NCBI GenBank assembly: GCA_963512955.1
Contig: CAUPOP010000010.1
Coordinates: forward strand, 14,157 to 78,156
DNA from: an uncultured Flavobacterium sp.
GTDB taxonomy: Bacteria > Bacteroidota > Bacteroidia > Flavobacteriales > Flavobacteriaceae
Length of the DNA: 64,000 nucleotides
Direction: 5' to 3'
In this document: piece after piece, positions 1 through 64,000 of the stretch
Layout: each line of letters opens with the position of its first letter
How positions within the stretch are numbered: position 1 is the first letter of the stretch
Program-made: the position numbers and the translations under genes
Notes under the pieces: model-generated
Databases searched by the model: none
What the model was told of the DNA's origin: nothing
What the model saw: only the letters and a program-made list of their open reading frames with translations

Positions 1-194
1 TCAAAATTGCTCAATTCCGTTACCTCATAAATTTCTTGTAAATATGGCGTCACATCAATATAACTGGTTTGAGGTAAATCATAAACATGCAAAGTGATAA
101 TTTCAGCATGGATACTTTCGGCCAATTTTAAGGCATAAATAAAGGCGTTTTTAGAAACATCTGAAAAATCTGTGGGAAATAAAATTTTTTTCAT
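1..194 (-). CDS. universal stress protein (UspA family), N-terminal part; gene runs off the window start
   Basis: Reverse-strand ATG at 192-194. Hand translation MKKILFPTDFSDVSKNAFIYALKLAESIHAEIITLHVYDLPQ... is a canonical Usp N-terminus. Absent from the ORF track because it is truncated by the window edge. Confidence 0.7.
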   Translation of the reverse strand, partial: MKKILFPTDFSDVSKNAFIYALKLAESIHAEIITLHVYDLPQTSYIDVTPYLQEIYEVTELSNF

Positions 195-260
195 AACACA
201 AGTTAATTTATTACCAATCAGTTATTTACATAAAATTACAAAACATATATGAATATAGCA

Positions 261-283
261 TGATAATTATCAGTTTGGCAAAT
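261..283. promoter_or_regulatory. candidate operator: perfect 12-bp palindrome TGATAATTATCA followed by TTTGGCAAA
   Basis: Palindrome read directly at 261-272, about 70 nt upstream of the minus-strand usp start. The same composite recurs at 60969-60993 upstream of a cytochrome c gene. Confidence 0.35.
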
Positions 284-323
284 TTTTAACTAAAAATAAA
301 GTTAAAGCATTTAAACCATGAAC

Positions 324-353
324 TTGTTGACTGCCTATTTTTACTTACTTTTG
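324..353 (+). promoter_or_regulatory. Bacteroidota-type promoter for mnmE
   Basis: TTG at 324-329 and TACTTTTG (TAnnTTTG -7 consensus) at 346-353, 20 nt before the ATG at 374. Confidence 0.45.
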
Positions 354-373
354 CATAAAATTGATTTAAAAAT

Positions 374-1774
374 ATGATTTCAAATGATTCTATAGTTGCT
401 TTAGCCACTCCTTCAGGAGCTGGAGCAATAGCCATAATCCGAATTTCGGGCGAAAATGCCATTGCTATTGGTCATTCTGTTTTTAAATCTATCAAAAATA
501 AAGATTTAAGAAATCAAAAAACTCATACGTTACATCTGGGTCATATTATGGATGAAACCAAAGCTTTAGACGAAGTTTTAGTTTCTATTTTTAAAGGACC
601 TAACTCCTACACTGGTGAAAATACAATAGAAATTTCTTGCCATGGTTCAACTTATATTCAACAGCAAATTATTCAATTGTTGCTTCGAAAAGGCTGTCGA
701 ATGGCTGATCCTGGTGAATTTACACTTCGTGCTTTCTTGAACGGAAAACTCGATTTATCACAAGCCGAAGCGGTAGCCGATTTGATTTCGTCTGATAATG
801 AAGCGTCTCATCAAATAGCGATGCAACAAATGCGTGGTGGCTTCTCAAATGAAATCGCTAAACTCCGTGAAGAACTTTTGAATTTTGCTTCGCTGATTGA
901 ACTCGAATTGGATTTTGCCGAAGAAGACGTAGAATTTGCAGACAGAACTCAATTTCATGAATTAGTTAACCGAATTGAGTTTGTATTGAAACGTTTAATC
1001 GATTCTTTTGCTGTGGGGAATGTCATCAAAAATGGAATTCCTGTGGCGATAGTTGGTGAACCAAATGTGGGAAAATCAACTTTATTGAATGCTTTATTGA
1101 ATGAAGAACGTGCTATTGTTTCTGAAATTGCAGGAACTACACGTGATACCATTGAGGACGAATTAGTCATTGGTGGCATCGGTTTTAGATTTATTGATAC
1201 TGCTGGAATCCGTGATACTACTGATGTGGTGGAAAGCATTGGAATTCGCAAAACATTTGAAAAAATTGAGCAGGCACAAGTCGTTTTATATTTATTTGAA
1301 AGCTTAAAGTTTAAAGTACAAAGTTCAGAATACATAGTAGAAATTGAGAAAATCAAGAATCAATTTCCTCTAAAACCTTTAGTAGTTGTTATCAATAAAA
1401 TTGATTTGCTTTCGGAAAATGAAGTTCTAAGTATTCGTAAACAACTGGAACCATTAGATGTTAAACTTGAAACTATTTCTGCAAAAGAAAAAATTGGCGT
1501 AAATGAACTTAAAAATCAATTACTTTCTTTTGTAAACACTGGTGCGCTGCGAAACAACGAAACAATTGTGACCAATACGCGTCATTATGATTCCTTATTG
1601 AAAGCTTTGGAAGAAATCCAAAAAGTAAAATACGCATTAGAAACCAATTTATCCAGTGACTTAATGGCTTTGGATATCAAAGAAGCCTTGTATCATTTTG
1701 GGATGATAACTGGACAAGTTACCAATGATGAATTGTTAGGAAATATTTTTGCAAATTTCTGCATCGGGAAGTAA
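374..1774 (+). CDS. mnmE: tRNA uridine-5-carboxymethylaminomethyl modification GTPase MnmE
   Basis: 466 aa; G1 motif GEPNVGKST, DTAGIR, NKIDL, and the family-typical C-terminal FCIGK. Confidence 0.95.
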   Translation: MISNDSIVALATPSGAGAIAIIRISGENAIAIGHSVFKSIKNKDLRNQKTHTLHLGHIMDETKALDEVLVSIFKGPNSYTGENTIEISCHGSTYIQQQIIQLLLRKGCRMADPGEFTLRAFLNGKLDLSQAEAVADLISSDNEASHQIAMQQMRGGFSNEIAKLREELLNFASLIELELDFAEEDVEFADRTQFHELVNRIEFVLKRLIDSFAVGNVIKNGIPVAIVGEPNVGKSTLLNALLNEERAIVSEIAGTTRDTIEDELVIGGIGFRFIDTAGIRDTTDVVESIGIRKTFEKIEQAQVVLYLFESLKFKVQSSEYIVEIEKIKNQFPLKPLVVVINKIDLLSENEVLSIRKQLEPLDVKLETISAKEKIGVNELKNQLLSFVNTGALRNNETIVTNTRHYDSLLKALEEIQKVKYALETNLSSDLMALDIKEALYHFGMITGQVTNDELLGNIFANFCIGK

Positions 1775-1846
1775 CTATACTTCTCTTTCTTGTTAAGCAT
1801 CTGTTTTTGTTGGGTTTACGGATTTTTTTCTTCCTTTATTTGTTGC

Positions 1847-1913
1847 CAAATTGCCTTTTTTTAAATATATTTGTTGTTCAATTGTTGCCATAATATCATT
1901 TTTGTTGCCCAAA
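1847..1913. repeat. array of four TTGTTG(C/T)C motifs including the left att candidates
   Basis: TATTTGTTGCCAAA at 1847-1860, TTGTTGTTC at 1871-1879, TTGTTGCCA at 1882-1890, TTTGTTGCCCAAA at 1901-1913. The last is identical to 22156-22168. Confidence 0.6.
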
Positions 1914-1940
1914 TAACCAAATGATATAAAGTAGAGAAAT

Positions 1941-1990
1941 AGTGCTACATATTGCTACACTTCGCTACCTATTGCAACATAAAGCAACAT
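1941..1990 (+). repeat. five tandem 10-bp phased repeats, consensus atTGC(T/A)ACAt
   Basis: agtGCTACAt / attGCTACAc / ttcGCTACCt / attGCAACAt / aaaGCAACAt, exactly 10 bp apart, ending 3 nt before the ATG at 1994. GCAACA is the reverse complement of the TGTTGC motif at 1851-1910. Confidence 0.7.
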
Positions 1991-1993
1991 TTT

Positions 1994-2368
1994 ATGAGCA
2001 GTAATATTTCTATTCCAAAAGTATGTAATCATTGTGGCAAAACTTATATTGCCCACAAAACCACTACAAGGTATTGCAGTCACAAATGCAATTCCAGAGA
2101 TTACAAATTAAAAGCCAAACAGGATAAGATTGAAAAAACATTACTGGAACAACAAAACATAGTTGTTTCAAAAAATGATACTCAAATCTTAAATCCAAAT
2201 TCTTTACTAACTAAAAGCTATTTATCAATCCAAGATACTGCCGACCTCATCGGTGTAAGTCGTTGGACTATTAATAGGATGGTAAAACGTGGCGATTTGC
2301 AAATTCACAAATTTGGAAGAAAGAAAATTATTCAGAAAGAACAAATAGAAAACCTTTTTAAATCTTAA
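1994..2368 (+). CDS. excisionase-like HTH DNA-binding protein with N-terminal zinc-ribbon
   Basis: CNHCGK...CSHKC cysteine pairs, then LSIQDTADLIGVSRWTINRMVKRGDL (HTH_17/MerR-like). ATG at 1994 preferred over the track's TTG at 1952, which lies inside the 10-bp repeat array. Confidence 0.6.
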   Translation: MSSNISIPKVCNHCGKTYIAHKTTTRYCSHKCNSRDYKLKAKQDKIEKTLLEQQNIVVSKNDTQILNPNSLLTKSYLSIQDTADLIGVSRWTINRMVKRGDLQIHKFGRKKIIQKEQIENLFKS

Positions 2369-2372
2369 TACT

Positions 2373-3467
2373 ATGAAAGTCACACTAAGAGAAAGATTAA
2401 AAGGTAATAGCATCAGTTTATATCTTGACTATTATCACAAAGGAAAAAGAAAAAACGAGTTTTTAAGACTATACCTCAACCCAGAACCTAAAACAAAGGC
2501 TGAAAAAGATGTAAACAAAAAAACACGTGAACTTGCTGAAACTATTCGAGCACAAAGACAAATAGAAATGCAAAACGGAACTTTTGGCTTTCATGATATT
2601 GAAAAGCTAAAAGGAAGTTTTACAACCTATTTATTAAAGCTTTCTGAAGACCGAAATACCAGTGATGGTAATTATGGTAATTGGGATAGTATGATAAAAC
2701 ACTTTAAAACCTTTGCTCCTTACGATGTAAGCTTTCAAGATTTAGATAGAAAGTTAGTAGAGAATTTCAGAACCTATTTAGATTCTAAAGCAGAATCCAA
2801 AAGCAAAAAGAAACTTTCTCAAAATTCTAAATATTCTTATTTCAATAAATTTAAAGCTGCACTTAAACAAGCTGTCAAAGATGGTATTATAAAAACCAAT
2901 CCAGGTGAAGGTGTTGATACCTTTAAGCAAGGAGAACCGCAAAGAGAATTTCTAACTTTAGAAGAATTACAAAAATTGGTTCCAGTAGAATGTGAACTGC
3001 CAGAACTAAAAAAAGCATTTTTATTTTCAGCACTTACTGGTTTACGTTGGTCAGATATTGAAAAACTAAAATGGTCTGAAATCCAACACTCCAATGATTA
3101 TGGATATTACATAAGATTCAGACAAAAGAAAACCAAAGGAGCAGAAACACAACCAATCTCAGAGCAAGCAGTAAGCTTATTAGGAGAACGCAAAGAACCT
3201 GATGATAAAATCTTTGATGCCTTAAATTATAGTGCATGGTCAAACTTAAAATTACAGCAATGGATTTACAGAGCAGGTATCCATAAAGATATTACTTTCC
3301 ATTGTGCAAGGCATACTTATGCAACATTGCAATTAACATTGGGAACTGATATTTATACGGTATCAAAAATGTTGGGTCACAAAGAATTGAGAACCACTCA
3401 AATTTATGCTAAAATCATTGACGAGAAAAAACACGAAGCAGCCAACAAAATTAAATTAGATTTCTAG
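2373..3467 (+). CDS. site-specific tyrosine recombinase / integrase
   Basis: 364 aa. Catalytic signature LTGLRWSDI (Arg), HCARHTYAT (H-x-x-R-H), LGHKELRTTQIYAKI (Tyr nucleophile). Confidence 0.9.
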   Translation: MKVTLRERLKGNSISLYLDYYHKGKRKNEFLRLYLNPEPKTKAEKDVNKKTRELAETIRAQRQIEMQNGTFGFHDIEKLKGSFTTYLLKLSEDRNTSDGNYGNWDSMIKHFKTFAPYDVSFQDLDRKLVENFRTYLDSKAESKSKKKLSQNSKYSYFNKFKAALKQAVKDGIIKTNPGEGVDTFKQGEPQREFLTLEELQKLVPVECELPELKKAFLFSALTGLRWSDIEKLKWSEIQHSNDYGYYIRFRQKKTKGAETQPISEQAVSLLGERKEPDDKIFDALNYSAWSNLKLQQWIYRAGIHKDITFHCARHTYATLQLTLGTDIYTVSKMLGHKELRTTQIYAKIIDEKKHEAANKIKLDF

Positions 3468-3469
3468 TT

Positions 3470-4465
3470 ATGAGTAAAGATATTATTAATGATCTAATCT
3501 ATATAAATCCTGTATCAAAAGACAACAGAACAGATACAAAGATTAATGAAGAACTAAAAAGTTTAGTAAAAGAATATCCTATTGCAACACCTCTTTATGA
3601 GATTGAGTTTAAAAAGGCTATTACTCCTATTCGAAAATATTACACGGAACTTATAAAAAACTTCATTACAAGTAAACTAAACGCAATAATTTCAAACAGC
3701 AAAACTGATAAACTAGAGGAAGAATATCAATATTTATATGTGGTTGCCGAAAGCGGGATAAAACAATATTTTAGCTTTATTAGAGAGCATATTGAAAATA
3801 ATAATCTTACGGAAGATTTATATAAAAGTCCTTCCAAAGACAAAAAAAGCGATGAAGCTTATGTAATTCATTTTATGAAATACAATTGCATAATGCTATT
3901 TATGGAACTTCAAGAGCGTTTCAATGGTAAAGCCGAGTTTGAAATAATGGAATTGGAAGAAATACAAGAAACGTATTTATATGAAGAAGCTTCAAAAGAT
4001 TTAGTAATCAAACCATACGAAGGCAGTCCAATTCATTACACCGAGAAAATCAAGGAAGACGCAAAAGCTTTCAGACCTATTAAAGGAGATTTAGAAGACA
4101 GGCGAGAAAATAATAAAATAATCAAATTTGAAGATTTAATTGCTAAACCTGACCAATTTGTAATTCATGAAAAAACATTGAATGAATATGGTATTATTGA
4201 CAACAAATACGAGTTTATTTTCAAAAAAGGGCATAAACAGCTTTTGGCTGCATTTATATTACAACTAAAAAACAAAGGCTACTTCAATGAGTTTACTTTC
4301 CCAGGTAGAAAACCAATTAGAGATTCTAAAATTTATCACTTTTTTGAACACCGCTATGGTAACAATAGCAATATAAATAAAGAGTTCAGAAACTTTAGAG
4401 GTAAAGATGAATTGAAATTTAAACAATTAGTAGATAAAACCTATTGGTTAGACAAAATATCCTAA
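3470..4465 (+). CDS. hypothetical protein (island orphan)
   Basis: 331-aa ORF starting 2 nt after the integrase stop; no motif recognised. Confidence 0.5.
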   Translation: MSKDIINDLIYINPVSKDNRTDTKINEELKSLVKEYPIATPLYEIEFKKAITPIRKYYTELIKNFITSKLNAIISNSKTDKLEEEYQYLYVVAESGIKQYFSFIREHIENNNLTEDLYKSPSKDKKSDEAYVIHFMKYNCIMLFMELQERFNGKAEFEIMELEEIQETYLYEEASKDLVIKPYEGSPIHYTEKIKEDAKAFRPIKGDLEDRRENNKIIKFEDLIAKPDQFVIHEKTLNEYGIIDNKYEFIFKKGHKQLLAAFILQLKNKGYFNEFTFPGRKPIRDSKIYHFFEHRYGNNSNINKEFRNFRGKDELKFKQLVDKTYWLDKIS

Positions 4466-4475
4466 AATCAAAAAG

Positions 4476-4512
4476 TGGTATTATCAATTCATAATACCAA
4501 ACCATAATACCA
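4476..4512. repeat. TGGTATTAT-N6-ATAATACCA-N4-ATAATACCA inverted plus direct repeat
   Basis: Read directly: 9-bp stem with 6-nt loop just after the stop at 4465, then a third copy at 4504-4512. Could be a terminator and/or protein-binding sites. Confidence 0.5.
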
Positions 4513-4668
4513 AAAAATATTTTAACCTCTTTATTTACAGCAGGTTACTAATACCATTTTTTCCTTTTTCTTCCTTACCAAAGTGCCTACCCTATCTTCG
4601 CTAAGTAATTGATAACCAATTATGACATTAGCGCTGATGTCCATTTTTAATTAAATCTTTTAACGAAG

Positions 4669-4971
4669 ATGGACACTAATATTTTAGAAAAATTAGAACG
4701 CATTGAAAAATTGCTAGAAACACAGCAAGCAATGCAAAAGCAAGTACTAAATTTTAACGATGCTTGCATTTATTTAGAACTTTCCCAGTCACACTTGTAT
4801 AAACTTACGAGTACTGGAAGCATTCCTCATTACAAACCTAATGGGAAGAAACTGTATTTCAATCGCCAAGAACTTGACAATTGGCTTTTGAGAAACAGAA
4901 GCAATTCTATTGACGAAATCGAACAAGAAGCAGCTAACTACTTAATCAAGAAAGGAAGGGTGCAATTATGA
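4669..4971 (+). CDS. helix-turn-helix (excisionase/HTH_17 family) DNA-binding protein
   Basis: LNFNDACIYLELSQSHLYKLTSTGSIPHYKPNGKKLYFNRQELDNWL is a typical Bacteroidota mobile-element HTH. Confidence 0.7.
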   Translation: MDTNILEKLERIEKLLETQQAMQKQVLNFNDACIYLELSQSHLYKLTSTGSIPHYKPNGKKLYFNRQELDNWLLRNRSNSIDEIEQEAANYLIKKGRVQL

Positions 4972-5252
4972 TAGAGTTAATGGACTTAGCAATGGAAATG
5001 TCAAAAGACATTCAATATTTGAAAGCTTATATAGAAGCCTTAAAAAATCAAAAAAGTGGTAAGTTAAGCGATGAGTGGCTAGACAATCAAGAAGTACTAC
5101 AAACACTTCATATAAGCCCACGAACACTACAAACCTATCGTGACAATGGTACACTTCCATTCAGTAAAATTGAAGGTAAATTCTATTACAAATCAAGTGA
5201 TATAGAAAACCTTTTACAGAGTAATTATACTAACAAATCAAAAGACAAGTAG
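4968..5252 (+). CDS. helix-turn-helix (excisionase/HTH_17 family) DNA-binding protein
   Basis: LDNQEVLQTLHISPRTLQTYRDNGTLPFSKIEGKFYYKSSDIENLL; 4-nt ATGA overlap with the preceding gene. Confidence 0.7.
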   Translation: MIELMDLAMEMSKDIQYLKAYIEALKNQKSGKLSDEWLDNQEVLQTLHISPRTLQTYRDNGTLPFSKIEGKFYYKSSDIENLLQSNYTNKSKDK

Positions 5253-5253
5253 T

Positions 5254-6159
5254 ATGATTACAAAGGAAAAAATACTGAACAAAACGCACTACGGTTTAAA
5301 TATCTATGCGTTTATTTTGAGACAGTTTTATCCTAACGCTACCGTTCTCTCTCTTCATGGGAGAGAATGTAGTGTTACTTGTAACCCTTACAATCAGGAT
5401 AAAGAAACTTTATTGGTAAGTATCGTAAATAATTGTGCAACACATAAAGATGTCGAAATTTTGGATTTTCATGGAGATGTCTTCGACTTTGCTCAATTGT
5501 ATTTTCAATGTAACAATCAAACGGAATTACTTCAAAAAATCAATAAAGTAATGCATTTGAGAATTGATACAAAAGAAACAAAAGAGTACGATTACATTGA
5601 ACAAGAAGACACAACTTGGTATGTAAAATGCAGTTTTTACAAAGCTCCTGTAATGAATGTATTCCCATTGAAAGAATTAAAATTAAGCGAGATATACGAT
5701 TTAATTACAAGCAATACCTATGAAAGCGTTACAAACCATTTAAGAACGATTACAGACCTTAAAGAGAAAAAAAAGTACAAAGCCAACAAATTTGATTATG
5801 TAACCTTCTCAGGAACTTTTACAAAGCGAAACGATGATGATTTAATCAAACATTCACTATTAATGACAATTGATTTAGATCATTTGGAAAACCTAAACCA
5901 AACTAGAGAAATGTTATTGAAAGATGAATATTTTGAAACCGAATTACTTTTCAAATCTCCTTCAGGTGATGGTTTAAAATGGATTATAAAAATTGATTTA
6001 GAACAAGCCACGCATCAAGAATATTATACCGCCGTATCTAATTATTTAGAGCAGCAATACAGTATCAAAGTTGATGCATCAGGTAAAGACATTTCCCGAG
6101 CTTGTTTTTTATGTTATGATTCCGAAGCTTACATTAACCCTAGACACACAACAAAATGA
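5254..6159 (+). CDS. BT4734/VirE-N-like protein, probable archaeo-eukaryotic-type primase-polymerase
   Basis: MTIDLDHL (DxD) and SPSGDGLKWII (sGxG-h) motifs in the order expected of AEP PrimPol domains. Confidence 0.55.
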   Translation: MITKEKILNKTHYGLNIYAFILRQFYPNATVLSLHGRECSVTCNPYNQDKETLLVSIVNNCATHKDVEILDFHGDVFDFAQLYFQCNNQTELLQKINKVMHLRIDTKETKEYDYIEQEDTTWYVKCSFYKAPVMNVFPLKELKLSEIYDLITSNTYESVTNHLRTITDLKEKKKYKANKFDYVTFSGTFTKRNDDDLIKHSLLMTIDLDHLENLNQTREMLLKDEYFETELLFKSPSGDGLKWIIKIDLEQATHQEYYTAVSNYLEQQYSIKVDASGKDISRACFLCYDSEAYINPRHTTK

Positions 6160-7910
6160 ATAAGAAAATATTTAATCCAAAAGAATGGTTAGAAGCTCCT
6201 GCAAAGCAAGAACCTCAACCAAAACAAATGCCTACTCCTATTGTTTCCGACAATCAGTTTGAAAACTATTTACAACAAATCGAAAATACAGGAACAGACA
6301 TAACACAGGGCTACGACAACTGGAGAAACATAGGCTTTGCACTAGCTGACGAATTTGGCGAAATGGGTAGAGACTATTTCCACAGAATAAGTAAATTCAA
6401 TAGTGCTTATGATTACAAAGAATGTGATGTACAATACAACAATTGCTTAAAAGCTAAAGGAACAGGCGTTACAATGGCTACAATCTATTATTTAGCACAA
6501 CAGAACAACATTAAAATACATAATGAAAAACCAATAGTAAATAATGAAGTAACGGAAGTAAAAATAGAGAAAACACCAGTATTTCCAAGTCATATTTACG
6601 AAACCTTACCACTATTCCTAAAAGATTGCGTTAAACCTGCAACCACAAACGAGGAAAGAGATATTTTGTTATTGGGTACACTCACAACATTAAGTGCTTG
6701 CTTACCTTCTATTTATGGTATTTACGATGGTAAAAAAGTAATGGCAAACTTGTATTTATTTGTAACAGCTCCAGCATCAGCAGGTAAAGGAAGATTAACC
6801 CAATGCAAACAATTGGTGCAGCCTATTCACAGATTAAAGCGAGAACAAGCTACTTTAATAAAAAAGGAATACGAAGCTAACCTTGCAATGTACAACCAAG
6901 AAAAAGGTAAAAATCCAAATGCCGAAAAACCTGCAAAACCACCCGAAAGAATGTTGTTCATTCCTGCCAATAATAGTACAACAGGAGTATTTCAATTATT
7001 GTTTGATAATAACGGAGAAGGATTAATTTTTGAAACTGAAGGCGATACATTAGCACAAGCATTTAAAAGCGATTATGGCAATTATTCTGATGGTTTTCGT
7101 AAAGCATATCATCACGAAACAATAAGCTATTACCGTAGAACAGACCGTGAATATGTAGATATTGAAAACCCATGTTTATCAACGGTATTATCTGGAACAC
7201 CAAAGCAAGTTTCAGCCTTAATACCAAATGCAGAAAATGGTTTATTCAGTAGGTTTATGTTCTATTACATGAACATCACTCCTATTTGGAAAAACGTATT
7301 TGAAATTCAAACTACAAATGGATTAGACGATTATTACAACGAACTAGGCGGACAATTTTTGGAGTTCTACAAAGCGTTAAACAACAACCCCAGTATTCAA
7401 ATTAAATTGAGCCAAGGCCAACAATTACAATTCAATAAGTATTTTTCAAAAGTGCAAACCAAATATTTGAATATTCAAACCGATGATTACATTGCCACAA
7501 TCAGAAGAATGGGACTAAATGCCTTTCGTTTAATGATGGTAATCACAACTTTACGAATCATGGAAGACGGCGATTGTTCCACTACTAGAGAATGTGAAGA
7601 CATCGATTTTCAAAATGTACTCGATGTAGTAACGGTTTTGACACAGCATAGTAGCAAAGTGTTTAACGATTTACCTGTTGAAACTCCAGTTACCACAAGA
7701 ACAAACCGTAAAGAAAAGTTCTTAGAAATGCTTCCCGAAGCTTTCACAACAGCCGACTATTTAGCTATTTCAGAGAAATTAACTATTCCTCATAAAACTG
7801 CCGAAGGCTACATAACTGCATTTGCAAAAGCAGGTTTAATACATAGAGAAATGAATGGAAAATACCGCAACACAAGCAAACAAGGGAATAAGGATTTTAA
7901 GGGGAACTAA
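6156..7910 (+). CDS. PriCT-2 / DUF3987-type P-loop protein (VirE-like putative replicative helicase)
   Basis: N-terminal GYDNWRNIGFALADEFGEMGRDYFHRIS (primase C-terminal-2 like), then Walker A TAPASAGKGRL. ATGA overlap with the upstream gene. Confidence 0.6.
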   Translation: MNKKIFNPKEWLEAPAKQEPQPKQMPTPIVSDNQFENYLQQIENTGTDITQGYDNWRNIGFALADEFGEMGRDYFHRISKFNSAYDYKECDVQYNNCLKAKGTGVTMATIYYLAQQNNIKIHNEKPIVNNEVTEVKIEKTPVFPSHIYETLPLFLKDCVKPATTNEERDILLLGTLTTLSACLPSIYGIYDGKKVMANLYLFVTAPASAGKGRLTQCKQLVQPIHRLKREQATLIKKEYEANLAMYNQEKGKNPNAEKPAKPPERMLFIPANNSTTGVFQLLFDNNGEGLIFETEGDTLAQAFKSDYGNYSDGFRKAYHHETISYYRRTDREYVDIENPCLSTVLSGTPKQVSALIPNAENGLFSRFMFYYMNITPIWKNVFEIQTTNGLDDYYNELGGQFLEFYKALNNNPSIQIKLSQGQQLQFNKYFSKVQTKYLNIQTDDYIATIRRMGLNAFRLMMVITTLRIMEDGDCSTTRECEDIDFQNVLDVVTVLTQHSSKVFNDLPVETPVTTRTNRKEKFLEMLPEAFTTADYLAISEKLTIPHKTAEGYITAFAKAGLIHREMNGKYRNTSKQGNKDFKGN

Positions 7911-8041
7911 TTCAAGTTTCCCTTATTTCCTCAAACCCCTTAACTACCTTAATTAATGTGAATAACTTTTCTTTTCTCTTTTTTGGTTATTAATTACTTT
8001 TTCTTACATTAGACAAAATTTGACAAGTCAATAATAGTATT

Positions 8042-8341
8042 ATGAACTTTGGAGAACACATAAAACAATTACGGGAACAAAACCAACTACTGCAAAGGCA
8101 ATTAGCCAATGCGTTAGATATGGACACCGCTATGCTAAGTAAGATTGAAAGAGGAGAACGGAGAGCCAAAAGGGAACACATACCTATTCTTGCTTCACTT
8201 TTAAAAACTAATGAAAAAGAATTATTCACATTATGGTTTGCCGACCAAGTCTATAATTTAATCAAAGAAGAGAATAATGCTTCTGAAATATTACAAGCAG
8301 CAGAAAAAGAAATAATATCAAAATTGAAACACTATGAGTGA
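8042..8341 (+). CDS. XRE-family HTH transcriptional regulator
   Basis: FGEHIKQLREQNQLLQRQLANALDMDTAMLSKIERGERR is a classic Xre/Cro HTH. Confidence 0.8.
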   Translation: MNFGEHIKQLREQNQLLQRQLANALDMDTAMLSKIERGERRAKREHIPILASLLKTNEKELFTLWFADQVYNLIKEENNASEILQAAEKEIISKLKHYE

Positions 8342-9350
8342 TTTAATACCAAGTAATAACAACTTCATTTTATATACTGCTCCTAGTGGTAATATAAAAA
8401 TTGAAGCATACATACAAGACGAAACAATTTGGCTTACACAACAAAAAATAGCCGATGTTTTTGGTGTAGATAGAACTGTTGTAACAAAACACTTGAAAAA
8501 TATTTATCAAGAAGAAGAATTACAAAAAGAAGCAACATGTGCAAAATTTGCACAAGTTCAAATGGAGGGTGATAGAGAAGTAAAACGTCTAATTGAATAC
8601 TACAATTTAGATGCTATTATTTCCGTTGGTTATCGTGTAAATTCTTCTAAAGCAACACAGTTTCGAATATGGGCTAATAACGTATTAAAAGAATTCATTG
8701 TAAAAGGATTTGCAATGGATGATGACCGATTAAAACAAGGCACTACAGCATTCGGAAAAGATTATTTTAAAGAATTACTCGAAAGAGTACGTTCAATTCG
8801 TGCAAGTGAAAGACGAATTTACCAACAAATCACGGATATTTTTGCTGAATGTAGCATAGATTATGACCCAAAAGCCGAAATTACTAAAAACTTCTATGCC
8901 ATTGTTCAAAACAAATTCCATTTTGCAATTACAGGTAAAACAGCTGCCGAAATTATCTTTTTAAAAGCAGATAGCTCAAAACCTCAAATGGGATTAACAA
9001 CTTTCAAAAATGCTCCTGATGGTAGAATATTGAAATCAGATATTGAAATTGCAAAAAACTATTTAGAAGAAAAAGAAATCAAACAATTGGAGCGTACCGT
9101 ATCAGGTTACTTTGATTATATCGAAAATCTTATTGAACGCCAAAACACCTTTACAATGGAAGCATTAGCAGAAAGTGTAAACAAGTTTTTAAGCTTCAAT
9201 GAATACAAAATACTCGAAGGATTCGGAAAAGTATCGCATCAACAAGCAATCAATAAAGCAGCAAAAGAATACAATAATTTCAACAAAACACAAAAAATAA
9301 ATTCAGATTTTGATAAGCAAATAAAAGCACTTCAAAAGAAAAATAAATAG
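8334..9350 (+). CDS. RhuM-family protein
   Basis: IEAYIQDETIWLTQQKIADVFGVDRTVVTKHLKNIY...NLDAIISVGYRVNSSKATQFRIWAN matches my recollection of RhuM family proteins. 8-nt overlap with the Xre gene. Confidence 0.7.
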   Translation: MSDLIPSNNNFILYTAPSGNIKIEAYIQDETIWLTQQKIADVFGVDRTVVTKHLKNIYQEEELQKEATCAKFAQVQMEGDREVKRLIEYYNLDAIISVGYRVNSSKATQFRIWANNVLKEFIVKGFAMDDDRLKQGTTAFGKDYFKELLERVRSIRASERRIYQQITDIFAECSIDYDPKAEITKNFYAIVQNKFHFAITGKTAAEIIFLKADSSKPQMGLTTFKNAPDGRILKSDIEIAKNYLEEKEIKQLERTVSGYFDYIENLIERQNTFTMEALAESVNKFLSFNEYKILEGFGKVSHQQAINKAAKEYNNFNKTQKINSDFDKQIKALQKKNK

Positions 9351-9372
9351 CAAAAATAGACTTATAATTAAA

Positions 9373-10032
9373 ATGAGTTCAAAAGAAACACAAGTAAAAT
9401 CTAAAGAAAGAGTTACAGACCACGGCGAAGTATTTACTAACAAGCGTGAGGTAAATGCCATGTTAGACTTAGTGAAACAAGAAACAGAAAGAATAGATTC
9501 TCGTTTTTTGGAGCCTGCATGTGGAACAGGAAATTTCTTAGTAGAGATTTTAGAAAGAAAATTAAAAGTAGTTGAAGCTCGTTACAAAAAAAGCCAATTG
9601 GAATACGAAAGAAATGCTATTACAGCAATTTCAAGTATATATGGAGTAGATATATTAGAGGATAATGTAGATGCTTGTAGAGATAGATTGTTAGGTATAT
9701 TCACTAAATATTACATCAATCATTACAAAAAAGATTTTAACGAAGATTTCTTAAAAGCAGCTCAATTTATTTTATCTAAAAATATCATTTGGGGCAATGC
9801 TTTATCTATGAAAACGACAGAAGGTAAACCAATTACATTTTCAGAATGGAGTGCAGTAAATGGTAGTATGTTAAAAAGAAGAGATTTTCAATTAGATAAA
9901 TTATTAGAAAATGTGGAATACGATGATAATGAAATGAATTTATTTTCAGACCATCAAGAACCTGTTTTTATTCCACAACCAGTAGCTGAATTTCCATTAA
10001 CGCATTTCTTAAAAATAGCTGAAAATGATTGA
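9373..10032 (+). CDS. methyltransferase-like protein with SAM-binding motif but no NPPY catalytic motif
   Basis: HGEVFTNKREVNAMLDL (motif X), FLEPACGTGNFLVEILER (motif I), IYGVDILEDNVDACRDRL. The ORF ends before any (N/D)PP(Y/F). Confidence 0.6.
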   Translation: MSSKETQVKSKERVTDHGEVFTNKREVNAMLDLVKQETERIDSRFLEPACGTGNFLVEILERKLKVVEARYKKSQLEYERNAITAISSIYGVDILEDNVDACRDRLLGIFTKYYINHYKKDFNEDFLKAAQFILSKNIIWGNALSMKTTEGKPITFSEWSAVNGSMLKRRDFQLDKLLENVEYDDNEMNLFSDHQEPVFIPQPVAEFPLTHFLKIAEND

Positions 10033-11560
10033 AACCAATTACAATCCAGATGTATTAACGTGCCTTGCTAATTTAAGCAATGACGAGGTATTTACACCTC
10101 CTACACTGGCTAACCAAATGTTAGATACTTTACCGCAAGAATTATTTAGCAATTCCAAAACAACATTTCTCGACCCAGTTAGTAAGTCTGGTGTTTTCTT
10201 ACGAGAAATAGCAAAACGTTTAATGATAGGTTTAGAAACTGAAATTCCTAACCAACAAGAACGATTAAACCACATTTTTAGCAAACAATTATTTGGTATT
10301 GCCATTACAGAACTTACCTCGCTATTATCTCGTAGAAGTGTATATTGTTCTAAAATTGCCAACGGTAAATATTCTATTTGTGAAACCTTTACAAACGAGC
10401 AAGGAAATATCCTTTTTGATAAAACCGAACACAATTGGAAAAACGGCAAATGTACCTTTTGTAATGCCAGCCAAGAAGTCTATGAGCGTGAGGATGCTTT
10501 AGAAACTTATGCTTACCAATTTATACATACCAACAACCCTGAAAAAATATTTAAGAATATGAAGTTTGATGTCATTATAGGAAACCCACCATATCAATTG
10601 AGCGATGGTGGCAATGGTAAAAGTGCAAAACCTATTTATCATAAATTCATTCAACAAGCAAAAAAATTAAATCCTAGATTTTTATCAATGATTATTCCAG
10701 CTCGTTGGTATGCTGGTGGTAAAGGATTAGATGATTTTAGAGAAGAAATGCTTACCGATAATAGAATACGCAAAATTGTAGATTTCGAAAATTCAAACGA
10801 AGTATTTCCGGGTGTTGATGTTGCTGGTGGTATTTGCTATTTCTTATGGGAAAAAGATAATCAAGGATTATGTGAAGTTATCAATTATAGTGATGGCTCA
10901 AAAGTAAATTCTGAAAGAGCATTAAATGAGTTTCCGATATTAATAAGACAAAGTCAAGCAATTCCAATTATTAGAAAAGTAATAGCAAACAATAAACAAG
11001 CATTAAATGTACGTGTGTCTTCAAGAAAACCTTTTGGATTACCTACTAATTATGCTCCTAAGAAAAAAGGAATACCTTGTTGGTTTACTCAAAAAATTGG
11101 CAAACAATTTGCAAATCCAGAAGATGTTTCAGACCCTTTCAAAATTTTAGACAAATGGAAGTTTTTAGCTCCAAAAGCTCCAATTGCAGGACAAACTGAT
11201 TTTTCTAAACCTGTTGGTTTTTATTATGAAGGAAACACATTAATTGCAAAACCAGGCGAATGTTGTACCGAATCGTTTATTGTTTTAGGTGCTTTCAAAA
11301 CCGAGAATGAGGTACTTGCTTATAAATCTTATATTTTCACAAAAACAGTTCGCTTTCTTTTATTACAAACTGTCGTTTCACAGGATGTTACAAAAAACAA
11401 TTTTCAATTTGTTCCTGATTTAATAAAGTATGAAGGAATATATACGGATGAAATGTTGAGAAAAAAGTGGGGTATAAATGAAGAAGAATGGCGATACATT
11501 GACACAAAAATAAAAGCAACAGAATTAATGGGAAATAGAAAAAACGAAGACAATGAGTAA
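10025..11560 (+). CDS. N6-adenine DNA methyltransferase (Eco57I-like gamma class)
   Basis: DEVFTPPTLANQMLDTL (motif X), FLDPVSKSGVFLREI (motif I with Gly replaced by Lys), FDVIIGNPPYQLSDGG (motif IV). 8-nt overlap with the upstream ORF. Confidence 0.8.
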   Translation: MIETNYNPDVLTCLANLSNDEVFTPPTLANQMLDTLPQELFSNSKTTFLDPVSKSGVFLREIAKRLMIGLETEIPNQQERLNHIFSKQLFGIAITELTSLLSRRSVYCSKIANGKYSICETFTNEQGNILFDKTEHNWKNGKCTFCNASQEVYEREDALETYAYQFIHTNNPEKIFKNMKFDVIIGNPPYQLSDGGNGKSAKPIYHKFIQQAKKLNPRFLSMIIPARWYAGGKGLDDFREEMLTDNRIRKIVDFENSNEVFPGVDVAGGICYFLWEKDNQGLCEVINYSDGSKVNSERALNEFPILIRQSQAIPIIRKVIANNKQALNVRVSSRKPFGLPTNYAPKKKGIPCWFTQKIGKQFANPEDVSDPFKILDKWKFLAPKAPIAGQTDFSKPVGFYYEGNTLIAKPGECCTESFIVLGAFKTENEVLAYKSYIFTKTVRFLLLQTVVSQDVTKNNFQFVPDLIKYEGIYTDEMLRKKWGINEEEWRYIDTKIKATELMGNRKNEDNE

Positions 11561-14045
11561 AAACTATTTTCCAGAAAAAAGCATTCCAAAAGTGTATGCT
11601 TATACCGATACAAGATTTCCAAATTGCATAAAAGTGGGTTATACCACCAAAACTGCGGTAGAAAGAGTAAAAGAACAATATCCCGTAAAATTACCTAATA
11701 TGAGTTATGAAATCATATTAGAAGAATTAGCAATGCGTAATGATGGCACATTATTTACCGATAAAGACATTCATAAATTACTAAATAACAAAAAAGTAAA
11801 ACATATCAATGGAGAATGGTTTGAATGTTCACTAAAAGAAATAAAAGCTTGTATTCTTGAAATAAAAACAGGTATTGTTAACGAAGACAAACGTACACTC
11901 GATTTCGGATTACGACCAGAACAAGCCGAAGCCATAAAAAAAACAGAAGCTTATTTTATCAGTTCTAAAAAAGAAAATAAAAATCAAATCCCTCATTTTC
12001 TTTGGAATGCAAAAATGCGTTTTGGTAAAACCTTTACAACCTATCAATTAGCTAAAAAAATGGGTTGGACTAAAATATTGGTTTTAACCTTTAAACCTGC
12101 GGTTCAAAGTGCTTGGAAAGAAGATTTAGAATCGCATATCGATTTTGCAGGTTGGCAATTTGTTTCTAATAAAGAAGATGATTTAAGTTATGAAAACATT
12201 GATACAAAGAAACCGTTTGTATTCTTTGGTTCCTTTCAAGATTTATTAGGTACTAACTCTGCAGGAGGTATCAAATCTAAAAATGAATGGGTACATACTA
12301 CTAATTGGGATTGTGTTGCTTTTGACGAATACCATTACGGAGCTTGGCGAGAAAATGCAAAAGAACTTTTTGAAGCTGAAAGTGCCAAAGAACAACAGTT
12401 TGGGGAAGGAGTCGGAATTGAGTATTTTGATGAAAGTATAATGCCAATTACGACAGGGCATTATTTGTATTTGTCGGGTACACCTTTCAGAGCTATATCA
12501 TCAGGAGAGTTTATCGAAGAGCAAATTTTCAACTGGACATATTCAGATGAACAACGAGCGAAAACAGAATGGAAAGGGGATAAAAATCCTTATTTATCAT
12601 TACCAAGAATGGTGATGTTAACATATCAAATGCCTGACACTATTGTAGAAGTAGCAATGAAAGGAGAATTTAATGAGTTTGATTTAAATGTATTCTTTTC
12701 TGCTGATGGCGAAGGTAATAATGCAAAATTCAAATACGAAGATTACGTTCAAAAGTGGCTGGATTTAATTAGAGGTAACTTAGCGGAAACAACCATTGAT
12801 AATTTAAAAATGGGTGCAAAGAAACCACCAATGCCATTTTCAGATGCTCGACTATTAAATGTGTTACAGCATACTTTTTGGTTTTTACCAACGGTTGCAT
12901 CTTGTCATGCAATGAAAAATTTAATAGATCAAAAGCAAAATAAATTTTACCATGATTATGAAGTTGTTGTAAGTGCAGGAACAGGAGCTGGTATTGGTGT
13001 TGAAGCATTAAAACCAGTAGAAAAAGCTTTAGGCAATCCATTACAAACTAAAACAATAACACTTTCTTGTGGTAAATTAACAACTGGTGTTTCTGTCAAA
13101 CCATGGACAGGAATATTTATGTTACGTAATTCATCAAGTCCCGAAACATATTTTCAAGCTGCATTTAGAGTGCAAACACCTTGGACTGTAAAAAATCCTG
13201 ATAAGAATGCTCCTAATCGTGAAGAAATAATAAAACATGAATGTTATGTTTTTGATTTTGCTCCAGATAGAGCTTTACGACAAATTGCAGATTATAGTTG
13301 TCGACTAAATGTTGGTGAAAGTAATCCCGAAAAGAAAGTTGAAGAATTTATCAACTTCTTGCCAGTTTTGGCTTATGATGGTAGTTCAATGAAAGAAATC
13401 GATGCTGCTGGAATTTTAGATATTGCAATGAGCGGAACAACTGCAACACTATTAGCAAGACGATGGGAAAGTGCTTTATTGGTTAATGTTGATAATTTTA
13501 CTTTACAAAGGTTGATGGATAATGAGGCTGCAATGCAAGCCTTAAGTAACATTGAAGGCTTTAGAAATCTAAATCAAGACATAGAAACTATTATCAATAA
13601 ATCAGAATCTATTAAAAAAGCAAAAGCCGAAGCAAACGAAAAAGAGCTTACTAAAAAAGAAAAAAAAGAACTTTCAGACGAAGAGAAAGAATACAAAAGC
13701 ATCAGAAAACAAATTCAAGAAAAGCTTATCAAATTTGCTACTCGTATTCCTGTATTTATGTATTTAACTGATTACAGAGAAAGAAGTTTAAAAGATGTAA
13801 TTACTCAATTAGAACCTGCATTATTCAAAAAAGTAACAGGATTAAATGTTAAAGATTTTGAATTGTTAGTCAGTCTTGGTGTTTTCAATAGTGCATTAAT
13901 GAATGATGCTGTCTATAAATTTAAACGATATGAAGATGCAAGTTTGTCATATTCTGGCATTAACAAACATCCTGAGGATAAAATAGGTCTTTATGATACG
14001 GTAATAAGTGCGGAGGAATTTAAACAAGAATTTGAGAATATCTAA
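11553..14045 (+). CDS. T5orf172 (GIY-YIG-like) domain fused to SF2 DEAD/DEAH-type helicase; putative restriction/translocase subunit
   Basis: N-terminal KVYAYTDTRFPNCIKVGYTT...INGEWFECS. Helicase motifs AKMRFGKT (I), AFDEYHY (II), LSGTPF (III), YFQAAFRVQT (VI). 8-nt overlap with the MTase gene. Confidence 0.75.
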   Translation: MSKNYFPEKSIPKVYAYTDTRFPNCIKVGYTTKTAVERVKEQYPVKLPNMSYEIILEELAMRNDGTLFTDKDIHKLLNNKKVKHINGEWFECSLKEIKACILEIKTGIVNEDKRTLDFGLRPEQAEAIKKTEAYFISSKKENKNQIPHFLWNAKMRFGKTFTTYQLAKKMGWTKILVLTFKPAVQSAWKEDLESHIDFAGWQFVSNKEDDLSYENIDTKKPFVFFGSFQDLLGTNSAGGIKSKNEWVHTTNWDCVAFDEYHYGAWRENAKELFEAESAKEQQFGEGVGIEYFDESIMPITTGHYLYLSGTPFRAISSGEFIEEQIFNWTYSDEQRAKTEWKGDKNPYLSLPRMVMLTYQMPDTIVEVAMKGEFNEFDLNVFFSADGEGNNAKFKYEDYVQKWLDLIRGNLAETTIDNLKMGAKKPPMPFSDARLLNVLQHTFWFLPTVASCHAMKNLIDQKQNKFYHDYEVVVSAGTGAGIGVEALKPVEKALGNPLQTKTITLSCGKLTTGVSVKPWTGIFMLRNSSSPETYFQAAFRVQTPWTVKNPDKNAPNREEIIKHECYVFDFAPDRALRQIADYSCRLNVGESNPEKKVEEFINFLPVLAYDGSSMKEIDAAGILDIAMSGTTATLLARRWESALLVNVDNFTLQRLMDNEAAMQALSNIEGFRNLNQDIETIINKSESIKKAKAEANEKELTKKEKKELSDEEKEYKSIRKQIQEKLIKFATRIPVFMYLTDYRERSLKDVITQLEPALFKKVTGLNVKDFELLVSLGVFNSALMNDAVYKFKRYEDASLSYSGINKHPEDKIGLYDTVISAEEFKQEFENI

Positions 14046-14108
14046 AATGCTATCTGTAAAAGGGAATAAATCTAATTTTTAAAATGTAGAATTTAAAAAC
14101 AATACACT

Positions 14109-16181
14109 ATGAGCCAACAATTGTATTTCAACCTACTAACTTTTGAATGGCCACAAAAGCCAATAACATTATACTTTAGTTTAGAACAAATTAGAGGAAG
14201 TGTTTTGGTGTATAAATCTAACTACCCAAACAACATAAATGAAATTTTCCCCAATCTAGGAAACGAGGGTATTGAGAAAATCTACACCTCTTTCGATAAT
14301 AATCTCGAAGGTACTACCCCATTGGACATTGATTTCAATGATAAAAATGTTTTTTTCTATAAAGATTTTTTGAATTATAAACTCTACAATCATTTCAAGT
14401 CGGTTAAGGGAGTTATAGCTTCAAAGAACTTTATCAAAGAACCTCAAATTTGGATAAATATTGAAAAAGAACAAACAAAAGACTTTTGGGTGTTCAATAA
14501 ATTTTCTTTAAAAATTCAATTCAGTAAAGTATCAAAATTTCCTGAGTTAGTTATCGCCTATGACGACACTTCAAAAATGTATAAAAAATCAGTAGTTGAA
14601 GTACTAGAAGATATTGCTCCAATTCATATTAAAAAGATAATTACAAATAAATCCGTCTATAACTATCAAAAGATTTCTCCAGAACTAAAAACAAGTTTAG
14701 ATCTTGAGAAAACATGGCCTATTCTAAATCGTGATTTAGCTTCAAAACTAAACATCGAAGTTGAGATTGAAAAAACAAAAAATAAATACACACGTTATAA
14801 ATTAGCAATAGACGATTTTGTCAACACCTATTTAGATAATAAAGATTTCAAAACCCTGATTCCCTTACATTCCTCAGAATACTTAAAAGTCGAAGAAACA
14901 AGGATATTAAACGTAGATAAAAATTGTAATGAGTTAATATTTAAAGATTATGTTATTGGTTCCATTCCAAAAATAGATTTCCCGAGAAATGGTGCTTTAG
15001 TAACATCTCCAAAACCAAACATTACTATTTTCTATATTTATCACGAAAGTCATGCAGAAGTCTGTAGTTCATTAAGTAAACACTTAAAAAATGGTACAGG
15101 AGATTATTACAAAGGTCTTTACAAGTTTGCTAATATCGAATCGCATACCGATATGACATTAGCTATAAAATACAAAGATGAAAATAATCCATTGCCTGAG
15201 ATTTTAGAAAAGTTAAATAGTGCTAATTTTAATTATGATAATACCTACGTGGCGTTTTATATTAGTCCGATTGGTAAGTTTGATGAAGATAAATCACGCA
15301 AAAAAATATATTATCGAGTAAAAGAAGAATTACTAAAGAGAAGAATTATTTCACAAGTAATAGATTACGATAAACTAAAGTCAAAAATTAATAATTATCA
15401 ATTTGAATTAAACAATATCTCATTAGCATTATTGGCTAAATTAGAAGGTAAACCTTGGCAATTATCTACAAGTCCAAACAAAGATTTAATCATTGGTGTA
15501 GGTGCATTTAGAAACATAGATGAAAATACGCAATATGTAGCAAGTGCATTTAGTTTCAATAATAGTGGGTCTTTCAAAAAGTTTGAATATTTCACGAAAA
15601 GCGATACAGTTCAACTAGCAGGTTCAATATGTAATGCGATAGATCAATATGCAAAACTAGAAGACAATCCAACCAAAGTAGTAATACACTTTTATAAAGA
15701 AATGAGCGACAAAGAGCTAAAACCTATCATTCAAAAAATGAATAGATTAAACTTAAATTGTCCATTATACATCATTAACATAAATAAAACTGATTCAGAA
15801 GATTTAATAGCTTTTGATATGAATTGGCACAATCGTTTAATGCCCAGAAGCGGAACAATAATCAAGATTGGTAAAAAGCAATTTTTACTTTTCAACAATA
15901 CAAGATACAACGATTTTGACAAACATTCTGATTTAGAAGGCTACCCATTCCCTATTAAATTGGGTATTTCATCACCAAATAATGAAGAAGAATTAGACAG
16001 TTACGAAATCAAAAAACTAATTGAGCAAGTATATCAATTCAGTAGATTATATTGGAAATCATTAAGACAACAAAACGTACCTATAACCATCAAATATCCA
16101 GAAATGGTAGCCGAAATAGCACCTCACTTTGAAAGTGGTAACATTCCACCTCACGGTAAAGAGATTTTATGGTTTTTATAA
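14109..16181 (+). CDS. prokaryotic Argonaute (MID-PIWI), predicted catalytically inactive, long-B-like
   Basis: MID-like KKIYYRVKEELLKRRIISQVI. PIWI-like NISLALLAKLEGKPWQL and RQQNVPITIKYPEMVAEIA, with hydrophobic C-terminus EILWFL. Expected catalytic positions read DLIIGVGAF (no Asp) and KVVIHFYKE (no DG). Confidence 0.8.
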   Translation: MSQQLYFNLLTFEWPQKPITLYFSLEQIRGSVLVYKSNYPNNINEIFPNLGNEGIEKIYTSFDNNLEGTTPLDIDFNDKNVFFYKDFLNYKLYNHFKSVKGVIASKNFIKEPQIWINIEKEQTKDFWVFNKFSLKIQFSKVSKFPELVIAYDDTSKMYKKSVVEVLEDIAPIHIKKIITNKSVYNYQKISPELKTSLDLEKTWPILNRDLASKLNIEVEIEKTKNKYTRYKLAIDDFVNTYLDNKDFKTLIPLHSSEYLKVEETRILNVDKNCNELIFKDYVIGSIPKIDFPRNGALVTSPKPNITIFYIYHESHAEVCSSLSKHLKNGTGDYYKGLYKFANIESHTDMTLAIKYKDENNPLPEILEKLNSANFNYDNTYVAFYISPIGKFDEDKSRKKIYYRVKEELLKRRIISQVIDYDKLKSKINNYQFELNNISLALLAKLEGKPWQLSTSPNKDLIIGVGAFRNIDENTQYVASAFSFNNSGSFKKFEYFTKSDTVQLAGSICNAIDQYAKLEDNPTKVVIHFYKEMSDKELKPIIQKMNRLNLNCPLYIININKTDSEDLIAFDMNWHNRLMPRSGTIIKIGKKQFLLFNNTRYNDFDKHSDLEGYPFPIKLGISSPNNEEELDSYEIKKLIEQVYQFSRLYWKSLRQQNVPITIKYPEMVAEIAPHFESGNIPPHGKEILWFL

Positions 16182-16188
16182 TATCAAG

Positions 16189-18060
16189 ATGAAAGAACAA
16201 AAACAGTTAGAAAATCTATTCTTACATATTTTCCAGACAAGGGAATACATAATTAATTCTCTTGAACTAAAAAAGTATTCTGAATTAGAGAAAAAAGGGA
16301 TAATAAAAAATAATTCAGATGGTAATTATGAAGTGGATTTATATTCATCATATATATATGATCACTTAAAAAAATTAGTTACGATTAAACTAGCTACTGG
16401 CTTAACTGATGACATTGAGGAATCTTTCAAAACTATTCATAATCTTGAAGAACTAATAAAGAATGAATATAATTATGGTAATATAATAAATGCTTACACT
16501 CAAATATTTGATGCATTTAGAGTTCATTATTTAACAGAATTAGATACAAAAGGGATAGATGTTATATTATATTTCAATGAGCTAAAAAAGAAATCTAATG
16601 TAATTTATGAGTTAAGAAATTTTGAAAAAATATTTTTTATTTTTCTTGTTTCAAAAGATATTAGCATTGAACAAACAAGTGAATTTTTAGAAGCAAATAA
16701 TGATGAAAACAGCAGACATTACTTAAATAATTACCTGTATTCGATTATTGAAAAAAAAGTAGAATTTTCAATTAATTTGATTGAATATCTTTCAAAAAAA
16801 CATGAAAATGAAACACCTCATTATCTAGTAATTTTAATTAGTTCTTTAATTAATAAAGGGCAAATAGAATATTTAGTAAAACTTAAAGAGAGGTTAACAA
16901 AATCCACAAAAGAAGCATTATGGGCTTATACCTTACTGAATATTAATTCACAAATATTATATAATGAATTATTAGAAATCTTAGTAAAGGATAATAGTAT
17001 TGAATATTTATATCATAAAACTAGAATAATTGAAAGCTTAATGAACTCCCAGTTTATTACTTCTGAAGATTCTGAAACGCTATCAAACAAATTATTTGAG
17101 TTTTTTGAAAATCCTGATGATAATGAAATACACAGCTATTTCCATACAATTACATATGGTTTTGAAAAATTTGAAGATTTAAAATACGAACTTTTGCATG
17201 GTTACCTAAACCGAACACAGAACATCAAAACAATAAGTTCTTTCTTTTATAATTTTAAAGAACCCAAATATTTATTTCATTTAATTGGTGTCATTTATAA
17301 TAATGGTTGGCATAGAAACTCTATAAATCTTTTTGAACAACCATTATCACATTTTTGGTCAACTTCAAGAGACAAAACAGAAGAATTTATTTTATCATTA
17401 ATTTCTACCAAACAAAAAACAGGTTTATTACCTATTGAAATAATTATGACTGGTAGAGAAACACCAATGCAAATTGATTTATTAAAACTTAATACTGAAC
17501 AAGAACAAGTTTTAGCAATAGCAATGATTTGCAATTTCCCACATTCATTTGACAAACTATTACCAATATTAATCAAATTAAAAGATTCTAAATTCCCCAA
17601 AGTGATTGAAAACCTTCAAATGCAGTTAAGCATTCTTGTTTATGAATGTTATAACGAAACATTAATTGAATGGTTAGAAAACTTAATACCAAAATCAAGA
17701 AAGAAAACTGCGTTTTTGAAACCTATAAAACTATCTCTTGAGCTATATAAAGAGATTAAAGAGTTAAAACATAAGAATAACGACTTAAATCCTTATTACA
17801 ATGAAAAATCATTAATGGATTTATATTATAATTTAGAAAACGAAAATAGAGCTAAAATGATGGAAAGCGTCAGAAATAACCCTACGGGTCTTTCGAGCAT
17901 GTTTAAAAATACATCTATAATTCGAGGTAATAGTTGGCGTTTCGAACATGAAGAAAATGTTATGCCACTAGGTAAAGTAGAAACTCAAATGTATATAGAT
18001 ACCAGAGCCTATAAAAATCCTGAATTATATGAATATCAACTTCAAAGATTCAATAAATAA
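16189..18060 (+). CDS. hypothetical protein, pAgo-associated, apparently all-alpha
   Basis: ATG 7 nt after the pAgo stop; about 620 aa, rich in Leu/Ile/Glu/Lys/Asn. No catalytic or transmembrane motif recognised. ATG at 16189 preferred over the track's TTG at 16129, which overlaps the pAgo 3' end. Confidence 0.6.
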   Translation: MKEQKQLENLFLHIFQTREYIINSLELKKYSELEKKGIIKNNSDGNYEVDLYSSYIYDHLKKLVTIKLATGLTDDIEESFKTIHNLEELIKNEYNYGNIINAYTQIFDAFRVHYLTELDTKGIDVILYFNELKKKSNVIYELRNFEKIFFIFLVSKDISIEQTSEFLEANNDENSRHYLNNYLYSIIEKKVEFSINLIEYLSKKHENETPHYLVILISSLINKGQIEYLVKLKERLTKSTKEALWAYTLLNINSQILYNELLEILVKDNSIEYLYHKTRIIESLMNSQFITSEDSETLSNKLFEFFENPDDNEIHSYFHTITYGFEKFEDLKYELLHGYLNRTQNIKTISSFFYNFKEPKYLFHLIGVIYNNGWHRNSINLFEQPLSHFWSTSRDKTEEFILSLISTKQKTGLLPIEIIMTGRETPMQIDLLKLNTEQEQVLAIAMICNFPHSFDKLLPILIKLKDSKFPKVIENLQMQLSILVYECYNETLIEWLENLIPKSRKKTAFLKPIKLSLELYKEIKELKHKNNDLNPYYNEKSLMDLYYNLENENRAKMMESVRNNPTGLSSMFKNTSIIRGNSWRFEHEENVMPLGKVETQMYIDTRAYKNPELYEYQLQRFNK

Positions 18061-19781
18061 TGAATATCAAACCTACAATAATAAAAGAGTATTTACAATC
18101 TTTAAAGGAAGATAATGAATTAGATGTAATCTTTACAATTTTACTTCAAACACTTGAATATGAAATACTCTCTACTCCAAAAGAATATAAAGGCTTTTCT
18201 CAATATGGCAAAGACATAGTAACTGTAAGAGTAGATCCTACGGATGGTATAAAAAAACGATTCTATTTTGAGTTAAAAGCTGGTGATATTGACTCACAAA
18301 AATGGAATATGCCCGATAATGGAGTACGAGATACTCTTAGAATGACTGTCGATGCCGATTTTAAAACTACTTATAAAGATTTCGATAAGTTACCAATTAA
18401 AGTTATTTTGGTATTTAATGGAATGGTAAGTGAAAAAATTCGAACATCACTTAATGGTTTTTCTCAAAAAGAATTTATTGAAAAAGGTATTGAATTTGAA
18501 GAGTGGAATATCTATAAAATTTCTGAATTACTCTCAAATGAAATTTTTAGTAAATATTTATTGATTAATGATGAAAATATTAGACTTTTCAACAGAGTTT
18601 TAGTAAATCTAAATGTAGGTGAAAATGTTTCAAATGATTTTGATTCACTATTGAATAATTTACTATTTAAAAATTCATTTACTAAAACAAAAGGCAAATT
18701 AAGTCGCTCACAAAAACTTATATTTCAATCCGTTAACTTAATAGCATATATAATTTATACAGAATCAAAAAACTACAATAACTTATCAATTGCAAAAAAA
18801 TACTTAACTCATTTAATACTAAAATATTGGTATTGGATTTTAAAAAACAAATTAGAAACGAACAAAGAAATTTTAGCTTTATTCAGTCAATTTTACATTT
18901 TTTATAATTCCACTATTGAAGAACTTTTAGAAAGGAATTTAAATCTATTAGAATTAAAGGATGGCTTACACTATGAAAATGGAGGTAGATATGAACAGAT
19001 AGGTTATACAATTAGAAGTTATGATTTTAATGTATTACTAAATAGTTTTATTATCTCTTTAAAAGATAAAATTCAAAAAGACCAGTATAAAGGCTATAAT
19101 GATAGAATAAACAACACCTTACAGAATATAAATGTTCTTTCAAGACCTTTACTAGATATTCACTCAATTCCTATAATTGACAATATTAATCTATTAATTT
19201 ATTTTGGCGACATTGAATCAGCGAAGCAATATCTTATGAATATATTAGGTTATTTAAAGTTTCTTAAAAAGAAATATAATAAATTTCCGGATGCAGCAAA
19301 CAATATAGAGAGTGTAATAAAATATACAGTTACTGGCATAAAACCTGTTTATTATATTGATTCTGTTTCACCATTATTAGCAATTATAATGGAATATATC
19401 GCAATATTAGATTTAGAAAAAGCATACTATGAAACAAGAAAATTCATCATTGAAAATGATATTACTTTAGGTTTATTTATTCCGCATCATAGCATTAATT
19501 CCAATTCAAAACATCTTATTGAAGATACTGAAAATGATTTAGAAGAACAATTATTTTCGAGGTCAGTTAATGAAGGTTATCAAATTGAAACAAGTATGTA
19601 TTCTGAATTTGACAAAGAATTATCATTTCAAGATTTCAAGAGTAAAATTTTAAAAAGAAAAGAAGAATTTCAATATGAATACAGAACTGATAAATATGGT
19701 TTCTCTTCATTAAGAACAATTGCTCATTATTATTTCAAAACACCTTATTTCCCTGATTATTGGCGTTATCATTTAAAATAG
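18060..19781 (+). CDS. hypothetical protein, pAgo-associated, with possible N-terminal PD-(D/E)xK nuclease fold
   Basis: TAATG stop/start overlap with the upstream gene. LQTLEYEIL ... QYGKDIVTV ... RFYFELKAGDI gives E-helix, D52 and E71-x-K73 in PD-(D/E)xK order and spacing. The remaining ~400 aa look helical. Confidence 0.55.
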   Translation: MNIKPTIIKEYLQSLKEDNELDVIFTILLQTLEYEILSTPKEYKGFSQYGKDIVTVRVDPTDGIKKRFYFELKAGDIDSQKWNMPDNGVRDTLRMTVDADFKTTYKDFDKLPIKVILVFNGMVSEKIRTSLNGFSQKEFIEKGIEFEEWNIYKISELLSNEIFSKYLLINDENIRLFNRVLVNLNVGENVSNDFDSLLNNLLFKNSFTKTKGKLSRSQKLIFQSVNLIAYIIYTESKNYNNLSIAKKYLTHLILKYWYWILKNKLETNKEILALFSQFYIFYNSTIEELLERNLNLLELKDGLHYENGGRYEQIGYTIRSYDFNVLLNSFIISLKDKIQKDQYKGYNDRINNTLQNINVLSRPLLDIHSIPIIDNINLLIYFGDIESAKQYLMNILGYLKFLKKKYNKFPDAANNIESVIKYTVTGIKPVYYIDSVSPLLAIIMEYIAILDLEKAYYETRKFIIENDITLGLFIPHHSINSNSKHLIEDTENDLEEQLFSRSVNEGYQIETSMYSEFDKELSFQDFKSKILKRKEEFQYEYRTDKYGFSSLRTIAHYYFKTPYFPDYWRYHLK

Positions 19782-19857
19782 GAACGCTATCGCTGTCGTA
19801 TTTGCATCCCACCCAGCCCAACGCTCCCAGCCGCACAAGTGGTTTCTCCCACCGCAC

Positions 19858-20598
19858 TCAGCACTTGTTTCCCCAACGGTACAGCACTTTTATTTTCCTG
19901 TTTTATTTTCCCAACCCCATCGCACATAAAACAGGAAAATAAAAGAGCTGTACTTCCAACCCTAAAAACAAGAGCTGAAACCCAACGCTAAAACCACTCC
20001 CAAGCTATTTTACATAATGAAGGCAACATTATAGTTCAAAAAAAAGAGATAATATTGGAAAAACGTTATTTTTTTGAACTATAATTTCATTATGTAAAAT
20101 AGCCGCACTCCAACGCTCCCACCCGAAATAGGAACAGTATTTTCATTGTTTTTTGAAGGTGCAATACAATTCCATAACAACACTTCAGCAAGCATTGAAA
20201 ACCCTAATTTCAATCAACACTCTTGCACCCTCAAAAATCAAAACCAAGAAAGAGTAACAAATTTTAGTGCTGGATATAAAGCAGTTTTATTTGTTTTTTC
20301 AATGGTTTTTATATCCAACCCTTAAAATCTGTTACCCTTTCAGAACTACCCGATTCAAAAAGAAAATCCCACCAAAAAACAACTCCCGATTAAGTCAAGG
20401 AAACAAAACAAAAAAAATAAAAAAAAGAATGCAAAGGTAAGTTTCGGGTTTACAAAAAAGCAAGTTCAAGCCTACGGTTTTTAAAAAAATCTCCACCCAA
20501 ACATTTCCAATCCACTTCCCGATTAAACAACGAAAACCCTATTCCAGTTCAACCATATGGGTAGTATTTTTTTAAAAAAACTTGCTTTTTTGAAACCC
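19858..20598 (-). other. cluster of five long imperfect inverted repeats in an ORF-free 0.88-kb region (candidate structured RNA or replication/transfer origin)
   Basis: Hairpin A is 19858-19978 (24/25-bp inner stem). B is 20003-20103 (18+17 bp). C is 20150-20237 (14/15 bp). D is 20248-20341 (~30 bp). E is 20446-20598 (20 bp). All four transition mismatches are A.C on + and therefore G.U on -, hence the tentative minus-strand call. Confidence 0.5.
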
Positions 20599-20661
20599 TA
20601 CACTAGAACAGATGGCTTTCTTTTTTTTCCTTTTTTCTTTTGAAAAATTTTATGGCGAAGC

Positions 20662-21111
20662 ATGAAATGCGAGCATAACTTTAAATCCGATATTATGACT
20701 TATCACAACGTATTTACACACCAAAAAGACAGAATTTACAGCCAACCCCACTTCTTCGTTTTAAGCAAAGGAAATAATAGCGGAAAACCTCTAAAAGAAC
20801 CTTGCCCGAACTGCTTCGTAATACTGGTAAAAACCGAAGAAGAAGCCGAAAACCTCTATTGGATAGCATTAAGCTTATGGAAATCAAAATTCTGGTATCA
20901 ACACTTAGTCGGTTCAGTTATTCCGTTTCTTCGATTACAGGAGTTTAAAAGCAATTTCAGAGATAAAGTGCTACAAATCTACAAGGAACACAAAAAACAC
21001 ACTGAAAACGTGGAAAAACTCAAAAAACTAGAAAGTCTATCAACTATCTACAGCAAAAATTTAGACACCATAGAAAGATTAAAAGCTGCAATACTTCATT
21101 ATTACCTGTAA
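20662..21111 (+). CDS. hypothetical protein
   Basis: 149-aa ORF followed by a clear terminator; no family recognised. Confidence 0.5.
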   Translation: MKCEHNFKSDIMTYHNVFTHQKDRIYSQPHFFVLSKGNNSGKPLKEPCPNCFVILVKTEEEAENLYWIALSLWKSKFWYQHLVGSVIPFLRLQEFKSNFRDKVLQIYKEHKKHTENVEKLKKLESLSTIYSKNLDTIERLKAAILHYYL

Positions 21112-21115
21112 TCCA

Positions 21116-21140
21116 AGCCCGATTTTTTCGGGCTTTTTCT
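21116..21140 (+). terminator. rho-independent terminator
   Basis: AGCCCGA-tttttt(loop)-TCGGGCT followed by TTTTCT. Confidence 0.7.
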
Positions 21141-21161
21141 TTAAAATTCTCATTGAAAATT

Positions 21162-21226
21162 TGTCATATATGACACTAAAAAAATGTCCCTGCATTATTT
21201 TGCACTTTGACATAAATAACTTGTCA
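21162..21226. promoter_or_regulatory. candidate operator sites built from TGTCA/TGACA half-sites
   Basis: Perfect 14-bp palindrome TGTCATATATGACA at 21162-21175 and TGACA-N9-TGTCA at 21208-21226, upstream of the 21383 gene. Confidence 0.35.
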
Positions 21227-21382
21227 TAACCCAAGCAAAGCAACAAAACGCAAAAGAATGCAAAGCCTTATTTAACAAGAGTTTAGCACAATTATTGCCC
21301 TATATTTACACAAATGGTACAGCTCTTGGACAAAGCCGTACCAAGTCCAAGTAAGTTATTAATTCATAAAAATTTTCATCAA

Positions 21383-22027
21383 ATGGGAAAAATTAATCAA
21401 GGTATTCTAGGAGGAGTATCAGGTAAAGTAGGTAATGTTATTGGTGGTAACTGGAAAGGGATTGACTACATCAGAGTTAAACCTTCAAATGTTGCAAATC
21501 CAAGAACAGCAGGTCAAGTAATGCAAAGAACAAAATTTACTGTGACTTTAGAGTTTTTACAAGCGATTAAGCCTTTTGTTAAAGCAGGTTACAGAAACCT
21601 TGCAAACAAAAAGACAGAGTTTAATGCTGCAATGTCTTACATCTTAAACAATGCAATTACAGGAGTAGATCCTGATTACATTGTAGATTACACATTAGCA
21701 CTTTTGAGTAGAGGTGGTTTATCAATGCCTTTAAACCCTTCAGCTGATGCTTCAACTTCTGGAGAGGTTACATTCACTTGGGGAGACAACTCGGCTGAGA
21801 GTAATGCAAATGCTACTGATAAAGTAATGTTGTTAGTTTACAACCCAGCTAAAAAAGAATCTGTTTCAATTGTTGGGGATGGAAACACTCGTGTTGATGG
21901 TTCTTACAACGTAGCTATTCCAACTACCTATGCAGGAGACACTTTAGAGCTTTTTATAGCGTTTATGTCGGCTGATGGAACACAACTATCAAACAGCATG
22001 TATTTAGGCTCTCAAATCGCAGGATAA
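21383..22027 (+). CDS. DUF6266-like hypothetical protein
   Basis: MGKINQGILGGVSGKVGNVIGGNWKGIDYIRVKP N-terminus resembles my recollection of Bacteroidota DUF6266 proteins. Internal ATG at 21383 preferred over 21314. Confidence 0.5.
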   Translation: MGKINQGILGGVSGKVGNVIGGNWKGIDYIRVKPSNVANPRTAGQVMQRTKFTVTLEFLQAIKPFVKAGYRNLANKKTEFNAAMSYILNNAITGVDPDYIVDYTLALLSRGGLSMPLNPSADASTSGEVTFTWGDNSAESNANATDKVMLLVYNPAKKESVSIVGDGNTRVDGSYNVAIPTTYAGDTLELFIAFMSADGTQLSNSMYLGSQIAG

Positions 22028-22046
22028 GTTTAAATTACTTAAAATT

Positions 22047-22075
22047 AAGTCGCTCATAGTAGCGACTTTTTTTAT
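22047..22075 (+). terminator. rho-independent terminator
   Basis: AAGTCGCT-catagt-AGCGACTT followed by a T-run. Confidence 0.75.
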
Positions 22076-22155
22076 ATATTTACATGCTGATAAATAAATC
22101 AACTTTCCTTTATTTACTTGTTTTTAAGCCTTTGTTTATAAGAATTTGATGCTTA

Positions 22156-22168
22156 TTTGTTGCCCAAA
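22156..22168. repeat. right att candidate (direct repeat of 1901-1913)
   Basis: TTTGTTGCCCAAA is identical to 1901-1913. With flanks, TTATTTGTTGCCCAAA also matches 1846-1860 apart from one C indel. Confidence 0.6.
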
Positions 22169-22279
22169 CCTTGTAAAGCATTATAAATACTACTAACTTC
22201 AAATATTGTATCGGAAAGTAAGTTATTTATGTATTTTTAAAATTATTTTTAAAGCTTGAAAAACTATCATAATCCAAAA

Positions 22280-22999
22280 ATGAAAAAATATTTTCTACAC
22301 CTCAACAATGAAACTATCGGCCCTTTTGCCCTTGAGGAATTAAAAGCTAATCATATAACTCCATCAACTCCAGTGTGGTTTGAAGGAATGGAAAACTGGC
22401 AATATGCAACTGATATTCCTGAATTAAAATCAGTCTTAATTGCAACTCCACCACCTATAAAATCATTTAATGCGGCTCCTCCTGTAGCCAGAATAACACA
22501 TACTGAAAAACCATCAACTATTTTAGGATTGTCAAAAAATGCTTTTTGGGGAAGTATTGTATTGTTACTTTTAACCATTGGAACCATAGCTTTTGATAAC
22601 TATCAAGATACTCGTAGCGAAGAATTGGAACGTAAAAACAAAATAACAGAAAGAGAAAATCAACAGTTTTTATTGCAACAAAAAGAAATTGAAGAACAAA
22701 AAGCGCGTATTGCACAAACTGAAAAAGCCGAAGCGGAACGACAGTTAAATGAACGCAAACAAACTATAAACAGCCGACTTATTGAGATTAAATCCTTGCT
22801 TGCTGAAAACAAAACCAATTTAGAAGATGCTAAAAATAAATTAGTAAAAGCTAAAGATTTTAAAGTTCTACGCACTAGCAACGAAAGAAATGAAGAAATT
22901 AATACGTTGCAAACACAAATTGATTTTTTGAAAGACGAAATCTTAAAACTTGAAGAAGAGTCAAATCAATTGAGTTTAGAATTAGAGAGAATTAATTAA
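22280..22999 (+). CDS. GYF_2 (DUF4339) domain membrane protein with C-terminal coiled coil
   Basis: MKKYFLHLNNETIGPFALEELKANHITPSTPVWFEGMENWQYATDIPEL, one hydrophobic segment AFWGSIVLLLLTIGTIAF, then Glu/Lys/Gln-rich heptad-like sequence. ATG at 22280 preferred over TTG at 22256. Confidence 0.65.
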   Translation: MKKYFLHLNNETIGPFALEELKANHITPSTPVWFEGMENWQYATDIPELKSVLIATPPPIKSFNAAPPVARITHTEKPSTILGLSKNAFWGSIVLLLLTIGTIAFDNYQDTRSEELERKNKITERENQQFLLQQKEIEEQKARIAQTEKAEAERQLNERKQTINSRLIEIKSLLAENKTNLEDAKNKLVKAKDFKVLRTSNERNEEINTLQTQIDFLKDEILKLEEESNQLSLELERIN

Positions 23000-23033
23000 A
23001 AATATTTGATCTTTTGGTTTAGCCAAAAATATA

Positions 23034-23888
23034 TTAGACCGTTTGTGAGACTGTAATTAAAACTATTGCCAATAACGCAAATAGCAGTCCTAAATAATTC
23101 CATTTGGATAGTTTTTCCTTAAAAACCAATACTCCTACTACACTACCTATTATAATTACGCCCATATTCATTCCTCCAAAAACAGTTGACGGGTTTTGAG
23201 CAAATTCCTTATGTGCCTTGAGGTAAAAAAGAATATTACCAAAATTTACAATTCCTACCAAAGTTCCAAAGAGAATACTTTTAGGATATATTTTTACTTT
23301 CCTAAAAACTATTTCGTAAGCAACTACAAAAAACATTATGCACATTGCGATTCCAAAAACAAAGAATAATGAAGTAGTATAAGGCAAAGTGGTATAACTA
23401 GCAATTTGCTTGAAAAGAATATCAATAACACCAAAACCAATAAAAACCACAACTGGGTATTCCCATTTATTTTTGGTATTTTCTGACGGCTTAGCAAGTA
23501 TCAACAAAAGAGCTGGAAATCCAATTAGAAAAGCTATAATCTTAATTACACTGAAATCTTCTTTGAATAAAAACCAGGCTGCCAAGATAGGAATAAACAA
23601 AGAAAGTCGTTGAGCCGCATCAGTTTTTACAATTCCCATATGCTTTATAGAAGCCACTAAAAAAAGAAAAACTGTGGGTAATAAAATACCTAATGCTGCA
23701 TATATCATCCAAGGAGCATCTGATTGCAATTCGGTAAAATCTGGTTGAAGTGAAAAGTAACAAAGTATAAGAGCAAACACGTAATTAGAAGCTACAATTT
23801 GGGTAGTACTACGTATATTTTTTCGAGCAATTTTAAAAAGAACTCCAACAGTTACGCTGCAAATAATACTTAAAACTAGATATAACAT
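23034..23888 (-). CDS. EamA/DMT-family transporter
   Basis: 284 aa, about ten hydrophobic helices, duplicated EamA-like architecture. Confidence 0.6.
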   Translation of the reverse strand: MLYLVLSIICSVTVGVLFKIARKNIRSTTQIVASNYVFALILCYFSLQPDFTELQSDAPWMIYAALGILLPTVFLFLVASIKHMGIVKTDAAQRLSLFIPILAAWFLFKEDFSVIKIIAFLIGFPALLLILAKPSENTKNKWEYPVVVFIGFGVIDILFKQIASYTTLPYTTSLFFVFGIAMCIMFFVVAYEIVFRKVKIYPKSILFGTLVGIVNFGNILFYLKAHKEFAQNPSTVFGGMNMGVIIIGSVVGVLVFKEKLSKWNYLGLLFALLAIVLITVSQTV

Positions 23889-24314
23889 GACTTTATATTT
23901 ATTACGCTAAAGTACTATTTATATGTTTATTCAAAACTAGAAATAAAGCCAAATCAAGATACTTCATTCGAGTTTTCATTTTTGTAAATGAAGCCAATTA
24001 GTATTGTTTTTTTTTATGATTTAAATAGATTTTAAATTATTCGTAATTAAGAAGAATAAAATTATCAAATTAAAGATATACAAATAAAAAATACTTGAAT
24101 TATTATTATATAATTTCAATAAATAGTGTTTTTTTTTCAATATTTGTATATTAAGAAATAATTATAAAAAACAATCCGAATCTAAGTAGATTAGATTTGT
24201 TCATTTTTGGCAAGCAAAAAAAATAATAGTCTTATTTTGAATAATTTATTGTTGTTCACGTTAAAAACTACTATTTTTCGCTACTATAAAATCCAGAAAA
24301 CATAACATTAACAA

Positions 24315-26906
24315 ATGATTCAAGATATTTCATTGGGACTACTCGATACCTATAAAGAAACTATCAATTCATACGATGAAGTTTTGGACCAAAACGGCCA
24401 AGTAAAGCCGTATTGGCAAGGTCTTTTTGATACATTAGATTCTATTGGAATTAAAGAATTAGAATTGCGTAATCAAGAAATCATAAAAAAATTAAAGGAA
24501 AACGGTGTTACCTATAATGTTTATGACTCTAATAATAAATCCAATCGAGCGTGGAAACTTGATCCTATTCCGTTTTTAATTCACCAATCTGAGTGGGAAA
24601 CAATCGAAAAAGGATTAAAGCAAAGAGCCCACCTACTAGATTTGATTTTGAAGGATATTTATGGTCCTCAACTATTGATAAAAAATGCAATTATTCCTCC
24701 TGAATTAATATATGATAATTCTGGTTTTCTATTACCTTGCTTTGATATCAAACAAAAATCCAATAAACAATTGCTTAATTATGCCGTTGATTTAGCGCGT
24801 GGTCCTGATGGAAAAATGTGGTTATTAGACAACCGAACCCAATCACCATCTGGAGCAGGATATGCACTCGAAAATAGAATTGTAATGAGTAAGGTTTTAC
24901 CTGAACTCAATAAAAAAACATACCGAAGCAGACTTTCGCCTTATTTTAGTCAGTTGCAACAAACTGTTGATTCCTTAGGGAATAATACCAATGAAAATCC
25001 AAATGTGGTCTTCCTGACTCCAGGTCCAGGAAATGAAACCTATTTTGAACATGTCTACCTTTCTTCATACTTAGGATATACTTTAGTACAAGGAAATGAT
25101 TTGTTAGTTAGAGATGGTTTTGTATGGTTGAAATCTATAGATCAATTGGAACGTGTTGATGTAATCATAAAACGCCTCGATGATGCATGGTGTGATCCTC
25201 TTGAATTAAGAAGAGATTCTTTATTAGGAATTCCCGGTTTATTACAAGTAATTCGTTTAGGGAATGTATCTGTTTTAAACCCTCCGGGAACTAGTGTTTT
25301 AGAAAATTATGGTTTAATGGCATTTATGCAAAATGCATGTAAATTTTTACTTAACGAACCATTGCTGATGAATTCAGTAGCTACATGGTGGTGTGGACAA
25401 ACAAAAGAATTGAATTTTGTTCTAGAAAATTTACCCAAATTAATCATCAAAAAGACAAACCGAAAACAAGGTTTTAGATCTATTTATGGTCGTTTATTGA
25501 ATGAGGAACAATTAGAGGATTTAAAGAATCTAATTCTAAAAAATCCAAAAGAATTTGTAGCTCAAGAAGAAGTAAGTTTATCAACAACTCCTTCTTTTAT
25601 AAACGGAACTATAGAACCAAGATTCGCTGCCATGAGAGCCTTTTTAGTCGCTGATGGTGATGATTATAAAGTAATGCAGGGAGGCTTGACAAGAAGTTCT
25701 GCTGTAAAAGGGAAATTTGAAATTTCGAATCAATTAGGTGGGATTTCAAAAGATACTTGGATTATAACAGATACCGCAAATGAATATATTGAAAAAATTG
25801 TAGAACGAAAAAATACAAATAACCAATTAAATAATTCACTGACAAGTAGAAATGCAGAAAATCTATTTTGGGTTGGTCGCTTGTGCGAAAGAACAATAGC
25901 GCTAAGAAGTTTTCTAAAAATAATCCTGAATAGACTTAATGAAAACGTAACTACTAAAGAAAATAAACAACCTGAGTTTCTAATTGTTCTACTAAAATCA
26001 TTAACGCATCTTACTCAAACTTATCCAGGATTTGTAGGTGACAAATCTAAAGATGGGGAATTACTTAATAATGACACCATTTTTGAAAACCCTATTTCTG
26101 AATTGCTGCTTTTGATAAATGATTCTCGAAAAACGGGATCGGTTACCTATAATGTTCAAGCTTTACTGAACACCATTAATCAGGTTAGTGAAAAATGGAA
26201 TCATGATACCAGACGCATCATCAATTTAGTGGAAGATAGTTTATCATCACTCAAAAACACCAATACAAATAATATCAATCAGGTAAATCATGCGTTAGAC
26301 AAATTGCATATTCGTCTTTTTTCATTTTATGGAAATATATACGAAACACTTCCTAGAGATAATGGATTTTACTTATTGGAAACTGGTAAAAATGTAGAGC
26401 GAATTCTAACTTTAATTTCTGTTTTACGATCTACTTTCAGCTATAAAAAAATTGATGAAGAAGAAACCGTTTTAATGGAAGCAATTCTAGAAAACCATCA
26501 TTTATTAGCGCAATATAGAAATATTTACAAATCGCATTTGAGTTTAAAAGCAGTTATTAATATGGTGTTTCTAGAAAAGAACTTGCCTTTTACACTCTCT
26601 TATTTATTAGACACACTTTCACAATACTTGGATAAATTACCAAAAACAATGGAACCAAACCGATTGAGCATTGCCGAAAAATCTGTTTTGGAAGCAAGTA
26701 CAATTATAAAATTAATCAATGCCGAAAGTTTAATACAAGTAGATGAAGCAACTCAATTCAGACCTGAGTTAGATCAAACCCTTTCGAATGTTTTCGAATT
26801 AATTTCGAATGTTTCAAATAACTTAGCGAGCTTGTATTTTAATCATTCCGTACTACAACATTCTGTTTTGGACACACTTGAAAATATAGATTCTGATGAA
26901 ATATAA
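24315..26906 (+). CDS. circularly permuted type-2 ATP-grasp protein fused to an alpha-E domain
   Basis: N-terminal YDEVLDQNGQVKPYWQGLF...NRAWKLDPIPFLI (CP_ATPgrasp_2-like). C-terminal third has AENLFWVGRLCERTIALRSFL (alpha-E-like). Confidence 0.75.
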   Translation: MIQDISLGLLDTYKETINSYDEVLDQNGQVKPYWQGLFDTLDSIGIKELELRNQEIIKKLKENGVTYNVYDSNNKSNRAWKLDPIPFLIHQSEWETIEKGLKQRAHLLDLILKDIYGPQLLIKNAIIPPELIYDNSGFLLPCFDIKQKSNKQLLNYAVDLARGPDGKMWLLDNRTQSPSGAGYALENRIVMSKVLPELNKKTYRSRLSPYFSQLQQTVDSLGNNTNENPNVVFLTPGPGNETYFEHVYLSSYLGYTLVQGNDLLVRDGFVWLKSIDQLERVDVIIKRLDDAWCDPLELRRDSLLGIPGLLQVIRLGNVSVLNPPGTSVLENYGLMAFMQNACKFLLNEPLLMNSVATWWCGQTKELNFVLENLPKLIIKKTNRKQGFRSIYGRLLNEEQLEDLKNLILKNPKEFVAQEEVSLSTTPSFINGTIEPRFAAMRAFLVADGDDYKVMQGGLTRSSAVKGKFEISNQLGGISKDTWIITDTANEYIEKIVERKNTNNQLNNSLTSRNAENLFWVGRLCERTIALRSFLKIILNRLNENVTTKENKQPEFLIVLLKSLTHLTQTYPGFVGDKSKDGELLNNDTIFENPISELLLLINDSRKTGSVTYNVQALLNTINQVSEKWNHDTRRIINLVEDSLSSLKNTNTNNINQVNHALDKLHIRLFSFYGNIYETLPRDNGFYLLETGKNVERILTLISVLRSTFSYKKIDEEETVLMEAILENHHLLAQYRNIYKSHLSLKAVINMVFLEKNLPFTLSYLLDTLSQYLDKLPKTMEPNRLSIAEKSVLEASTIIKLINAESLIQVDEATQFRPELDQTLSNVFELISNVSNNLASLYFNHSVLQHSVLDTLENIDSDEI

Positions 26907-27762
26907 ATTAAAACATCAAACAATTTATACCTACGTAAATGCAGTTCATAATTACCAAAGTATTGTGTGCTTACAACCGCTGAATTCTGCTAAACAAATA
27001 TGCAGTAACTTCAAAATAGAAATTGAACCTAGACCTGCCAAAATTTATAGTCGGAAGGATTTTTTTGGAAATACTTTGCACTATTTTTCGCTTCATGAAT
27101 CGCATAAATCTCTGAAGGTTTTAGTATCTAGCGACATTGAAGTTCTTAATGATATTATTCAGCCTTTAAATCCAATTAGCTGTGAAGATGCAAGGAAAAA
27201 ATTCCAAATGGATCATTCACTAAAAATTGAAGTTTTACAATATCAATTGCCAAGCCAATTCATACAATGGGACGAGGAAATAATTGCTTTTGCACAAAGT
27301 TGCCTCCTTCCAGAGATTTCGCTTTTTGAAGGAATTTTAAATTTAATCAAAAAAATATACACCGAATTCCAATTCAAATCTGGCTCAACAAATATAAATA
27401 CTCCATTAAAAACCGTTTTAAAAGAGAGAAAGGGAGTTTGTCAAGATTTTTCACATTTAGCGATTGCTAGTTTGAGAAGTGTTGGTATTCCTGCTCGATA
27501 CGTGAGTGGTTATATTGAAACTTTACCGCCAAAAGGCAAACCTAAACTTGAAGGTTCTGATGCGTCACACGCTTGGATATCAGTATATATTCCAGAAATG
27601 GGTTGGTGCGAATTTGACCCAACTAACAATATGATTCCGCAACAAAGACATATTGTAACTGCTTATGGAAGAGATTTTGCTGATGTATCTCCGCTTAAAG
27701 GAATCATTTTTAGTTCCGGAGAACATAAAGTAAAAGTTGAAGTTGATGTTATTCCAGTCTAA
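26896..27762 (+). CDS. transglutaminase-family protein (Bact_transglu_N + transglutaminase core)
   Basis: GVCQDFSHLAIASLRSVGIPARYVSGY (Cys), DASHAWISVY (His), CEFDPTN (Asp). Overlaps the upstream gene by 11 nt. Confidence 0.85.
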   Translation: MKYKLKHQTIYTYVNAVHNYQSIVCLQPLNSAKQICSNFKIEIEPRPAKIYSRKDFFGNTLHYFSLHESHKSLKVLVSSDIEVLNDIIQPLNPISCEDARKKFQMDHSLKIEVLQYQLPSQFIQWDEEIIAFAQSCLLPEISLFEGILNLIKKIYTEFQFKSGSTNINTPLKTVLKERKGVCQDFSHLAIASLRSVGIPARYVSGYIETLPPKGKPKLEGSDASHAWISVYIPEMGWCEFDPTNNMIPQQRHIVTAYGRDFADVSPLKGIIFSSGEHKVKVEVDVIPV

Positions 27763-27858
27763 TAATTTAAAAAAAACAAACTCATAAAAAAAAAGCACCC
27801 CCTACTAACGGCTCGAAAAGCATCGATTATAGATCAGAATACAGCAAATGCTTTATTT

Positions 27859-28677
27859 ATGGAAATTATGGAATCAGAAATACCGTTTGGTTATCAACAA
27901 GCTAATTGCCATAATATTTCGCATTACATAAGTTTGCTATTTGAATCTAAAGGGTATTCTTGTGCCAAAATTTGGGCATTTGCACCTGTAATTTACTCCG
28001 TGTCTAGTTCAAAATTAATTTCGTTTACAGATAAAAAAAAACTATCCCCAAACGGAAAAATTGACTGGGGTTATCATGTTGCTCCAATATTACAAGTCAA
28101 AATTGGAAATAAGGTTCGCAAAATGGTTATTGACCCAAGTCTGTTTCCTAGAGGTCCTGTTCGATATAGAACTTGGTTAGGCAAACTCAAAACCAGAAAA
28201 CTTATTTATCTGATTATGGATTCTGATTGGTATTTATTTAATTCTTCAATTATTCCTAATTATCAATTACAATTTAATTCTGAGGAGGATTTACAACATA
28301 TAAACAAACCAAATCTAAAATTACCAGAATCCTTTTCCAATAAATTAATTACTGATTTTTTTAAATATGAAGAAGATTGCAAAAATAATCATTGGGTAGA
28401 AAAAGGACTTGCTATCAATGAAACCGCAATTGAATTCTACAATACCGAAATTAAACCCATACTCAGTTTAGGTTCCCACAAAGAATTAGTAAATGATTAT
28501 AAAAATTTAGTAGGGAATGTTTTCAATTTTGAAACCATATTTAGAGATGAAATGCAGAATGACGAAATGAATATGGAATTCCAAAATAAGCACCAAATCA
28601 TAATTGCAAAATACCGCACAATTTATGCTTCTAATGTATTGAAATGGCAAGAATCTTTGGCGAAATTAAACAAATAG
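27859..28677 (+). CDS. hypothetical protein, possible protein-glutaminase-like Cys-His-Asp hydrolase
   Basis: QQANCHNISHYI (C17), DWGYHVAPIL (H73), MVIDPSLF (D92). The order and the His-Asp spacing resemble papain-fold protein glutaminases. Inference only. Confidence 0.35.
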   Translation: MEIMESEIPFGYQQANCHNISHYISLLFESKGYSCAKIWAFAPVIYSVSSSKLISFTDKKKLSPNGKIDWGYHVAPILQVKIGNKVRKMVIDPSLFPRGPVRYRTWLGKLKTRKLIYLIMDSDWYLFNSSIIPNYQLQFNSEEDLQHINKPNLKLPESFSNKLITDFFKYEEDCKNNHWVEKGLAINETAIEFYNTEIKPILSLGSHKELVNDYKNLVGNVFNFETIFRDEMQNDEMNMEFQNKHQIIIAKYRTIYASNVLKWQESLAKLNK

Positions 28678-28710
28678 CATGGGCCAAAGCATACTTTTTT
28701 ATAAGAAATA

Positions 28711-28742
28711 AAAAAGGTTTAGACGTTAATCTAAACCTTTTT
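28711..28742. terminator. bidirectional rho-independent terminator between convergent genes
   Basis: AAAAAGGTTTAGA-cgttaa-TCTAAACCTTTTT, with A-run and T-run flanks. Confidence 0.75.
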
Positions 28743-28748
28743 TTGTAT

Positions 28749-30212
28749 TTACAATTTATTGATAAAACTACCGTAAATATCTTTGAATTGATATCCTTCT
28801 GAAAAACGATCTTTGCTCAATTTTTTATATTCAACTAGCCCCCAAAGAATAAATTCTTTCATAAAAAACTTATCTTCTTTTTTAATTTCTGGCTGGTATT
28901 TTTTGATTAAAACCTCTAGAGGCACAATACTTCCTAAGATTTTTTGGTACTCCTCATCAGAACAATCATCTAATAATTCAAATCCGCTTTCCGCAAAAAA
29001 CCATTCTACAATATCCGTATAAGGATTTTTCTCTCCTTGTTTTTCTAATTTTTCAATTTTTGGAAAATAAGCTGGGAAGAACGTATGAATGGCATCGCCT
29101 ATTAAATGTTGTGCTACAAGAGCTGCACCTTCCTGCTCCCCTTCATAAACCAATTCCACTTTACCTGTAATAGAAGGAATTATTCCCATAAAATCAGACA
29201 ATCGTAAAGTAGTTTTATCTGCTCCTGATTTTAAGGCACGACGTTCTGCTGTACTTAATAAATTTTCAAAAGCAGTAATACTTAATCGCGCGCTTACTCC
29301 GCTTTTATGATCTATAAATTCACTTTCTCTAGCTTCAAAACTAATTTGTTCCAATAAATCTTTTGCTAATGAAGGAACATAAACTAAATCACTTTGCAAT
29401 ATATCTAACTTAGCTTCTTGCTCCGTAATTGTTCTAGCAATTTTTATAGTTTCTGGATAATGTGTCAAAATTTGGGAACCAATTCTATCTTTTAATGGTG
29501 TCACAATACTTCCTCGGTTAGTATAATCTTCTGGATTTGCAGTGAATACAAATTGCATGTCAAGTGGCATTCTGATTTTAAATCCTCTGATTTGAATATC
29601 ACCTTCTTGCAGGATATTGAATAACGCAACTTGAATTCGAGCTTGTAAATCTGGTAATTCGTTGATGACAAAAATAGAACGGTTTGCACGAGGAATCATC
29701 CCAAAATGAATCACACGATCATCTGCATAAGATAGTTTTAAATTAGCTGCTTTTATTGGATCTACATCACCTATCAAATCTGCAACAGTAACATCAGGAG
29801 TAGCTAATTTTTCATAAAAACGATCGCTTCGATGCAACCAAGAAATTGGAGTGTCATCCCCTTTTGCAGCAATAATTTCTTTAGCAAATCGCGAAATAGG
29901 TTTTAACGGATCGTCATTAATTTCTGAACCGCTCACATACGGAATGTATTCGTCTAGCAATTCAATCATTTTTCGAGCCAACCGAGTTTTGGCTTGACCA
30001 CGAAGACCTAATAAATTGATGTTATGACGGGATAAAATGGCACGTTCTAATTCAGGAATTACAGTATTCTCGAAGCCATGAACACCTTCGAAAGTTTTGA
30101 TTCCTGATTTTATTTTTTCTCTAAGGTTAGCACGCAATTCATCCTTAATACTTTTACTTTCGTAACCCGCTTTTTTTAATTCGCCGAGTGTGTGTATGTT
30201 TTCTATTTTCAT
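28749..30212 (-). CDS. AAA+ ATPase, Mg-chelatase subunit I-like
   Basis: 487 aa; NINLLGLRGQAKTRLARKM (Walker A variant), FVINELPDL (Walker B region). Paired with the vWA gene that lies upstream of it on the minus strand. Confidence 0.65.
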   Translation of the reverse strand: MKIENIHTLGELKKAGYESKSIKDELRANLREKIKSGIKTFEGVHGFENTVIPELERAILSRHNINLLGLRGQAKTRLARKMIELLDEYIPYVSGSEINDDPLKPISRFAKEIIAAKGDDTPISWLHRSDRFYEKLATPDVTVADLIGDVDPIKAANLKLSYADDRVIHFGMIPRANRSIFVINELPDLQARIQVALFNILQEGDIQIRGFKIRMPLDMQFVFTANPEDYTNRGSIVTPLKDRIGSQILTHYPETIKIARTITEQEAKLDILQSDLVYVPSLAKDLLEQISFEARESEFIDHKSGVSARLSITAFENLLSTAERRALKSGADKTTLRLSDFMGIIPSITGKVELVYEGEQEGAALVAQHLIGDAIHTFFPAYFPKIEKLEKQGEKNPYTDIVEWFFAESGFELLDDCSDEEYQKILGSIVPLEVLIKKYQPEIKKEDKFFMKEFILWGLVEYKKLSKDRFSEGYQFKDIYGSFINKL

Positions 30213-30249
30213 GTGTGTGAATTGTCTTTCTACTTGTTTCTTTCTCTAA

Positions 30250-31368
30250 TTATTTTATTCTCTTTTTTCTGTTGGTTTCATAATCTTCAAAAATCATTTC
30301 ACCTAAACCTTTCAAACCGGTATAAAATGCTTTTCCTTGATTTGCCTCTGTAAATCTATTTACAAATTTTTGCAAATAAGGATCATTTGCAATCATAAAT
30401 GTGGTTATGGGAATATGCAATTTTCGAGCTTGTTGCGCTTGAGTATAACATTTGTCTACAATATATTCATCAAGACCATTGCTATTCATATAATAAGAAC
30501 CATCTTTTTCACGAACACAGCTTGGTTTACCATCTGTAATCATAAAAATTTGTTTGTTTGTATTTCTCTTTCTACGAAGTAAATCCATAGCCAGTTGTAA
30601 TCCAGCAACCGTATTAGTGTGGTAAGGCCCGACTTTTAAATACGGTAAATCACTGATAGAAATTGTCCAAGCATCATTTCCAAAAACCAAAATATCTAAA
30701 GTATCTTTTGGATAACGTGTTGTAATTAATTCAGCTAGAGCCATTGCAACTTTTTTGGCAGGTGTAATTCGGTCTTCTCCATACAAAATCATACTGTGAC
30801 TAATATCAATCATCAATACCGTACTCATTTGGGATTTATACTGGGTTTCTTCAACAACCAAATCATTTTCTGTAAGCATAAAATCAGCAACACCATTATT
30901 GATTTGGGCATTACGCAAGCTTTCAGTCAAAGAAATTCGTTCCAGTCCATCCCCAAAATGAAATTCACGGAATTCACCCGTATGTTCATCTCCGTTTCCT
31001 ACATGTTTTGTTTTGTGATTTCCAGTTCCAGAACGTTTTAGATTTCCAAAAATATTGTCCAATGCTTGTTGTCTAATCGCACGTTCAGTCTTGGCGGTAA
31101 TTCCTATTCCTGAAGTTCCATCGTCTTTTAGTTCTTCTCGGATATAGCCTTTTTTCTTTAAATCTTCAATGAAATCATCAATTGTGTAGTGTTCATCAGT
31201 AAGTTTATATTCTTTATCTAATTCACGTAACCAATCGATAGCTTCATCAAAATCTCCTGAAGTATGTGTGATTAATTCTTTGAAAATACCAAAGAGTTTG
31301 TCAAACGGAGACTGGAATGGAGCTTCGTATTGCTTGAAATAAAATCCTTTTCTATTATCTTTTTCCAT
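30250..31368 (-). CDS. vWA domain-containing protein
   Basis: VLMIDISHSM (MIDAS DxSxS), ITDGKPS further on; 372 aa. Confidence 0.75.
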   Translation of the reverse strand: MEKDNRKGFYFKQYEAPFQSPFDKLFGIFKELITHTSGDFDEAIDWLRELDKEYKLTDEHYTIDDFIEDLKKKGYIREELKDDGTSGIGITAKTERAIRQQALDNIFGNLKRSGTGNHKTKHVGNGDEHTGEFREFHFGDGLERISLTESLRNAQINNGVADFMLTENDLVVEETQYKSQMSTVLMIDISHSMILYGEDRITPAKKVAMALAELITTRYPKDTLDILVFGNDAWTISISDLPYLKVGPYHTNTVAGLQLAMDLLRRKRNTNKQIFMITDGKPSCVREKDGSYYMNSNGLDEYIVDKCYTQAQQARKLHIPITTFMIANDPYLQKFVNRFTEANQGKAFYTGLKGLGEMIFEDYETNRKKRIK

Positions 31369-31435
31369 AGAAAATAAATTTACGCCATTTTAAAATGTAG
31401 TTCAAACAAACGTTTATTAATTTTTAGTTAAAAAC

Positions 31436-31816
31436 TCAATAAAATAATCCATCTACATAAAACCAACTTCCGTTTTCGAAGACAAAAGTGGAGTCTTCAT
31501 GATGAATTTGTTTTTTTCCGTTGCAATCTATAAAATAGGCCTTGAATTCTACCGTGTTTTCTGTAGCCTTAATAATTTCTAGTTTCAACCATTTATTACT
31601 TACCGACCAATTCAAAATATCAGATTTCAAATGATATTTTCTTTCTGAAACATGAGTAGTTTCAACTAAATAATCGACGGCATGAGTAACATAAGCAACA
31701 TATCTAGAGCGCATCAAAGCTTCAGCAGTAGGTGCTTTTTTTGTACCATTTATAAAGAGTTCACAGCAGTCTGATGCATTGTTTTGCGAACCACAGTAGC
31801 ATTTATTTTGCGCCAT
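31436..31816 (-). CDS. YchJ-family (UPF0225, SEC-C motif) protein
   Basis: CYCGSQNNASDCCELFINGTKKAPTAEALMRSRYVAYV. Confidence 0.8.
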   Translation of the reverse strand: MAQNKCYCGSQNNASDCCELFINGTKKAPTAEALMRSRYVAYVTHAVDYLVETTHVSERKYHLKSDILNWSVSNKWLKLEIIKATENTVEFKAYFIDCNGKKQIHHEDSTFVFENGSWFYVDGLFY

Positions 31817-31822
31817 TTCAAA

Positions 31823-32050
31823 TTAAATTTGGCCGTCAAGTGCAATAATTTTTTGATGCAATTGATTCAACAATACTTGATATTTACTAATTTCAATTAA
31901 ATCTTCATCATCTTCAAGAAAATCAAGTAATTCATCTAATTCTTCACTTACTTCCGCTAATTTATTGTTTGCTTCTCTTCCGTTTCTATTTGCAATCAAA
32001 TCAATTATTTCTTGAACTCCTTTTTTAAGATCTGTAAATTTATCTTCCAT
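31823..32050 (-). CDS. hypothetical small acidic protein
   Basis: 75-aa ORF 6 nt upstream of ychJ-like gene; no motif recognised. Confidence 0.4.
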   Translation of the reverse strand: MEDKFTDLKKGVQEIIDLIANRNGREANNKLAEVSEELDELLDFLEDDEDLIEISKYQVLLNQLHQKIIALDGQI

Positions 32051-32065
32051 ATTTAGTTGTATTTA

Positions 32066-32215
32066 TTATTGTTCTGAAGCTTTACTATCATTAAACTTCT
32101 TCGCTATTTGTTTTAATTTTTCCTTACGAAGAATTTCTGCTTGCTTGACTTTATCTTGCGCTTTGTGCAATTTATCGTTATGCTTTTTAATATTTCTTTC
32201 GTTATTTCTACCCAT
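32066..32215 (-). CDS. possible small Lys-rich protein (49 aa), not in ORF track
   Basis: Hand translation MGRNNERNIKKHNDKLHKAQDKVKQAEILRKEKLKQIAKKFNDSKASEQ*. In frame (150 nt) and co-oriented with downstream genes. Confidence 0.3.
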   Translation of the reverse strand: MGRNNERNIKKHNDKLHKAQDKVKQAEILRKEKLKQIAKKFNDSKASEQ

Positions 32216-32471
32216 AATTAAGTTTGTTATTCTTCTCAGACTTTTGACAAAGATAAAAATTAGTTTAGCTATTCCCTTGTTATTAAAGAGAAAACGAGAG
32301 ATTTAAGAAATTTACTAAAAAGAGTTTTAAATAATTCTTTAAAATTGATAGTAACTTTAAATAAAAATAGTTAATTTTAAATTTATAATCGAAAATGAAA
32401 TACAGATAATTTAAAATTAACTTTTATTATCTATACAACTCGCTTAGCCCCGAAGCCTATCAAAACAATAA

Positions 32472-35318
32472 ATGATGACTAAAAACAAATGGTCAAATTT
32501 CGTAAATTGGTTTGTAATTAGACCTAAGACTTCAGGTTTCTTAATATTCCTTGTGTTAAGCGTCGCTATTATTTTAATTAGCGTACAACGTTATTACATC
32601 CTCAAAGAAGAACAAGAAACCGAAATGAATTTTGTTTTAAAGGATATTCATCAAAAGATTGAACAATCGCTCAAAAACTGTTATGTAACCACAACTGCCC
32701 TTGCTCTCACTATTAATGATAATGGGATTCCTAAAAACTTTGATGCAGTAAGCAAGCAATTGCTAGAATCAAATCATATTGTAAGTGTTGTACAATTAGT
32801 TCCAAACGGAATTATCAAGTATGTCTATCCTCTGAAAGGGAATGAAGCCGCATTAGGATTAGACATTCTTAGTTCAAAATCTCTTAAAGATGAAGCGTGG
32901 AAAGCGGTTAAAACCAAAAAAATCTATTTTGCAGGCCCTTTAAATCTAAAACAAGGAGGTTTTGGAATTGTTGGCAGACTTCCTGTTTATAATAATGATA
33001 ATAAATTTTGGGGATTTTCAGCCGTTGTTATAAAATTCAGTTCCTTACTAAAAGCTTCCGGAATTGAAACTATCGATAAATCTAAATATTCGTTTCAATT
33101 TTCAAAGATAAATCCAGAGACAAAGGCTGAAGAGTTTCTTATTCATAATAAATTTGACACTACTAAAAATGATTTTGTGTCCTATCAAATGCCTGATAGT
33201 GATTGGAAAATATATTTGATTTCAAAAAAGTCGAATTTTAATAATGCTATAATTTTACTACCTGGCATATTAGGGCTGATTTTAGCAATTCTATTTGGTA
33301 TTTTAACAACAAAACTTATTGAAAAACCAAAAGAATTACAATTATTGGTGAACAATCAATCATCAACAATTTTAAAAAACGAAATGAAATTTAAGGCTAT
33401 TTTTGATCAAGCCACAGTAGGTTTTGCAATTATTGGAGCCGATTCCGGAAATTTTATTGAAGTAAATAGTAAGCTGTGTAGCATGTTAGGCTATACACAA
33501 GAAGAGTTTATAGATAAAAATTTTTCGCTTTTTACGCATCCTGATGACATCAGTAAAAGCATTCAGAATTTAAAGAACTTACGAGAAGGAAAAGTCAGAG
33601 AATATTCGGCTGAAAAGCGTTATATAGCAAAATCTGGGAAAATTATTTGGGTCAATGTAACCGTTTCACCACTTTGGAAAGCAAATGAAGCTCCAAGTAC
33701 TAATATTGTTTTTATAAAAGATATTACCTTACGTAAAAAAGCGCAGTTTTTAATTGAAAAAAGCGAAACTCGTTTTAGAACACTCTTTGACAGTTCTCCA
33801 CTTCCGTTATGGGAGCAAGATTTATCGGGAGTAAAAAAGCATTTATATGATTTAAATTTAATGCACAAAGACCCTGAAATTGTATATGACTTTTTTGATA
33901 AAAATCCAGATGAAATAAATCGTTGCGTTTCATTAACAAAAATAATCGATGTTAATTATGAATGTCTGAATCTACTTAAAGTTGAAGACAAAACCACGTT
34001 TTTTGAGAATCTTACACAACTAATCGATAATGATACTATTGAATCCATTAAGCTACAATTAGTTGCCATTTCACAAGATGCGAAACAATTTGGTATTGAT
34101 ACTAGAATACGAATAGCAAATGGAGAATATCGTGACATCAACTTAAGATGGAATGTAATTCAAGGCTATGAAGACACATTAAAAAGAGTAATTCTTTCAA
34201 CACAAGACATTACGGATCGTAAGGCTTCTGAAAAAATAATTCTCGATTCACAAACAAGAACTAAATCTTTAATTAATGCCATAGATGGTATTGTTTGGGA
34301 ATATGATATTTATACTGAAAAATTCACTTTTATCAGTCAAAAGGTTCAAGATATATTAGGCTATAAATCCAAAGAATGGTTGAAAACACCTCATTTTTGG
34401 GAAAATCATATCCATCCTGAAGATAAAGATTGGGTTATTGAGTTTTGTAATCCTTCCAGAATGGATAATTCAAACCGTGATTTTGAGTACAGAATGATTT
34501 CTAAAACAGGGAAAATTGTTTGGATAAGAGATATTGTCAATTTTGTTTTTGAAAATAATGTTGCCGTTAGTTTGCGTGGTATTATGATTGACATCACAAA
34601 AAATAAAGAATCCGAAAATGACTTAAACAACTCCTTTCAATTAGTAACAGAGCAAAACAAACGTTTATTGAATTTCTCCTATATTGTTTCACACAATTTG
34701 AGATCACATACCAGTAACATTGAATCTATTACAAGTTTAATGGATTCATCTGAATCAGAAGAGGAAAGAGAGCAAATGATGCAATTATTAAAATCCGTTT
34801 CCAATTCACTTAGTGAAACTATGGATCATCTTAATGAAGTCATCAATATAAATACGAATATAGATTTAGTTACAAAACCATTAAACTTAAATCAATACAT
34901 CCAAAATACAGAAACACTATTGTGTGAACAAATACAATTGCATGAGGTAACAATTGTTTCAGATATTCCAGATGATTTAGACATTAATTATAATCCAGCC
35001 TATTTAGAAAGCATTCTTTATAATTTGATTTCAAATGCTATTCGATATAGGCATCCACAAAGAAAACCAATAATCACAATCAAATGGTATAAAGAAAAGG
35101 AGACAAATATTATTGAAATTGAAGACAATGGAATTGGAATTGACTTAAAAAGAAATGGTGATAAAATTTTTGGAATGTATAAAACATTCACTGTAAATCC
35201 AGATTCTAGAGGAATTGGATTATTTATTACCAGAAATCAAATTGAAGCGATGGGAGGACACATTACTGTTGAAAGTGAACCTAACAAAGGGACAACATTT
35301 AAAATCTATATGAAATGA
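32472..35318 (+). CDS. sensor histidine kinase (CHASE - TM - PAS repeats - HisKA - HATPase_c)
   Basis: CHASE-like PLKGNEAALGLDILS...AGPLNLKQGGFGIVGRLPVY, PAS-like segments, H-box SYIVSHNLRSH, N-box LISNAIRY, G-boxes EDNGIGID and GIGLFITRNQIEAMGG. Confidence 0.85.
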   Translation: MMTKNKWSNFVNWFVIRPKTSGFLIFLVLSVAIILISVQRYYILKEEQETEMNFVLKDIHQKIEQSLKNCYVTTTALALTINDNGIPKNFDAVSKQLLESNHIVSVVQLVPNGIIKYVYPLKGNEAALGLDILSSKSLKDEAWKAVKTKKIYFAGPLNLKQGGFGIVGRLPVYNNDNKFWGFSAVVIKFSSLLKASGIETIDKSKYSFQFSKINPETKAEEFLIHNKFDTTKNDFVSYQMPDSDWKIYLISKKSNFNNAIILLPGILGLILAILFGILTTKLIEKPKELQLLVNNQSSTILKNEMKFKAIFDQATVGFAIIGADSGNFIEVNSKLCSMLGYTQEEFIDKNFSLFTHPDDISKSIQNLKNLREGKVREYSAEKRYIAKSGKIIWVNVTVSPLWKANEAPSTNIVFIKDITLRKKAQFLIEKSETRFRTLFDSSPLPLWEQDLSGVKKHLYDLNLMHKDPEIVYDFFDKNPDEINRCVSLTKIIDVNYECLNLLKVEDKTTFFENLTQLIDNDTIESIKLQLVAISQDAKQFGIDTRIRIANGEYRDINLRWNVIQGYEDTLKRVILSTQDITDRKASEKIILDSQTRTKSLINAIDGIVWEYDIYTEKFTFISQKVQDILGYKSKEWLKTPHFWENHIHPEDKDWVIEFCNPSRMDNSNRDFEYRMISKTGKIVWIRDIVNFVFENNVAVSLRGIMIDITKNKESENDLNNSFQLVTEQNKRLLNFSYIVSHNLRSHTSNIESITSLMDSSESEEEREQMMQLLKSVSNSLSETMDHLNEVININTNIDLVTKPLNLNQYIQNTETLLCEQIQLHEVTIVSDIPDDLDINYNPAYLESILYNLISNAIRYRHPQRKPIITIKWYKEKETNIIEIEDNGIGIDLKRNGDKIFGMYKTFTVNPDSRGIGLFITRNQIEAMGGHITVESEPNKGTTFKIYMK

Positions 35319-35713
35319 AAAAGAAGATAATCTGGGTTGTAGATGACGATGCTATTTACCAAATAATCATAAATAAGATAATACAGAAATCCGATATTTT
35401 TTCAGAAAGCGCTTCATTTAAAAATGGAAAAGAAGCTATTAATGCATTGAAGAATTCAATAAATGATGTTGATTCAATTCCTGATATAATCTTATTAGAT
35501 ATCAATATGCCAGTAATGGATGGATGGGAATTTATGGAAGAAATGAAAATGATTAAATCACAAATCAACAAAAAAATCATCACCTACATTGTAAGTTCTT
35601 CAATTGCTATTGAAGACAAAAACAAGTCTAAAAAATTTGCAGATATTTTTGGATACATCTCAAAACCTGTTTCTGTAAATGATCTATTATCAATTGCTTC
35701 AAAAGAAGAATAA
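35315..35713 (+). CDS. response regulator, receiver domain only
   Basis: VVDDD, PDIILLDINMPVMDG (phospho-acceptor Asp), SKP; ATGA overlap with the kinase gene. Confidence 0.85.
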   Translation: MKKKIIWVVDDDAIYQIIINKIIQKSDIFSESASFKNGKEAINALKNSINDVDSIPDIILLDINMPVMDGWEFMEEMKMIKSQINKKIITYIVSSSIAIEDKNKSKKFADIFGYISKPVSVNDLLSIASKEE

Positions 35714-35754
35714 CAAATAACAATGGCAATATAACATATTGAAATTTCGATACG

Positions 35755-36312
35755 TTATATTGCTATTTCTCTTTTTATTTGTTCTAATGTTTTGTCCGTA
35801 AAAACAAGCTGGTCAACTATTTCTTTTCTTAAAACATCAATATCTTCATAATCAAAATATTTAGCCCAAGAAGTTAAGCCAAGAATATTTCGGATTTGTT
35901 TTATGCGTTTTGTAGTTTCAAAACTCGTCCTAAGAATTGCTCGTTTATCATACTTTGGATTGTTTTTATGCTGATAATTCACTGTATTATTGATGTAATT
36001 TGGTTCTATATAATACAACTTATCTAAAGCATTGTCAGGGTAAAAGGAAGTCCATTCAGCAAAACCTAATTTGATTTTAGATTCTGTTTCTGGCTCTAAA
36101 GGTTCTAATCGCCACTTACTATTCGCTAATCGTCCCCAATGATTTGACAGCCTATACATTCCTATTTTTGTATAATAATAGGTACTACCCGATTTACTTT
36201 GATATTGAGCAACTAATCCTTCAATAGCATGAAGTTTTTCTTCTTGAAATATGCAAAAAGTGTTTTTAAAAGAATTAGGACTGGGACGAAATATTTTTTC
36301 CATAAAAAACAA
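35755..36312 (-). CDS. hypothetical protein
   Basis: 185-aa ORF; the start may be the internal MEKIF Met. No motif recognised. Confidence 0.45.
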   Translation of the reverse strand: MFFMEKIFRPSPNSFKNTFCIFQEEKLHAIEGLVAQYQSKSGSTYYYTKIGMYRLSNHWGRLANSKWRLEPLEPETESKIKLGFAEWTSFYPDNALDKLYYIEPNYINNTVNYQHKNNPKYDKRAILRTSFETTKRIKQIRNILGLTSWAKYFDYEDIDVLRKEIVDQLVFTDKTLEQIKREIAI

Positions 36313-36396
36313 AGATAATCAGAAACTGTAAAACTTCATAAAACAAACAATAATTGATTAACTTTGTAACTTGAAATTTTATAAATAAAACAGATT

Positions 36397-36645
36397 ATGT
36401 CCAAATCATTACAAGAAAAAATGTTGCAAAAAGGAGTTTATACTGGAATCATAGAGAAAGATGAAAACGGAAATTATTTTTGCGGTGAATATCTTTTGGA
36501 TTTTAAAATGGCTCAAGCTAATCATGCTGTAGGAGACTGGATTACTATAAAATCTATCATTGAAAATCCAAGTGATATTAGTTATAACAAATACCCTAAA
36601 AAATCAAAAAACTTCGACAAGGCAAACAATAAGCCTCAGCAATAA
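36397..36645 (+). CDS. hypothetical protein
   Basis: 82-aa ORF, no motif recognised. Confidence 0.35.
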   Translation: MSKSLQEKMLQKGVYTGIIEKDENGNYFCGEYLLDFKMAQANHAVGDWITIKSIIENPSDISYNKYPKKSKNFDKANNKPQQ

Positions 36646-36727
36646 TTAATTTTAATTTTCTGGTTGAATAAAAAGTGTCATTATTTGAATATTTTTTGGT
36701 GATAAACCAAAAAGTTAAAAAAAAGTG

Positions 36728-36735
36728 TACCTTTG
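36728..36735 (+). promoter_or_regulatory. -7 promoter box TACCTTTG
   Basis: Matches the Bacteroidota TAnnTTTG consensus, 70 nt upstream of the ATG at 36806. Confidence 0.35.
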
Positions 36736-36805
36736 CAAAAAATTTGTCATTTCTGAAATTAAATAATTTTAAATTCATACTAAAAGACAAGTAGTTACCT
36801 TATTT

Positions 36806-37246
36806 ATGAAAAAAATAGTTGAATACCGCAAACTGCTAAATGTAGACAAAACTGCAGAGCTTAAAGATTTAAAAACAATTTACCGCAACGCGATGAAAGA
36901 AGCGCATCCTGATAAATTTCAAGGAGATGAAGACGGTTTAAAAGCTGCAGAAGAAAATAGTAAGAAAATTATTGAAGCTTACCATTTCTTGGTTAGTATC
37001 AATCCTGAAACTATAAAACAAAACTTACCTGAATACACAGAAACAATTTCAACTTCAACAATTACAGATTATAAATTTGTTGAAGGAAGATTGATTATTA
37101 ACTTTTCAAACGGAAGTGTTTACGAATACATCAGTGTTCCTAAAGCAACTTATGTAAAAATGGTTAATGCTGATTCTCCAGGAAGATTTGCAAAAAGACA
37201 TATCCTTAATTCTTTTACTTGGAGAAAAACAATCAACCAAGACTAG
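36806..37246 (+). CDS. J-domain protein with C-terminal KTSC domain
   Basis: LKTIYRNAMKEAHPDKF (HPD motif). C-terminal GSVYEYISVPKATYVKMVNADSPGRFAKRHI is KTSC-like. Confidence 0.7.
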   Translation: MKKIVEYRKLLNVDKTAELKDLKTIYRNAMKEAHPDKFQGDEDGLKAAEENSKKIIEAYHFLVSINPETIKQNLPEYTETISTSTITDYKFVEGRLIINFSNGSVYEYISVPKATYVKMVNADSPGRFAKRHILNSFTWRKTINQD

Positions 37247-37263
37247 ATTTAATCTTTATACAA

Positions 37264-37300
37264 AACACAAAAGCACTCTCAAAAAGGGTGCTTTTGTGTT
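37264..37300 (+). terminator. stem-loop after the J-domain gene (weak T-tract)
   Basis: AACACAAAAGCAC-11 nt-GTGCTTTTGTGTT, a perfect 13-bp stem. Confidence 0.5.
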
Positions 37301-37448
37301 ATATACAAAAGTAAAGTGATAAAAAAACACTTTATACGCATTCTTAACCTTAAAAACTAAAACAATAACAAAAATTTAAGTCGTAAAATTATTGATACTT
37401 TATAATTTTAAATACTTTTGCAGACTTAAATCAATTAACTAATTTATA

Positions 37449-38624
37449 ATGAAAAAAATAATTTTATTACTTTCTGCTACTGTTGTATTATTTTCTTGTA
37501 GCAAAGTTGGCAAAGATGAATACATCATTTCAGGTACTGCAACAGGAATTGAAAATGGTAAAACAGTAGTCTTAGAAACTCAAGACGAAAACGGAATGGG
37601 ATTAGTACCAAAAGATACTGTGAAAGTTGAAAATGGTAAATTTGAAATGAAAGGAAAAATTACTGAGCCTGCATTTTATTTCATACAATTAGAAGGAGCT
37701 CAAGGAAAAATCCCTTTGATTCTAGAAAACGGTGAAGTTACTATAGCGGTTAATAAAGATAGTATCCAAAAATCAAAAGTTTCAGGAACTTACAATAATG
37801 ATGAGTACGTTACTTTTAACAATGAAATCATTAAAGTTCAAAAGAAATTAATGGATTTTCAAACTAGCAACACACAATTGATGAATACAGCACAACAAAC
37901 TAAAGATACTGCTGTTATCAATAAATTGATGAAAGAATTTACTAAAATTCAACAAGAAGTTGGTAATGCTTCAAAAGCTAAATACTTAACCTATGCTGAA
38001 ACTCACCCAAAATCATATATTAGTGTATTAATCATTCAAGGAATGCTTAACGATCCTAGTACTGATATGAAAAAAGCGGAGTCTTTGTACAACAGTCTTG
38101 AAGAAGCTGTGAAAAACACTAAACCAGGAAAAGCAATAAAAACAAAATTAGCTGAATTGAAAACACCTTCAGTTGGAGCTAGTCCAGTTGCACCAGCTAC
38201 ACCAGGAGCTGCTAACTGAAGAGCTGACTTTTCTGCACCTAATCCTCAAGGAAAAATAATTTCCTTAAAAGAAAGTTTAGGAAAAGTTACAATAGTTGAT
38301 TTTTGGGCATCATGGTGTGGTCCATGTCGAAAAGAAAATCCAAATGTTGTTGCCATTTATAAAGAGTTACACTCTAAAGGTCTTAATATTATTGGAGTTT
38401 CTTTAGATAAAGATGCCAAAGAATGGAAAGAAGCAATTGCTAAAGATAAATTGACTTGGAATCAGGTTTCAAATTTAAAATTTTGGGATGAACCGATTGC
38501 TGCACAATATAAAGTAGAATCAATCCCTGCAACTTTTATACTTGATGCATCAGGTAAAGTAGTCGCAAAAGATTTAAGAGGCGAAGAGTTGAGAGCTAAA
38601 ATTATTGAACTTTTAGCTAAATAA
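37449..38624 (+). pseudogene. TlpA-family thiol:disulfide oxidoreductase lipoprotein (DUF4369 + thioredoxin fold) interrupted by in-frame TGA at 38217-38219
   Basis: The track ORF ends at 38219. The same frame continues open for 134 more codons: RADFSAPNPQGKIISLKESLGKVTIVDFWASWCGPCRKENP...IPATFILDASGKVVAKDLRG...LLAK, with stop at 38622-38624. N-terminal lipobox LFSC. Confidence 0.8.
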
Positions 38625-38649
38625 ACCGGTTCTTTTGTAGAAATAAAAA

Positions 38650-38677
38650 AAATCTCCCTTGTGGAGATTTTTTTATT
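38650..38677 (+). terminator. rho-independent terminator
   Basis: AAATCTCC-cttgt-GGAGATTT followed by a T-run. Confidence 0.75.
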
Positions 38678-38730
38678 TTATTCAATACCAACAAATTAAA
38701 AATAATACTAAAATTAAGTTCCAATTTAGT

Positions 38731-38760
38731 TTGGAAACAACAAAACAGTTTTTATATTTG
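38731..38760 (+). promoter_or_regulatory. Bacteroidota-type promoter for tRNA-Tyr
   Basis: TTG at 38731-38733 and TATATTTG at 38753-38760, with 19-nt spacing. Confidence 0.5.
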
Positions 38761-38800
38761 CAACCGCTTACCACAATTGAGGTAACAATAATAAAGCTTT

Positions 38801-38881
38801 GGGGAGATACTCAAGCGGCCAACGAGGGCAGACTGTAAATCTGCTGTGTGAACTTCGCAGGTTCGAATCCTGCTCTCCCCA
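38801..38881 (+). tRNA. tRNA-Tyr (anticodon GTA)
   Basis: Acceptor GGGGAGA/TCTCCCC. Anticodon arm GCAGA-CTGTAAA-TCTGC. 12-nt variable region. T-arm GCAGG-TTCGAAT-CCTGC. Discriminator A; CCA not encoded. Confidence 0.9.
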
Positions 38882-38887
38882 CAAAAA

Positions 38888-38917
38888 AAGTCCCGATAAT
38901 TTATCGGGACTTTTTTA
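38888..38917. terminator. bidirectional terminator
   Basis: AAGTCCCGATAA-t-TTATCGGGACTT flanked by A-run and T-run, between the tRNA and a convergent gene. Confidence 0.75.
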
Positions 38918-38938
38918 TTTATAAATTTTCTGTGGTTT

Positions 38939-39637
38939 TTATTCTAAAATAAAACTTACACTCACATTTGCTGTGATATTAATTTCACCTATCGCAAGTG
39001 TTTCTCTTGGGATAGCTTCCCTATCCATTGCCATAGTTTTCATTGCTGCATATACTGGTTGTGGATAATAGGTTTGTGAATTATCTGATATTGTCATAGC
39101 ACGACCTACTTTTTGACCTAATACAGAAACATAATCCTCTGCTTTTAACTTTGCCTCTTTCATCGCTAATTTTCTTGCTTCTGATTGATATTGGGCTAAT
39201 TTAGAAGATTGGAATGTAACATTGTCAATTCTATTAATTCCTTGGTCAACTAAGCCTTCCATTAACTCATCATATTTAGATAAATCTTTTAAAAGAATCT
39301 CAATGGTTTGAGTCGCATTATAGCTGTGCTTCTTTTTTTCGTAATCGTATTGCGGATTCAATGAAACGCGCTGAGTTTTATAATCTGCAGGGGACAAATT
39401 CATTTTTTTAATAAATTTCAAAACAGATTCTATTTTTTGATCGTTTAGTTTTTTTACATCCACAGCACTATTGCCTTTTGTTTCTGTAGATACTGAAATT
39501 GCTGCTTGATCTGGAATCACTTTTACTTTACCTTCACCTGCAACACTAATTTGGGGGATTTGCTTAACTTCTTGTGCATAAGTTACTGTCAGAAACAGCA
39601 TCGCTAAAACTAATACTACTTTTTTCATTGGAATCAT
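38939..39637 (-). CDS. SIMPL-domain (DUF541) periplasmic protein
   Basis: Signal peptide MKKVVLVLAMLFLTVTYAQ, ISVAGEGKVKVIPDQAAISV and the C-terminal GEINITANVSVSFIL pattern. Confidence 0.7.
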   Translation of the reverse strand: MIPMKKVVLVLAMLFLTVTYAQEVKQIPQISVAGEGKVKVIPDQAAISVSTETKGNSAVDVKKLNDQKIESVLKFIKKMNLSPADYKTQRVSLNPQYDYEKKKHSYNATQTIEILLKDLSKYDELMEGLVDQGINRIDNVTFQSSKLAQYQSEARKLAMKEAKLKAEDYVSVLGQKVGRAMTISDNSQTYYPQPVYAAMKTMAMDREAIPRETLAIGEINITANVSVSFILE

Positions 39638-39680
39638 ATATTTAATTATTTATAGAAATTATCTTTCAAAAGTTGTGCCA

Positions 39681-40328
39681 TTAAAGTTTTCCCGTTTTCT
39701 CCATCACAAAAAGAATTATAATTGGAATAGCCAATAAAACCACCATTAAAGTATGATCGACAAACAATTGAGGGTCTTTAATAAGAGTAATCAAATACCC
39801 GCCTATTGCACCTCCAAAATGAGCCGTATGTCCAATATTATCATTCTTAGCCTTCATTCCGTAAATAGAATATAACAAATACAGTATTCCAAAAAGATAC
39901 GCAGGTATTGGAATGATAAAAAAGATTCCCAGCATCATATCTGGTTGCAATAATATAGCAGAATACAAAACTCCAGTTACTGCACCTGATGCCCCAACTG
40001 CTCTATATCCATAATCATTTTTATGAAATACCATTGTTAGCAAACTCCCGAAAATTAAACTTCCAAAATAAATTAATCCAAAAGAAAAATTGCCTAAATA
40101 ACTCGACACAACTGGCGCGAAAAACCAAAGCGTAAGCATATTAAAAATTAAATGGGTTAAATCTGCATGAAGAAAACCAGAAGAAATCATACGAATTTGT
40201 TCTCCTGAACGAATGCTACCTACATGAAATTCATATTTTCTAAAAAAAGACAAATCATTAAAACCTTTATAGCTAATTAGAACATTTATAGCAATTATGG
40301 CTATCAAAATAGTATTCATACAATTCAT
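39681..40328 (-). CDS. rhomboid-family intramembrane serine protease
   Basis: HLIFNMLTLWFF, GASGAVTGVLY (catalytic Ser), HFGGAIGGY (His). Confidence 0.85.
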   Translation of the reverse strand: MNCMNTILIAIIAINVLISYKGFNDLSFFRKYEFHVGSIRSGEQIRMISSGFLHADLTHLIFNMLTLWFFAPVVSSYLGNFSFGLIYFGSLIFGSLLTMVFHKNDYGYRAVGASGAVTGVLYSAILLQPDMMLGIFFIIPIPAYLFGILYLLYSIYGMKAKNDNIGHTAHFGGAIGGYLITLIKDPQLFVDHTLMVVLLAIPIIILFVMEKTGKL

Positions 40329-40394
40329 TTATGGTTAATGGTAAAGATAGTAAATCTCGAAGTTTGATGTAGTTCACATGCAAAATTTATATCA

Positions 40395-40418
40395 TTGTTG
40401 CTTTTTGAGTTATATTTG
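40395..40418 (+). promoter_or_regulatory. Bacteroidota-type promoter
   Basis: TTGTTG at 40395-40400 and TATATTTG at 40411-40418; supports the ATG at 40435. Confidence 0.45.
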
Positions 40419-40434
40419 CATAAAAAAATACTGC

Positions 40435-41304
40435 ATGCAATTTCTTGTTTTCATTATTGCCTTTCCGTTTCTATGGATAATTTCTATCCTGCCATTTCGC
40501 CTTTTTTATTGGTTCTCCGATTTTGTTTATCTAATCGTCTATTATATTATTGGCTACCGAAAAAAAACGGTTCGCTACAATTTAGCTTTAGCTTTCCCAA
40601 ACTTGAGTGCTAAAGAGCGTCTTGTTATTGAAAAAAAATCCTACCACCATTTATGTGATATGTTTTTGGAAATGATAAAAACGATGACTATTTCACCTGA
40701 AGAAATGAATAAAAGATTTGTCATCACTAATCTTGAAGTTGTAAAAGAATTTGAAAAAAAGGGAAAAAGTACTATTCTATTAGCTTCTCATTACGCAAGT
40801 TGGGAATGGTTATTATCGCTTAACGAAAAAACAAGTTTCAAAGGCATTGGGGTTTATAAAAAAATAACCAATAAATATTTTGATAAATTAATCCGAGACA
40901 TTCGCTCTAAATACAAAGCCGAATTAGTCGAAACTAAAAGAGCAATTCCTTTGATGGCTGAAAACCAAGAAAAAGGAATACTTTGCATGTATGGTTTAGC
41001 CAGCGATCAATCACCAAAACTAAACAGAGCTTTTCATTGGGACAAATTTATGGGCGTTGAAGTTCCAGTTCATACAGGCGCCGAAATGCTTGCTAAAAGA
41101 TATGATTTGACCGTTCTTTTTGTAAAAGTAAAAAAGATAAAAAGAGGTTTTTACGAAGCTACATTCGTACCAATAACTGATGATGCCAGATCAATTCCTG
41201 ATTTTGAAATTACCAATATCTTTTTACGTGAAGTAGAAAAACAAATTTTTGAAGCTCCTGAATATTATTTCTGGACGCACAAAAGATGGAAACACAGAAG
41301 GTAA
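40435..41304 (+). CDS. lipid A biosynthesis (Kdo)2-lipid IVA acyltransferase family protein (LpxL/HtrB-like)
   Basis: N-terminal membrane anchor and ASHYASWEW (H-x4-E acyltransferase box). Internal ATG chosen because of the promoter position. Confidence 0.7.
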   Translation: MQFLVFIIAFPFLWIISILPFRLFYWFSDFVYLIVYYIIGYRKKTVRYNLALAFPNLSAKERLVIEKKSYHHLCDMFLEMIKTMTISPEEMNKRFVITNLEVVKEFEKKGKSTILLASHYASWEWLLSLNEKTSFKGIGVYKKITNKYFDKLIRDIRSKYKAELVETKRAIPLMAENQEKGILCMYGLASDQSPKLNRAFHWDKFMGVEVPVHTGAEMLAKRYDLTVLFVKVKKIKRGFYEATFVPITDDARSIPDFEITNIFLREVEKQIFEAPEYYFWTHKRWKHRR

Positions 41305-41323
41305 TTTATCCCAAATTAGTTCC

Positions 41324-42811
41324 CTAAACTAGAAACCATTTTTTCACTAAATCATCTTCGAATGGAGTTGCTTGTTTGTGAACAAATTCATTAGTTTCTT
41401 TATTATAATCATAATCTAAAGCCCAAGTTTTATGATTTTCAGCTAATGCTTTAATGCCATTGCAAACAAATTCAATTTCTGCATTTGTAGTAGTTGGATG
41501 AATCGACATTCTAATCCAACCCGGTTTTCGGATTAAATCTCCCAAACTTATTTCGTCTATCAATTGATGTGAAGTCTCTTGGTCAACATGCAAAAGAAAG
41601 TGCCCATAAGTGCCCGCACAACTACATCCTCCACGTGTTTGAATTCCAAATTTATCATTTAGTAATTTTACCCCAAGATTGAAATGCAAATCCTCTACAA
41701 AAAAAGAAATCACTCCCAATCGATCTCGATGTTGACCTGCTAGAATTTTAATATCAGGAACATTTCCTAATGCTGAAAAAACATAATCTACAATTTCATG
41801 TTCCCGTTTCAAAATATTTTCAATTCCCATTTTCTCTTTCAACTGAATCGCTAAAGCTGTTTTTATAACTTGAAGAAAGCCTGGCGTACCTCCATCTTCT
41901 CGATCTTCAATATTGTCAATATATTTATGCTCTCCCCAAGGATTTGTCCAAGAAACGGTACCACCACCAGGACAATCAGGAATCATATTGTTGTATAATT
42001 TTTTATTAAAAACTAAAACTCCAGAAGTTCCAGGTCCACCTAAAAACTTATGCGGTGAAAAGAAAATAGCATCTAAATACGATTCGGAATCTTCTGGATG
42101 CATATCTATTTTTACATACGGACCTGAGCAGGCAAAATCTACAAAGCAAACTCCGTTATGGTTGTGCATTAATTTTGCAGCTTGATGATAAGGCGTTCTA
42201 ATTCCTGTAACATTTGAACAGGAAGTTATTGAAGCAATTTTTAGTGCTCTATCTTTATATTTCTCTAATAAAAAAGCCAGATTTTCTAAACTAAACAAGC
42301 CGTCTTCATCAGATGGAATCACTTCCACATCAGCAATAGTTTCCAACCAAGATGTTTGATTAGAATGATGTTCCATGTGAGAAATAAAAACAATCGGTTT
42401 TTTCTCGGCTGGAAGATGCATAAACTCATTCAAATTTTCAGGAATTTTCAATCCCAAAATACGTTGAAATTTATTGACAACTCCGGTCATTCCAGTTCCA
42501 TCAGTTATCAGAACATCATCAATAGCTGCATTTACATGCTGCTTAATTATACCTCTAGCTTTATGATATGCCTTAGTCATTGCCGTTCCTGAAACCGTAG
42601 TTTCAGTATGTGTATTGGCCACAAAAGGGCCAAACTCATTCATTAGTTTTTCTTCAATAGGACGGTATAAACGACCACTTGCTGTCCAATCGGTGTAAAT
42701 TATTTTTTTTGGTCCATAAGGAGTTGGAAACTCTTGATTAACGCCTATAATATTATTTCGGAATTGTTCAAAATAATTTTCTAATTGAGTTGGAGTAGCT
42801 TCGGGGGTCAT
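41324..42811 (-). CDS. aminotransferase class V-fold PLP-dependent enzyme
   Basis: 495 aa; FSPHKFLGGPGTSG (PLP-Lys motif); cysteine-desulfurase-like fold. Confidence 0.75.
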   Translation of the reverse strand: MTPEATPTQLENYFEQFRNNIIGVNQEFPTPYGPKKIIYTDWTASGRLYRPIEEKLMNEFGPFVANTHTETTVSGTAMTKAYHKARGIIKQHVNAAIDDVLITDGTGMTGVVNKFQRILGLKIPENLNEFMHLPAEKKPIVFISHMEHHSNQTSWLETIADVEVIPSDEDGLFSLENLAFLLEKYKDRALKIASITSCSNVTGIRTPYHQAAKLMHNHNGVCFVDFACSGPYVKIDMHPEDSESYLDAIFFSPHKFLGGPGTSGVLVFNKKLYNNMIPDCPGGGTVSWTNPWGEHKYIDNIEDREDGGTPGFLQVIKTALAIQLKEKMGIENILKREHEIVDYVFSALGNVPDIKILAGQHRDRLGVISFFVEDLHFNLGVKLLNDKFGIQTRGGCSCAGTYGHFLLHVDQETSHQLIDEISLGDLIRKPGWIRMSIHPTTTNAEIEFVCNGIKALAENHKTWALDYDYNKETNEFVHKQATPFEDDLVKKWFLV

Positions 42812-42901
42812 TTTTGTTTTATTTTAATTCAAAGATATTGTTTTTTTGACGGATTGAAAAATTAGATTCTGTAAATATTTAGCTTCAAAAACATTGGTTT
42901 A

Positions 42902-42941
42902 ATAAAAAACAAACCCCTTCAAAATAGTAATGAAGGGGTTT
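42902..42941 (-). terminator. rho-independent terminator of glmM
   Basis: On the minus strand AAACCCCTTCA-9 nt-TGAAGGGGTTT followed by GTTTTTTATT. Confidence 0.75.
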
Positions 42942-42963
42942 AGGATTTAAACAGAAAACATTT

Positions 42964-44352
42964 TTAAATTCCTGCTATTGCTTTAATTTCATCAATTATT
43001 CTTAATGCTAAAGAATCTGCTTTTTCTTGTGAGGAAGCTTCTGTATAAATACGAATAATTGGTTCTGTATTTGATTTTCTTAAATGAACCCAATTTTCAG
43101 CAAAATCAATTTTAACACCATCAATTGTTGTAATATCTTCATTTTTGTATTTTTCGGTCATTGCAACAAGAATTGCATCAACATCAATTTGCGGAGTTAA
43201 TTCAATTTTATTTTTACTCATATAATACTCGGGATACGAGGCGCGTAAAGCCGAAACTGAGATTTTTTTGTTTGCCAAATGAGTCAAAAACAGCGCCACT
43301 CCTACCAAACTATCACGACCATAATGCAATTCTGGATAGATAATCCCACCATTTCCTTCACCACCAATTACAGCGTTATTCTTTTTCATCAAATCAACAA
43401 CATTAACTTCTCCTACTGCACTCGCTTCGTAACTTCCCTGATGTGTATTTGTCACATCGCGCAAAGCACGTGAAGAGGACATATTTGAAACCGTATTTCC
43501 AGGAGTTTTACTCAATACATAATCCGCGCAAGCAACTAATGTATATTCTTCGCCAAACATTTCTCCGTCTTCACAAATGAAAGCCAAACGGTCTACATCT
43601 GGATCAACTACAATTCCTAAATCAGCTTTTTCTTTAACAACTAATTCTGAAATATCTGTTAAATGTTCTTTTAGAGGTTCTGGATTATGTGGAAAATGGC
43701 CATTTGGTTCGCAATATAATTTCACTACTTCAACACCCATCAATTCTAATAATTTTGGAATAATAATCCCACCTGAAGAATTAACGCCATCAACAACTAC
43801 TTTGAATTTTGCTTTTTTCACAGCATCAACATCAACTAATGCTAAATTTAAAACTTCATCAATATGAATATCCATATAAGCATCATTTAACATAATAGCA
43901 CCTAAAGAATCCACATCTGAAAAATCAAAAGCTTCTGCTTCTGCTATTTGAAGTATCTTCTCACCTTCAATTCCGTTTAAGAATTCTCCTTTTTCGTTCA
44001 ATAACTTTAAAGCATTCCATTGTTTTGGATTATGAGATGCTGTCAGGATTATTCCTCCTTCGGCTTTTTCTAAAGGAACAGCAACTTCAACCGTTGGTGT
44101 TGTTGAAAGTCCTAAATCAATTACATCTATTCCAAGACCAATTAAAGTATTTACAACTAAGTTATGAATCATTGGACCCGAAATACGAGCATCACGACCT
44201 ATAACCACAGTCAGTTTTTCTTTTCCTGTATAATTTTTTAACCAAGTACCATAAGCCGAAGCAAATTTTACAGCATCAACTGGAGTAAGATTATCCCCTA
44301 CTTTGCCTCCAATAGTCCCTCTAATTCCAGATATTGATTTTATTAAAGTCAT
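42964..44352 (-). CDS. glmM: phosphoglucosamine mutase
   Basis: 462 aa; TASHNP active-site Ser loop, DPDVDR metal-binding loop, GGEGNGG. Confidence 0.85.
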   Translation of the reverse strand: MTLIKSISGIRGTIGGKVGDNLTPVDAVKFASAYGTWLKNYTGKEKLTVVIGRDARISGPMIHNLVVNTLIGLGIDVIDLGLSTTPTVEVAVPLEKAEGGIILTASHNPKQWNALKLLNEKGEFLNGIEGEKILQIAEAEAFDFSDVDSLGAIMLNDAYMDIHIDEVLNLALVDVDAVKKAKFKVVVDGVNSSGGIIIPKLLELMGVEVVKLYCEPNGHFPHNPEPLKEHLTDISELVVKEKADLGIVVDPDVDRLAFICEDGEMFGEEYTLVACADYVLSKTPGNTVSNMSSSRALRDVTNTHQGSYEASAVGEVNVVDLMKKNNAVIGGEGNGGIIYPELHYGRDSLVGVALFLTHLANKKISVSALRASYPEYYMSKNKIELTPQIDVDAILVAMTEKYKNEDITTIDGVKIDFAENWVHLRKSNTEPIIRIYTEASSQEKADSLALRIIDEIKAIAGI

Positions 44353-44470
44353 TATTTATTATTTTAATTGTGGATTATAAATTTTAAATTGCTCACAAAT
44401 ATAATAATTGACAAATTATAAAAGTCATTTAGAATTCAAAATTCATCATTAAAATACCTAATTTAGTCAA

Positions 44471-45055
44471 ATGAATTTTCTAGCACATATCTATCTTTCT
44501 GGCGATAACGATTTGATCAAAATTGGCAATTTTATGGCTGATGGCATTCGTGGGAAACAATATGAAAACTTTCCATTGGATATCCAAAAAGGAATTGTTC
44601 TTCATCGTGCCATTGATACCTATACTGATTCACATCCTGTTTTTAGACAAAGTACGAAACGTTTACACACCAACTATCATCATTATGCTGGGGTCATTGT
44701 TGATGTTTTTTACGATCACTTTCTGGCTAAAAATTGGAATTCTTATTGTAATGAAAAACTTGAAGATTTTGTAGCTCGTTTTTATCAATCATTAGACAAA
44801 AATATCGATGTTCTTAGTGATAAAACAAGAAACTTTATGCCGTATATGATTCAACACAATTGGCTGGTAAGTTATCAAACCGTTGAGGGAATTACCAAAA
44901 TACTCACTCAAATGGATTCTAGAACTAATAATCAATCAAAAATGCGGTTTGCAAATACGGAACTTGTAAAATTTTATTCTGAATTTGAGAATGAGTTCAC
45001 ATTATTTTTTAAAGACCTCCAAGACATTTCATCAGAAAAATTAAAGCAATTATGA
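44471..45055 (+). CDS. acpH: acyl carrier protein phosphodiesterase
   Basis: MNFLAHIYLSGDNDLIKIGNFMADGIRGK...HRAIDTYTDSHP is the typical AcpH N-terminus. Confidence 0.8.
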   Translation: MNFLAHIYLSGDNDLIKIGNFMADGIRGKQYENFPLDIQKGIVLHRAIDTYTDSHPVFRQSTKRLHTNYHHYAGVIVDVFYDHFLAKNWNSYCNEKLEDFVARFYQSLDKNIDVLSDKTRNFMPYMIQHNWLVSYQTVEGITKILTQMDSRTNNQSKMRFANTELVKFYSEFENEFTLFFKDLQDISSEKLKQL

Positions 45056-46734
45056 AAAAAACGATACTATTCCTTTCTATTTCTTTGCTGTTTTCATTCT
45101 CAAATTATTCAATCGCACAAACTGGCTTAATTGCGCAAAAAGGAATGGTCGTTTCTGCTCGTGAAGAAGCTTCAAAAATAGGCATCGAAATCATGAAAAA
45201 AGGCGGAAATGCCTTTGATGCAATGGTTGCAACTGAGTTAGCTTTGGCTGTAGCCTACCCTTATGCTGGAAATATTGGCGGAGGAGGTTTTATGGTTTTC
45301 AGAAAAGCAAATGGCGAAGTTGGCTCTTTAGATTATCGCGAAAAAGCTCCTCTAGCTGCAACAAAAGATATGTTTTTAGACAAAAACAAAAATGTCATAA
45401 AAGGCAAAAGTACAGAGACTCCTCTTGCTATTGGCGTTCCTGGTACGGTAGCCGGAGTATTTGCAGTTCATAAAAAATATGGTTCTCTACCAATGTCTGA
45501 AATTATGAAACCCGTAATTGCATTAGCAGAGAAAGGGGTTGTTGTAACCCAAAAACAAGAAAAAAGATTACACGATTATCGGGATTTAATTATAAAAGCC
45601 AACGGTTCAAAAACAAAATTTGCAACAGTTTACAAGCAGAATGACACAATCAAATATCCCGAACTAGCTGAAACTTTAAAAAGGATTTCTAAAAATGGTA
45701 GAGATGAATTTTATAAAGGCAAAACCGCTAAAATATTAGTCAAATACCTTCAGAAAAATGGCGCTATAATCACTCTAGAAGATTTGGCGAAATACGAAGC
45801 AAAATGGAGAACTCCGTTGCGTTTTGACTACAAAAATTTAAATATAATTTCGATGTCTCCTCCCAGTAGTGGTGGAATTTGCTTAGCCGAAATCATGAAA
45901 ATGATTGCTCCCTATGAGCTCTCTACAATGGGACATAATTCCTCAAATGCTATTCAAGTAATAGTTGAGGCCGAAAGAAGAGCCTATGCCGACAGAAGTT
46001 TTTATTTAGGCGACCCTGATTTTGTAAAAATTCCTTTAAAAGCATTAATGGCAGATGATTATTTAAAACAAAGAATGTTGAATTTTAGTTTTGATAAAGC
46101 AAGCTTATCATCTGATATAAAGGAAGGTAAAGTTTCTTATAATGAAAGCACCGAAACAACTCATTATTCTATAATAGATTCTTTTGGCAATGCTATAGCG
46201 GCAACCACAACTATTAATGACGGTTACGGATCTAAGTATTATTGTGACGAATTAGGTTTTTTCTTAAACAACGAAATGGATGATTTTAGTGCAAAACCTG
46301 GAGAGCCAAATATGTTTGGTTTAGTTGGAAATGAAGCCAATAGTATCGCTCCTCAAAAAAGAATGTTGAGCTCCATGACACCTACAATTGTTGAGAAAAA
46401 TGGAAAACTATTCATGGTAGTGGGTTCACCTGGTGGTTCTACAATTATTACTTCTGTTTTGCAAACCATATTGAATGTATATGAATACGGAATGAGTATG
46501 CAAGAATCCGTGAATGCTCCTCGTTTTCATCATCAATGGCTACCCGATTTGATTACTTTCGAACCCAATACATTTGAACCTAAAACTATTGAAACACTAA
46601 AAACGAAAGGCTATCTTATCAACGAAAAAACAACTCCTGTTATTGGTAAAGTTGACGCTATATTGGTTCTGCCAAATAACAACTTGGAAGGTGGAGCGGA
46701 TTTTAGAGGAGATGATAAAGCCAGCGGATTTTAA
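45052..46734 (+). CDS. ggt: gamma-glutamyltransferase
   Basis: 560 aa, signal peptide, autoprocessing/catalytic Thr context ESTETTHYSIID, GSPGGSTII. Confidence 0.9.
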   Translation: MKKTILFLSISLLFSFSNYSIAQTGLIAQKGMVVSAREEASKIGIEIMKKGGNAFDAMVATELALAVAYPYAGNIGGGGFMVFRKANGEVGSLDYREKAPLAATKDMFLDKNKNVIKGKSTETPLAIGVPGTVAGVFAVHKKYGSLPMSEIMKPVIALAEKGVVVTQKQEKRLHDYRDLIIKANGSKTKFATVYKQNDTIKYPELAETLKRISKNGRDEFYKGKTAKILVKYLQKNGAIITLEDLAKYEAKWRTPLRFDYKNLNIISMSPPSSGGICLAEIMKMIAPYELSTMGHNSSNAIQVIVEAERRAYADRSFYLGDPDFVKIPLKALMADDYLKQRMLNFSFDKASLSSDIKEGKVSYNESTETTHYSIIDSFGNAIAATTTINDGYGSKYYCDELGFFLNNEMDDFSAKPGEPNMFGLVGNEANSIAPQKRMLSSMTPTIVEKNGKLFMVVGSPGGSTIITSVLQTILNVYEYGMSMQESVNAPRFHHQWLPDLITFEPNTFEPKTIETLKTKGYLINEKTTPVIGKVDAILVLPNNNLEGGADFRGDDKASGF

Positions 46735-46743
46735 AAAACAAAT

Positions 46744-47412
46744 ATGAGCTTTATACTTGCATTAGTAAATTCTTATGCCGAAAAAAGGAATCCTGAGAAC
46801 GCCTTTTTCATGGCAAAATACATGAAAAATAATTTTCTTTTTTTTGGAATAAAAACAGACGACAGACGAACAATTTTTAAGGAAATCTGTAAAGAAAATC
46901 AAACGGAAGTTTCTTTACATGCTAGAGAAATTGCCTTAGAATTATATTCAAAACCAGAACGTGAACTTCATTATTGTGCGATAGAAATTCTACTGAAATC
47001 ACTCAAAAAAAGTTATGAAAAAGAAGATATTCAGCTAATTGAAAAATTAATCTTAACCAACTCCTGGTGGGATAGTGTTGACACCATTGCTAAATATATT
47101 TTAGGGCAATATTTATTAGAATTGCCTTTAGAAACAAAAAACACAATTAATCGCTTTTCTAATTCAGAGAATATGTGGCTCAATCGAAGTGCTATTTTAT
47201 TTCAGTTGGGTTATAAAGAAAAAACCAATTTTGATTTACTAAAAGAAATCTGCGAAAAACACCAAAATTCAAAGGAGTTTTTTATTCAAAAAGCCATTGG
47301 GTGGGCGTTGCGCGAATATGCAAAAACAAATCCTGAGGCCGTTAAAAACTATATTAATAACAGCAATTTAAAACCTTTAAGTAAAAAAGAAGGCTTAAAA
47401 AATATAAGATAA
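46744..47412 (+). CDS. DNA alkylation repair protein (AlkD-like HEAT-repeat glycosylase family)
   Basis: FMAKYMKNNFLFFGIKTDDRR..., WWDSVD, QKAIGWALREYAKTNPEAV. Confidence 0.75.
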   Translation: MSFILALVNSYAEKRNPENAFFMAKYMKNNFLFFGIKTDDRRTIFKEICKENQTEVSLHAREIALELYSKPERELHYCAIEILLKSLKKSYEKEDIQLIEKLILTNSWWDSVDTIAKYILGQYLLELPLETKNTINRFSNSENMWLNRSAILFQLGYKEKTNFDLLKEICEKHQNSKEFFIQKAIGWALREYAKTNPEAVKNYINNSNLKPLSKKEGLKNIR

Positions 47413-47451
47413 TTAATATAATAGTACTTTAGCACGCTCATAAAACAAGTC

Positions 47452-49236
47452 ATGTTCAAAAAATTTATTTACAAATTAGAAGGCATCATTGCTTGGTCGC
47501 AAACTAAAATAACTCAAAAGCAATTTATCTTTTTATCTGCTGTTTTGGTAGGTATTTCGGCTGCTTTTGCTGTAATTGTATTAAAAACTTTTGCACACTG
47601 GGTTTTCATGTTTGCCACTTATGTTAGTAGGATTTTGAAGTTTGGATTCTTAAATAGCCTTTTGCCAATAATTGGAATTTTACTGACTGTTTTTGTAATC
47701 AAACGCTTTTTAGGTGGTACAATTCAAAAAGGAACTTCACAAATTTTATATGTTGTTGCTAAAAAAGCGAGCATCATTCCTAGAAAACAAATGTATGCTC
47801 AAATTGTCACTAGTTCCCTTACTGTTGGTTTAGGAGGATCTGCTGGTTTAGAAAGCCCAATTGTAATTACAGGTGCTGCTTTTGGTTCTAATTACGCTCA
47901 AAAATACAAGTTAAGTTATAAAGACAGAACACTCTTAATTGGTTGTGGAGTTGCAGCAGGTATAGCCGCAGCTTTCAATGCACCAATTGCAGGAGTATTA
48001 TTTGCTATCGAAGTTTTATTGGTTGATGTCAGTATTTCTGCTTTTACTCCTATCATGATTGCCGCTGCAACAGGCGCATTAGTTTCTGTAATTGTTCTGG
48101 ATGAAACTATTTTATTATCGTTTAGACAACAACAGGTTTTTAATTATCATAATATCCCATTTTATGTTTTACTGGGAGTATTTACTGGATTTATTGCTGT
48201 TTACTATTCTAGAAATTTTCAGAGAGCAGAACATTTTTTTGGACGTTTAAAACTCCGACCTTATAAAAAAGCACTGTTTGGTTCTTCCATTTTAGCCATT
48301 CTTATTTTTATTTTTCCAACATTATTTGGAGAAGGATATGAAAGCATTAAAATTTTGTCCGAAAATGATCCCGGGCAATTATTGGAAGACACCTTGTTTA
48401 GCAGTTTTAGAAATAACAGTTGGGCACTTTTACTATTTGTAGGTTGCACCATGATGATAAAAGCATTTGCAACAGGAATCACACTTGGAAGCGGAGGAAA
48501 TGGAGGAAACTTTGCACCTTCTTTGTTTTTGGGTTCTTATGTTGGTTTTTTCTTTTCTAAATTTCTAAATTTAACTGGATTCACTAAACTACCTATTAGT
48601 AATTTTACGATGGTTGGAATGGCTGGAATACTAAGTGGTTTATTTCACGCGCCATTAACTGGGATTTTCTTAATTGCAGAAATTACAGGTGGTTACGACC
48701 TAATGATTCCGTTGATGATTGTTTCATCGATTAGTTTTGCAATTTCAAAACGTTTTGAAAAACATTCCTTAGATGTTAAGAATTTAGCTAAAAAAGGACA
48801 TGCTTTTACGAGCAATAAAGACACCAATATTCTTTCTACGTTAGACACAAATTCTATTATTCAAACGGATTATTTAACGGTTACACCAAATGAAAATCTG
48901 GAAAAATTAGTCGATTTAATTTCTCATTCTAATCAAGTTATTTTTGCTGTTGTCGATACAGAAAATCATTTGTTAGGCATTGTCCATTTTAACGATATTC
49001 GAGAAATAATTTTTAACACCTATCGGGTTAAATATACTTTGGTTAAAGAAATCATGACGGAACCTGTAGAAACTGTTTATCCTGATGACAGCATGGAACT
49101 TGTAATGAATAAGTTCGAAAAATCAAGAAAAGCATTCTTACCTGTACTAAAAAACGACAAATATTTTGGTTTTATCTCTAAATCTGTAGCATTAGAGGCA
49201 TACAGAACCAAACTGAAATCAATGACAATCGAATAA
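47452..49236 (+). CDS. ClC-family chloride channel with C-terminal CBS pair
   Basis: GLGGSAGLESP, GVAAGIAAAFNAPIAGVLFAIE, GSGGNGGNFAPSLFLG; the C-terminal ~140 aa are CBS-like. Confidence 0.85.
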   Translation: MFKKFIYKLEGIIAWSQTKITQKQFIFLSAVLVGISAAFAVIVLKTFAHWVFMFATYVSRILKFGFLNSLLPIIGILLTVFVIKRFLGGTIQKGTSQILYVVAKKASIIPRKQMYAQIVTSSLTVGLGGSAGLESPIVITGAAFGSNYAQKYKLSYKDRTLLIGCGVAAGIAAAFNAPIAGVLFAIEVLLVDVSISAFTPIMIAAATGALVSVIVLDETILLSFRQQQVFNYHNIPFYVLLGVFTGFIAVYYSRNFQRAEHFFGRLKLRPYKKALFGSSILAILIFIFPTLFGEGYESIKILSENDPGQLLEDTLFSSFRNNSWALLLFVGCTMMIKAFATGITLGSGGNGGNFAPSLFLGSYVGFFFSKFLNLTGFTKLPISNFTMVGMAGILSGLFHAPLTGIFLIAEITGGYDLMIPLMIVSSISFAISKRFEKHSLDVKNLAKKGHAFTSNKDTNILSTLDTNSIIQTDYLTVTPNENLEKLVDLISHSNQVIFAVVDTENHLLGIVHFNDIREIIFNTYRVKYTLVKEIMTEPVETVYPDDSMELVMNKFEKSRKAFLPVLKNDKYFGFISKSVALEAYRTKLKSMTIE

Positions 49237-49272
49237 ATTGAACTTCTGATTTTAACATAAACTTCTAAACTG

Positions 49273-49307
49273 TTGTATCGAAAGAATAAATCAAAATGGT
49301 AACTTTG
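49273..49307 (+). promoter_or_regulatory. Bacteroidota-type promoter for uvrA
   Basis: TTG at 49273-49275 and TAACTTTG at 49300-49307, 17 nt before the ATG at 49325. Confidence 0.4.
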
Positions 49308-49324
49308 CTTTTTTGCAAAAAACT

Positions 49325-52156
49325 ATGTTAGACAAAGACAATACAATTGAGGTTCAAGGTGCCCGAGTACACAATCTAAAAAACATCGATATTTCTATTC
49401 CTCGCGAAAAACTGGTAGTTATTACTGGTCTTTCGGGTTCTGGGAAATCTTCTTTAGCTTTTGATACCATTTATGCCGAAGGGCAACGCCGTTATGTAGA
49501 AACTTTTTCTGCATACGCACGACAATTTCTTGGTGGACTCGAACGTCCTGATGTGGATAAAATTGATGGTCTTTCGCCTGTAATTGCTATTGAACAAAAA
49601 ACAACCAGCAAAAGTCCTCGTTCAACAGTAGGAACAATAACTGAAATATACGATTTCCTGCGTTTGCTTTATGCTCGTGCAGCTGATGCATACAGCTACA
49701 ATACGGGCGAAAAAATGATTTCTTACTCTGACGAGCAAATCAAAGAGTTGATTATTCAAGATTTTTCAGGAAAACGAATTAATATTCTAGCACCGATTAT
49801 CAGGGCTAGAAAAGGGCATTACGCAGAACTTTTTCAACAAATAACCAAACAAGGATTTTTAAAAGTCCGTGTAAATGGTGAAATTCAGGACTTAATTTCA
49901 GGAATGAAATTAGACCGTTATAAAACTCACGATATAGAAATTGTGGTGGACAGAATGGTTGTTGAAGATACTCCTGACAATCAAAAACGTCTTGCTGAAA
50001 GCATCAATACTGCTATGCATCATGGCGAAAACGTACTAATCGTTTTAGATCAGGATACCAATGAAATTCGCTATTTCAGTAGAAATTTAATGTGTCCAAC
50101 AACTGGTATTTCCTATCAAAATCCAGAACCCAACTTATTTTCTTTCAATTCTCCAAAAGGAGCTTGTAATGATTGTAATGGCTTAGGAACTATAAACGAA
50201 ATCAATAGTAAAAAGATTATTCCAAATCCAAAATTATCGATTAAAAATGGTGGTTTTGCACCTTTGGGAGAATACAAATCTTCTTGGATTTTCAAACAAT
50301 TGGAAATTATCGGCGAAAAGTACGATTTCAAATTAACAGATGCCGTTGAAACTATTTCGGAAGAAGCGATGGAAATGATTCTGAATGGAGGAAAAGAGAA
50401 ATTTGTAATTAATTCAAAAGATTTAGGTGTTGCTCGAGAATATAAAATCGATTTTGAAGGAATTTCACATTTTATCAAAAACCAACATGATGAAAGTGGT
50501 TCTACTTCAATAAAACGATGGGCAAAGGAATTTATGGACGAAGTAAAATGTCCGGTTTGCGAGGGTTCACGTCTGAAAAAAGAAGCCTTATTTTTCAAAG
50601 TCAATGAAAAAAACATTGCTGAATTGTGCGATATGGACATTTCAGATTTGACAGTTTGGTTTAGAGAATTAGAAAATCATTTATCTGATAAACAAAAACG
50701 CATTGCCACCGAAGTAGTCAAAGAAATCAAAGATCGTTTGAACTTTTTGATGAATGTTGGCTTGAATTATTTGGCGTTAAGCCGAAGTTCAAAATCACTT
50801 TCGGGTGGCGAGGCACAGCGCATCCGATTAGCAACCCAAATTGGTTCTCAACTCGTTGGTGTTCTCTATATTCTTGACGAACCGAGCATTGGTTTACATC
50901 AAAGAGACAATGAAAAACTGATTCATTCACTAGAACAATTACGTGATATTGGTAATTCTGTGATTGTTGTTGAACATGATAAAGACATGATTGAACGTGC
51001 TGATTATGTTATTGATATTGGTCCAAAAGCGGGTAAATATGGTGGCGAAATAATTAGCGAAGGAACTCCTGCCGAAATTCTGGCTTCACACACCATGACG
51101 GCGCAGTACTTGAACGGAGAAATGAAAATCGAAGTTCCTGCAAAACGCCGCGAAGGAAATGGTAAATTTCTAAAACTTACTGGTGCAACAGGAAACAACC
51201 TGAAAAATGTTTCGATAGAATTGCCTTTGGGAAAAATGATTTGTGTAACGGGTGTTTCTGGAAGTGGAAAATCAACCTTAATCAACGAAACACTTTATCC
51301 TATCCTGAATGCTTACTATTTTAATGGAGTTAAGAAACCACAACCTTACAAAAAAATTGAAGGTTTAGAACATATCGATAAAGTAATTGATATCGACCAA
51401 AGCCCTATTGGACGAACTCCGCGCTCCAATCCAGCAACCTATACGGAAGTTTTCACCGAAATCCGAAATCTATTTACCATGACTTCTGAAAGTATGATTC
51501 GTGGATATAAAGCGGGACGTTTCAGCTTTAATGTGAAAGGTGGACGTTGCGAAACCTGCGAAGGATCTGGTGTACGAACGATTGAAATGAACTTTCTGCC
51601 AGATGTATATGTTGAATGTGAAACCTGTCAAGGAAAGCGTTTTAACAGAGAAACATTAGAAATTAGATACAAAGGAAAATCTATTTCGGATGTCTTGAAT
51701 ATGACAATTGATGAAGCGGTTCCATTTTTTGAAAACATCCCGAAAATTTATCGAAAAGTAAAAACACTACAAGATGTTGGTTTGGGATATATCACATTGG
51801 GACAACAAAGTACGACACTTTCTGGTGGTGAAGCACAACGTATCAAACTGGCTGGAGAATTGTCAAAAAAAGATACTGGAAATACTTTTTATATTCTTGA
51901 TGAACCTACAACAGGTTTGCACTTTGAAGACATCAGAGTATTGATGGATGTAATTAATAAACTCGTTGATAAAGGCAATACAATTTTGATTATAGAACAT
52001 AATATGGATGTAATCAAACTAGCCGATTATATTATAGATATTGGTCCTGAAGGCGGTAAAGGTGGTGGCCAACTTGTTGCTAAGGGAACACCTGAAGAAA
52101 TTATAAAAATAAAAAAGAGCTATACCGCAAAGTTTTTGAAAAAAGAATTACTTTAG
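49325..52156 (+). CDS. uvrA: excinuclease ABC subunit A
   Basis: Two ABC modules (GLSGSGKSS and GVSGSGKST Walker A; LSGGEAQR signature twice) and zinc modules CPVCEGSR and CETCEG...CETCQG. ATG at 49325 preferred over TTG at 49313. Confidence 0.95.
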
Positions 52157-52207
52157 TTTTTAGATAAAGTAAATGACTAGAAATAGCTCCAAAAAAACAT
52201 AAAAAGA

Positions 52208-52936
52208 ATGAGATTAGAAGATTTTGATAACGATGAAGATAAAGTAATCCAAGACAAATTAAAGCGTAAAACTTGGAATGAAATCAGAACTAATGATAGC
52301 TGGGCGATTTTCAAGATTATGTCTGAATTTGTCAATGGTTATGAAAATATGGGACGAATAGGTCCTTGTGTTACCATATTTGGATCTGCTAGAACAAAGC
52401 CAAATGACCATTATTATTTACTTGCCGAAAAAATTGCATACAAAATCAGTAAAGCTGGATATGGTGTAATCACCGGAGGTGGACCTGGAATTATGGAAGC
52501 TGGAAACAAAGGTGCGCATTTAGGCGGAGGAGCTTCGGTGGGTCTGAATATTGAATTGCCTTTTGAACAACATTTCAATCCCTATATTGACCATGATAAG
52601 AATCTGAATTTCGATTACTTTTTTGTCAGAAAAGTGATGTTTGTCAAATATTCGCAAGGATTTGTAGTCATGCCTGGAGGTTTTGGAACTATGGATGAGT
52701 TATTTGAAGCTATGACTTTGATTCAAACCAAAAAAATTGGAAAATTCCCAATTATATTAGTAGGTTCGAGCTTTTGGTCTGGCTTAGTAACTTGGATAAA
52801 AACAGTTTTAGTAGAAAGAGAACATACGGTAAGTGCCGCTGATTTAGATTTATTTGTAATTGTAGATACTGAAGAAGAAGTAGTTGCTGTTTTAGATAAA
52901 TTCTATAAAAAATACGATTTAAGTCCGAATTTTTAA
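52208..52936 (+). CDS. LOG-family (TIGR00730) Rossmann-fold nucleotide-binding protein
   Basis: ITGGGPGIMEAGNKGA and PGGFGTMDELFE motifs. Confidence 0.85.
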   Translation: MRLEDFDNDEDKVIQDKLKRKTWNEIRTNDSWAIFKIMSEFVNGYENMGRIGPCVTIFGSARTKPNDHYYLLAEKIAYKISKAGYGVITGGGPGIMEAGNKGAHLGGGASVGLNIELPFEQHFNPYIDHDKNLNFDYFFVRKVMFVKYSQGFVVMPGGFGTMDELFEAMTLIQTKKIGKFPIILVGSSFWSGLVTWIKTVLVEREHTVSAADLDLFVIVDTEEEVVAVLDKFYKKYDLSPNF

Positions 52937-52941
52937 ATAAC

Positions 52942-52985
52942 AAAAATGGCTTCAAAATATTTTATTTTTTGAAGCCATTTTTATA
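52942..52985 (+). terminator. rho-independent terminator
   Basis: AAAAATGGCTTCAAAA-9 nt-TTTTGAAGCCATTTTT. Confidence 0.75.
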
Positions 52986-53021
52986 TAAAAATCATTCTAT
53001 TTTTAGGCAATAAAACGTATA

Positions 53022-55877
53022 TTGGTTTCGTTTTTAAATTTAAAATTTTTGAAATCAATATCTAAAATAGCGCTCTTTTTTATTGTCTTATTAGTATCTG
53101 CACAACTGTTTGCTCAGCATCATTCTCAACTAACTGTTGAAGCAAATCCAGTCACTAAAGTACTTAATGTTCAACAAGAAATCACGTTTTTCAACACAAC
53201 AAACGATACCATATCGTCAATTGTTTTGAATGATTGGAACAATGCGTATTCAGATAAAAACACGCCTTTAGGAAGACGATTTTCAGATGAATTTTATAGA
53301 GGTTTTCACCTTGCTAAGGAAGAAGAACGTGGCGGAACAAAAAATTTAACCATCATAACTTCTGACAAATCATTTCTTTCTTGGGAAAGAACGAAAAAAA
53401 ATCCAGATTATATTGAGGTTCAATTGAGAGAAAAATTGGCTCCTAAACAGAAAATCACTTTATATCTTACTTATTTTTCGAAAATTCCAAGTGATAAATT
53501 TACTAAGTATGGGTTTTCATATACTGGGAGTATGAACCTCAAAAACTGGTTTCTAATGCCTGCCCGCTATGAAAATCATAGCTTCATTAAATACAGTAAC
53601 AACAATTTAGACGATATTGCTAATGCCACTTGTGATTTTGATTTGGACATAAAAATTCCAAAAAACTTCAAGTTGGTCACAGATTTGAATGACGAAACTC
53701 AAACTGATAATAAGTCGTTTTCAATTTATAAATTAACGGGCAAAAACAGATCAGATTTCAGTCTTTTTATAGAACCAAAATCAAGTTTTTACAGCTATAA
53801 AAACGATTCTTTAGAAGTTCTCTCAGACATCAAAAACAATAAATTATCAGATCCACAAAAAGCAATTGTAGTAAGTCGAATTGTTGATTTTGCAAACAGT
53901 TTGATTGGAAAATATCCTCACGAAAAAATCATCGTTTCAGAAGCTGATTATGAGCGAAATCCTTTTTATGGTTTAAATCAATTGCCTTCTTTTATTAGTC
54001 CATTTTCTGATGAATTCATGTTTGAAGTTAAGTTCTTAAAAACGTACTTGAACGCTTATCTGAAAAATAGTCTTCGCTTAGATCCGAGAAAAGACAACTG
54101 GATTTATGATGGAATTCAAGTGTATACCATGATGAAATATATTGAGGAAAACCATCCTCAAAGCAAAATGCTTGGTAGTGCATCTGGTATTGGTATATTA
54201 AAAACATACAATCTAACTAATCTAGATTTTAATGAGCAATACAGCTATTTTTATATGCTTATGGCTCGAAAAAATTTAGACCAACCCCTAGGAAGTCCTA
54301 AAACGGCATTAATCAAATTTAACGAACAAATTGCTAGTAAATACCGCGCTGGTTTGAGCTTTCGTTTTTTAGATAATTATTTGCAACAAAACGCCGTAAC
54401 CAATAGCATCCGTCAATTTTATTCGGAAAATTTAAACCAACAAGTTTCAAGAGCCGATTTTGAAATGGCATTAAAATCAAATACCAATAAGAATATTGAC
54501 TGGTTCTTTAAAACCATAATTGATTCTAGAGAAATCATTGATTATAAGTTTTCGAAGGTTTCAAAAACAAAAGACAGTGTCACTTTTTCAATAAAAAACA
54601 GAACCGAAATCCCCGTTCCTATTCCAATTTATGGAATAAAAAAAGGCACTGTGGTTTTCAAGGAATGGCTAGACATCAAAGAATGTGACAGTACTTTCAC
54701 ATTAGCTCGAAAAAACGCTGATAAAATAATCTTAAATTATAAAAATGAAGTTCCAGAATATAATTTAAGGAATAACTGGAAAAAATTAGAGGGCTTTTTC
54801 CCTAATAATCGACCAATAAAATTTGCTTTTCTAAAAGATTTAGAAGATCCTTATTACAATCAGATTTTATATGTCCCATCACTAACCTATAATTATTATG
54901 ATGGTATTTCTCCTGGATTAAGGCTTCATAATAAAACTATTTTGGAGAAACCTTTTATATTTGATGTCAATCCTGCTTACTCCACTAAATCAAATAACTT
55001 ATCTGGTTCTGCCCTATTTGTTGTCAATGAAAATTACAGAAACAGTAATTTATTCAGCGTAAGATATTCATTATCGGGATCTTATTTTCATTATGCGCCA
55101 GATGCTGCTTATTTGAGAATAAACCCAATGGCGCAATTACGAATTAGAGAAGAAAATTTCAGAGATAATAGAAAACAATTGATTCTCTTACGACAAGTTA
55201 TGGTTAACAGAGAGAAAAGCAACATCGTTTTTGATAATTCAACTGAGAATTATTCTGTATTTAACATCAAGTATATTAACACTCGAACAGAAATTATCAA
55301 TCATTTCAATTTTATATCAGATGTCCAAATTTCAGGTAAATTCGGAAAATTAGCTACTGAAATGGAGTATAGAAAATTATTTGAAAACAATCGCCAAATT
55401 AATTTACGTTTCTACGCGGGAAGTTTCTTGTACAACAATACTAACTCTAATTATTTCAGTTTTGCATTGGACAGACCCACAGATTATCTTTTTGATTACA
55501 ACTATTATGGTCGCTCTGAAAGCACTGGTTTCTTTAGCCAACAATTTATTCAAGCCGAAGGTGGTTTTAAATCTAAGTTAAATACACCCTATGCAAATCA
55601 ATGGATTACAACATTGAACGGTAGTTTTAATATCTGGAATTGGATCGAAGTATATGGTGATATTGGTTTATTGAAAAATAAATATCAAAATGAAAAGTTT
55701 GTTTACGATAGCGGAATTCGATTAAATCTAGTTACAGACTATTTTGAAATGTATTTACCTGTTTATTCCAATAACGGATGGGAAATAGCCCAAAAGAATT
55801 ACAATGAAAAAATACGCTTTGTAGTTACATTTTCGCCAAAAACATTAATCAATCTTTTTAATAGAAAATGGCTTTAA
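53022..55877 (+). CDS. large secreted hypothetical protein; start codon uncertain (non-ATG)
   Basis: 951-aa ORF with signal-peptide-like KSISKIALFFIVLLVSAQLFAQ. No ATG in the first 10 codons (TTG at 53022 or 53049). No HEXXH seen. Confidence 0.55.
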   Translation: MVSFLNLKFLKSISKIALFFIVLLVSAQLFAQHHSQLTVEANPVTKVLNVQQEITFFNTTNDTISSIVLNDWNNAYSDKNTPLGRRFSDEFYRGFHLAKEEERGGTKNLTIITSDKSFLSWERTKKNPDYIEVQLREKLAPKQKITLYLTYFSKIPSDKFTKYGFSYTGSMNLKNWFLMPARYENHSFIKYSNNNLDDIANATCDFDLDIKIPKNFKLVTDLNDETQTDNKSFSIYKLTGKNRSDFSLFIEPKSSFYSYKNDSLEVLSDIKNNKLSDPQKAIVVSRIVDFANSLIGKYPHEKIIVSEADYERNPFYGLNQLPSFISPFSDEFMFEVKFLKTYLNAYLKNSLRLDPRKDNWIYDGIQVYTMMKYIEENHPQSKMLGSASGIGILKTYNLTNLDFNEQYSYFYMLMARKNLDQPLGSPKTALIKFNEQIASKYRAGLSFRFLDNYLQQNAVTNSIRQFYSENLNQQVSRADFEMALKSNTNKNIDWFFKTIIDSREIIDYKFSKVSKTKDSVTFSIKNRTEIPVPIPIYGIKKGTVVFKEWLDIKECDSTFTLARKNADKIILNYKNEVPEYNLRNNWKKLEGFFPNNRPIKFAFLKDLEDPYYNQILYVPSLTYNYYDGISPGLRLHNKTILEKPFIFDVNPAYSTKSNNLSGSALFVVNENYRNSNLFSVRYSLSGSYFHYAPDAAYLRINPMAQLRIREENFRDNRKQLILLRQVMVNREKSNIVFDNSTENYSVFNIKYINTRTEIINHFNFISDVQISGKFGKLATEMEYRKLFENNRQINLRFYAGSFLYNNTNSNYFSFALDRPTDYLFDYNYYGRSESTGFFSQQFIQAEGGFKSKLNTPYANQWITTLNGSFNIWNWIEVYGDIGLLKNKYQNEKFVYDSGIRLNLVTDYFEMYLPVYSNNGWEIAQKNYNEKIRFVVTFSPKTLINLFNRKWL

Positions 55878-56064
55878 TATAGTATCAAAAATCATTATGT
55901 ATTACATTATTATTACCAAAATCATTCTTTTGATAAATTTAATTAAAAAAATAAGTAGTTTACAGCAAATTGATTGTAAATAATAAAATTGTATTTTGTT
56001 TAATGAATTATGAAAATAGCCAGTTTTTAAGTAAATTTGCCGAACTAAGTGATCCTTTTCAATT

Positions 56065-58473
56065 ATGATAAAAGAAAAAACCAATTCTACGTTGACATTT
56101 GAAGATTTCAAAACCGAAGTATTGAATGACTACAAAATTGCAATAACAAGCAGAGAATGTAGCCTATTAGGTCGAAAGGAAGTATTAACAGGAAAGGCGA
56201 AATTTGGAATTTTTGGCGATGGTAAAGAAGTTCCACAGCTTGCTATGGCAAAGTCATTTAAGAATGGTGATTTCCGTTCTGGCTATTATCGCGATCAAAC
56301 ATTTATGATGGCTATTGGCGAATTAACTATTGAACAGTTTTTTGCAGGATTATATGGTCATACAGATATAGAGAAAGAACCTATGTCAGCAGGAAGACAA
56401 ATGGGAGGTCATTTTGTAACCCATAGTTTAAATGAGGATGGAACTTGGAAGGACTTAACAAAACAAAAAAATTCAAGTGCAGATATTTCTCCTACAGCGG
56501 CACAAATGCCAAGATTATTAGGATTAGCACAAGCATCAAAAATATACAGACAAGTTTCAGGAATAACAAATGCTTCTAATTTTTCAATAGAGGGAAATGA
56601 GATTGCATGGGGAACAATTGGAAACGCAAGTACCTCCGAAGGGGTCTTCTTTGAAACTATTAATGCTGCAGGAGTCTTGCAAGTACCATTGGTAATGAGT
56701 GTTTGGGATGATGAATATGGAATTTCAGTTCATGCTAAACACCAAACCACAAAAGAAAGTATTTCGGAGATTCTAAAAGGATATCAAAGGGAAGAAAACA
56801 CTAATGGCTTCGAAATTCTAACCGTAAAAGGATGGGATTATGTAGATTTAATAGCAACTTACGAAAAAGCCGCTACTATAGCACGAGAAAACCATGTGCC
56901 AGTTTTAATTCATGTAAACCAATTGACACAGCCGCAAGGACATTCAAGTTCTGGTTCTCATGAAAGATATAAAAACGGAGAGCGATTAGCTTGGGAAAAA
57001 GATTTTGATTGCATTCGCCAAATGAAATTATGGATGATTGCGATTAATATTGCTTCGCCAGAAGAACTTGATGAAATAGATTCAGCAGCCAAAAAAGAAG
57101 TCTTAGAAGGCAAAAAAGCAGCTTGGAAGTCCTTCATTGATCCTATCGTTGAAGAACAAAAAGAGCTTGTCTCTTTGTTAGAAACAATTGCTATTACTAG
57201 TAAAAATAAAGAGCTGATTTTAAAGCTTACTGCTAATTTAAACAACATAAAAGATCCTTTAAAAAAAGAAATTCTTGTTACTGCTCGTAAAGTTTTAAGA
57301 TTGCTAATTAATGAAAATGGAAAAACAGAATTAGCCAACTGGATAAAAAATTACACAGTAAAAACACAGCAAAAATTCAGCAGTAATTTATTTTCTGAAT
57401 CTGAATCGAATGTGTTTTCTGTAAAAAAGGTGTTGCCTAAATATGCAGAAAACGCTAAAGAAGACACTGATGGACGTATGATTATACGCGATAACTTTGA
57501 TGCTCTTTTTACTAAATATCCTGAAACATTAGTATTTGGTGAAGATGCAGGAAACATTGGTGATGTAAATCAAGGTTTAGAAGGTATGCAAGAAAAATAT
57601 GGTGCTCTTCGCGTAGCTGATGCAGGAATTCGTGAAGCAACAATTTTGGGACAAGGAATAGGAATGGCATTACGAGGTCTTCGCCCAATTGCTGAAATTC
57701 AATATTTAGACTATTTATTATACGCAATACAAATCATGAGTGATGATTTGGCTACCTTACAATATAGAACAGTTGGAAAACAAAAAGCACCACTAATTAT
57801 TCGTACCAGAGGGCATCGTTTAGAAGGTATTTGGCATTCTGGCTCCCCTATGGGAATGATTATTAACGCTATAAGAGGTATACATGTTTTAGTTCCTAGA
57901 AACATGACACAAGCGGCAGGATTTTACAATGCCCTTTTAGAATGTGATGAACCTGCTCTAGTTATAGAATGTTTAAATGGATACCGATTAAAAGAAAAAA
58001 TGCCACTTAATTTTGGAGAATTTAAAACCCCAATCGGTGTTGTTGAAACGCTAAAAGAAGGAGCTGATATCACATTAGTTTCCTACGGTTCTACTTTGAG
58101 ATTAGTACAACAAGCAGCAAAAGAACTTCAAGAAATAGGAATTGATTGTGAAATCATTGATATACAATCGCTACTTCCATTTGATATCAATCATGATATT
58201 GTAAAAAGTATTGCTAAAACAAATCGATTATTAGTAATTGATGAAGATGTTCCTGGTGGAGCTTCTGCATATATTTTACAACAAATTATCGAACAACAAA
58301 ATGGATATGAGCATTTAGATAGTAAACCGCAAACATTAACTTCAAAAGCGCACAGACCTGCTTATGGAACTGATGGCGATTATTTTTCAAAACCATCAAC
58401 TGAAGATATATTTGAAAAAGTCTATGCGATGATGAACGAAGTTAACCCTTCAAAATTTCCAGATTTATATTAA
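56065..58473 (+). CDS. 2-oxoacid dehydrogenase E1 component, fused alpha/beta (TPP-dependent)
   Basis: 802 aa. The N-terminal half is E1-alpha-like (GDGKEVPQLAMA..., GTIGNASTSEG). The C-terminal half is transketolase-pyrimidine/C-terminal-like (VFGEDAG...VADAGIREATILG). TAAATTTG -7 box at 56032-56039. Confidence 0.75.
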   Translation: MIKEKTNSTLTFEDFKTEVLNDYKIAITSRECSLLGRKEVLTGKAKFGIFGDGKEVPQLAMAKSFKNGDFRSGYYRDQTFMMAIGELTIEQFFAGLYGHTDIEKEPMSAGRQMGGHFVTHSLNEDGTWKDLTKQKNSSADISPTAAQMPRLLGLAQASKIYRQVSGITNASNFSIEGNEIAWGTIGNASTSEGVFFETINAAGVLQVPLVMSVWDDEYGISVHAKHQTTKESISEILKGYQREENTNGFEILTVKGWDYVDLIATYEKAATIARENHVPVLIHVNQLTQPQGHSSSGSHERYKNGERLAWEKDFDCIRQMKLWMIAINIASPEELDEIDSAAKKEVLEGKKAAWKSFIDPIVEEQKELVSLLETIAITSKNKELILKLTANLNNIKDPLKKEILVTARKVLRLLINENGKTELANWIKNYTVKTQQKFSSNLFSESESNVFSVKKVLPKYAENAKEDTDGRMIIRDNFDALFTKYPETLVFGEDAGNIGDVNQGLEGMQEKYGALRVADAGIREATILGQGIGMALRGLRPIAEIQYLDYLLYAIQIMSDDLATLQYRTVGKQKAPLIIRTRGHRLEGIWHSGSPMGMIINAIRGIHVLVPRNMTQAAGFYNALLECDEPALVIECLNGYRLKEKMPLNFGEFKTPIGVVETLKEGADITLVSYGSTLRLVQQAAKELQEIGIDCEIIDIQSLLPFDINHDIVKSIAKTNRLLVIDEDVPGGASAYILQQIIEQQNGYEHLDSKPQTLTSKAHRPAYGTDGDYFSKPSTEDIFEKVYAMMNEVNPSKFPDLY

Positions 58474-58492
58474 AAAATAATTTTTATACGTA

Positions 58493-58527
58493 AAAAAGGA
58501 TGCTCTTATAAGCATCCTTTTTTTATT
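58493..58527 (+). terminator. rho-independent terminator
   Basis: AAAAGGATGCT-cttata-AGCATCCTTTT followed by a T-run. Confidence 0.8.
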
Positions 58528-58613
58528 GATTACAGACTGTAAAACAGAATACCCGCAATAAACCTTAATTGTCAGTGAATTTATTATAAATTTAGCACTA
58601 TAAATAAGCACTT

Positions 58614-59291
58614 ATGGAAACTTTAGAAAACCTCTTGAAAGACATTCAAAATGTAAAAGTAATAGATAATTCTATATCGTATACTGAATATATGCCTTTA
58701 GATTTATCTGTTTCCAATATTGAATTATCAAAATTAGCCATTGATGATGCAACTATCTTTGAGGAATTTATAGAAGAGAAATTGCTTAAAAACAATGCAA
58801 AGGTTGCTTTTGGTGGTTATAATGAAGAGCGAAATCTATATAAAAGAAGTACGGTTTTTAATGATAATCAAACCGAAGAACGAAACATCCACATTGGTTT
58901 AGATCTATGGATTAAGGCGGGTACACCAGTATTAGCCGCTTTAGATGGAACAGTTCATAGTTTTAATTACAATAATAATTTAGGAGATTATGGGCCAACA
59001 ATTCTATTGAAACACAGCATCAAAGACCAAACTTTTTATACTTTATACGGGCATTTATCGTTAGAAAGTATTGCAACTATTAAAGTGGGTGATTTTTTTA
59101 CAAAAGGGCAACAATTAGCAACTCTAGGAGATGCTAATGTAAATGGTAATTATGCCCCACATTTACATTTTCAGATTATAAAAAATATAGCAACAAATAT
59201 TGGCGATTATCCTGGTGTTTGTAGCAAAAAAGACCATAATTATTATTTAGAAAACTGCCCCGATCCAAATCTATTACTAAAAATAAAATAA
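58614..59291 (+). CDS. M23-family metallopeptidase-like protein
   Basis: HIGLDLW, LYGHLS and PHLHFQI motifs (HxxxD ... HxH). Confidence 0.7.
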   Translation: METLENLLKDIQNVKVIDNSISYTEYMPLDLSVSNIELSKLAIDDATIFEEFIEEKLLKNNAKVAFGGYNEERNLYKRSTVFNDNQTEERNIHIGLDLWIKAGTPVLAALDGTVHSFNYNNNLGDYGPTILLKHSIKDQTFYTLYGHLSLESIATIKVGDFFTKGQQLATLGDANVNGNYAPHLHFQIIKNIATNIGDYPGVCSKKDHNYYLENCPDPNLLLKIK

Positions 59292-59296
59292 GTATT

Positions 59297-59782
59297 ATGA
59301 AAAAACTAAGCCCCCTTTTAATACTGCTCATTCTCTTTAGTTGCAAATCCAAAACTGCAGTTTCAATTCCAGATGATGTTAGTCCAGAGAAGGTTGAAAT
59401 CATAAAATTACCCATATCCGAAGTTAGCGAGGCCAAAAAGGCAAAAGCCTATGAGTTAGGAAAAAGAGTCTTGATGACTTGTAACACATCGAAATTTAAG
59501 CCTTTTAACGAAAGTGAAGCAACTCCTTCGGTAATTAAAAATACAACTTTAGAACGATTAACAAAAACCTGCACGAAATTCAGACAGTTTTACGGTACTT
59601 TTAAAGATCTAAATTTAATTGAAATTTATAAAGACCCAGCTACAGCAACGACTATTTTTAGATTTAAGGCTTTATATACTAAAAAAATAGCCAACAAAGA
59701 ATTACGCGTTTTTATGAATGAAGAAGAAAAAGTATCAGCCATAAAATCTATGGATTGGATGGATTCATTAAGTAAAATGTAA
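59297..59782 (+). CDS. hypothetical lipoprotein
   Basis: Lipobox LILFSC after a signal peptide; no other motif. Confidence 0.5.
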   Translation: MKKLSPLLILLILFSCKSKTAVSIPDDVSPEKVEIIKLPISEVSEAKKAKAYELGKRVLMTCNTSKFKPFNESEATPSVIKNTTLERLTKTCTKFRQFYGTFKDLNLIEIYKDPATATTIFRFKALYTKKIANKELRVFMNEEEKVSAIKSMDWMDSLSKM

Positions 59783-59845
59783 GCATCAACTTTCGATTGA
59801 ATTTTAAAATTAGTATTCCTGAAAAATCTATTTATATCTAACAAA

Positions 59846-60316
59846 ATGACTGAAAACGAAAAAATTCTTATAAAATTCTATACCGCATTTAAAAATTCTG
59901 ATGCCAAAACGATGCGTTCTTGTTACCATCCAAAAATCAATTTCTATGATCCCGCTTTTGGTACTCTTAAAGGAAATTCTGTTTCTCAAATGTGGGAAAT
60001 GCTACTGAAAAACAGTAATGGAAATTTGAAAATTGAATTCTCAGATATAAAAGCAGATGAATTTCAAGGCTCAATAAAATGGATTGCAAATTACAATTTC
60101 AGTAAAACCAATAGACCTGTAACAAATATTATCCATTCTAAATTTAATTTTAAAGACGGTTTAATTATAAAACAAGTCGATGATTTTGATATCTGGAAAT
60201 GGTCCAAACAAGCATTCGGAATGACCGGTTATTTGTTAGGTTGGACCGGTTATTTTCAGAAAAAAATACGAGAAAAAGCTCTTTTGTTATTAAAAAAATA
60301 TCAATCAACAATGTAA
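59846..60316 (+). CDS. NTF2/SnoaL-like family protein
   Basis: ILIKFYTAFKNSDAKTMRSCYHPKINFYDPAFG resembles a typical SnoaL-like N-terminus. Confidence 0.55.
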   Translation: MTENEKILIKFYTAFKNSDAKTMRSCYHPKINFYDPAFGTLKGNSVSQMWEMLLKNSNGNLKIEFSDIKADEFQGSIKWIANYNFSKTNRPVTNIIHSKFNFKDGLIIKQVDDFDIWKWSKQAFGMTGYLLGWTGYFQKKIREKALLLLKKYQSTM

Positions 60317-60420
60317 CTTAGGGAAGTTTAGTATTGTTATACTTATTGCAATAGCTATGAAGCGTAAAATTAAAGTTTGATTAAAATCTAAAAAACACTT
60401 TTGGCAAATAGTAAAAAACA

Positions 60421-60455
60421 AAAACTCCAAACCGTGTTAATAGGTTTGGAGTTTT
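60421..60455. terminator. bidirectional terminator between convergent genes
   Basis: AAAACTCCAAACC-9 nt-GGTTTGGAGTTTT with flanking A-run and T-run. Confidence 0.8.
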
Positions 60456-60506
60456 TTTCAATATAATAAAAATTAAAAACAAGATTTTTGAAAACGTATA
60501 GCTCGA

Positions 60507-60911
60507 CTATTTTTTTGATCCTAAAACTCTAATATAATTCACCAATTTCCAGCGTTGGTCTTCGGTTAATAATTCTTCATAAGTTGCCATTGGTGATTTT
60601 CCATTGGTGATTTTCCAAAAAATAGCTCCATCAGTTTCATTTACAACTTTTAAAGCTAAGAAATTTGCAGGTTTAGTTTCTAATGTTAAACCAGCTTCCC
60701 CATTCCCTTTTCCTTCTTCCCCATGACATAGAACACACATTTGGTTGAATATTTTCTTACCATCAGCAGTTGCTTTTTCATTGCCTAAAAAAGGATTTTT
60801 TAAACTATTAGAATGCTCTGGCGCTACCCACAAATTAGATTGAGCACTGCTTGAATTACTTACAAGGACTAGCAATGTAACTATAACTAAAAACAAACAT
60901 TTATTTTTCAT
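60507..60911 (-). CDS. c-type cytochrome (class I)
   Basis: Signal peptide, haem site CVLCHG, distal Met region GKSPMATYEE. Confidence 0.8.
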   Translation of the reverse strand: MKNKCLFLVIVTLLVLVSNSSSAQSNLWVAPEHSNSLKNPFLGNEKATADGKKIFNQMCVLCHGEEGKGNGEAGLTLETKPANFLALKVVNETDGAIFWKITNGKSPMATYEELLTEDQRWKLVNYIRVLGSKK

Positions 60912-60968
60912 AGCTTTAAAGATTTAGGTTTGTCTGTCAAAGTTATTTTATTAGCTGATTATAAATAA

Positions 60969-60993
60969 TGATAATTATCAGCATTTGGCTAAA
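60969..60993. promoter_or_regulatory. second copy of the TGATAATTATCA + TTTGGC(T)AAA composite
   Basis: Perfect palindrome at 60969-60980, about 60 nt upstream of the minus-strand cytochrome c start. Compare 261-283. Confidence 0.35.
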
Positions 60994-61079
60994 AAAATTA
61001 TATTATTTTTAAGACATTGTCCATTTTTGCGAAAAATATGTTTTTTAGATTAGTATTGAATAATACATTCTGCTTTAAA

Positions 61080-62075
61080 TCAATAGTAATTGGGACAGCC
61101 AAGACATTTCACTTTCAAATCAAATTGATAAATCACCGAAAGCTCATATATGCCACCTGTCCTTCCAATTTTAGAGGTATTGAAGTCATAGGAATATCCG
61201 AATTTAAAATGCTCATATTGTAATCCTCCGTAAGCATTTATAGAGGTCAAAAAGTGACTATTAACACTCTTTTTTCCGGGATTTGTAGCAGCCGTCAAAC
61301 CGAAAAATATTTTTTTAAAAACAAGTCCTGCCCCTAAATCAAATCGACTATATTCTCCTTGGTGCATATAGTTTGAAGTTAACAACATTTTCGTTTCATA
61401 TGGCAAATAAGTGATGTCAATATAATCCGTTAAAAGAAATTCATAACCTGCGTTAGCTGAAAAAAACATTTCCAAAGGAACATTCCCATTTGCTGCGAAA
61501 GATATATTTGGTTTGTTTATATGCTTCATAGCCGCACCAAACCAAGCATTTTCATTATTAAAAAGCATCCCAATAGAAATATCAAAGAAATTTACTTTGT
61601 CATTTAATAAAAGGGGATCAACACTGGAAGTATTTATTGTGCCTTGTCCTATATTGATTTGGTCCTCTAAAATAATATTTTGAAAACCAAATGATTTGTT
61701 ACCAAAACCAATTTCAATAGCTGGTCTGAAAAACCAATCCTCATTCAATTGAACCCGATATGCATAATTAAAATTAGCCTGAGAAAAATTATAGTCTGTA
61801 AATTTCTCTCTATGATTTAAAACACTAACTCCTATTCCGCTATTGGCATTTTCTAGCCAAGTATTTATAAATCCAAAATCACTATCAACTCTAAAATCTA
61901 AATCTGGCCATTGTGTTCTGTGTAATATTCCTGCGTTAGTAGTTTCTAGAAAACCAGTAAATCCGGGATTCAAAGTTTCAGGAACCATAAAATATTGAGT
62001 AAAAATAGGATCTTGTGCCTTTACCGAAAAAGAAAGGTTAAACAAAATTATAAATACTATTACTTTTATTTTCAT
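61080..62075 (-). CDS. type IX secretion system membrane protein, PorP/SprF family
   Basis: AQDPIFTQYFMVPETLNPGFTG N-terminus and beta-barrel-like alternation; immediately downstream of a T9SS cargo gene. Confidence 0.85.
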   Translation of the reverse strand: MKIKVIVFIILFNLSFSVKAQDPIFTQYFMVPETLNPGFTGFLETTNAGILHRTQWPDLDFRVDSDFGFINTWLENANSGIGVSVLNHREKFTDYNFSQANFNYAYRVQLNEDWFFRPAIEIGFGNKSFGFQNIILEDQINIGQGTINTSSVDPLLLNDKVNFFDISIGMLFNNENAWFGAAMKHINKPNISFAANGNVPLEMFFSANAGYEFLLTDYIDITYLPYETKMLLTSNYMHQGEYSRFDLGAGLVFKKIFFGLTAATNPGKKSVNSHFLTSINAYGGLQYEHFKFGYSYDFNTSKIGRTGGIYELSVIYQFDLKVKCLGCPNYY

Positions 62076-62086
62076 TTTGATTTTCC

Positions 62087-64000
62087 TTATTTTATTAATG
62101 TAAAAGGGCCATTTTCGTTAATAATTCCTCCATAAAAAGTGGACGCTTTTACCTTATAATAATAGTTTCCGTTTTCAGATTCCTTTCCCTTAATTTTGCC
62201 ATCCCAACCACGAAGAGTTTCTCCTATTTCTGAATATAACAATTCACCCCAAGTATCGTATACCTCTAATTGTATTGATGTTATACCAATAAAAACAGGT
62301 TTAAAAGTTTCGTTAATACCATCGTTATTAGGTGTAAAACCATTTGGAATGATTAACTTATATCCCTTATCAATATTTAAGGTTATTGTATATTTATACT
62401 CACATCCAAAAGCATAGGTAACTGTTTGGATAACGACATAATTACCTTCTTTTACAAACGTATGAATTGGATTTTCTTCATTAGAAACACTTCCATCACC
62501 AAAATCCCAAACAATAGTTTCATAATCACCAGTTGCAGTATTTGCAAACTGAATAGGATCTTGTATTGAATAACTTCCATAAGTGGTATTTGCATAAGAA
62601 CTTGATGCGAAAGAAGTATTTCCAATTTTTGGCACATCAATATTAAGTGTCTTGTTTGCAAAACACCCCAAGGCATCGGTAACCATAAGAATGACTACCC
62701 CATTTTGATTAGTTTCCATTACCGTTTTATCAATCCCACTAACAGTTCTATTCGACCAATTATAAATAAACGGTGGAACACCTCCAGATGCTAATGCAAT
62801 ATTTTTTAGAGAAACTGTTTTTAGATCACAATCAAAAATTAGTTGTGTACTTACATCAATTGAAATAGGATCAGGTCTTGTAATTGCATATTGTTTTGTT
62901 TGAACACATCCCCTTGAGTCAGTTACTGTAACCATATAATTCCCTCCAGGTACATTATTTAAATCTTCTGTAACAGAACCATTATTCCACACGTATGAAT
63001 AAGGAGCGGTACCTCCAGAAACTAGTAAATTAATAGCTCCTGAATTAGCATTTGAACAATCAAGAGCATTTGTAATATTAGCCCCTACAACTAACGGCTG
63101 TGGCTCTTGAATAATAAATGTTCTGGTTATAACACATGGTTTTCCATCAGTAATAGTAGCTATATAAGTACCTGGTCCTAAATTATTCCTAGTCAAACCA
63201 GAAGTACTTCCATCGTTCCATACTAATTTTACAGGACTAAGGCCTCCAACTAAATTAAGGTTAATACTCGCGTCTTTGGCTCCAAAACAGGATATTTGTT
63301 TCACTATTGGATTAACTGAAAACACTGGAGGATTCGGGATATTAACCGTGATTTTTTTCTCGCAACCACTAGCATCTGTAACCGTAATTACATAATCTCC
63401 AGCAGATAAATTATCTTGAAAGGTTCCTGTTGCCATTGTTCCCCAAACTGTTTGATAGGGGCTAATTCCCCCTGAAATAATCAAATCAATTGAAGCATCA
63501 TTTCCACCATAACAGATAATAGGTGTCGTTGTTGCGGTAATACTAATTTCTAACGGTTGTGTAATTGCTACTGGAAATAGATTTACAGAGCAACCTGAAT
63601 TATCGGTAACTTTTAGATTATAAGTTCCTGCTAAAATAGCTGTCAAATTCGGAATAGAACTTGTAAAACCATTTGGTCCAGTCCAAGCATATGTATAGGG
63701 AGCATTTCCTCCAACAACATTAGTAGTTATTGCGCCTGAAGCATCTCCAAAGCACAATATATTGGTTTGGCTTACTAAATTTAACTCTAAAATTGGTGGT
63801 TCTATAATGGTAAATATAGCGGTTTTTGGCCCACAATTATTAGCATCCGAAACTGTAACTTTATATACTCCAGGTCCTAGATTAGATAAATCTTCTGTGG
63901 TTTGGTAAGGAGTCCCATTTTTCGTCCAAGCGAAAGTGTAATTTGGAGTTCCGCCTGTTATTGTAATTGCAATAGAACCATTGGCATTGCCAAAACAGCT
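62087..64000 (-). CDS. SprB-repeat cell-surface protein with gliding-motility-associated / T9SS type B C-terminal domain (5' end outside window)
   Basis: Repeats of C.G...G.I...V.GG..PY.Y.W and C-terminal IIPNGFTPNNDGINETFKP. I translated 63758-63850 by hand and found no stop upstream of the track's TTG Met, so I extend the CDS to the window edge; 63851-64000 was not translated. Confidence 0.85.
   Translation of the reverse strand, partial: SCFGNANGSIAITITGGTPNYTFAWTKNGTPYQTTEDLSNLGPGVYKVTVSDANNCGPKTAIFTIIEPPILELNLVSQTNILCFGDASGAITTNVVGGNAPYTYAWTGPNGFTSSIPNLTAILAGTYNLKVTDNSGCSVNLFPVAITQPLEISITATTTPIICYGGNDASIDLIISGGISPYQTVWGTMATGTFQDNLSAGDYVITVTDASGCEKKITVNIPNPPVFSVNPIVKQISCFGAKDASINLNLVGGLSPVKLVWNDGSTSGLTRNNLGPGTYIATITDGKPCVITRTFIIQEPQPLVVGANITNALDCSNANSGAINLLVSGGTAPYSYVWNNGSVTEDLNNVPGGNYMVTVTDSRGCVQTKQYAITRPDPISIDVSTQLIFDCDLKTVSLKNIALASGGVPPFIYNWSNRTVSGIDKTVMETNQNGVVILMVTDALGCFANKTLNIDVPKIGNTSFASSSYANTTYGSYSIQDPIQFANTATGDYETIVWDFGDGSVSNEENPIHTFVKEGNYVVIQTVTYAFGCEYKYTITLNIDKGYKLIIPNGFTPNNDGINETFKPVFIGITSIQLEVYDTWGELLYSEIGETLRGWDGKIKGKESENGNYYYKVKASTFYGGIINENGPFTLIK

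Follow-up and report, generated by a model that had tools for sequence, protein, structure and literature searches.

The window, the whole stretch of 64,000 nucleotides that was analysed, carries a gene for a prokaryotic Argonaute (pAgo) at 14109-16181 which is directly followed by two further genes. In an earlier note, these were taken for a pAgo system of three genes, in which the pAgo has two large uncharacterized partners. The question is thus whether the three genes act as one system or have merely become neighbors. We consider it very likely that the locus carries two adjoining, independent, already known defence modules on an integrative element and does not represent a new three-gene system.

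The pAgo is encoded on an island of ~20 kb (about 1775-22221) whose integration site is the 3' end of mnmE. The features of this island are as follows (from left to right):

1760..1774, + strand: attL-like repeat copy at the mnmE 3' end (TGCATCGGGAAGTAA), island left border, read from the sequence
1994-2368, + strand: HTH_17/DUF3853 excisionase-like gene (Pfam HTH_17, 5e-8)
2373-3467, + strand: tyrosine integrase (Pfam Phage_integrase 3.9e-19, Phage_int_SAM_5, Arm-DNA-bind_5)
within 3470..7910, + strand: backbone genes, DUF6617 and two HTH_17 genes (Pfam)
5254-6159, + strand: BT4734-like_N gene (formerly VirE_N, og_54) (Pfam)
6156-7910, + strand: DUF3987/PriCT_2 primase-helicase (Pfam)
8042..8341, + strand: XRE-family HTH, 99 aa (Pfam HTH_31 2.8e-9, HTH_3 6.6e-9)
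8334..14045, + strand: cargo slot 1, split type IIG-like RM module (Pfam, PADLOC)
8334-9350, + strand: RhuM, in cargo slot 1 (Pfam/PADLOC)
9373-10032, + strand: MTase fragment, in cargo slot 1 (Pfam/PADLOC)
10025-11560, + strand: Eco57I-type MTase, in cargo slot 1 (Pfam/PADLOC)
11553-14045, + strand: T5orf172 plus helicase-like REase half, in cargo slot 1 (Pfam/PADLOC)
14109..16181, + strand: probable long-B pAgo, catalytically inactive, 690 aa (Pfam, PADLOC, EcAgo alignment, AlphaFold2)
16189..18060, + strand: OloA homologue, 623 aa, helical, first gene of the predicted slot-2 Olokun cassette (PADLOC)
18060..19781, + strand: OloB homologue, 573 aa, N-terminal PD-(D/E)XK motif and helical C-terminal domain (PADLOC)
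19776..20661, no strand assigned: non-coding conserved backbone segment, right of cargo slot 2
20662-21111, + strand: DUF6943, right-hand backbone gene (Pfam)
21314-22027, + strand: DUF6266, right-hand backbone gene (Pfam)
22207..22221, + strand: attR-like repeat copy (TGTATCGGAAAGTAA), island right border, read from the sequence

The direct repeat between the 3' end of mnmE (identified by Pfam) and 22207-22221 is 15 nt long and imperfect, with 13 of the 15 positions matching. The homology to three sibling elements (L001, L002, and L088) stops at 22221-22224. The integrase and the direct repeats flanking the island at mnmE confirm a tyrosine-recombinase integrative element; together with the end of homology at 22221, they bear out the integrative island that had been proposed. 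Genes from the 3470..7910 region recur upstream of pAgo genes in other genomes (at 15, 29, and 41 of 80 loci for clusters c7, c4, and c1, respectively), and the backbone shows 94.8% nucleotide sequence identity to an element from Flavobacterium fragile, up to position 8046. At the right-hand side, the segment 19776..20661 is 91-98% identical to L001 and L002, with the similarity beginning exactly at 19776/19777. An inverted-repeat search revealed long hairpins in this segment (19879-19953 and 20004-20103); there is no ORF of at least 61 aa wholly inside it, and an Rfam search of it gave no match. The adjacent DUF6943 and DUF6266 proteins (clusters c19 and c15) show 98-99% aa sequence identity in L001 and L002 and are recurrent downstream of the pAgo cargo in other genomes.

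The product of 14109-16181 is a catalytically inactive full-length Argonaute, probably of the long-B type. All peptides that had been quoted for this 690-aa product (KKIYYRVKEELLKRRIISQVI, NISLALLAKLEGKPWQL, GVGAF, VIHFYKE, RQQNVPITIKYPEMVAEIA, and EILWFL) are found in its translation. The assignment as a pAgo exceeds chance by a wide margin and is confirmed by Pfam (Piwi, 3.7e-16, residues 396-671), by PADLOC (pAgo model PDLC02385, 2e-247 over the full length), and by the fold of an AlphaFold2 model (pLDDT 89), for which RsAgo is the best match in the PDB (Foldseek E 9e-30, TM 0.69). The whole chain aligns to RsAgo and also to eukaryotic and long-A Argonautes (Foldseek), which indicates a full-length N/L1/PAZ-region/L2 plus MID-PIWI architecture. 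The solved relatives nearest by sequence are AfAgo, EcAgo, and RsAgo, all of which are long-B or truncated long-B proteins. The suspected loss of the catalytic tetrad is confirmed by alignment to EcAgo: the published EcAgo tetrad positions G492/E532/Q568/D700 correspond to G465/E493/Y529/E665, so that DEDX is absent. In the pAgo family, position 493 varies, and little or no variation is seen at G465, Y529, and E665. The binding pocket for the guide 5'-phosphate is retained. It is of the YK-type MID, with Y401/K405/Q416/K444 being invariant in 32 homologues; these residues align with AfAgo Y123/K127/Q137/K163, which we take to be the 5'-phosphate-binding residues of the AfPiwi structures. Across the 32 homologues, down to 30% identity, there are 49 invariant columns. 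A total of 543 relatives were detected in species-representative genomes.

Directly upstream of the pAgo, the proposed RM-like module proved to be real, as the Eco57I-type MTase and the T5orf172 protein correspond to the two halves of a single type IIG model. The region 8316-14077 has no similarity to the sibling element from F. fragile. The inserted slot-1 cargo separates the pAgo from the XRE HTH gene, which is found at 55 of 80 pAgo loci and is located directly upstream of the pAgo (-314..-42) at loci devoid of such cargo. Homology (45% identity, 1e-24) links the XRE HTH protein to the first 88 aa of a 782-aa pAgo fusion protein from Nonlabens spongiae. This small HTH protein is the only conserved companion of the pAgo family and is fused to the pAgo in some genomes.

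Downstream of the pAgo, the 7-nt gap (TAA-tatcaag-ATG, with the start codon at 16189) and the TAATG overlap of the next two genes are as described previously, the encoded proteins having 623 and 573 aa. The two proteins are free of Sir2, TIR, and transmembrane effector signatures, as had been noted, and no Pfam domain was found in the first of them. They are not novel but match the named OloA and OloB families in PADLOC. OloA matches PDLC03925 (4.9e-63, residues 10-621 vs. model positions 23-589 of 596), and OloB matches PDLC03926 (1.4e-134, model positions 3-554 of 556). The PD-(D/E)XK residues of OloB (D52 and E71-x-K73) are invariant in 29 homologues; its AF2 model (pLDDT 84) has a weak and local resemblance to the nucleases MspJI, HamA, and MUS81. 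Judged by sequence, 16189-19781 is Olokun, a named two-gene phage-defence system, in which a PD-(D/E)XK nuclease and an adaptin-like protein assemble into a 2:2 complex (10.1101/2025.07.10.664194).

The three genes could nevertheless represent a dedicated system in which the dead pAgo serves as a guide-directed sensor that activates an OloA-OloB effector, leading to abortive infection in the manner of BPAN. We consider this very unlikely. In its favor, the genes are on the same strand, are separated by 7 nt or overlap (TAATG), and have no terminator-like site between them, including the pAgo-OloA junction. Such an arrangement speaks to some extent against two fully separate modules, as co-transcription and some functional cross-talk are possible. 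Also, the PD-(D/E)XK motif of OloB is intact, and PD-(D/E)XK nucleases are known to be activated by long-B pAgos, BPAN being the precedent for a long-B pAgo that recruits such a nuclease. Finally, the pAgo-OloA junction is not confined to the window but is shared with the lineage of two further islands (L086 and L087). These have retained the same MTase, the T5orf172 gene, and intact OloAB genes (92-95% nucleotide sequence identity); of the pAgo, only a remnant is left that comprises ~36 nt from its beginning, in which AAG has replaced the ATG start codon, and ~100 nt from its end. [quoted passage not shown]

The same sibling islands argue against a dedicated system, because the pAgo has been lost while OloAB stayed intact. 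Linkage of the partners to pAgo genes had been set beforehand as a test, and it was not encountered: neither OloA nor OloB occurs at any of the best 80 of the 543 related pAgo loci, and an intact pAgo is absent from all 59 OloB loci that were compared, even though OloA adjoins OloB at 52 of these 59. OloB homologues with 86-97% identity are found in OloA-OloB pairs which stand alone in other contexts (beside RlaP, RtcB, or WYL genes) and lack a pAgo. Conversely, the closest pAgo that was found (in L088, 91% aa sequence identity) is followed only by ORFs of 73 and 173 aa and then by DUF6943. When the OloB profile was compared with a copy of the PDB, no chain was matched at E <= 1, although this copy includes 23wq, an EcAgo entry that presumably represents the EcBPAN complex with EcbAgaN. 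In a bioRxiv study, every nuclease-NTPase operon tested, in a set that includes Olokun, protected E. coli from one or more phages, and this did not require a pAgo (10.1101/2025.07.10.664194).

Comparison to the element from F. fragile leads to the same result. Identity is 83% in the pAgo region (14078-16183), no similarity is left in 16184-19775, and 91-98% identity resumes from 19776 on; a near-identical backbone thus carries unrelated genes in exactly the same interval. More generally, sibling islands with 95-98% identical backbones have unrelated genes that extend exactly from the pAgo stop to the OloB stop. This interval, slot 2, is occupied elsewhere by type III RM, DISARM DrmA/B, Tiamat, a GajB-like helicase, WYL plus an AriA-like ATPase, and GmrSD-like and PD-T4-1-like genes; at 40 of the 80 pAgo loci it contains metal-resistance genes (RND/HlyD/Fur/MerT/P-type ATPase). 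An ORF follows the pAgo at 79 loci, counting the window; at 31 of them, the next ORF on the same strand begins no more than 35 nt away from the pAgo stop. These closely packed ORFs belong to about 20 unrelated protein clusters, among them AraC and Fur regulators that are part of operons for metal resistance, as well as DISARM and Tiamat genes. Since equally tight junctions to unrelated genes are this common, the 7-nt gap does not count as evidence for a partnership.

We assign a similarly low probability to the assumption that the pAgo is primarily concerned not with host defence but with the biology of the element, in which it would act alongside the HTH and the replication genes (VirE_N/DUF3987), Olokun being unrelated cargo. 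It might exclude competing copies of related elements or control the excised replicating form. The position of the pAgo is indeed tied to the backbone (in the order DUF6617, VirE_N, DUF3987, HTH, pAgo), the og_54 association has been noted in the literature without explanation, and nearby cargo includes the non-defence metal-resistance operons. However, the characterized long-B pAgos (RsAgo, BPAN, BPAS, and BPAM) all act against invading DNA, and defence systems are abundant in the two slots that flank the pAgo.

There is a still smaller chance that, in this particular lineage, the backbone pAgo has captured the Olokun complex as a guide-activated effector. Co-transcription of the genes is almost certain, which makes a recent, lineage-specific coupling conceivable. 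In a broader form of this idea, pAgos of the subclade might be universal nucleic-acid sensors which potentiate any nuclease cassette that enters the downstream slot. The lack of co-occurrence, the exchange of cassettes, and the loss of the pAgo with OloAB being kept speak against this idea. There is a negligible probability that the pAgo is a passenger gene in decay that has lost its function: it is deleted in one sibling lineage and lacks the catalytic residues, but its ORF is of full length, the 49 columns that are invariant in the 32 homologues include the four 5'-phosphate positions, its structure is confidently predicted, the 543 relatives are spread over representative genomes, and the tetrad is missing from all long-B pAgos, several of which are functional.

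We thus return to the two independent modules. Module 1 would be a dead long-B pAgo from the VirE_N/DUF3987-linked subclade, which in effect belongs to the backbone of the element and is flanked on both sides by variable inserted cargo. Module 2 would be the Olokun cassette (OloA 16189-18060, OloB 18060-19781) in the downstream cargo slot. By analogy to RsAgo and EcAgo, the pAgo may load small 5'-phosphorylated guides, probably RNA, and bind complementary invader DNA. As it has no dedicated effector, it would most likely be controlled by the HTH protein and, like RsAgo, interfere through binding and silencing; for a solo pAgo, we infer this purely by analogy. Olokun would act alone as an OloA2-OloB2 complex, with its PD-(D/E)XK domains cutting DNA. 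Since slot cargo is packed head-to-tail on the backbone strand, co-transcription of the three genes is probable.

What is new here is that the association between og_54 and pAgo reflects an integrative-element backbone, that the pAgo has a single conserved companion, the XRE HTH, to which it is sometimes fused, and that both pAgo flanks are cargo slots. In this subclade, the pAgo genes belong to the backbone of integrative elements that form a widespread family in Bacteroidota. Associations of long-B pAgos reported in earlier surveys (RND efflux, parts of type I/III restriction systems, helicases) are explained by these genes being cargo-slot neighbors and not partners. Cloning of a three-gene construct on a false premise is avoided. 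The HTH plus pAgo pair provides a clean setting to study an effector-less long-B pAgo, and the downstream slot is likely worth mining for uncharacterized defence genes.

A long-B subclade linked to og_54 (the VirE N-terminal domain) has been noted previously and is uncharacterized, having been described without an assigned effector or function (Ryazansky et al., 2018; Song et al., 2023). The gene context of the pAgo fits this subclade, with which it shares the inactive PIWI, the YK-type MID pocket, the full-length scaffold, the VirE_N (BT4734-like_N) gene located on the same strand a few genes before the pAgo, and the absence of a conserved downstream effector. The pAgo is probably a further member of this subclade, with nothing essential being different. 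RsAgo is likewise catalytically dead, of full length, and without a co-evolving effector gene, but shares only about 14% identity by structural alignment and is longer (~777 vs. 690 aa). BPAN, BPAS, and BPAM resemble the locus in that a long-B pAgo precedes other same-strand genes. In the case of BPAN (EcAgo plus EcbAgaN), EcAgo is the third-closest solved relative, and the nuclease used is of the PD-(D/E)XK type. However, the window lacks their effectors (the RecB-like bAgaN, the SIR2 bAgaS, and the transmembrane bAgaM, none of which gave a Pfam or PADLOC match). Also, these effectors co-evolve with their pAgo, whereas the genes downstream in the window are interchangeable cargo without co-occurrence. 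With Olokun, the downstream pair shares the full-length HMM matches, the gene order, the overlapping stop and start codons, the D...ExK motif of OloB, and the helical OloA; it is a predicted Bacteroidota variant which is special in being located directly after a pAgo, with which it is probably co-transcribed. As in known defence and cargo hotspots, the flanks are 95-98% identical, the intervening genes are fully replaced at sharp breakpoints, and the slots contain a variety of known defence systems or resistance operons. Unlike in other hotspots, the conserved gene between the slots is itself a defence-type gene, the pAgo.

The region is a juxtaposition of a solo long-B prokaryotic Argonaute (pAgo) and a Bacteroidota Olokun cassette. 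It lies on an integrative element which follows mnmE, the gene with which the window opens (Pfam). The relevant features, in window positions, are:

1760-1774: left repeat copy at the 3' end of mnmE, TGCATCGGGAAGTAA
then, in this order (Pfam): excisionase-like HTH and tyrosine integrase; DUF6617; two HTH_17 genes; BT4734-like_N (formerly VirE_N); DUF3987/PriCT_2 primase-helicase
8042-8341: 99-aa XRE HTH, after the primase-helicase
14109-16181: pAgo, 690 aa
16189-18060: OloA, 623 aa counted from the first ATG, 7 nt past the pAgo stop
18060-19781: OloB, 573 aa, overlapping the preceding stop as TAATG
19776-20661: non-coding backbone segment of 880 bp, 91-98% identical in sibling elements
22207-22221: right repeat copy, TGTATCGGAAAGTAA

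When att sites were sought by a generic scan for direct repeats, AT-rich noise swamped the output; the repeat became apparent when the two borders marked by homology breakpoints were read. Similarity to sibling elements stops exactly at the right repeat. Because the repeat and the end of homology mark the border, the island spans about 1775-22221. The non-coding segment contains a hairpin with 28-nt arms (19879-19953) and a compound hairpin (20004-20103) and has no match in Rfam; candidate roles are a terminator, an oriT or a regulatory region. Scans for sigma-70 promoters and intrinsic terminators, using models ill-suited to Bacteroidota, performed no better than on shuffled sequence.

An earlier note had placed the three ORFs where they are indeed found, and every peptide motif which it quoted is present in the translation. 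Its assignment of the first ORF as an Argonaute is beyond reasonable doubt: the product matches Pfam Piwi (3.7e-16) and, end to end, the PADLOC pAgo model PDLC02385 (2e-247), and its AlphaFold2 model (mean pLDDT 89, pTM 0.88) has the long-B RsAgo as best match among solved structures (E 9e-30, TM 0.69), with PIWI and AGO proteins next, aligned over the whole chain. In sequence, the solved structures closest to it are those of AfAgo, EcAgo (the BPAN Argonaute), and RsAgo. A pseudogene was considered and rejected, as was a fused effector, since all 690 aa belong to the Argonaute fold. The protein shows every defining trait of long-B pAgos that could be checked; the assignment is one by features.

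A dead tetrad is the rule across all long-B pAgos (Ryazansky et al., 2018), and EcAgo carries G492, E532, Q568, and D700 at the DEDD positions (2026 structural paper). In a HMMER alignment, these correspond to G465 (in GVGAF), E493, Y529 (in VIHFYKE), and E665 of the window pAgo, three of which (G465, Y529, and E665) are invariant or nearly so in a 32-sequence family alignment with identities down to 30%, while position 493 is not conserved. Given these residues, two of the three metal-binding carboxylates are missing and slicing is therefore not expected, as had been anticipated. The guide pocket is intact: Y401, K405, Q416, and K444 align with AfAgo Y123, K127, Q137, and K163, which we take from the AfPiwi structures to form the 5'-phosphate pocket, and all four are invariant in the same 32 sequences. 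Judged by its residues, the window pAgo looks like a functional guide binder.

The pAgo family is large: the protein database has 110 clusters of it, and tblastn confirmed 543 relatives in species-representative genomes; those identified among the listed matches are almost all from Bacteroidota. Clustering of neighbours in the best 80 of the 543 loci revealed a general plan: DUF6617, VirE_N, DUF3987, HTH, a variable cargo position (slot 1), pAgo, a second such position (slot 2), and then backbone or other cargo. Of the neighbours in these 80 loci, the XRE HTH alone is conserved with the pAgo family; it occurs in 55. Loci in which slot 1 is empty have it directly upstream, with about 40 nt between its end and the pAgo start; in the window, inserted cargo has put the two 5.8 kb apart. 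The homologue in Nonlabens spongiae (45% identity over 88 aa, 1e-24) is the N-terminal part of a single 782-aa protein in which HTH and pAgo are fused. Fusions of PF01381 to long-B pAgos have been noted before (Ryazansky et al.).

The two proteins encoded downstream, which the earlier note had taken for novel partners in a three-gene pAgo system, have no match in Pfam or NCBIfam. Only PADLOC named them, both over the full length, as OloA (4.9e-63) and OloB (1.4e-134), and by sequence and adjacency they answer to the definition of Olokun, an already named anti-phage system of two genes. This system consists of the adaptin-like OloA bound to the PD-(D/E)XK nuclease OloB in a 2:2 complex, and all tested nuclease-NTPase operons, Olokun among the set, protected E. 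coli against at least one phage (bioRxiv 10.1101/2025.07.10.664194). In OloB, D52 and E71-x-K73 are invariant in 29 homologues. Its model (pLDDT 84) has an alpha/beta domain at the N-terminus, followed by a large helical domain. A Foldseek search of the full-length model against PDB gave no significant match; what resemblance there was to the nuclease folds of MspJI, HamA, and MUS81 was local and weak. OloB is therefore called a nuclease on the strength of its HMM match and of the invariant D...ExK motif. Comparison of the OloA and OloB sequences with those in PDB returned nothing meaningful. Our literature search found no paper connecting Olokun with Argonaute.

Conserved co-occurrence of the partners with pAgo, on which the three-gene proposal depends, was not found from either side. 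OloA and OloB are absent from all of the best 80 of 543 pAgo loci (tblastn, 10-kb flanks), even from those of other Flavobacterium genomes with 84-85% identical pAgos. The closest pAgo found (locus L088, 91% aa identity) is followed by ORFs of 73 and 173 aa and then by the backbone gene DUF6943. Among 59 OloB loci, OloA adjoins OloB in 52 and an intact pAgo is seen in none, 31 of the loci having at least 4.1 kb of upstream DNA to inspect. OloB homologues with 86-97% identity (F. flavigenum, F. davisii, Flavobacterium sp. 140616W15, and one metagenome contig) occur in OloA-OloB pairs without pAgo, next to RlaP, RtcB, WYL, and RNA-repair genes. The three-gene system is thus not upheld. In 31 of 79 loci, the pAgo stop is at most 35 nt away from the start of the next same-strand ORF or is overlapped by it, and about 20 unrelated clusters are represented among these ORFs, AraC and Fur regulators included; the 7-nt gap is therefore a property of the slot rather than a sign of partnership. 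We consider it likely that the three genes are co-transcribed, but incidentally.

The cassette borders emerge from comparison with a sibling element of Flavobacterium fragile. The elements are 94.8% identical over 1537-8046 and show no similarity over 8316-14077 (RhuM and RM cargo), the pAgo segment (14078-16183) is 83% identical, the Olokun segment (16184-19775) has no similarity, and identity resumes at 91-98% over 19776-22221 (non-coding segment, DUF6943, DUF6266). Because the breakpoints coincide with the stop codons of pAgo and OloB, Olokun is a discrete cassette in the slot. The 83% nucleotide identity of pAgo, compared to 95-98% for the surrounding backbone, suggests allelic exchange or faster evolution inside otherwise near-identical elements.

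A natural deletion of pAgo is found in two independent assemblies, L086 (ENA) and L087 (Logan), which carry the Eco57I-type MTase, the T5orf172 gene, and intact OloA/OloB as in the window (92-95% nucleotide identity; OloB 97% aa). All that is left of pAgo between T5orf172 and OloA is its first ~36 nt and its last ~100 nt, with the same 7-nt spacer after them; the start codon is changed from ATG to AAG and ~1.9 kb are deleted internally (L086:5880-6140 and L087:1424-1560, corresponding to window 14046-16188). As remnant and spacer are shared, the pAgo-Olokun junction is older than the element in the window, and as OloA/OloB are intact, Olokun was kept after pAgo loss. A recent, lineage-specific coupling of pAgo to Olokun is, in our view, very improbable.

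Slot 2 holds heavy-metal resistance genes in 40 of the 80 loci (L008-L016, L032, L039, L042, L045-L050, and others): an RND pump fused to OEP, HlyD, Fur, DUF3703, MerT-HMA, a P-type ATPase, and a TonB receptor. The RND efflux genes reported, unexplained, as enriched in long-B pAgo "operons" (Ryazansky et al., 2018) are probably cargo hitch-hiking in this slot. Various genomes have defence genes there: type III RM; DISARM DrmA/DrmB; Tiamat TmtA, or TmtA-like plus MkoA-like proteins; a GajB-like helicase; WYL plus an AriA/NsnB-like ATPase; a GmrSD-like enzyme; or PD-T4-1-like plus RecD-like proteins. Slot 1 holds type I HsdR, type IIG enzymes, AbiD, a dCTPase-like protein or RhuM.

The closest sibling elements carry other genes in slot 2: 470 aa, 432 aa, and a 298-aa MORN-repeat protein in F. 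fragile (L001:12278-15903), 188, 186, and 284 aa in L002:12106-14143, and the two short ORFs in L088:10101-11109. These could be uncharacterised defence cassettes; PADLOC had no match for the first two F. fragile genes and the first L002 gene, and Pfam nothing informative for the three F. fragile genes. In the window, the methyltransferase of the RM-like module (9373-11560) consists of two ORFs with an 8-nt overlap, one of 219 aa (MmeI_Mtase/UPF0020 N-terminal part) and one of 511 aa (Eco57I-type), and may be frameshifted or two-part. Compared to the window, L086:1524-3319 has an AAA_15/SMC_N ATPase and a DUF4276 protein (PARIS-like AriA/AriB domains) inserted into this module, between the Eco57I-type MTase and the T5orf172 gene.

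In other Flavobacterium loci (L082:5379-10825, L083:3583-9779, L084:5378-9722, L085:3286-9722), an RlaP (PF10127) nucleotidyltransferase precedes OloA with a gap of 4-7 nt, a second one sometimes being 3' of OloB, in islands with RtcB, WYL, Hen1/Pnkp, and RNA-ligase genes. Such neighbourhoods suggest that Olokun may be connected with RNA-repair modules.

By its gene context, the window pAgo is assigned to the long-B subclade associated with og_54, a group of VirE_N proteins, which was marked and explicitly left for future study (Song et al., 2023); our literature search found no description of this subclade on Bacteroidota integrative elements. That the backbone of the element accounts for the og_54 association is a result of modest interest, with the HTH as sole conserved pAgo partner and the two cargo slots around pAgo as modest by-products. 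Neither the pAgo nor the Olokun part is new in kind. Membership in BPAN, BPAS or BPAM was rejected: these are defined by a RecB-like, SIR2 or transmembrane effector and a co-evolving downstream gene, whereas the window pAgo has none of these. Like RsAgo and EcAgo, it would load 5'-phosphorylated guides and bind complementary invader DNA, and, as there is no dedicated effector, would interfere by binding and silencing under control of the HTH protein, while Olokun would act as an OloA2-OloB2 complex which cuts DNA on its own.

Follow-up and report, generated by a model that had tools for sequence, protein, structure and literature searches.

An Olokun oloA-oloB gene pair directly behind a pAgo gene in a Flavobacterium integrative element

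Olokun is a defence system whose OloB subunit has been described as a PD-(D/E)XK nuclease. Only for PfOlokun is it known that OloA and OloB assemble 2:2, that the complex cleaves DNA and that it defends against phage (bioRxiv 10.1101/2025.07.10.664194). That preprint groups Olokun with 'nuclease-NTPase' systems and places the OloA contact on an 'N-terminal helical domain' of OloB. A second arrangement relevant to the locus studied here is BPAN, a long-B pAgo with its associated nuclease, bAgaN (PMC10620215, PMC13535254). BPAN places a PD-(D/E)XK nuclease downstream of the long-B pAgo, and the two form no stable complex before activation (PMC10620215). The bAgaN nuclease, encoded by a single gene, carries its RecB-like nuclease domain at the C-terminus and co-evolves with pAgo. 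Hachiman HamA and other nuclease-accessory defence pairs consist of a PD-(D/E)xK nuclease subunit under the control of a larger partner.

The window, the whole 64,000-nucleotide stretch that was analyzed, carries three consecutive genes on the same strand: a pAgo gene, oloA and oloB, with a gap of 7 nt between the first two and an overlap of 1 nt between the last two. Such a tight array behind a pAgo gene resembles a pAgo-effector operon, and the sequence-only reading had taken the third protein for the effector nuclease of a pAgo operon. The comparative context corrects this reading: two defence cassettes, independent of each other, lie one behind the other in the cargo hotspot of an integrative element. 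We put the probability at about 85% that, as a whole, the third gene encodes the OloB nuclease of a complete Olokun system and that pAgo is an independent neighbouring cassette. Family membership, fold, conservation pattern and cassette independence were computed directly.

The oloA and oloB genes

The open reading frame at 18060..19781 (+) is present and encodes 573 amino acids. Its translation agrees exactly with the residues cited in the sequence-only reading, D52 in GKDIV and E71-L-K73 in RFYFELKAG. The start is correct, because the ATG overlaps the oloA stop (TAATG) and M1 is invariant across homologues. The PADLOC OloB profile (PDLC03926) matched the protein over essentially its full length at an E-value of 1.4e-134, with residues 6-572 aligned to profile positions 3-554 of 556, and was the sole match for 46 of 46 diverse homologues. 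The protein is therefore not new; it is OloB, the nuclease subunit of Olokun, a two-gene anti-phage system that has been described before. Pfam gave no matches for OloA or OloB, the latter having none at an E-value of 0.1 or better, Mrr_cat (PF04471) included. Phmmer and family-profile searches of PDB with OloB matched no chain at E-values up to 10, in a set that included the EcAgo entry 23wq.

Directly upstream, oloA (16189..18060, +) encodes the 623-aa helical partner subunit, which the PADLOC OloA profile (PDLC03925) matched full length at 6.7e-63. Its coding sequence begins with the ATG at 16189 and not with the TTG at 16129; this start and the length of 623 aa agree with three orthologues (L029, L002 and L003). 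The order of the genes is the canonical oloA-oloB order. We scanned OloA for a P-loop or Walker A motif and found none, and a P-loop was rejected despite the 'nuclease-NTPase' grouping of the preprint.

The locus shares with described Olokun the gene order, full-length profile matches to both subunits, an OloB made of a PD-(D/E)xK head and a helical domain, and an all-helical OloA that lacks a P-loop. It differs in several respects. The window OloB belongs to a Bacteroidota subclade with only 19-25% identity to the remotest family representatives, it has a canonical E-x-K where the majority of members have V/T/Q-x-K, its loop after K73 is 3 residues shorter than in some close relatives, and its genes lie 7 nt behind a pAgo gene.

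We also considered whether oloAB is a decaying, non-functional remnant in this element, as the same cassette has suffered a large deletion in a sister lineage. This is extremely unlikely, since both open reading frames are full length and retain every family-invariant residue, the proteins of the cassette are 84-96% identical to intact orthologues, and identical copies were found on contigs from two or more sequencing runs.

In the model that we favor, oloA and oloB make up a complete Olokun anti-phage system that travels as cargo on the integrative element. In OloB, roughly the first 150 aa would be a metal-dependent PD-(D/E)xK endonuclease head, with E17, D52, K73 and the canonical E71 of the subclade as candidate catalytic residues, and the remaining 420 aa or so a helical domain. 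By analogy with PfOlokun from another bacterium, the all-helical OloA may bind OloB in a 2:2 complex, which could set two nuclease heads side by side and enable the complex to nick or cut invading phage DNA. That OloB is an active nuclease in this host, that it assembles 2:2 with OloA, which DNA it cuts and that the system acts against phage are points that we infer or take from the literature.

A predicted nuclease head and a helical domain in OloB

Full-length OloB searches with Foldseek were swamped by helical-repeat proteins; for this reason, the head (residues 1-150; 18060..18509, +) was modelled separately. The AlphaFold model of these residues has an alpha-beta-beta-beta-alpha-beta core with a pLDDT of 85, which is the endonuclease core that the sequence-only reading had called for. 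Its elements as assigned by DSSP are helix 21-31, strands 35-38, 53-58 and 65-73, helix 89-98 and strand 113-119. In this predicted model, D52 directly precedes strand 2, and E71 and K73 lie inside strand 3.

The head-only search returned clean nuclease matches in which restriction-type proteins ranked first. Against BFVD, the best was a phage 'restriction endonuclease' (E-value 3.3e-5, TM 0.55), followed by an Mrr-domain protein (2.2e-3), with HamA, a resolvase and VRR-NUC weaker and further down. Against PDB, the matches included MspJI (probability 0.97, TM 0.50), AspBHI (probability 0.89), MUS81, HamA, EcoT38I and McrC, all with weak E-values of 0.02 or higher. At the sequence level, Mrr_cat was the one Pfam family to match more than 1 of the 46 OloB members, and it did so weakly in 2 of the 46, with a best E-value of 0.024. 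Together with the near-invariance of D52 and K73 described below, the predicted topology and the restriction-type matches support an N-terminal head of the restriction-endonuclease (Mrr-like) fold, as had been proposed from the letters.

The closest structural matches of the head, the catalytic domains of the Mrr/type IV and MspJI-AspBHI type, have the same core topology and likewise place an Asp ahead of strand 2 and x-K within strand 3. In contrast to these domains, the OloB head has no significant Pfam Mrr_cat sequence match, is N-terminal and joined to a 420-aa helical domain instead of a DNA-recognition domain, and belongs to a protein that requires a partner. In its dependence on a partner protein OloB is like HamA, itself among the fold matches, and similar nuclease subunits; however, OloA differs from their partners in having no helicase or NTPase motif.

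Conservation was examined in 119 family representatives obtained by clustering at 50% identity, which extend down to 19% identity. Among the 573 positions, D52 ranked second (118/119 representatives), K73 fifth (117/119) and E17 eighth (116/119), while E71 ranked 300th. Position 71 is Glu in only 26 of the 119, and 78% of the family carry V, T or Q there; the Glu is restricted to the Bacteroidota-type subclade, with full invariance confined to close relatives (46-93% identity). Of the three residues earlier proposed as the active site, D52 and K73 thus held up and E71 did not as a family-wide acid, E17 being the conserved partner. Nor did the proposed acidic helix fare well: E33 and E35 are not conserved, and conservation of acids falls instead on E17, E20 and D22, by the start of helix 21-31. 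On the basis of the alignment, the family-wide candidate catalytic set is E17/D52/K73, with E71 a feature of the subclade; the corresponding codons are at 18108-18110 (E17), 18213-18215 (D52), 18270-18272 (E71) and 18276-18278 (K73), all on the + strand. The exact metal-binding set is uncertain because E71 is not conserved across most of the family.

The bare sequence motif was rejected as evidence. When the first 170 residues of this Lys-, Asp- and Glu-rich protein were shuffled, 76% of the shuffles contained a D-x(10-30)-[DE]-x-K pattern; by itself the motif therefore does not exceed chance expectation, and its weight derives solely from conservation and fold. For specialists, the conserved set of OloB differs from the textbook D...ExK, and the Bacteroidota-type subclade, which holds the textbook Glu, is convenient for mutational work.

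That most of the family has V, T or Q in place of the canonical middle acid could also mean that the head is a degenerate restriction-endonuclease fold that serves only in DNA binding or sensing, and that OloB is not itself a nuclease. Pfam nuclease models all fall below threshold on OloB, which would agree with such a loss. However, active PD-(D/E)xK enzymes are known with Q at the middle position or with a relocated acid, such as MspJI (D-QxK) and Cfr10I. Furthermore, D52, K73 and E17 are within the top eight conserved positions, the pattern expected of catalytic residues, and the full D...ExK motif is present in the window subclade. Wild-type PfOlokun was reported to cleave DNA in vitro, although a clean active-site mutant test was impossible, as the mutation disrupted the complex (10.1101/2025.07.10.664194). 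We consider a head limited to DNA binding or sensing very improbable and prefer the reading of OloB as a nuclease.

The remainder of OloB (residues 151-573; 18510..19778, +) is all-helical and solenoid- or TPR-like by DSSP on the AlphaFold model, in agreement with the helical character already suspected for the last 400 or so residues. That region had been thought to match nothing known; it is the conserved helical domain of OloB. Its helical-repeat matches in PDB were weak only (Foldseek), and its invariant positions are few (P363, D366, P410, S437 and P475). Taking the role from the preprint (10.1101/2025.07.10.664194), this domain is probably the OloA-binding scaffold; the 'N-terminal helical domain' to which the preprint assigns the contact conflicts with the domain order of the window OloB.

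The neighbouring pAgo gene

The long-B-type pAgo gene (14109..16181, +; 690 aa) was identified by its Piwi domain and the PADLOC pAgo profile (2e-247), and forms a separate cassette outside Olokun. The closest solved structures are AfAgo, RsAgo and EcAgo, and in the segment IGVGAF another residue has taken the place of the first catalytic Asp. Judged from this replacement, the protein resembles the inactive AfAgo and RsAgo. Given the 7-nt gap, pAgo is probably co-transcribed with oloAB.

These features make the locus similar to BPAN, in which an inactive long-B-type pAgo, here judged from the first catalytic Asp, is followed by a same-strand gene for a nuclease of the PD-(D/E)xK superfamily. 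OloB and OloA could accordingly be imagined as the effector of an inactive pAgo, activated on guide-directed target recognition; no effector is known for this pAgo subclade, which is associated with VirE-N domain proteins (orthogroup og_54). However, the bAgaN domain arrangement and its co-evolution with pAgo do not apply here. The window nuclease is OloB, with an N-terminal head and with OloA as its partner, and it matches the OloB profile only.

Linkage was likewise absent elsewhere. No pAgo was present within 8 kb of any of 67 OloB loci from other genomes, while oloA was directly upstream of oloB in the same orientation in approximately 61 of them. In Flavobacterium sp. RS13.1, OloB is 96% identical to that of the window and is located behind an RlaP nucleotidyltransferase gene with no pAgo nearby, and because of this identity there is no sign of co-adaptation. 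From the other side, pAgo orthologues (91%, 84%, 70% and 49% identity) have unrelated genes downstream of them. Of 5 other pAgo contexts, 4 lack any Olokun genes and the fifth retains a dead OloA stump only, so that intact pAgo-Olokun linkage was found in none.

The fifth context is a related element (L075) with a pAgo that is 86% identical to the one in the window. In L075-L077, pAgo is intact, and a 2.95-kb deletion has taken out the whole of oloB together with the greater part of oloA. A 282-aa gene after pAgo in L075 was rejected as an alternative pAgo partner, as it is a truncated OloA. The lineage has thus lost OloB and kept pAgo. At the DNA level (blastn), homology to other Olokun loci spans 16187-19780 only, and homology to pAgo elements without Olokun covers 14108-16181 and resumes at 20411; homology therefore ends exactly at the cassette borders. 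Olokun was also active without pAgo in published tests. The BPAN-like reading is very unlikely on this evidence, even though the pAgo-oloA junction occurs in L075 as well. The genes called second and third of a pAgo operon are oloA and oloB of an autonomous Olokun, and pAgo is an independent single-gene cassette in the same defence hotspot and no functional partner of oloAB.

The junction common to the window and L075 (86% DNA identity) and the 7-nt gap show that the juxtaposition of pAgo and oloA is not brand new, having persisted in two diverged lineages. Only for this reason is there room for a modular pAgo-Olokun hybrid, in which a pAgo of the og_54/VirE-N subclade would have locally recruited co-transcribed OloAB as its effector, and guide-directed target binding by pAgo would license OloB cleavage. 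We give this very little credence and retain the reading of two independent cassettes.

The spacer and the element

The same-strand array ends at a non-coding spacer after oloB (19782..20660, no strand assigned) that contains long inverted repeats. One of these, at 19879-19953, has arms of 28 nt, and a nested palindrome occupies 20004-20103. A sigma-70 promoter/terminator scan, unsuited to Bacteroidota promoters, was uninformative, with 46 sites compared to 41.7 expected.

The replication backbone of the element encodes VirE-N/PriCT-2/DUF3987 proteins. The association with og_54/VirE-N that has been reported for a minority of long-B pAgos finds its explanation here: pAgo is cargo of an element with this backbone.

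Family identity of the gene pair

The ORF at 18060-19781 (+) encodes 573 aa, and its translation contains the strings quoted in the sequence-only reading, with D52 within GKDIV and E71-L-K73 within RFYFELKAG. Its ATG overlaps the stop codon of the upstream gene by one base (TAATG), and M1 is invariant among homologues. The upstream gene (+) encodes 623 aa from ATG 16189, the true start as in its orthologues. Neither ORF had a match in Pfam. With the PADLOC defence-system profiles, the downstream ORF was matched over its full length by OloB (1.4e-134), the upstream ORF by OloA (6.7e-63), and the ORF preceding oloA by pAgo, the Argonaute family (2e-247). OloB was the sole PADLOC match for all 46 sampled family members. 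The product of the ORF is a member of an already known family. That oloAB is a decaying cassette is scarcely credible given that the ORFs are intact.

Olokun, a two-gene system active against phages, has been described before; a 2025 preprint treats OloB as a PD-(D/E)XK nuclease and OloA as its adaptin-like partner in a 2:2 complex of ~278 kDa. In vitro, some phage DNAs (T7, SEC 17 and SPO1) were reportedly degraded, plasmid was nicked and E. coli DNA was left uncut (10.1101/2025.07.10.664194).

Predicted fold and active site of OloB

Whole OloB was modelled with AlphaFold2 (pLDDT 84.9). The model has a helix at 21-31, strands at 35-38, 53-58 and 65-73, a helix at 89-98, a strand at 113-119, a helix at 125-138 and a strand at 145-149; all is helical beyond, as had been read from the sequence. 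D52 directly precedes strand 2, and E71 and K73 lie inside strand 3. The N-terminal head is thus predicted to be a restriction-endonuclease core with the three residues correctly placed. The nuclease head was N-terminal and the helical domain C-terminal in all 46 diverse aligned OloB sequences. The preprint (10.1101/2025.07.10.664194) has OloA contact an "N-terminal helical domain" of OloB, at odds with the order here, in which the nuclease head takes up residues 1-150 (18060-18509).

Foldseek matches of full-length OloB were dominated by helical-repeat proteins, with MspJI and AspBHI already present. The head was also modelled separately (residues 1-170, pLDDT 85); its best PDB matches were MspJI (probability 0.97, TM 0.50), AspBHI, MUS81, Hachiman HamA, EcoT38I and McrC, all weak by E-value (≥0.02). 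The predicted viral structures matched by the head were a "restriction endonuclease" from a phage (E 3.3e-5, TM 0.55), a protein without a name (1.4e-4) and one with an Mrr domain (2.2e-3), ahead of HamA-like, resolvase and VRR-NUC proteins. Mrr_cat was the only Pfam family matched, weakly, by more than one of the 46 members, and no solved structure was detected by sequence or profile searches.

OloB is rich in Lys, Asp and Glu, and when its first 170 residues were shuffled 2000 times, the pattern D-x(10-30)-[DE]-x-K appeared in 1527 of the results. The bare motif therefore carries no weight, and the question rests on conservation, fold and context. D52, E71 and K73 were invariant in 29 relatives (46-93% identity), a set too shallow as a test because mean column identity was 64%. 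Among 1.84 billion cluster representatives, a profile search yielded 578 relatives, from which the 46 members were sampled, and the deep conservation set comprised 119 full-length representatives down to 19% identity. D52 was present in 118, K73 in 117 and E17 in 116 of these, ranking 2nd, 5th and 8th in conservation among 573 positions. In contrast, E71 ranked 300th and was Glu in only 26 of 119, with V, T, Q, I or S elsewhere. The acidic-helix residues proposed earlier, E33 and E35, showed no conservation, unlike E17, E20 and D22, where helix 21-31 begins. The signature of the family is thus E17 ... G-x-D52 ... h-x-K73, to which the subclade of the window adds the textbook Glu (E71). The nuclease call was right, but its description of the active site needed correction.

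In the PD-(D/E)xK superfamily, relocated or substituted middle acids are familiar, as in MspJI with D-QxK. We therefore take the OloB site to be a genuine active site whose metal ligands are uncertain. The conservation ranks make it very improbable that the head is non-catalytic.

Relation of oloAB to pAgo and proposed mechanism

We compared 67 OloB loci from one-genome-per-species contigs, at least 58 of which had at least 5.6 kb of sequence upstream. OloA was directly upstream of OloB in about 61. At none of the 67 did tblastn with the window's pAgo (14109-16181, +) find a relative, or a pAgo-family profile HMM a pAgo ORF. The OloB most similar to that of the window, at 96% identity (Flavobacterium sp. 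RS13.1), lies behind an RlaP nucleotidyltransferase gene. DNA homology between the window and OloB loci was limited to 16187-19780, the oloAB pair within two bases. In RS13.1, two RlaP-family nucleotidyltransferase genes and a Kinase-PolyVal gene lie around the near-identical oloAB (L029 5368-6126 and 9728-11501); a 1690-aa DUF5724/DUF4132 protein comes next, making another dense defence-like neighbourhood.

Orthologues of pAgo (91%, 84%, 70% and 49% identity) occur in the same kind of element with different flanking cassettes: type I, FokI-like or other restriction systems upstream, and small unknown genes or a type I R-M system downstream. Homology to two such loci, L068 and L070, covers 14108-16181, the pAgo gene only, and returns at 20411 ahead of DUF6943 and DUF6266 genes. 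In one lineage (L075-L077), pAgo is 86% identical, and the same 7-nt gap as in the window separates it from a 282-aa ORF that corresponds to OloA residues 1-269, so that the intact pAgo is directly followed by a stump of OloA (10081-10929 in L075). A 2.95-kb deletion, equivalent to 16997-19950 of the window, accounts for the missing remainder of oloA and the absence of oloB; its right end is inside a hairpin with 28-nt arms (window 19879-19953). The shared junction and the stump indicate that the pAgo-olo juxtaposition is older than the split between this lineage and that of the window. Yet pAgo stays intact without Olokun, and Olokun is everywhere else without pAgo. Cassette borders coincided with ORF starts or stops within 0-35 bases (window 14074-16181, 16187-19780 and 20411-22221 against L029 (the RS13.1 locus), L068, L070, L075 and L078); in this defence hotspot pAgo is swapped on its own, and oloA and oloB are swapped together.

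OloB had been called the third protein of a pAgo operon. With pAgo at 0 of 67 OloB loci and other neighbours beside pAgo orthologues, that description fails, and the oloB-pAgo link is positional only. The only interesting alternative, that OloB is coupled to pAgo as in BPAN (a long-B pAgo with its nuclease bAgaN), is quite unlikely. BPAN nucleases likewise form no stable complex with pAgo before activation, so absent co-evolution is not absolute proof against coupling; however, bAgaN is a different protein, with its nuclease domain C-terminal rather than N-terminal as in OloB and a strictly conserved operon, and the co-occurrence expected of such a pair was found in none of the tests.

Beyond the family membership, fold, conservation pattern and cassette independence demonstrated here, a mechanism can be proposed. 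OloA, all-helical and without a Walker motif, would bind OloB, probably via the C-terminal helical domain of the latter. The heterotetramer would pair the nuclease heads, and invading DNA would be cut or nicked by metal-dependent cleavage involving D52, K73 and E17, plus E71 in the window's subclade.

The Argonaute and the surrounding element

The pAgo has Gly in place of the first catalytic Asp, and the relatives of solved structure closest to it are AfAgo, EcAgo and RsAgo, which makes it an Argonaute of the long-B type that is probably inactive. Song et al. noted that a VirE-N protein (orthogroup og_54) is encoded 2-8 genes upstream of a minority of long-B pAgos, which lack a known effector and whose function they left open (PMC10620215). 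The window's pAgo fits this description. The association is probably hitch-hiking and not function, because the VirE-N/BT4734-like protein is here part of the backbone (integrase and primase) of an integrative element (5254-7910).

Upstream of the defence genes are trmE (374-1774), an integrase (2373-3467), DUF6617 and HTH_17 proteins, the BT4734-like/VirE-N protein (5254-6159) and a PriCT-2/DUF3987 primase-helicase-like protein (6156-7910). There follow on one strand HTH, RhuM, a split Eco57I-type methyltransferase, an 830-aa T5orf172 protein, pAgo, OloA and OloB. The RhuM-family protein (8334-9350; Pfam 6.9e-108) lies behind the small HTH gene with which the cargo region opens, and in L068, L075 and L078, which are related elements, the same HTH gene marks where the variable region begins. 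Three translationally coupled ORFs with 8-nt overlaps (9373-14045) encode the N-terminal piece of a methyltransferase (219 aa), an Eco57I-type methyltransferase (511 aa) and the 830-aa protein, which has an N-terminal T5orf172 (GIY-YIG-like) domain and also resembles type IIG enzymes in their non-methylase part. The three together resemble a type IIG-like R-M system in split form whose nuclease module is unusual. Behind oloB is an 880-bp non-coding stretch (19782-20660), C-rich on the forward strand and partly common to related elements. It contains long inverted repeats, whose arms lie at 19879-19906 and 19926-19953, as well as a nested palindrome (~100 nt, 20004-20103).

Follow-up and report, generated by a model that had tools for sequence, protein, structure and literature searches.

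The island and its right-end module

The window, i.e. the complete 64-kb stretch of DNA that was analyzed, contains an island of about 20.4 kb whose insertion site is the 3′ end of mnmE. The left attachment core (attL, 1763-1774, plus strand) comprises the last mnmE codons, ATCGGGAAGTAA, which encode I-G-K-stop. At the right core (attR, ATCGGAAAGTAA, 22210-22221, plus strand) the homology to two related loci, L002 and L003, stops exactly. The att 12-mer ATCGGRAAGTAA is present in only two copies in the window, while 0.02 would be expected by chance, and this count confirms the att sites of an integrative island. Repeats with the sequence TTGTTGCCMAA are candidate arm-type sites of the integrase. 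They are found at the left end of the island (1840-1912, plus strand), where a promoter-like TTG-N-TAnnTTTG site on the plus strand, ahead of the HTH/integrase operon, partly coincides with them, and a further copy, TTGTTGCCCAA, is found at the right end (22157-22167, plus strand). All exact copies in the window are located at the two island ends. The island integrases are of the Arm-DNA-bind_5 / SAM_5 type, and the island also encodes a BT4734-type primase and a DUF3987/PriCT_2 helicase (primase/helicase genes at 5254-7910). Domain annotation of the island genes revealed no relaxase or mating genes, and no oriT was seen in the island. For the small islands L005 and L036, no shared tRNA 3′-end direct repeat of at least 11 nt was found at the borders.

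The right end of the island is formed by a conserved module (19776-22221), which occupies the terminal position in a family of Flavobacterium integrative islands. It consists of a gap inside the island (19782-20661), the gene for a DUF6943 protein (20662-21111, plus strand, the conserved start probably being M12 at 20695), and, in this sub-family, a DUF6266 gene (21314-22027, plus strand). The left limit of the module coincides with direct repeat 1, AAATAGGAACGCTATCGCTGTCGTATTTGCAT (19776-19810), as homology to L002, L036 and L061 begins at 19772-19776. The stop codon of the upstream cargo gene falls within this repeat, in the first bases of the module.

The gap is an array of hairpins

The initial annotation had described the gap as free of credible ORFs, C-rich and G-poor on the plus strand, and filled with five hairpins, A to E, and all of this was borne out. 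The longest ORF has 60 aa, the plus strand contains 318 A, 247 T, 206 C and 109 G, and all five hairpins, which are assigned here to the minus strand, were recovered in place. Hairpin A (19858-19978) has arms of 28 nt that are 96% complementary (19879-19906 / 19926-19953), and it is restricted to one sub-family of the module (the window, L002 and L036). Hairpin B (20004-20103) is composed of two uninterrupted helices (20004-20021/20086-20103, 18/18, and 20028-20044/20069-20085, 17/17). About 25 loci retain it, and the arms of B and of hairpin E are paralogous. Direct repeat 2 (20126-20150), a degenerate copy of direct repeat 1, marks the start of a second module, and L002 has a 50-nt indel at this site. 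It is followed by hairpin C (20146-20241; arms 20146-20164 / 20223-20241, 89% complementary) and hairpin D (20248-20341), which has helices of 20 bp and 8 bp (arms 20262-20280 / 20308-20326 plus outer pairs). Two copies of a repeat of about 20-26 nt that contains CCCGATT are located at 20345-20404, and a third copy is located in the loop of E (20514-20539). The short direct repeats reported initially are thus present, as repeat families.

Hairpin E (20406-20641) has a more complex architecture, with an outer purine/pyrimidine stem P1 (20406-20432 / 20615-20641), a stem P3 (20447-20466 / 20579-20598, 90% complementary), a small hairpin P4 (20468-20480), a stem P5 (20481-20498 / 20559-20578), and a variable loop (20499-20558). 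The core of E is a three-way junction that carries the invariant unpaired blocks GGCTTGAAC and AAATACTACC / GGTGGAGATTT. Its signature, AAGTTCAAGCC...AATCTCCACC...GGTAGTA (20462-20566, minus strand), is common to other Bacteroidota mobile elements.

For the gap as RNA, the folding energy was -285 kcal/mol for the minus strand and -208 kcal/mol for the plus strand, and the comparison with shuffled sequences yielded z = -7.4 and z = -12.4, respectively. Hairpin E as minus-strand ssDNA had a folding energy of -43.9 kcal/mol (z = -5.6). Chance can be discounted as the source of these structures, since dozens of other genomes show their conservation and covariation. A dispersed repeat or MITE was rejected as an explanation, as no further copy of any hairpin is present within the 64-kb window. 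In a scan against Rfam 15 the gap remained below the gathering threshold for every family, and the only match in the window at or above this threshold was a tRNA-Tyr elsewhere. A permissive scan retrieved only generic hairpin (miRNA-precursor) matches far below the threshold, and scanning the GC-richer cores gave no match.

A 10-mer of the att core, ATCGGGAAGT, recurs in inverted orientation in the variable loop of E (20514-20523), and otherwise it occurs only at the att sites in the window. RNA- or DNA-guided integration was considered and dropped, as the shuffle test gave p ~ 0.085 and islands beside tRNA-Ser or tRNA-Tyr show no such match.

Conservation of the array in other genomes

Of 80 Flavobacterium loci, nearly all have the gap conserved ahead of DUF6943. 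The nucleotide identity of the region is 70-85% (70-90% for the E region), in comparison with about 50% identity of the DUF6943 proteins. The ORF-free stretch has a length of 1.2-1.5 kb in most loci. The array is modular and the number of hairpins is variable: its total length is 0.9-1.5 kb, relatives of the window have up to nine hairpins over 1.5 kb, and in one small candidate island it accounts for up to roughly a quarter of the length. Additional hairpins, which belong to longer arrays elsewhere and are missing from the window, are designated H1 to H5.

The E-core was also found in at least 120 metagenome contigs and in elements of Bacteroides and Parabacteroides. It is located in integrative or conjugative elements, near their ends, and adjoins tyrosine integrases in 32 metagenome loci; the Bacteroidales relatives reside in conjugative-type elements. 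In the Bacteroides/Parabacteroides records the core is found at the element's edge, where a PcfK/PcfJ/DUF3873 operon of the same orientation follows after about 100 nt. In phage and plasmid collections, no match to the low-GC copy of the window was found, and matches were obtained only with the GC-richer core. A very conserved neighbour protein of 252 aa had no match by sequence in PDB, Pfam, PHROGs or NCBIfam; its structure model was poor (pLDDT 54) and was left unused.

The stems covary and favour folding on the minus strand

The alignment of homologues revealed that the stems covary strongly. A ragged alignment of 73 sequences gave no consensus structure, and trimmed alignments were used instead. 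Hairpin D has 29 pairs, 16 of which showed compensatory changes and one of which is an invariant G.U, and its consensus energy was -36.2 for the minus strand versus -27.2 for the plus strand. For the E-core, 34 diverse sequences were compared, and compensatory changes were found in 18 of 32 pairs. The fraction of paired cells was 94.2%, compared to 80.6 +/- 0.7 in shuffles and 37-61% in slid controls, and the number of double-change cells was 146, compared to 41.5 in shuffles. These sequence comparisons support the view that the gap is a functional, structure-constrained non-coding element.

The orientation of the fold was evaluated from the wobble pairs. The initial annotation had noted that four mismatches in C and D are A.C on the plus strand, i.e. 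G.U on the minus strand, and had taken this as modest evidence for selection on an antisense RNA. A Watson-Crick-only fold recovered exactly these four (20157/20230, 20253/20336, 20260/20329 and 20270/20318) and a fifth A.C mismatch at 20371/20656, and no G.T. Four of four is weak evidence by itself, because the composition predicts about 2.4 A.C per G.T, and the asymmetry became convincing only once the homologues were added. Hairpin C contains an invariant plus-strand A.C (a G.U on the minus strand), namely the alignment column pair 24/100, which is A.C in 24 of 24 sequences. In the symmetric internal-loop columns of C, D, H1, H4 and H5, 155 A.C cells were counted versus 2 G.T cells; seven column pairs have a majority of A.C and none has a majority of G.T. 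For the whole array in 63 loci the numbers were 577 A.C versus 104 G.T. For the same E-core helices, pairing reached 94.2% on the minus strand and 85.8% on the plus strand. G.U pairs numbered 104 and 12, respectively, in total, and 36 and 12 when only variable pairs were counted (p = 0.025 relative to composition, whereby all p-values are inflated since the sequences are related). There were also positions of the opposite polarity, i.e. a conserved plus-strand G.U in the small P4 hairpin and plus-strand G.T at three P1 positions. The tetraloop of P4 was dropped as a strand indicator, as the clades disagree: in Flavobacterium the plus strand has a UNCG-like loop, whereas others have UUCG on the minus strand.

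Taken together, folding on the minus strand, which is antisense to all genes of the island, is supported by three lines of evidence: conserved G.U/G.T positions, a wobble asymmetry beyond composition, and the canonical promoter that the left arm of E carries on the minus strand. From the initial proposal, structural constraint and minus-strand folding can thus be retained, but since E has promoter elements in its stem, a free antisense RNA is no more likely than an ssDNA promoter. Motifs of RNA and of ssDNA are indistinguishable by bioinformatic means (PMC5737381).

Hairpin E contains a promoter motif

The 3′ arm of E on the minus strand holds a canonical Bacteroidota promoter motif, TTG-N19-22-TAnnTTTG, which spans 20432-20463 in the window. 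The -7 box is TACCTTTG (consensus TAnnTTTG; 20432-20439, minus strand), and the -33 element is the TTG within the invariant GGCTTGAACTTG (20461-20463, minus strand), 21 nt from the -7 box. Among 145 distinct cores, 87 have a perfect motif and a further 21 a near-perfect one, while the two n positions are free. The other 37 cores are without the motif, and about a dozen of these face a convergent HTH_17 gene. The existence of motif-less cores, some of them facing convergent genes, indicates that the core has, or once had, a role beyond that of a promoter. On the plus strand, TAnnTTTG was absent from the 90 nt after the core in all 185 cores, and no promoter motif was found upstream of E in 63 loci.

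The promoter is embedded in the conserved structure. The 8 -33-proximal positions of the spacer form a covarying outer helix of the E-core alignment (columns 20-27 / 157-164), and covariation is also seen at the base beside the -7 box (C-G in 32 sequences, T-A in 19). In addition, the presence of the motif correlates with the orientation of the downstream ORF. The ratio of loci with a co-oriented ORF to the others was 82:8 with the motif versus 18:13 without it (Fisher p = 1e-4), and for high-GC loci only it was 12:4 versus 1:12 (p = 5e-4), both p-values being subject to the inflation mentioned above.

DUF6943 is the constant partner of the array

DUF6943 was invariably coupled to the hairpin array and was its constant partner in every locus. 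The gene is located on the plus strand 50-130 nt after E (46 metagenome and 79 genome loci), and the minus strand of E is the template strand of DUF6943. A structure model of the protein had a pLDDT of 93, and the top fold matches in the PDB were type I HsdS subunits (Foldseek probability 0.92-0.99, with E-values of only 0.012-0.07). The fold is predicted to resemble half an HsdS subunit, with one target-recognition domain and a long helix. That the protein might act in anti-restriction is a guess from this weak fold match.

A proposed single-strand promoter and alternative explanations

In Frpo promoters, ssDNA folds into a duplex-like promoter (PMC11541004), and the genes of leading regions are oriented for transcription from the transferred strand (PMC11541004, Samuel et al. 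2024). We hypothesize that E, the functional core of the array, might be a Frpo-like single-strand promoter hairpin that drives DUF6943, a reading that we prefer tentatively and regard as somewhat short of probable. We infer that the island would enter the cell as minus-strand ssDNA, e.g. mobilised by a conjugative helper. E would then fold into its three-way-junction hairpin, the promoter would become a pseudo-duplex with a largely unpaired -7 region, and RNA polymerase would read the opposite arm and continue into DUF6943. The protein would be made ahead of second-strand synthesis and could serve establishment or anti-restriction. The promoter would be active in both states of the DNA: in duplex DNA it would face the other way and yield a minus-strand RNA containing hairpins D, C, B and A. 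Hairpins A-D are duplicated and diverged copies of the E module, and their wobbles fit the minus strand, too.

Several observations stand against a Frpo-like promoter. The island shows no relaxase, oriT or mating genes, and both an ssDNA state of the island and the minus strand as the transferred strand are suppositions; 37 of 145 cores lack the motif, about a dozen of them facing a convergent gene; and the conserved G.U of P4 and the three G.T positions of P1 are on the plus strand. Arrays of up to nine hairpins and 1.5 kb far exceed the known Frpo elements (50-350 nt), and hairpins A-D are explained more simply by a duplex promoter and a structured minus-strand RNA.

The latter is the main rival, i.e. 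a gene for a structured non-coding RNA on the minus strand that is transcribed from the duplex promoter TTG-N21-TACCTTTG, and we regard it as possible, though rather doubtful. The transcript would pass leftwards through D, C, B and A, a length of about 640 nt in the window and about 1.1 kb in most relatives, and E would be part of a second RNA or of the region upstream of the promoter. The product would be a long G+U-rich multi-hairpin RNA with a role in regulation or maintenance of the island, possibly an antisense/immunity RNA of the satellite P4 type or a large structured RNA of the prophage type. The promoter is canonical and has the right place and orientation, the minus-strand fold is the more stable one, and D, C, H1, H4 and H5 have conserved, partly invariant minus-strand G.U and covariation. 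Variable-length terminal loops together with conserved unpaired blocks are typical of RNAs, and in loci with long arrays H1, flanked by A8 and T8, is located at the far end like an intrinsic terminator. However, a clear terminator was not found at the left end of the array in the window, and the array has no Rfam match. A free-standing RNA gene would not need the strict coupling to DUF6943, and it leaves three results unexplained: the covariation and minus-strand preference of E, which lies upstream of the promoter; the pairing of the spacer with a sequence about 115 nt off in the window, a distance that follows the length of the terminal loop; and the fact that the presence of the promoter tracks the gene on its other side.

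The minus-strand-specific folding would fit ssDNA also if the array were a cis site for transfer or replication, such as an oriT or an ssi priming signal (e.g. a G4-type three-hairpin ssi or a rolling-circle single-strand origin) used by a helper or by the primase-helicase of the island. The three-way junction with its invariant unpaired blocks resembles a protein recognition site, the location near the ends of integrative, conjugative or mobilisable elements and the persistence of motif-less cores agree with such a site, and the inseparability of RNA and ssDNA motifs mentioned above also speaks for it. We nevertheless consider it unlikely: no relaxase is adjacent in the window or among the recurrent neighbours of the array in the Flavobacterium loci, an association with primase/helicase genes is absent (only 5 of about 80 loci match anywhere in 4500-8000), known oriT and ssi are single hairpins or short clusters and not arrays of 1.5 kb, and the conserved TAnnTTTG with its free nn is the signature of a promoter and not of a nick site. 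A plus-strand 5′ leader of the DUF6943 mRNA, riboswitch-like or protein-binding, with the upstream hairpins as decayed duplicates, appears quite improbable. The constant distance range and orientation of E relative to the DUF6943 start would agree with a leader, as would the plus-strand wobbles of P4 and P1, and the plus strand, too, is far more stably folded than shuffles. But on the plus strand the helices have fewer paired positions and few G.U, a promoter motif upstream of E is absent in 63 loci, the A.C mismatches in C and D are invariant on the plus strand, and in some elements convergent genes follow the core.

The initial annotation had also suggested a functional link to the pAgo operon, e.g. 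as a source of guides or a regulatory RNA, or a replication origin of the PrimPol/helicase module. The gap directly follows the pAgo operon, and a primase and a helicase are encoded in the same island, yet both proposals have become highly improbable in view of the comparative data. In F. fragile HXWNR69, 19776-22221 has 91-98% identity and unrelated flanking cargo; the comparison with L002 gave different cargo beside this module. A pAgo homologue was adjacent in 0 of about 80 related loci, only 5 of these loci had a match anywhere in 4500-8000, which contains the primase/helicase genes, within the 6-kb flanks examined, and it is DUF6943 that is the partner throughout.

Implications

In a wider version of the Frpo-like reading, which we put forward with considerable reservation, E may be the first Frpo-type promoter family described for Bacteroidota and may act as a strand-state switch. 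In ssDNA it would direct rightward transcription of an establishment gene (DUF6943, or the PcfK/PcfJ-type operons in Bacteroidales), and in duplex DNA leftward transcription of a long structured RNA, with hundreds of instances in Flavobacterium islands and conjugative elements of gut Bacteroidales. If the Frpo-like reading is true, zygotic single-strand promoters, so far known mostly from proteobacterial plasmids, would also exist in Bacteroidota, with the unusual promoter type of this phylum. The E-core signature would be a simple marker by which the leading ends of integrative elements and their early establishment genes could be located, both in Flavobacterium, a genus with fish pathogens among its members, and in gut Bacteroidales, and DUF6943 would become a candidate for a counter-defence protein. 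Even if the array acts as an RNA, it is an uncatalogued structured element of up to 1.5 kb that is strongly covarying and present in hundreds of copies. In addition, the position of the region beside the pAgo system invites the conclusion that it serves this system, and the comparative data show this conclusion to be wrong.

Comparison with known systems

Masai and Arai reportedly described Frpo/ssi single-strand promoters in the leading regions of conjugative plasmids (F, ColIb-P9) in 1997. Like these, E is a long imperfect hairpin of conserved structure on the template strand of the downstream gene, it has both promoter elements within the stem and a poorly paired downstream box region, and it directly precedes small genes of the establishment/anti-defence type in a mobile element. 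Unlike them, its promoter is of the Bacteroidota sigma-A type (-33 TTG / -7 TAnnTTTG) and not of the -35/-10 type, its tip is a three-way junction with invariant blocks, and it is situated in arrays of up to nine hairpins (0.9-1.5 kb). Its hosts are integrative islands without a visible relaxase. Given the difference in promoter type and phylum, sequence homology to the known Frpo/ssi elements is unlikely.

The array has features in common with large non-coding RNAs (GOLLD, ROOL, HEARO/omega RNA and the satellite P4 CI immunity RNA), as it is long, non-coding, covarying and multi-hairpin and is carried by prophage- or island-like elements. In contrast to them, it matches none of their Rfam models, it is modular with a variable number of hairpins and has no fixed architecture, and its best-conserved part is upstream of the only recognisable promoter. 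With integron attC sites it shares imperfect hairpins of conserved structure, the preference for one strand, and the location at the boundary of variable cargo genes. However, the island has no integron integrase, and the hairpins of the array are contiguous rather than interleaved with cassette ORFs, are strongly conserved in sequence, and have sizes of 100-250 nt and a branched core. Signals of the G4-/phiX-type ssi and single-strand origins work in one strand only, are recognised by primase or RNA polymerase, and are found in leading regions. Like G4-/phiX-type ssi and rolling-circle single-strand origins, the array is a cluster of hairpins with a preference for one strand, but those signals are much shorter, and the array has no association with replication genes and has a canonical promoter motif.

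Islands that lack a relaxase and hitch on conjugative helpers are common (bioRxiv 10.64898/2026.01.13.699239). The island resembles the iOriT hitchers of that survey in that it has an integrase, defence cargo and a conserved non-coding end module and is without relaxase and mating genes; the survey covered six nosocomial species (including E. coli, K. pneumoniae and P. aeruginosa) and, unlike the present study, no Bacteroidota. A palindromic motif that has been published for Bacteroidetes, HMP_4078, is located near integrase and D5_N domains (PMC8040213).

A conserved array of hairpins in the gap

The gap at 19782-20661 (880 nt; A318 T247 C206 G109) had been described in the initial annotation as devoid of a credible ORF and C-rich but G-poor on the plus strand, and indeed its longest ORF comprised 60 aa. 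An inverted-repeat scan recovered all five hairpins of the array, i.e., A (19882-19906 with 19926-19950), B (20004-20044 with 20069-20103), C (20150-20164 with 20223-20237), D (about 20248-20280 with 20308-20341), and E (20446-20466 with 20579-20598), together with an outer purine/pyrimidine stem of E (20406-20432 / 20615-20641). Both strands folded far better than shuffled sequences. An Rfam scan yielded zero family matches for the gap. A dispersed repeat was rejected, as a second copy of any hairpin is absent from the window. At the left edge of the array, the minus strand of 19805-19830 (GGGAGCGTTGGGCTGGGTGGG) carries a canonical G-quadruplex motif, its four G3 tracts being joined by short loops.

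Covariation was analyzed with homologous regions. For hairpin D, 22 sequences read on the minus strand revealed 29 pairs, 16 with compensatory changes and one an invariant G.U. For the E-core, the conserved central part of E, 34 diverse sequences showed compensatory changes in 18 of 32 pairs, and 94.2% of the cells were paired versus 80.6 +/- 0.7% in shuffles and 37-61% with slid partners. The statistics of this and the following comparisons are inflated by the phylogenetic relatedness of the sequences. Folded, the core branches in a three-way junction whose unpaired blocks are invariant; its terminal loop varies in length. An exact search for the signature AAGTTCAAGCC..AATCTCCACC..GGTAGTA hit 4 contigs of viral collections and at least 120 from metagenomes, and blastn with the GC-richer core gave weaker matches (about 67% identity) in six Bacteroides, Parabacteroides, and Phocaeicola records. 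In summary, the array is real: Bacteroidota mobile elements carry it as a conserved structured element that is not yet catalogued.

The minus strand is the probable folding strand

The proposal that the minus strand folds had been based on four A.C mismatches and zero G.T. A Watson-Crick-only fold recovered all four plus one further A.C and again zero G.T, and the homologues supported the proposal. The E-core helices were paired to 94.2% on the minus strand versus 85.8% on the plus strand, with 104 versus 12 G.U pairs in total; counting variable pairs alone, the numbers were 36 versus 12 (p = 0.025 relative to composition). The consensus energy of hairpin D was -36.2 for the minus strand versus -27.2 for the plus strand. 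The internal-loop columns of C, D, H1, H4, and H5 contained 155 A.C cells versus 2 G.T cells (H1-H5 are extra hairpins of longer arrays elsewhere, absent from the window), and 63 arrays contained 577 A.C versus 104 G.T. Exceptions that fit the plus strand were the small P4 hairpin (20468-20480) and three positions of P1, the outer stem of E.

A promoter motif in the stem of E

On the minus strand of E, TAnnTTTG occurs 19-22 nt after an invariant GGCTTGAACTTG. This TTG-spacer-TAnnTTTG arrangement is the Bacteroides/Flavobacterium sigma-A promoter consensus (-33 TTG/TTTG, -7 TAnnTTTG). Of 145 distinct cores, 87 had a perfect motif and a further 21 a near-perfect one, both n positions varying freely; on the plus strand, TAnnTTTG just after the core was found in 0 of 185 cores. 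In the window, the minus-strand TTG (reverse complement of 20461-20463) is separated by 21 nt from TACCTTTG (reverse complement of 20432-20439). The eight -33-proximal positions of the spacer form the outer helix of E, which covaries, as does the base next to the -7 box; the remainder of the box lies opposite a variable, mostly unpaired segment. The motif was correlated with a co-oriented ORF beyond the core, the counts being 82:8 with the motif versus 18:13 without it (p = 1e-4), and for high-GC loci only, 12:4 versus 1:12 (p = 5e-4). About one quarter of the cores lack the motif, and some of these face convergent genes.

The gap lies near the right end of an integrated island

The window is a match to Flavobacterium fragile. 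To the left of the gap lie mnmE, an HTH gene, a tyrosine integrase, DUF6617, an HTH_17 gene, a BT4734-type primase, and a DUF3987/PriCT_2 helicase, followed by RhuM, a split type IIG methyltransferase, T5orf172, and pAgo with two unknown genes; to its right lie DUF6943, DUF6266, and GYF_2. The final 12 nt of mnmE (1763-1774, ATCGGGAAGTAA) recur at 22210-22221 (ATCGGAAAGTAA), two occurrences of the pattern in 64 kb versus 0.02 expected. Homology with two other genomes breaks off exactly at 22221, and TTGTTGCC repeats are present at both ends. Therefore, the island extends from about 1775 to 22221 (about 20.4 kb), and the gap is inside it, near the right end. Integration took place at the mnmE 3' end, where the conserved C-I-G-K terminus is encoded, and the island-borne att copy TGTATCGGAAAGTAA preserves these residues.

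Within the variable loop of E, the att-core 10-mer ATCGGGAAGT recurs in inverted orientation (20514-20523, minus strand). This copy agrees with the bacterial (attB-type) version and is the sole further occurrence of the 10-mer in 64 kb, with near-copies at 20347-20356 and 20383-20391. A shuffle test of the loop copy gave p of about 0.085, and the match was not replicated at tRNA-targeting islands.

The array and DUF6943 form a conserved module

A functional link of the gap with pAgo had been suggested, but in F. fragile HXWNR69 the segment 19776-22221 is 91-98% identical while both flanks are unrelated, and pAgo was found at 0 of about 80 loci with a DUF6943 homologue. The gap is thus not a pAgo accessory. 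The idea of an origin for the PrimPol/helicase module fared no better: 4500-8000, which includes the primase/helicase genes (5254-7910), had any match in only 5 of about 80 loci within the 6 kb examined. The constant partner of the array is DUF6943. The DNA upstream of DUF6943 aligned to the gap in nearly all loci, and the E region was 70-90% identical at the DNA level although the DUF6943 proteins share about 50%.

The array is modular. Most genomes have a conserved ORF-free stretch of 1.2-1.5 kb with up to nine hairpins, and the window copy lacks about 500 nt between B and C. Repeat 1 (19776) and its degenerate copy (20126) resemble the leader that comes after E, and B and E have similar arms. 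The evolution of the array is visible at related loci: together with DUF6943 the array occurs in two convergent copies in L032 (5500-6435, 10887-11740), its C/D hairpins are duplicated in tandem in L040 (3285-4305), and it is split by a DDE-transposase insertion sequence in L019 (3044-4786).

At many loci, a wider conserved unit comprises the array, DUF6943, a 74-aa gene, DUF5675, and a 252-aa protein. In L005, this unit and an integrase adjoining a tRNA-Tyr gene span about 5.4 kb from the tRNA to the next chromosomal-type gene; a search for a confirming att repeat found none. Should this stretch be a complete island, about one quarter of it would be array. The 252-aa protein (L019:7529-8287, minus strand; equivalents in 66 of 80 loci) had zero matches in Pfam, PHROGs, and NCBIfam. 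For an unannotated protein it is remarkably conserved, with about 87-96% identity over more than 6900 protein clusters. Its gene and DUF6943 are convergent, and the DUF5675 (phage-lysin-like) gene comes after it. DUF6266 (21314-22027) occupies the equivalent position in the window's module type, and both proteins have a glycine-rich N-terminal segment followed by an R/K-rich helix; their BLASTP similarity was not significant (E = 0.85).

Records from gut Bacteroidales have the core at the element edge, about 100 nt before small ORFs and a PcfK/PcfJ/DUF3873 operon. Examples are conjugative-type elements in Bacteroides fragilis (L227:544-732) and Parabacteroides distasonis (L228:5001-5187), the latter with about 900 nt of unannotated DNA left of the E-core. 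At other metagenome loci, the core follows tyrosine integrases.

A possible single-strand promoter or structured RNA

Strand and wobble-type data do not distinguish RNA from ssDNA (PMC5737381). Tentatively, we rank as most likely that the array is a single-strand promoter hairpin with duplicated modules. The island would enter the cell as ssDNA, and in the folded minus strand the promoter-bearing arm would be the non-template strand of a pseudo-duplex, the template arm running on into DUF6943. A pseudo-duplex promoter with a template arm into the next gene is the logic of Frpo, the promoter hairpin of conjugative plasmid leading regions (PMC11541004). Only the ssDNA case predicts a spacer whose pairing with a distant segment is obligatory. 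Neither a relaxase nor an oriT was seen; relaxase-less hitcher islands are common in other phyla (bioRxiv 10.64898/2026.01.13.699239).

Promoter function gives no account of the extra hairpins. In duplex DNA, the E promoter would point left and D, C, B, and A would be transcribed as minus-strand RNA starting near 20425. Such a structured ncRNA from the same promoter, the main rival, accounts well for hairpins A-D but leaves E without explanation, and we consider it the next most likely reading, if a rather doubtful one.

DUF6943 and further features of the island

The confident DUF6943 (20662-21111) model (pLDDT 93) has one beta-rich domain and long helices, and its top PDB matches were type I HsdS subunits (Foldseek probability 0.92-0.99, weak E-values). 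As modeled, the protein looks like one half of an S subunit, and it may plausibly counteract restriction. The start used by most homologues is M12 (20695). Relatives are also present in phage gene clusters that lack the array.

The adjacent ORFs 9373-10032 and 10025-11560 both match N6-adenine methyltransferase domains (MmeI_Mtase, Eco57I, N6_Mtase) and look like one type IIG-like gene, frameshift-split or two-part. Upstream of RhuM, another ORF-free gap of 424 nt (7910-8334) contains a 31-nt inverted repeat (7954-7984 / 8203-8233) with 74% complementarity and arms 218 nt apart.
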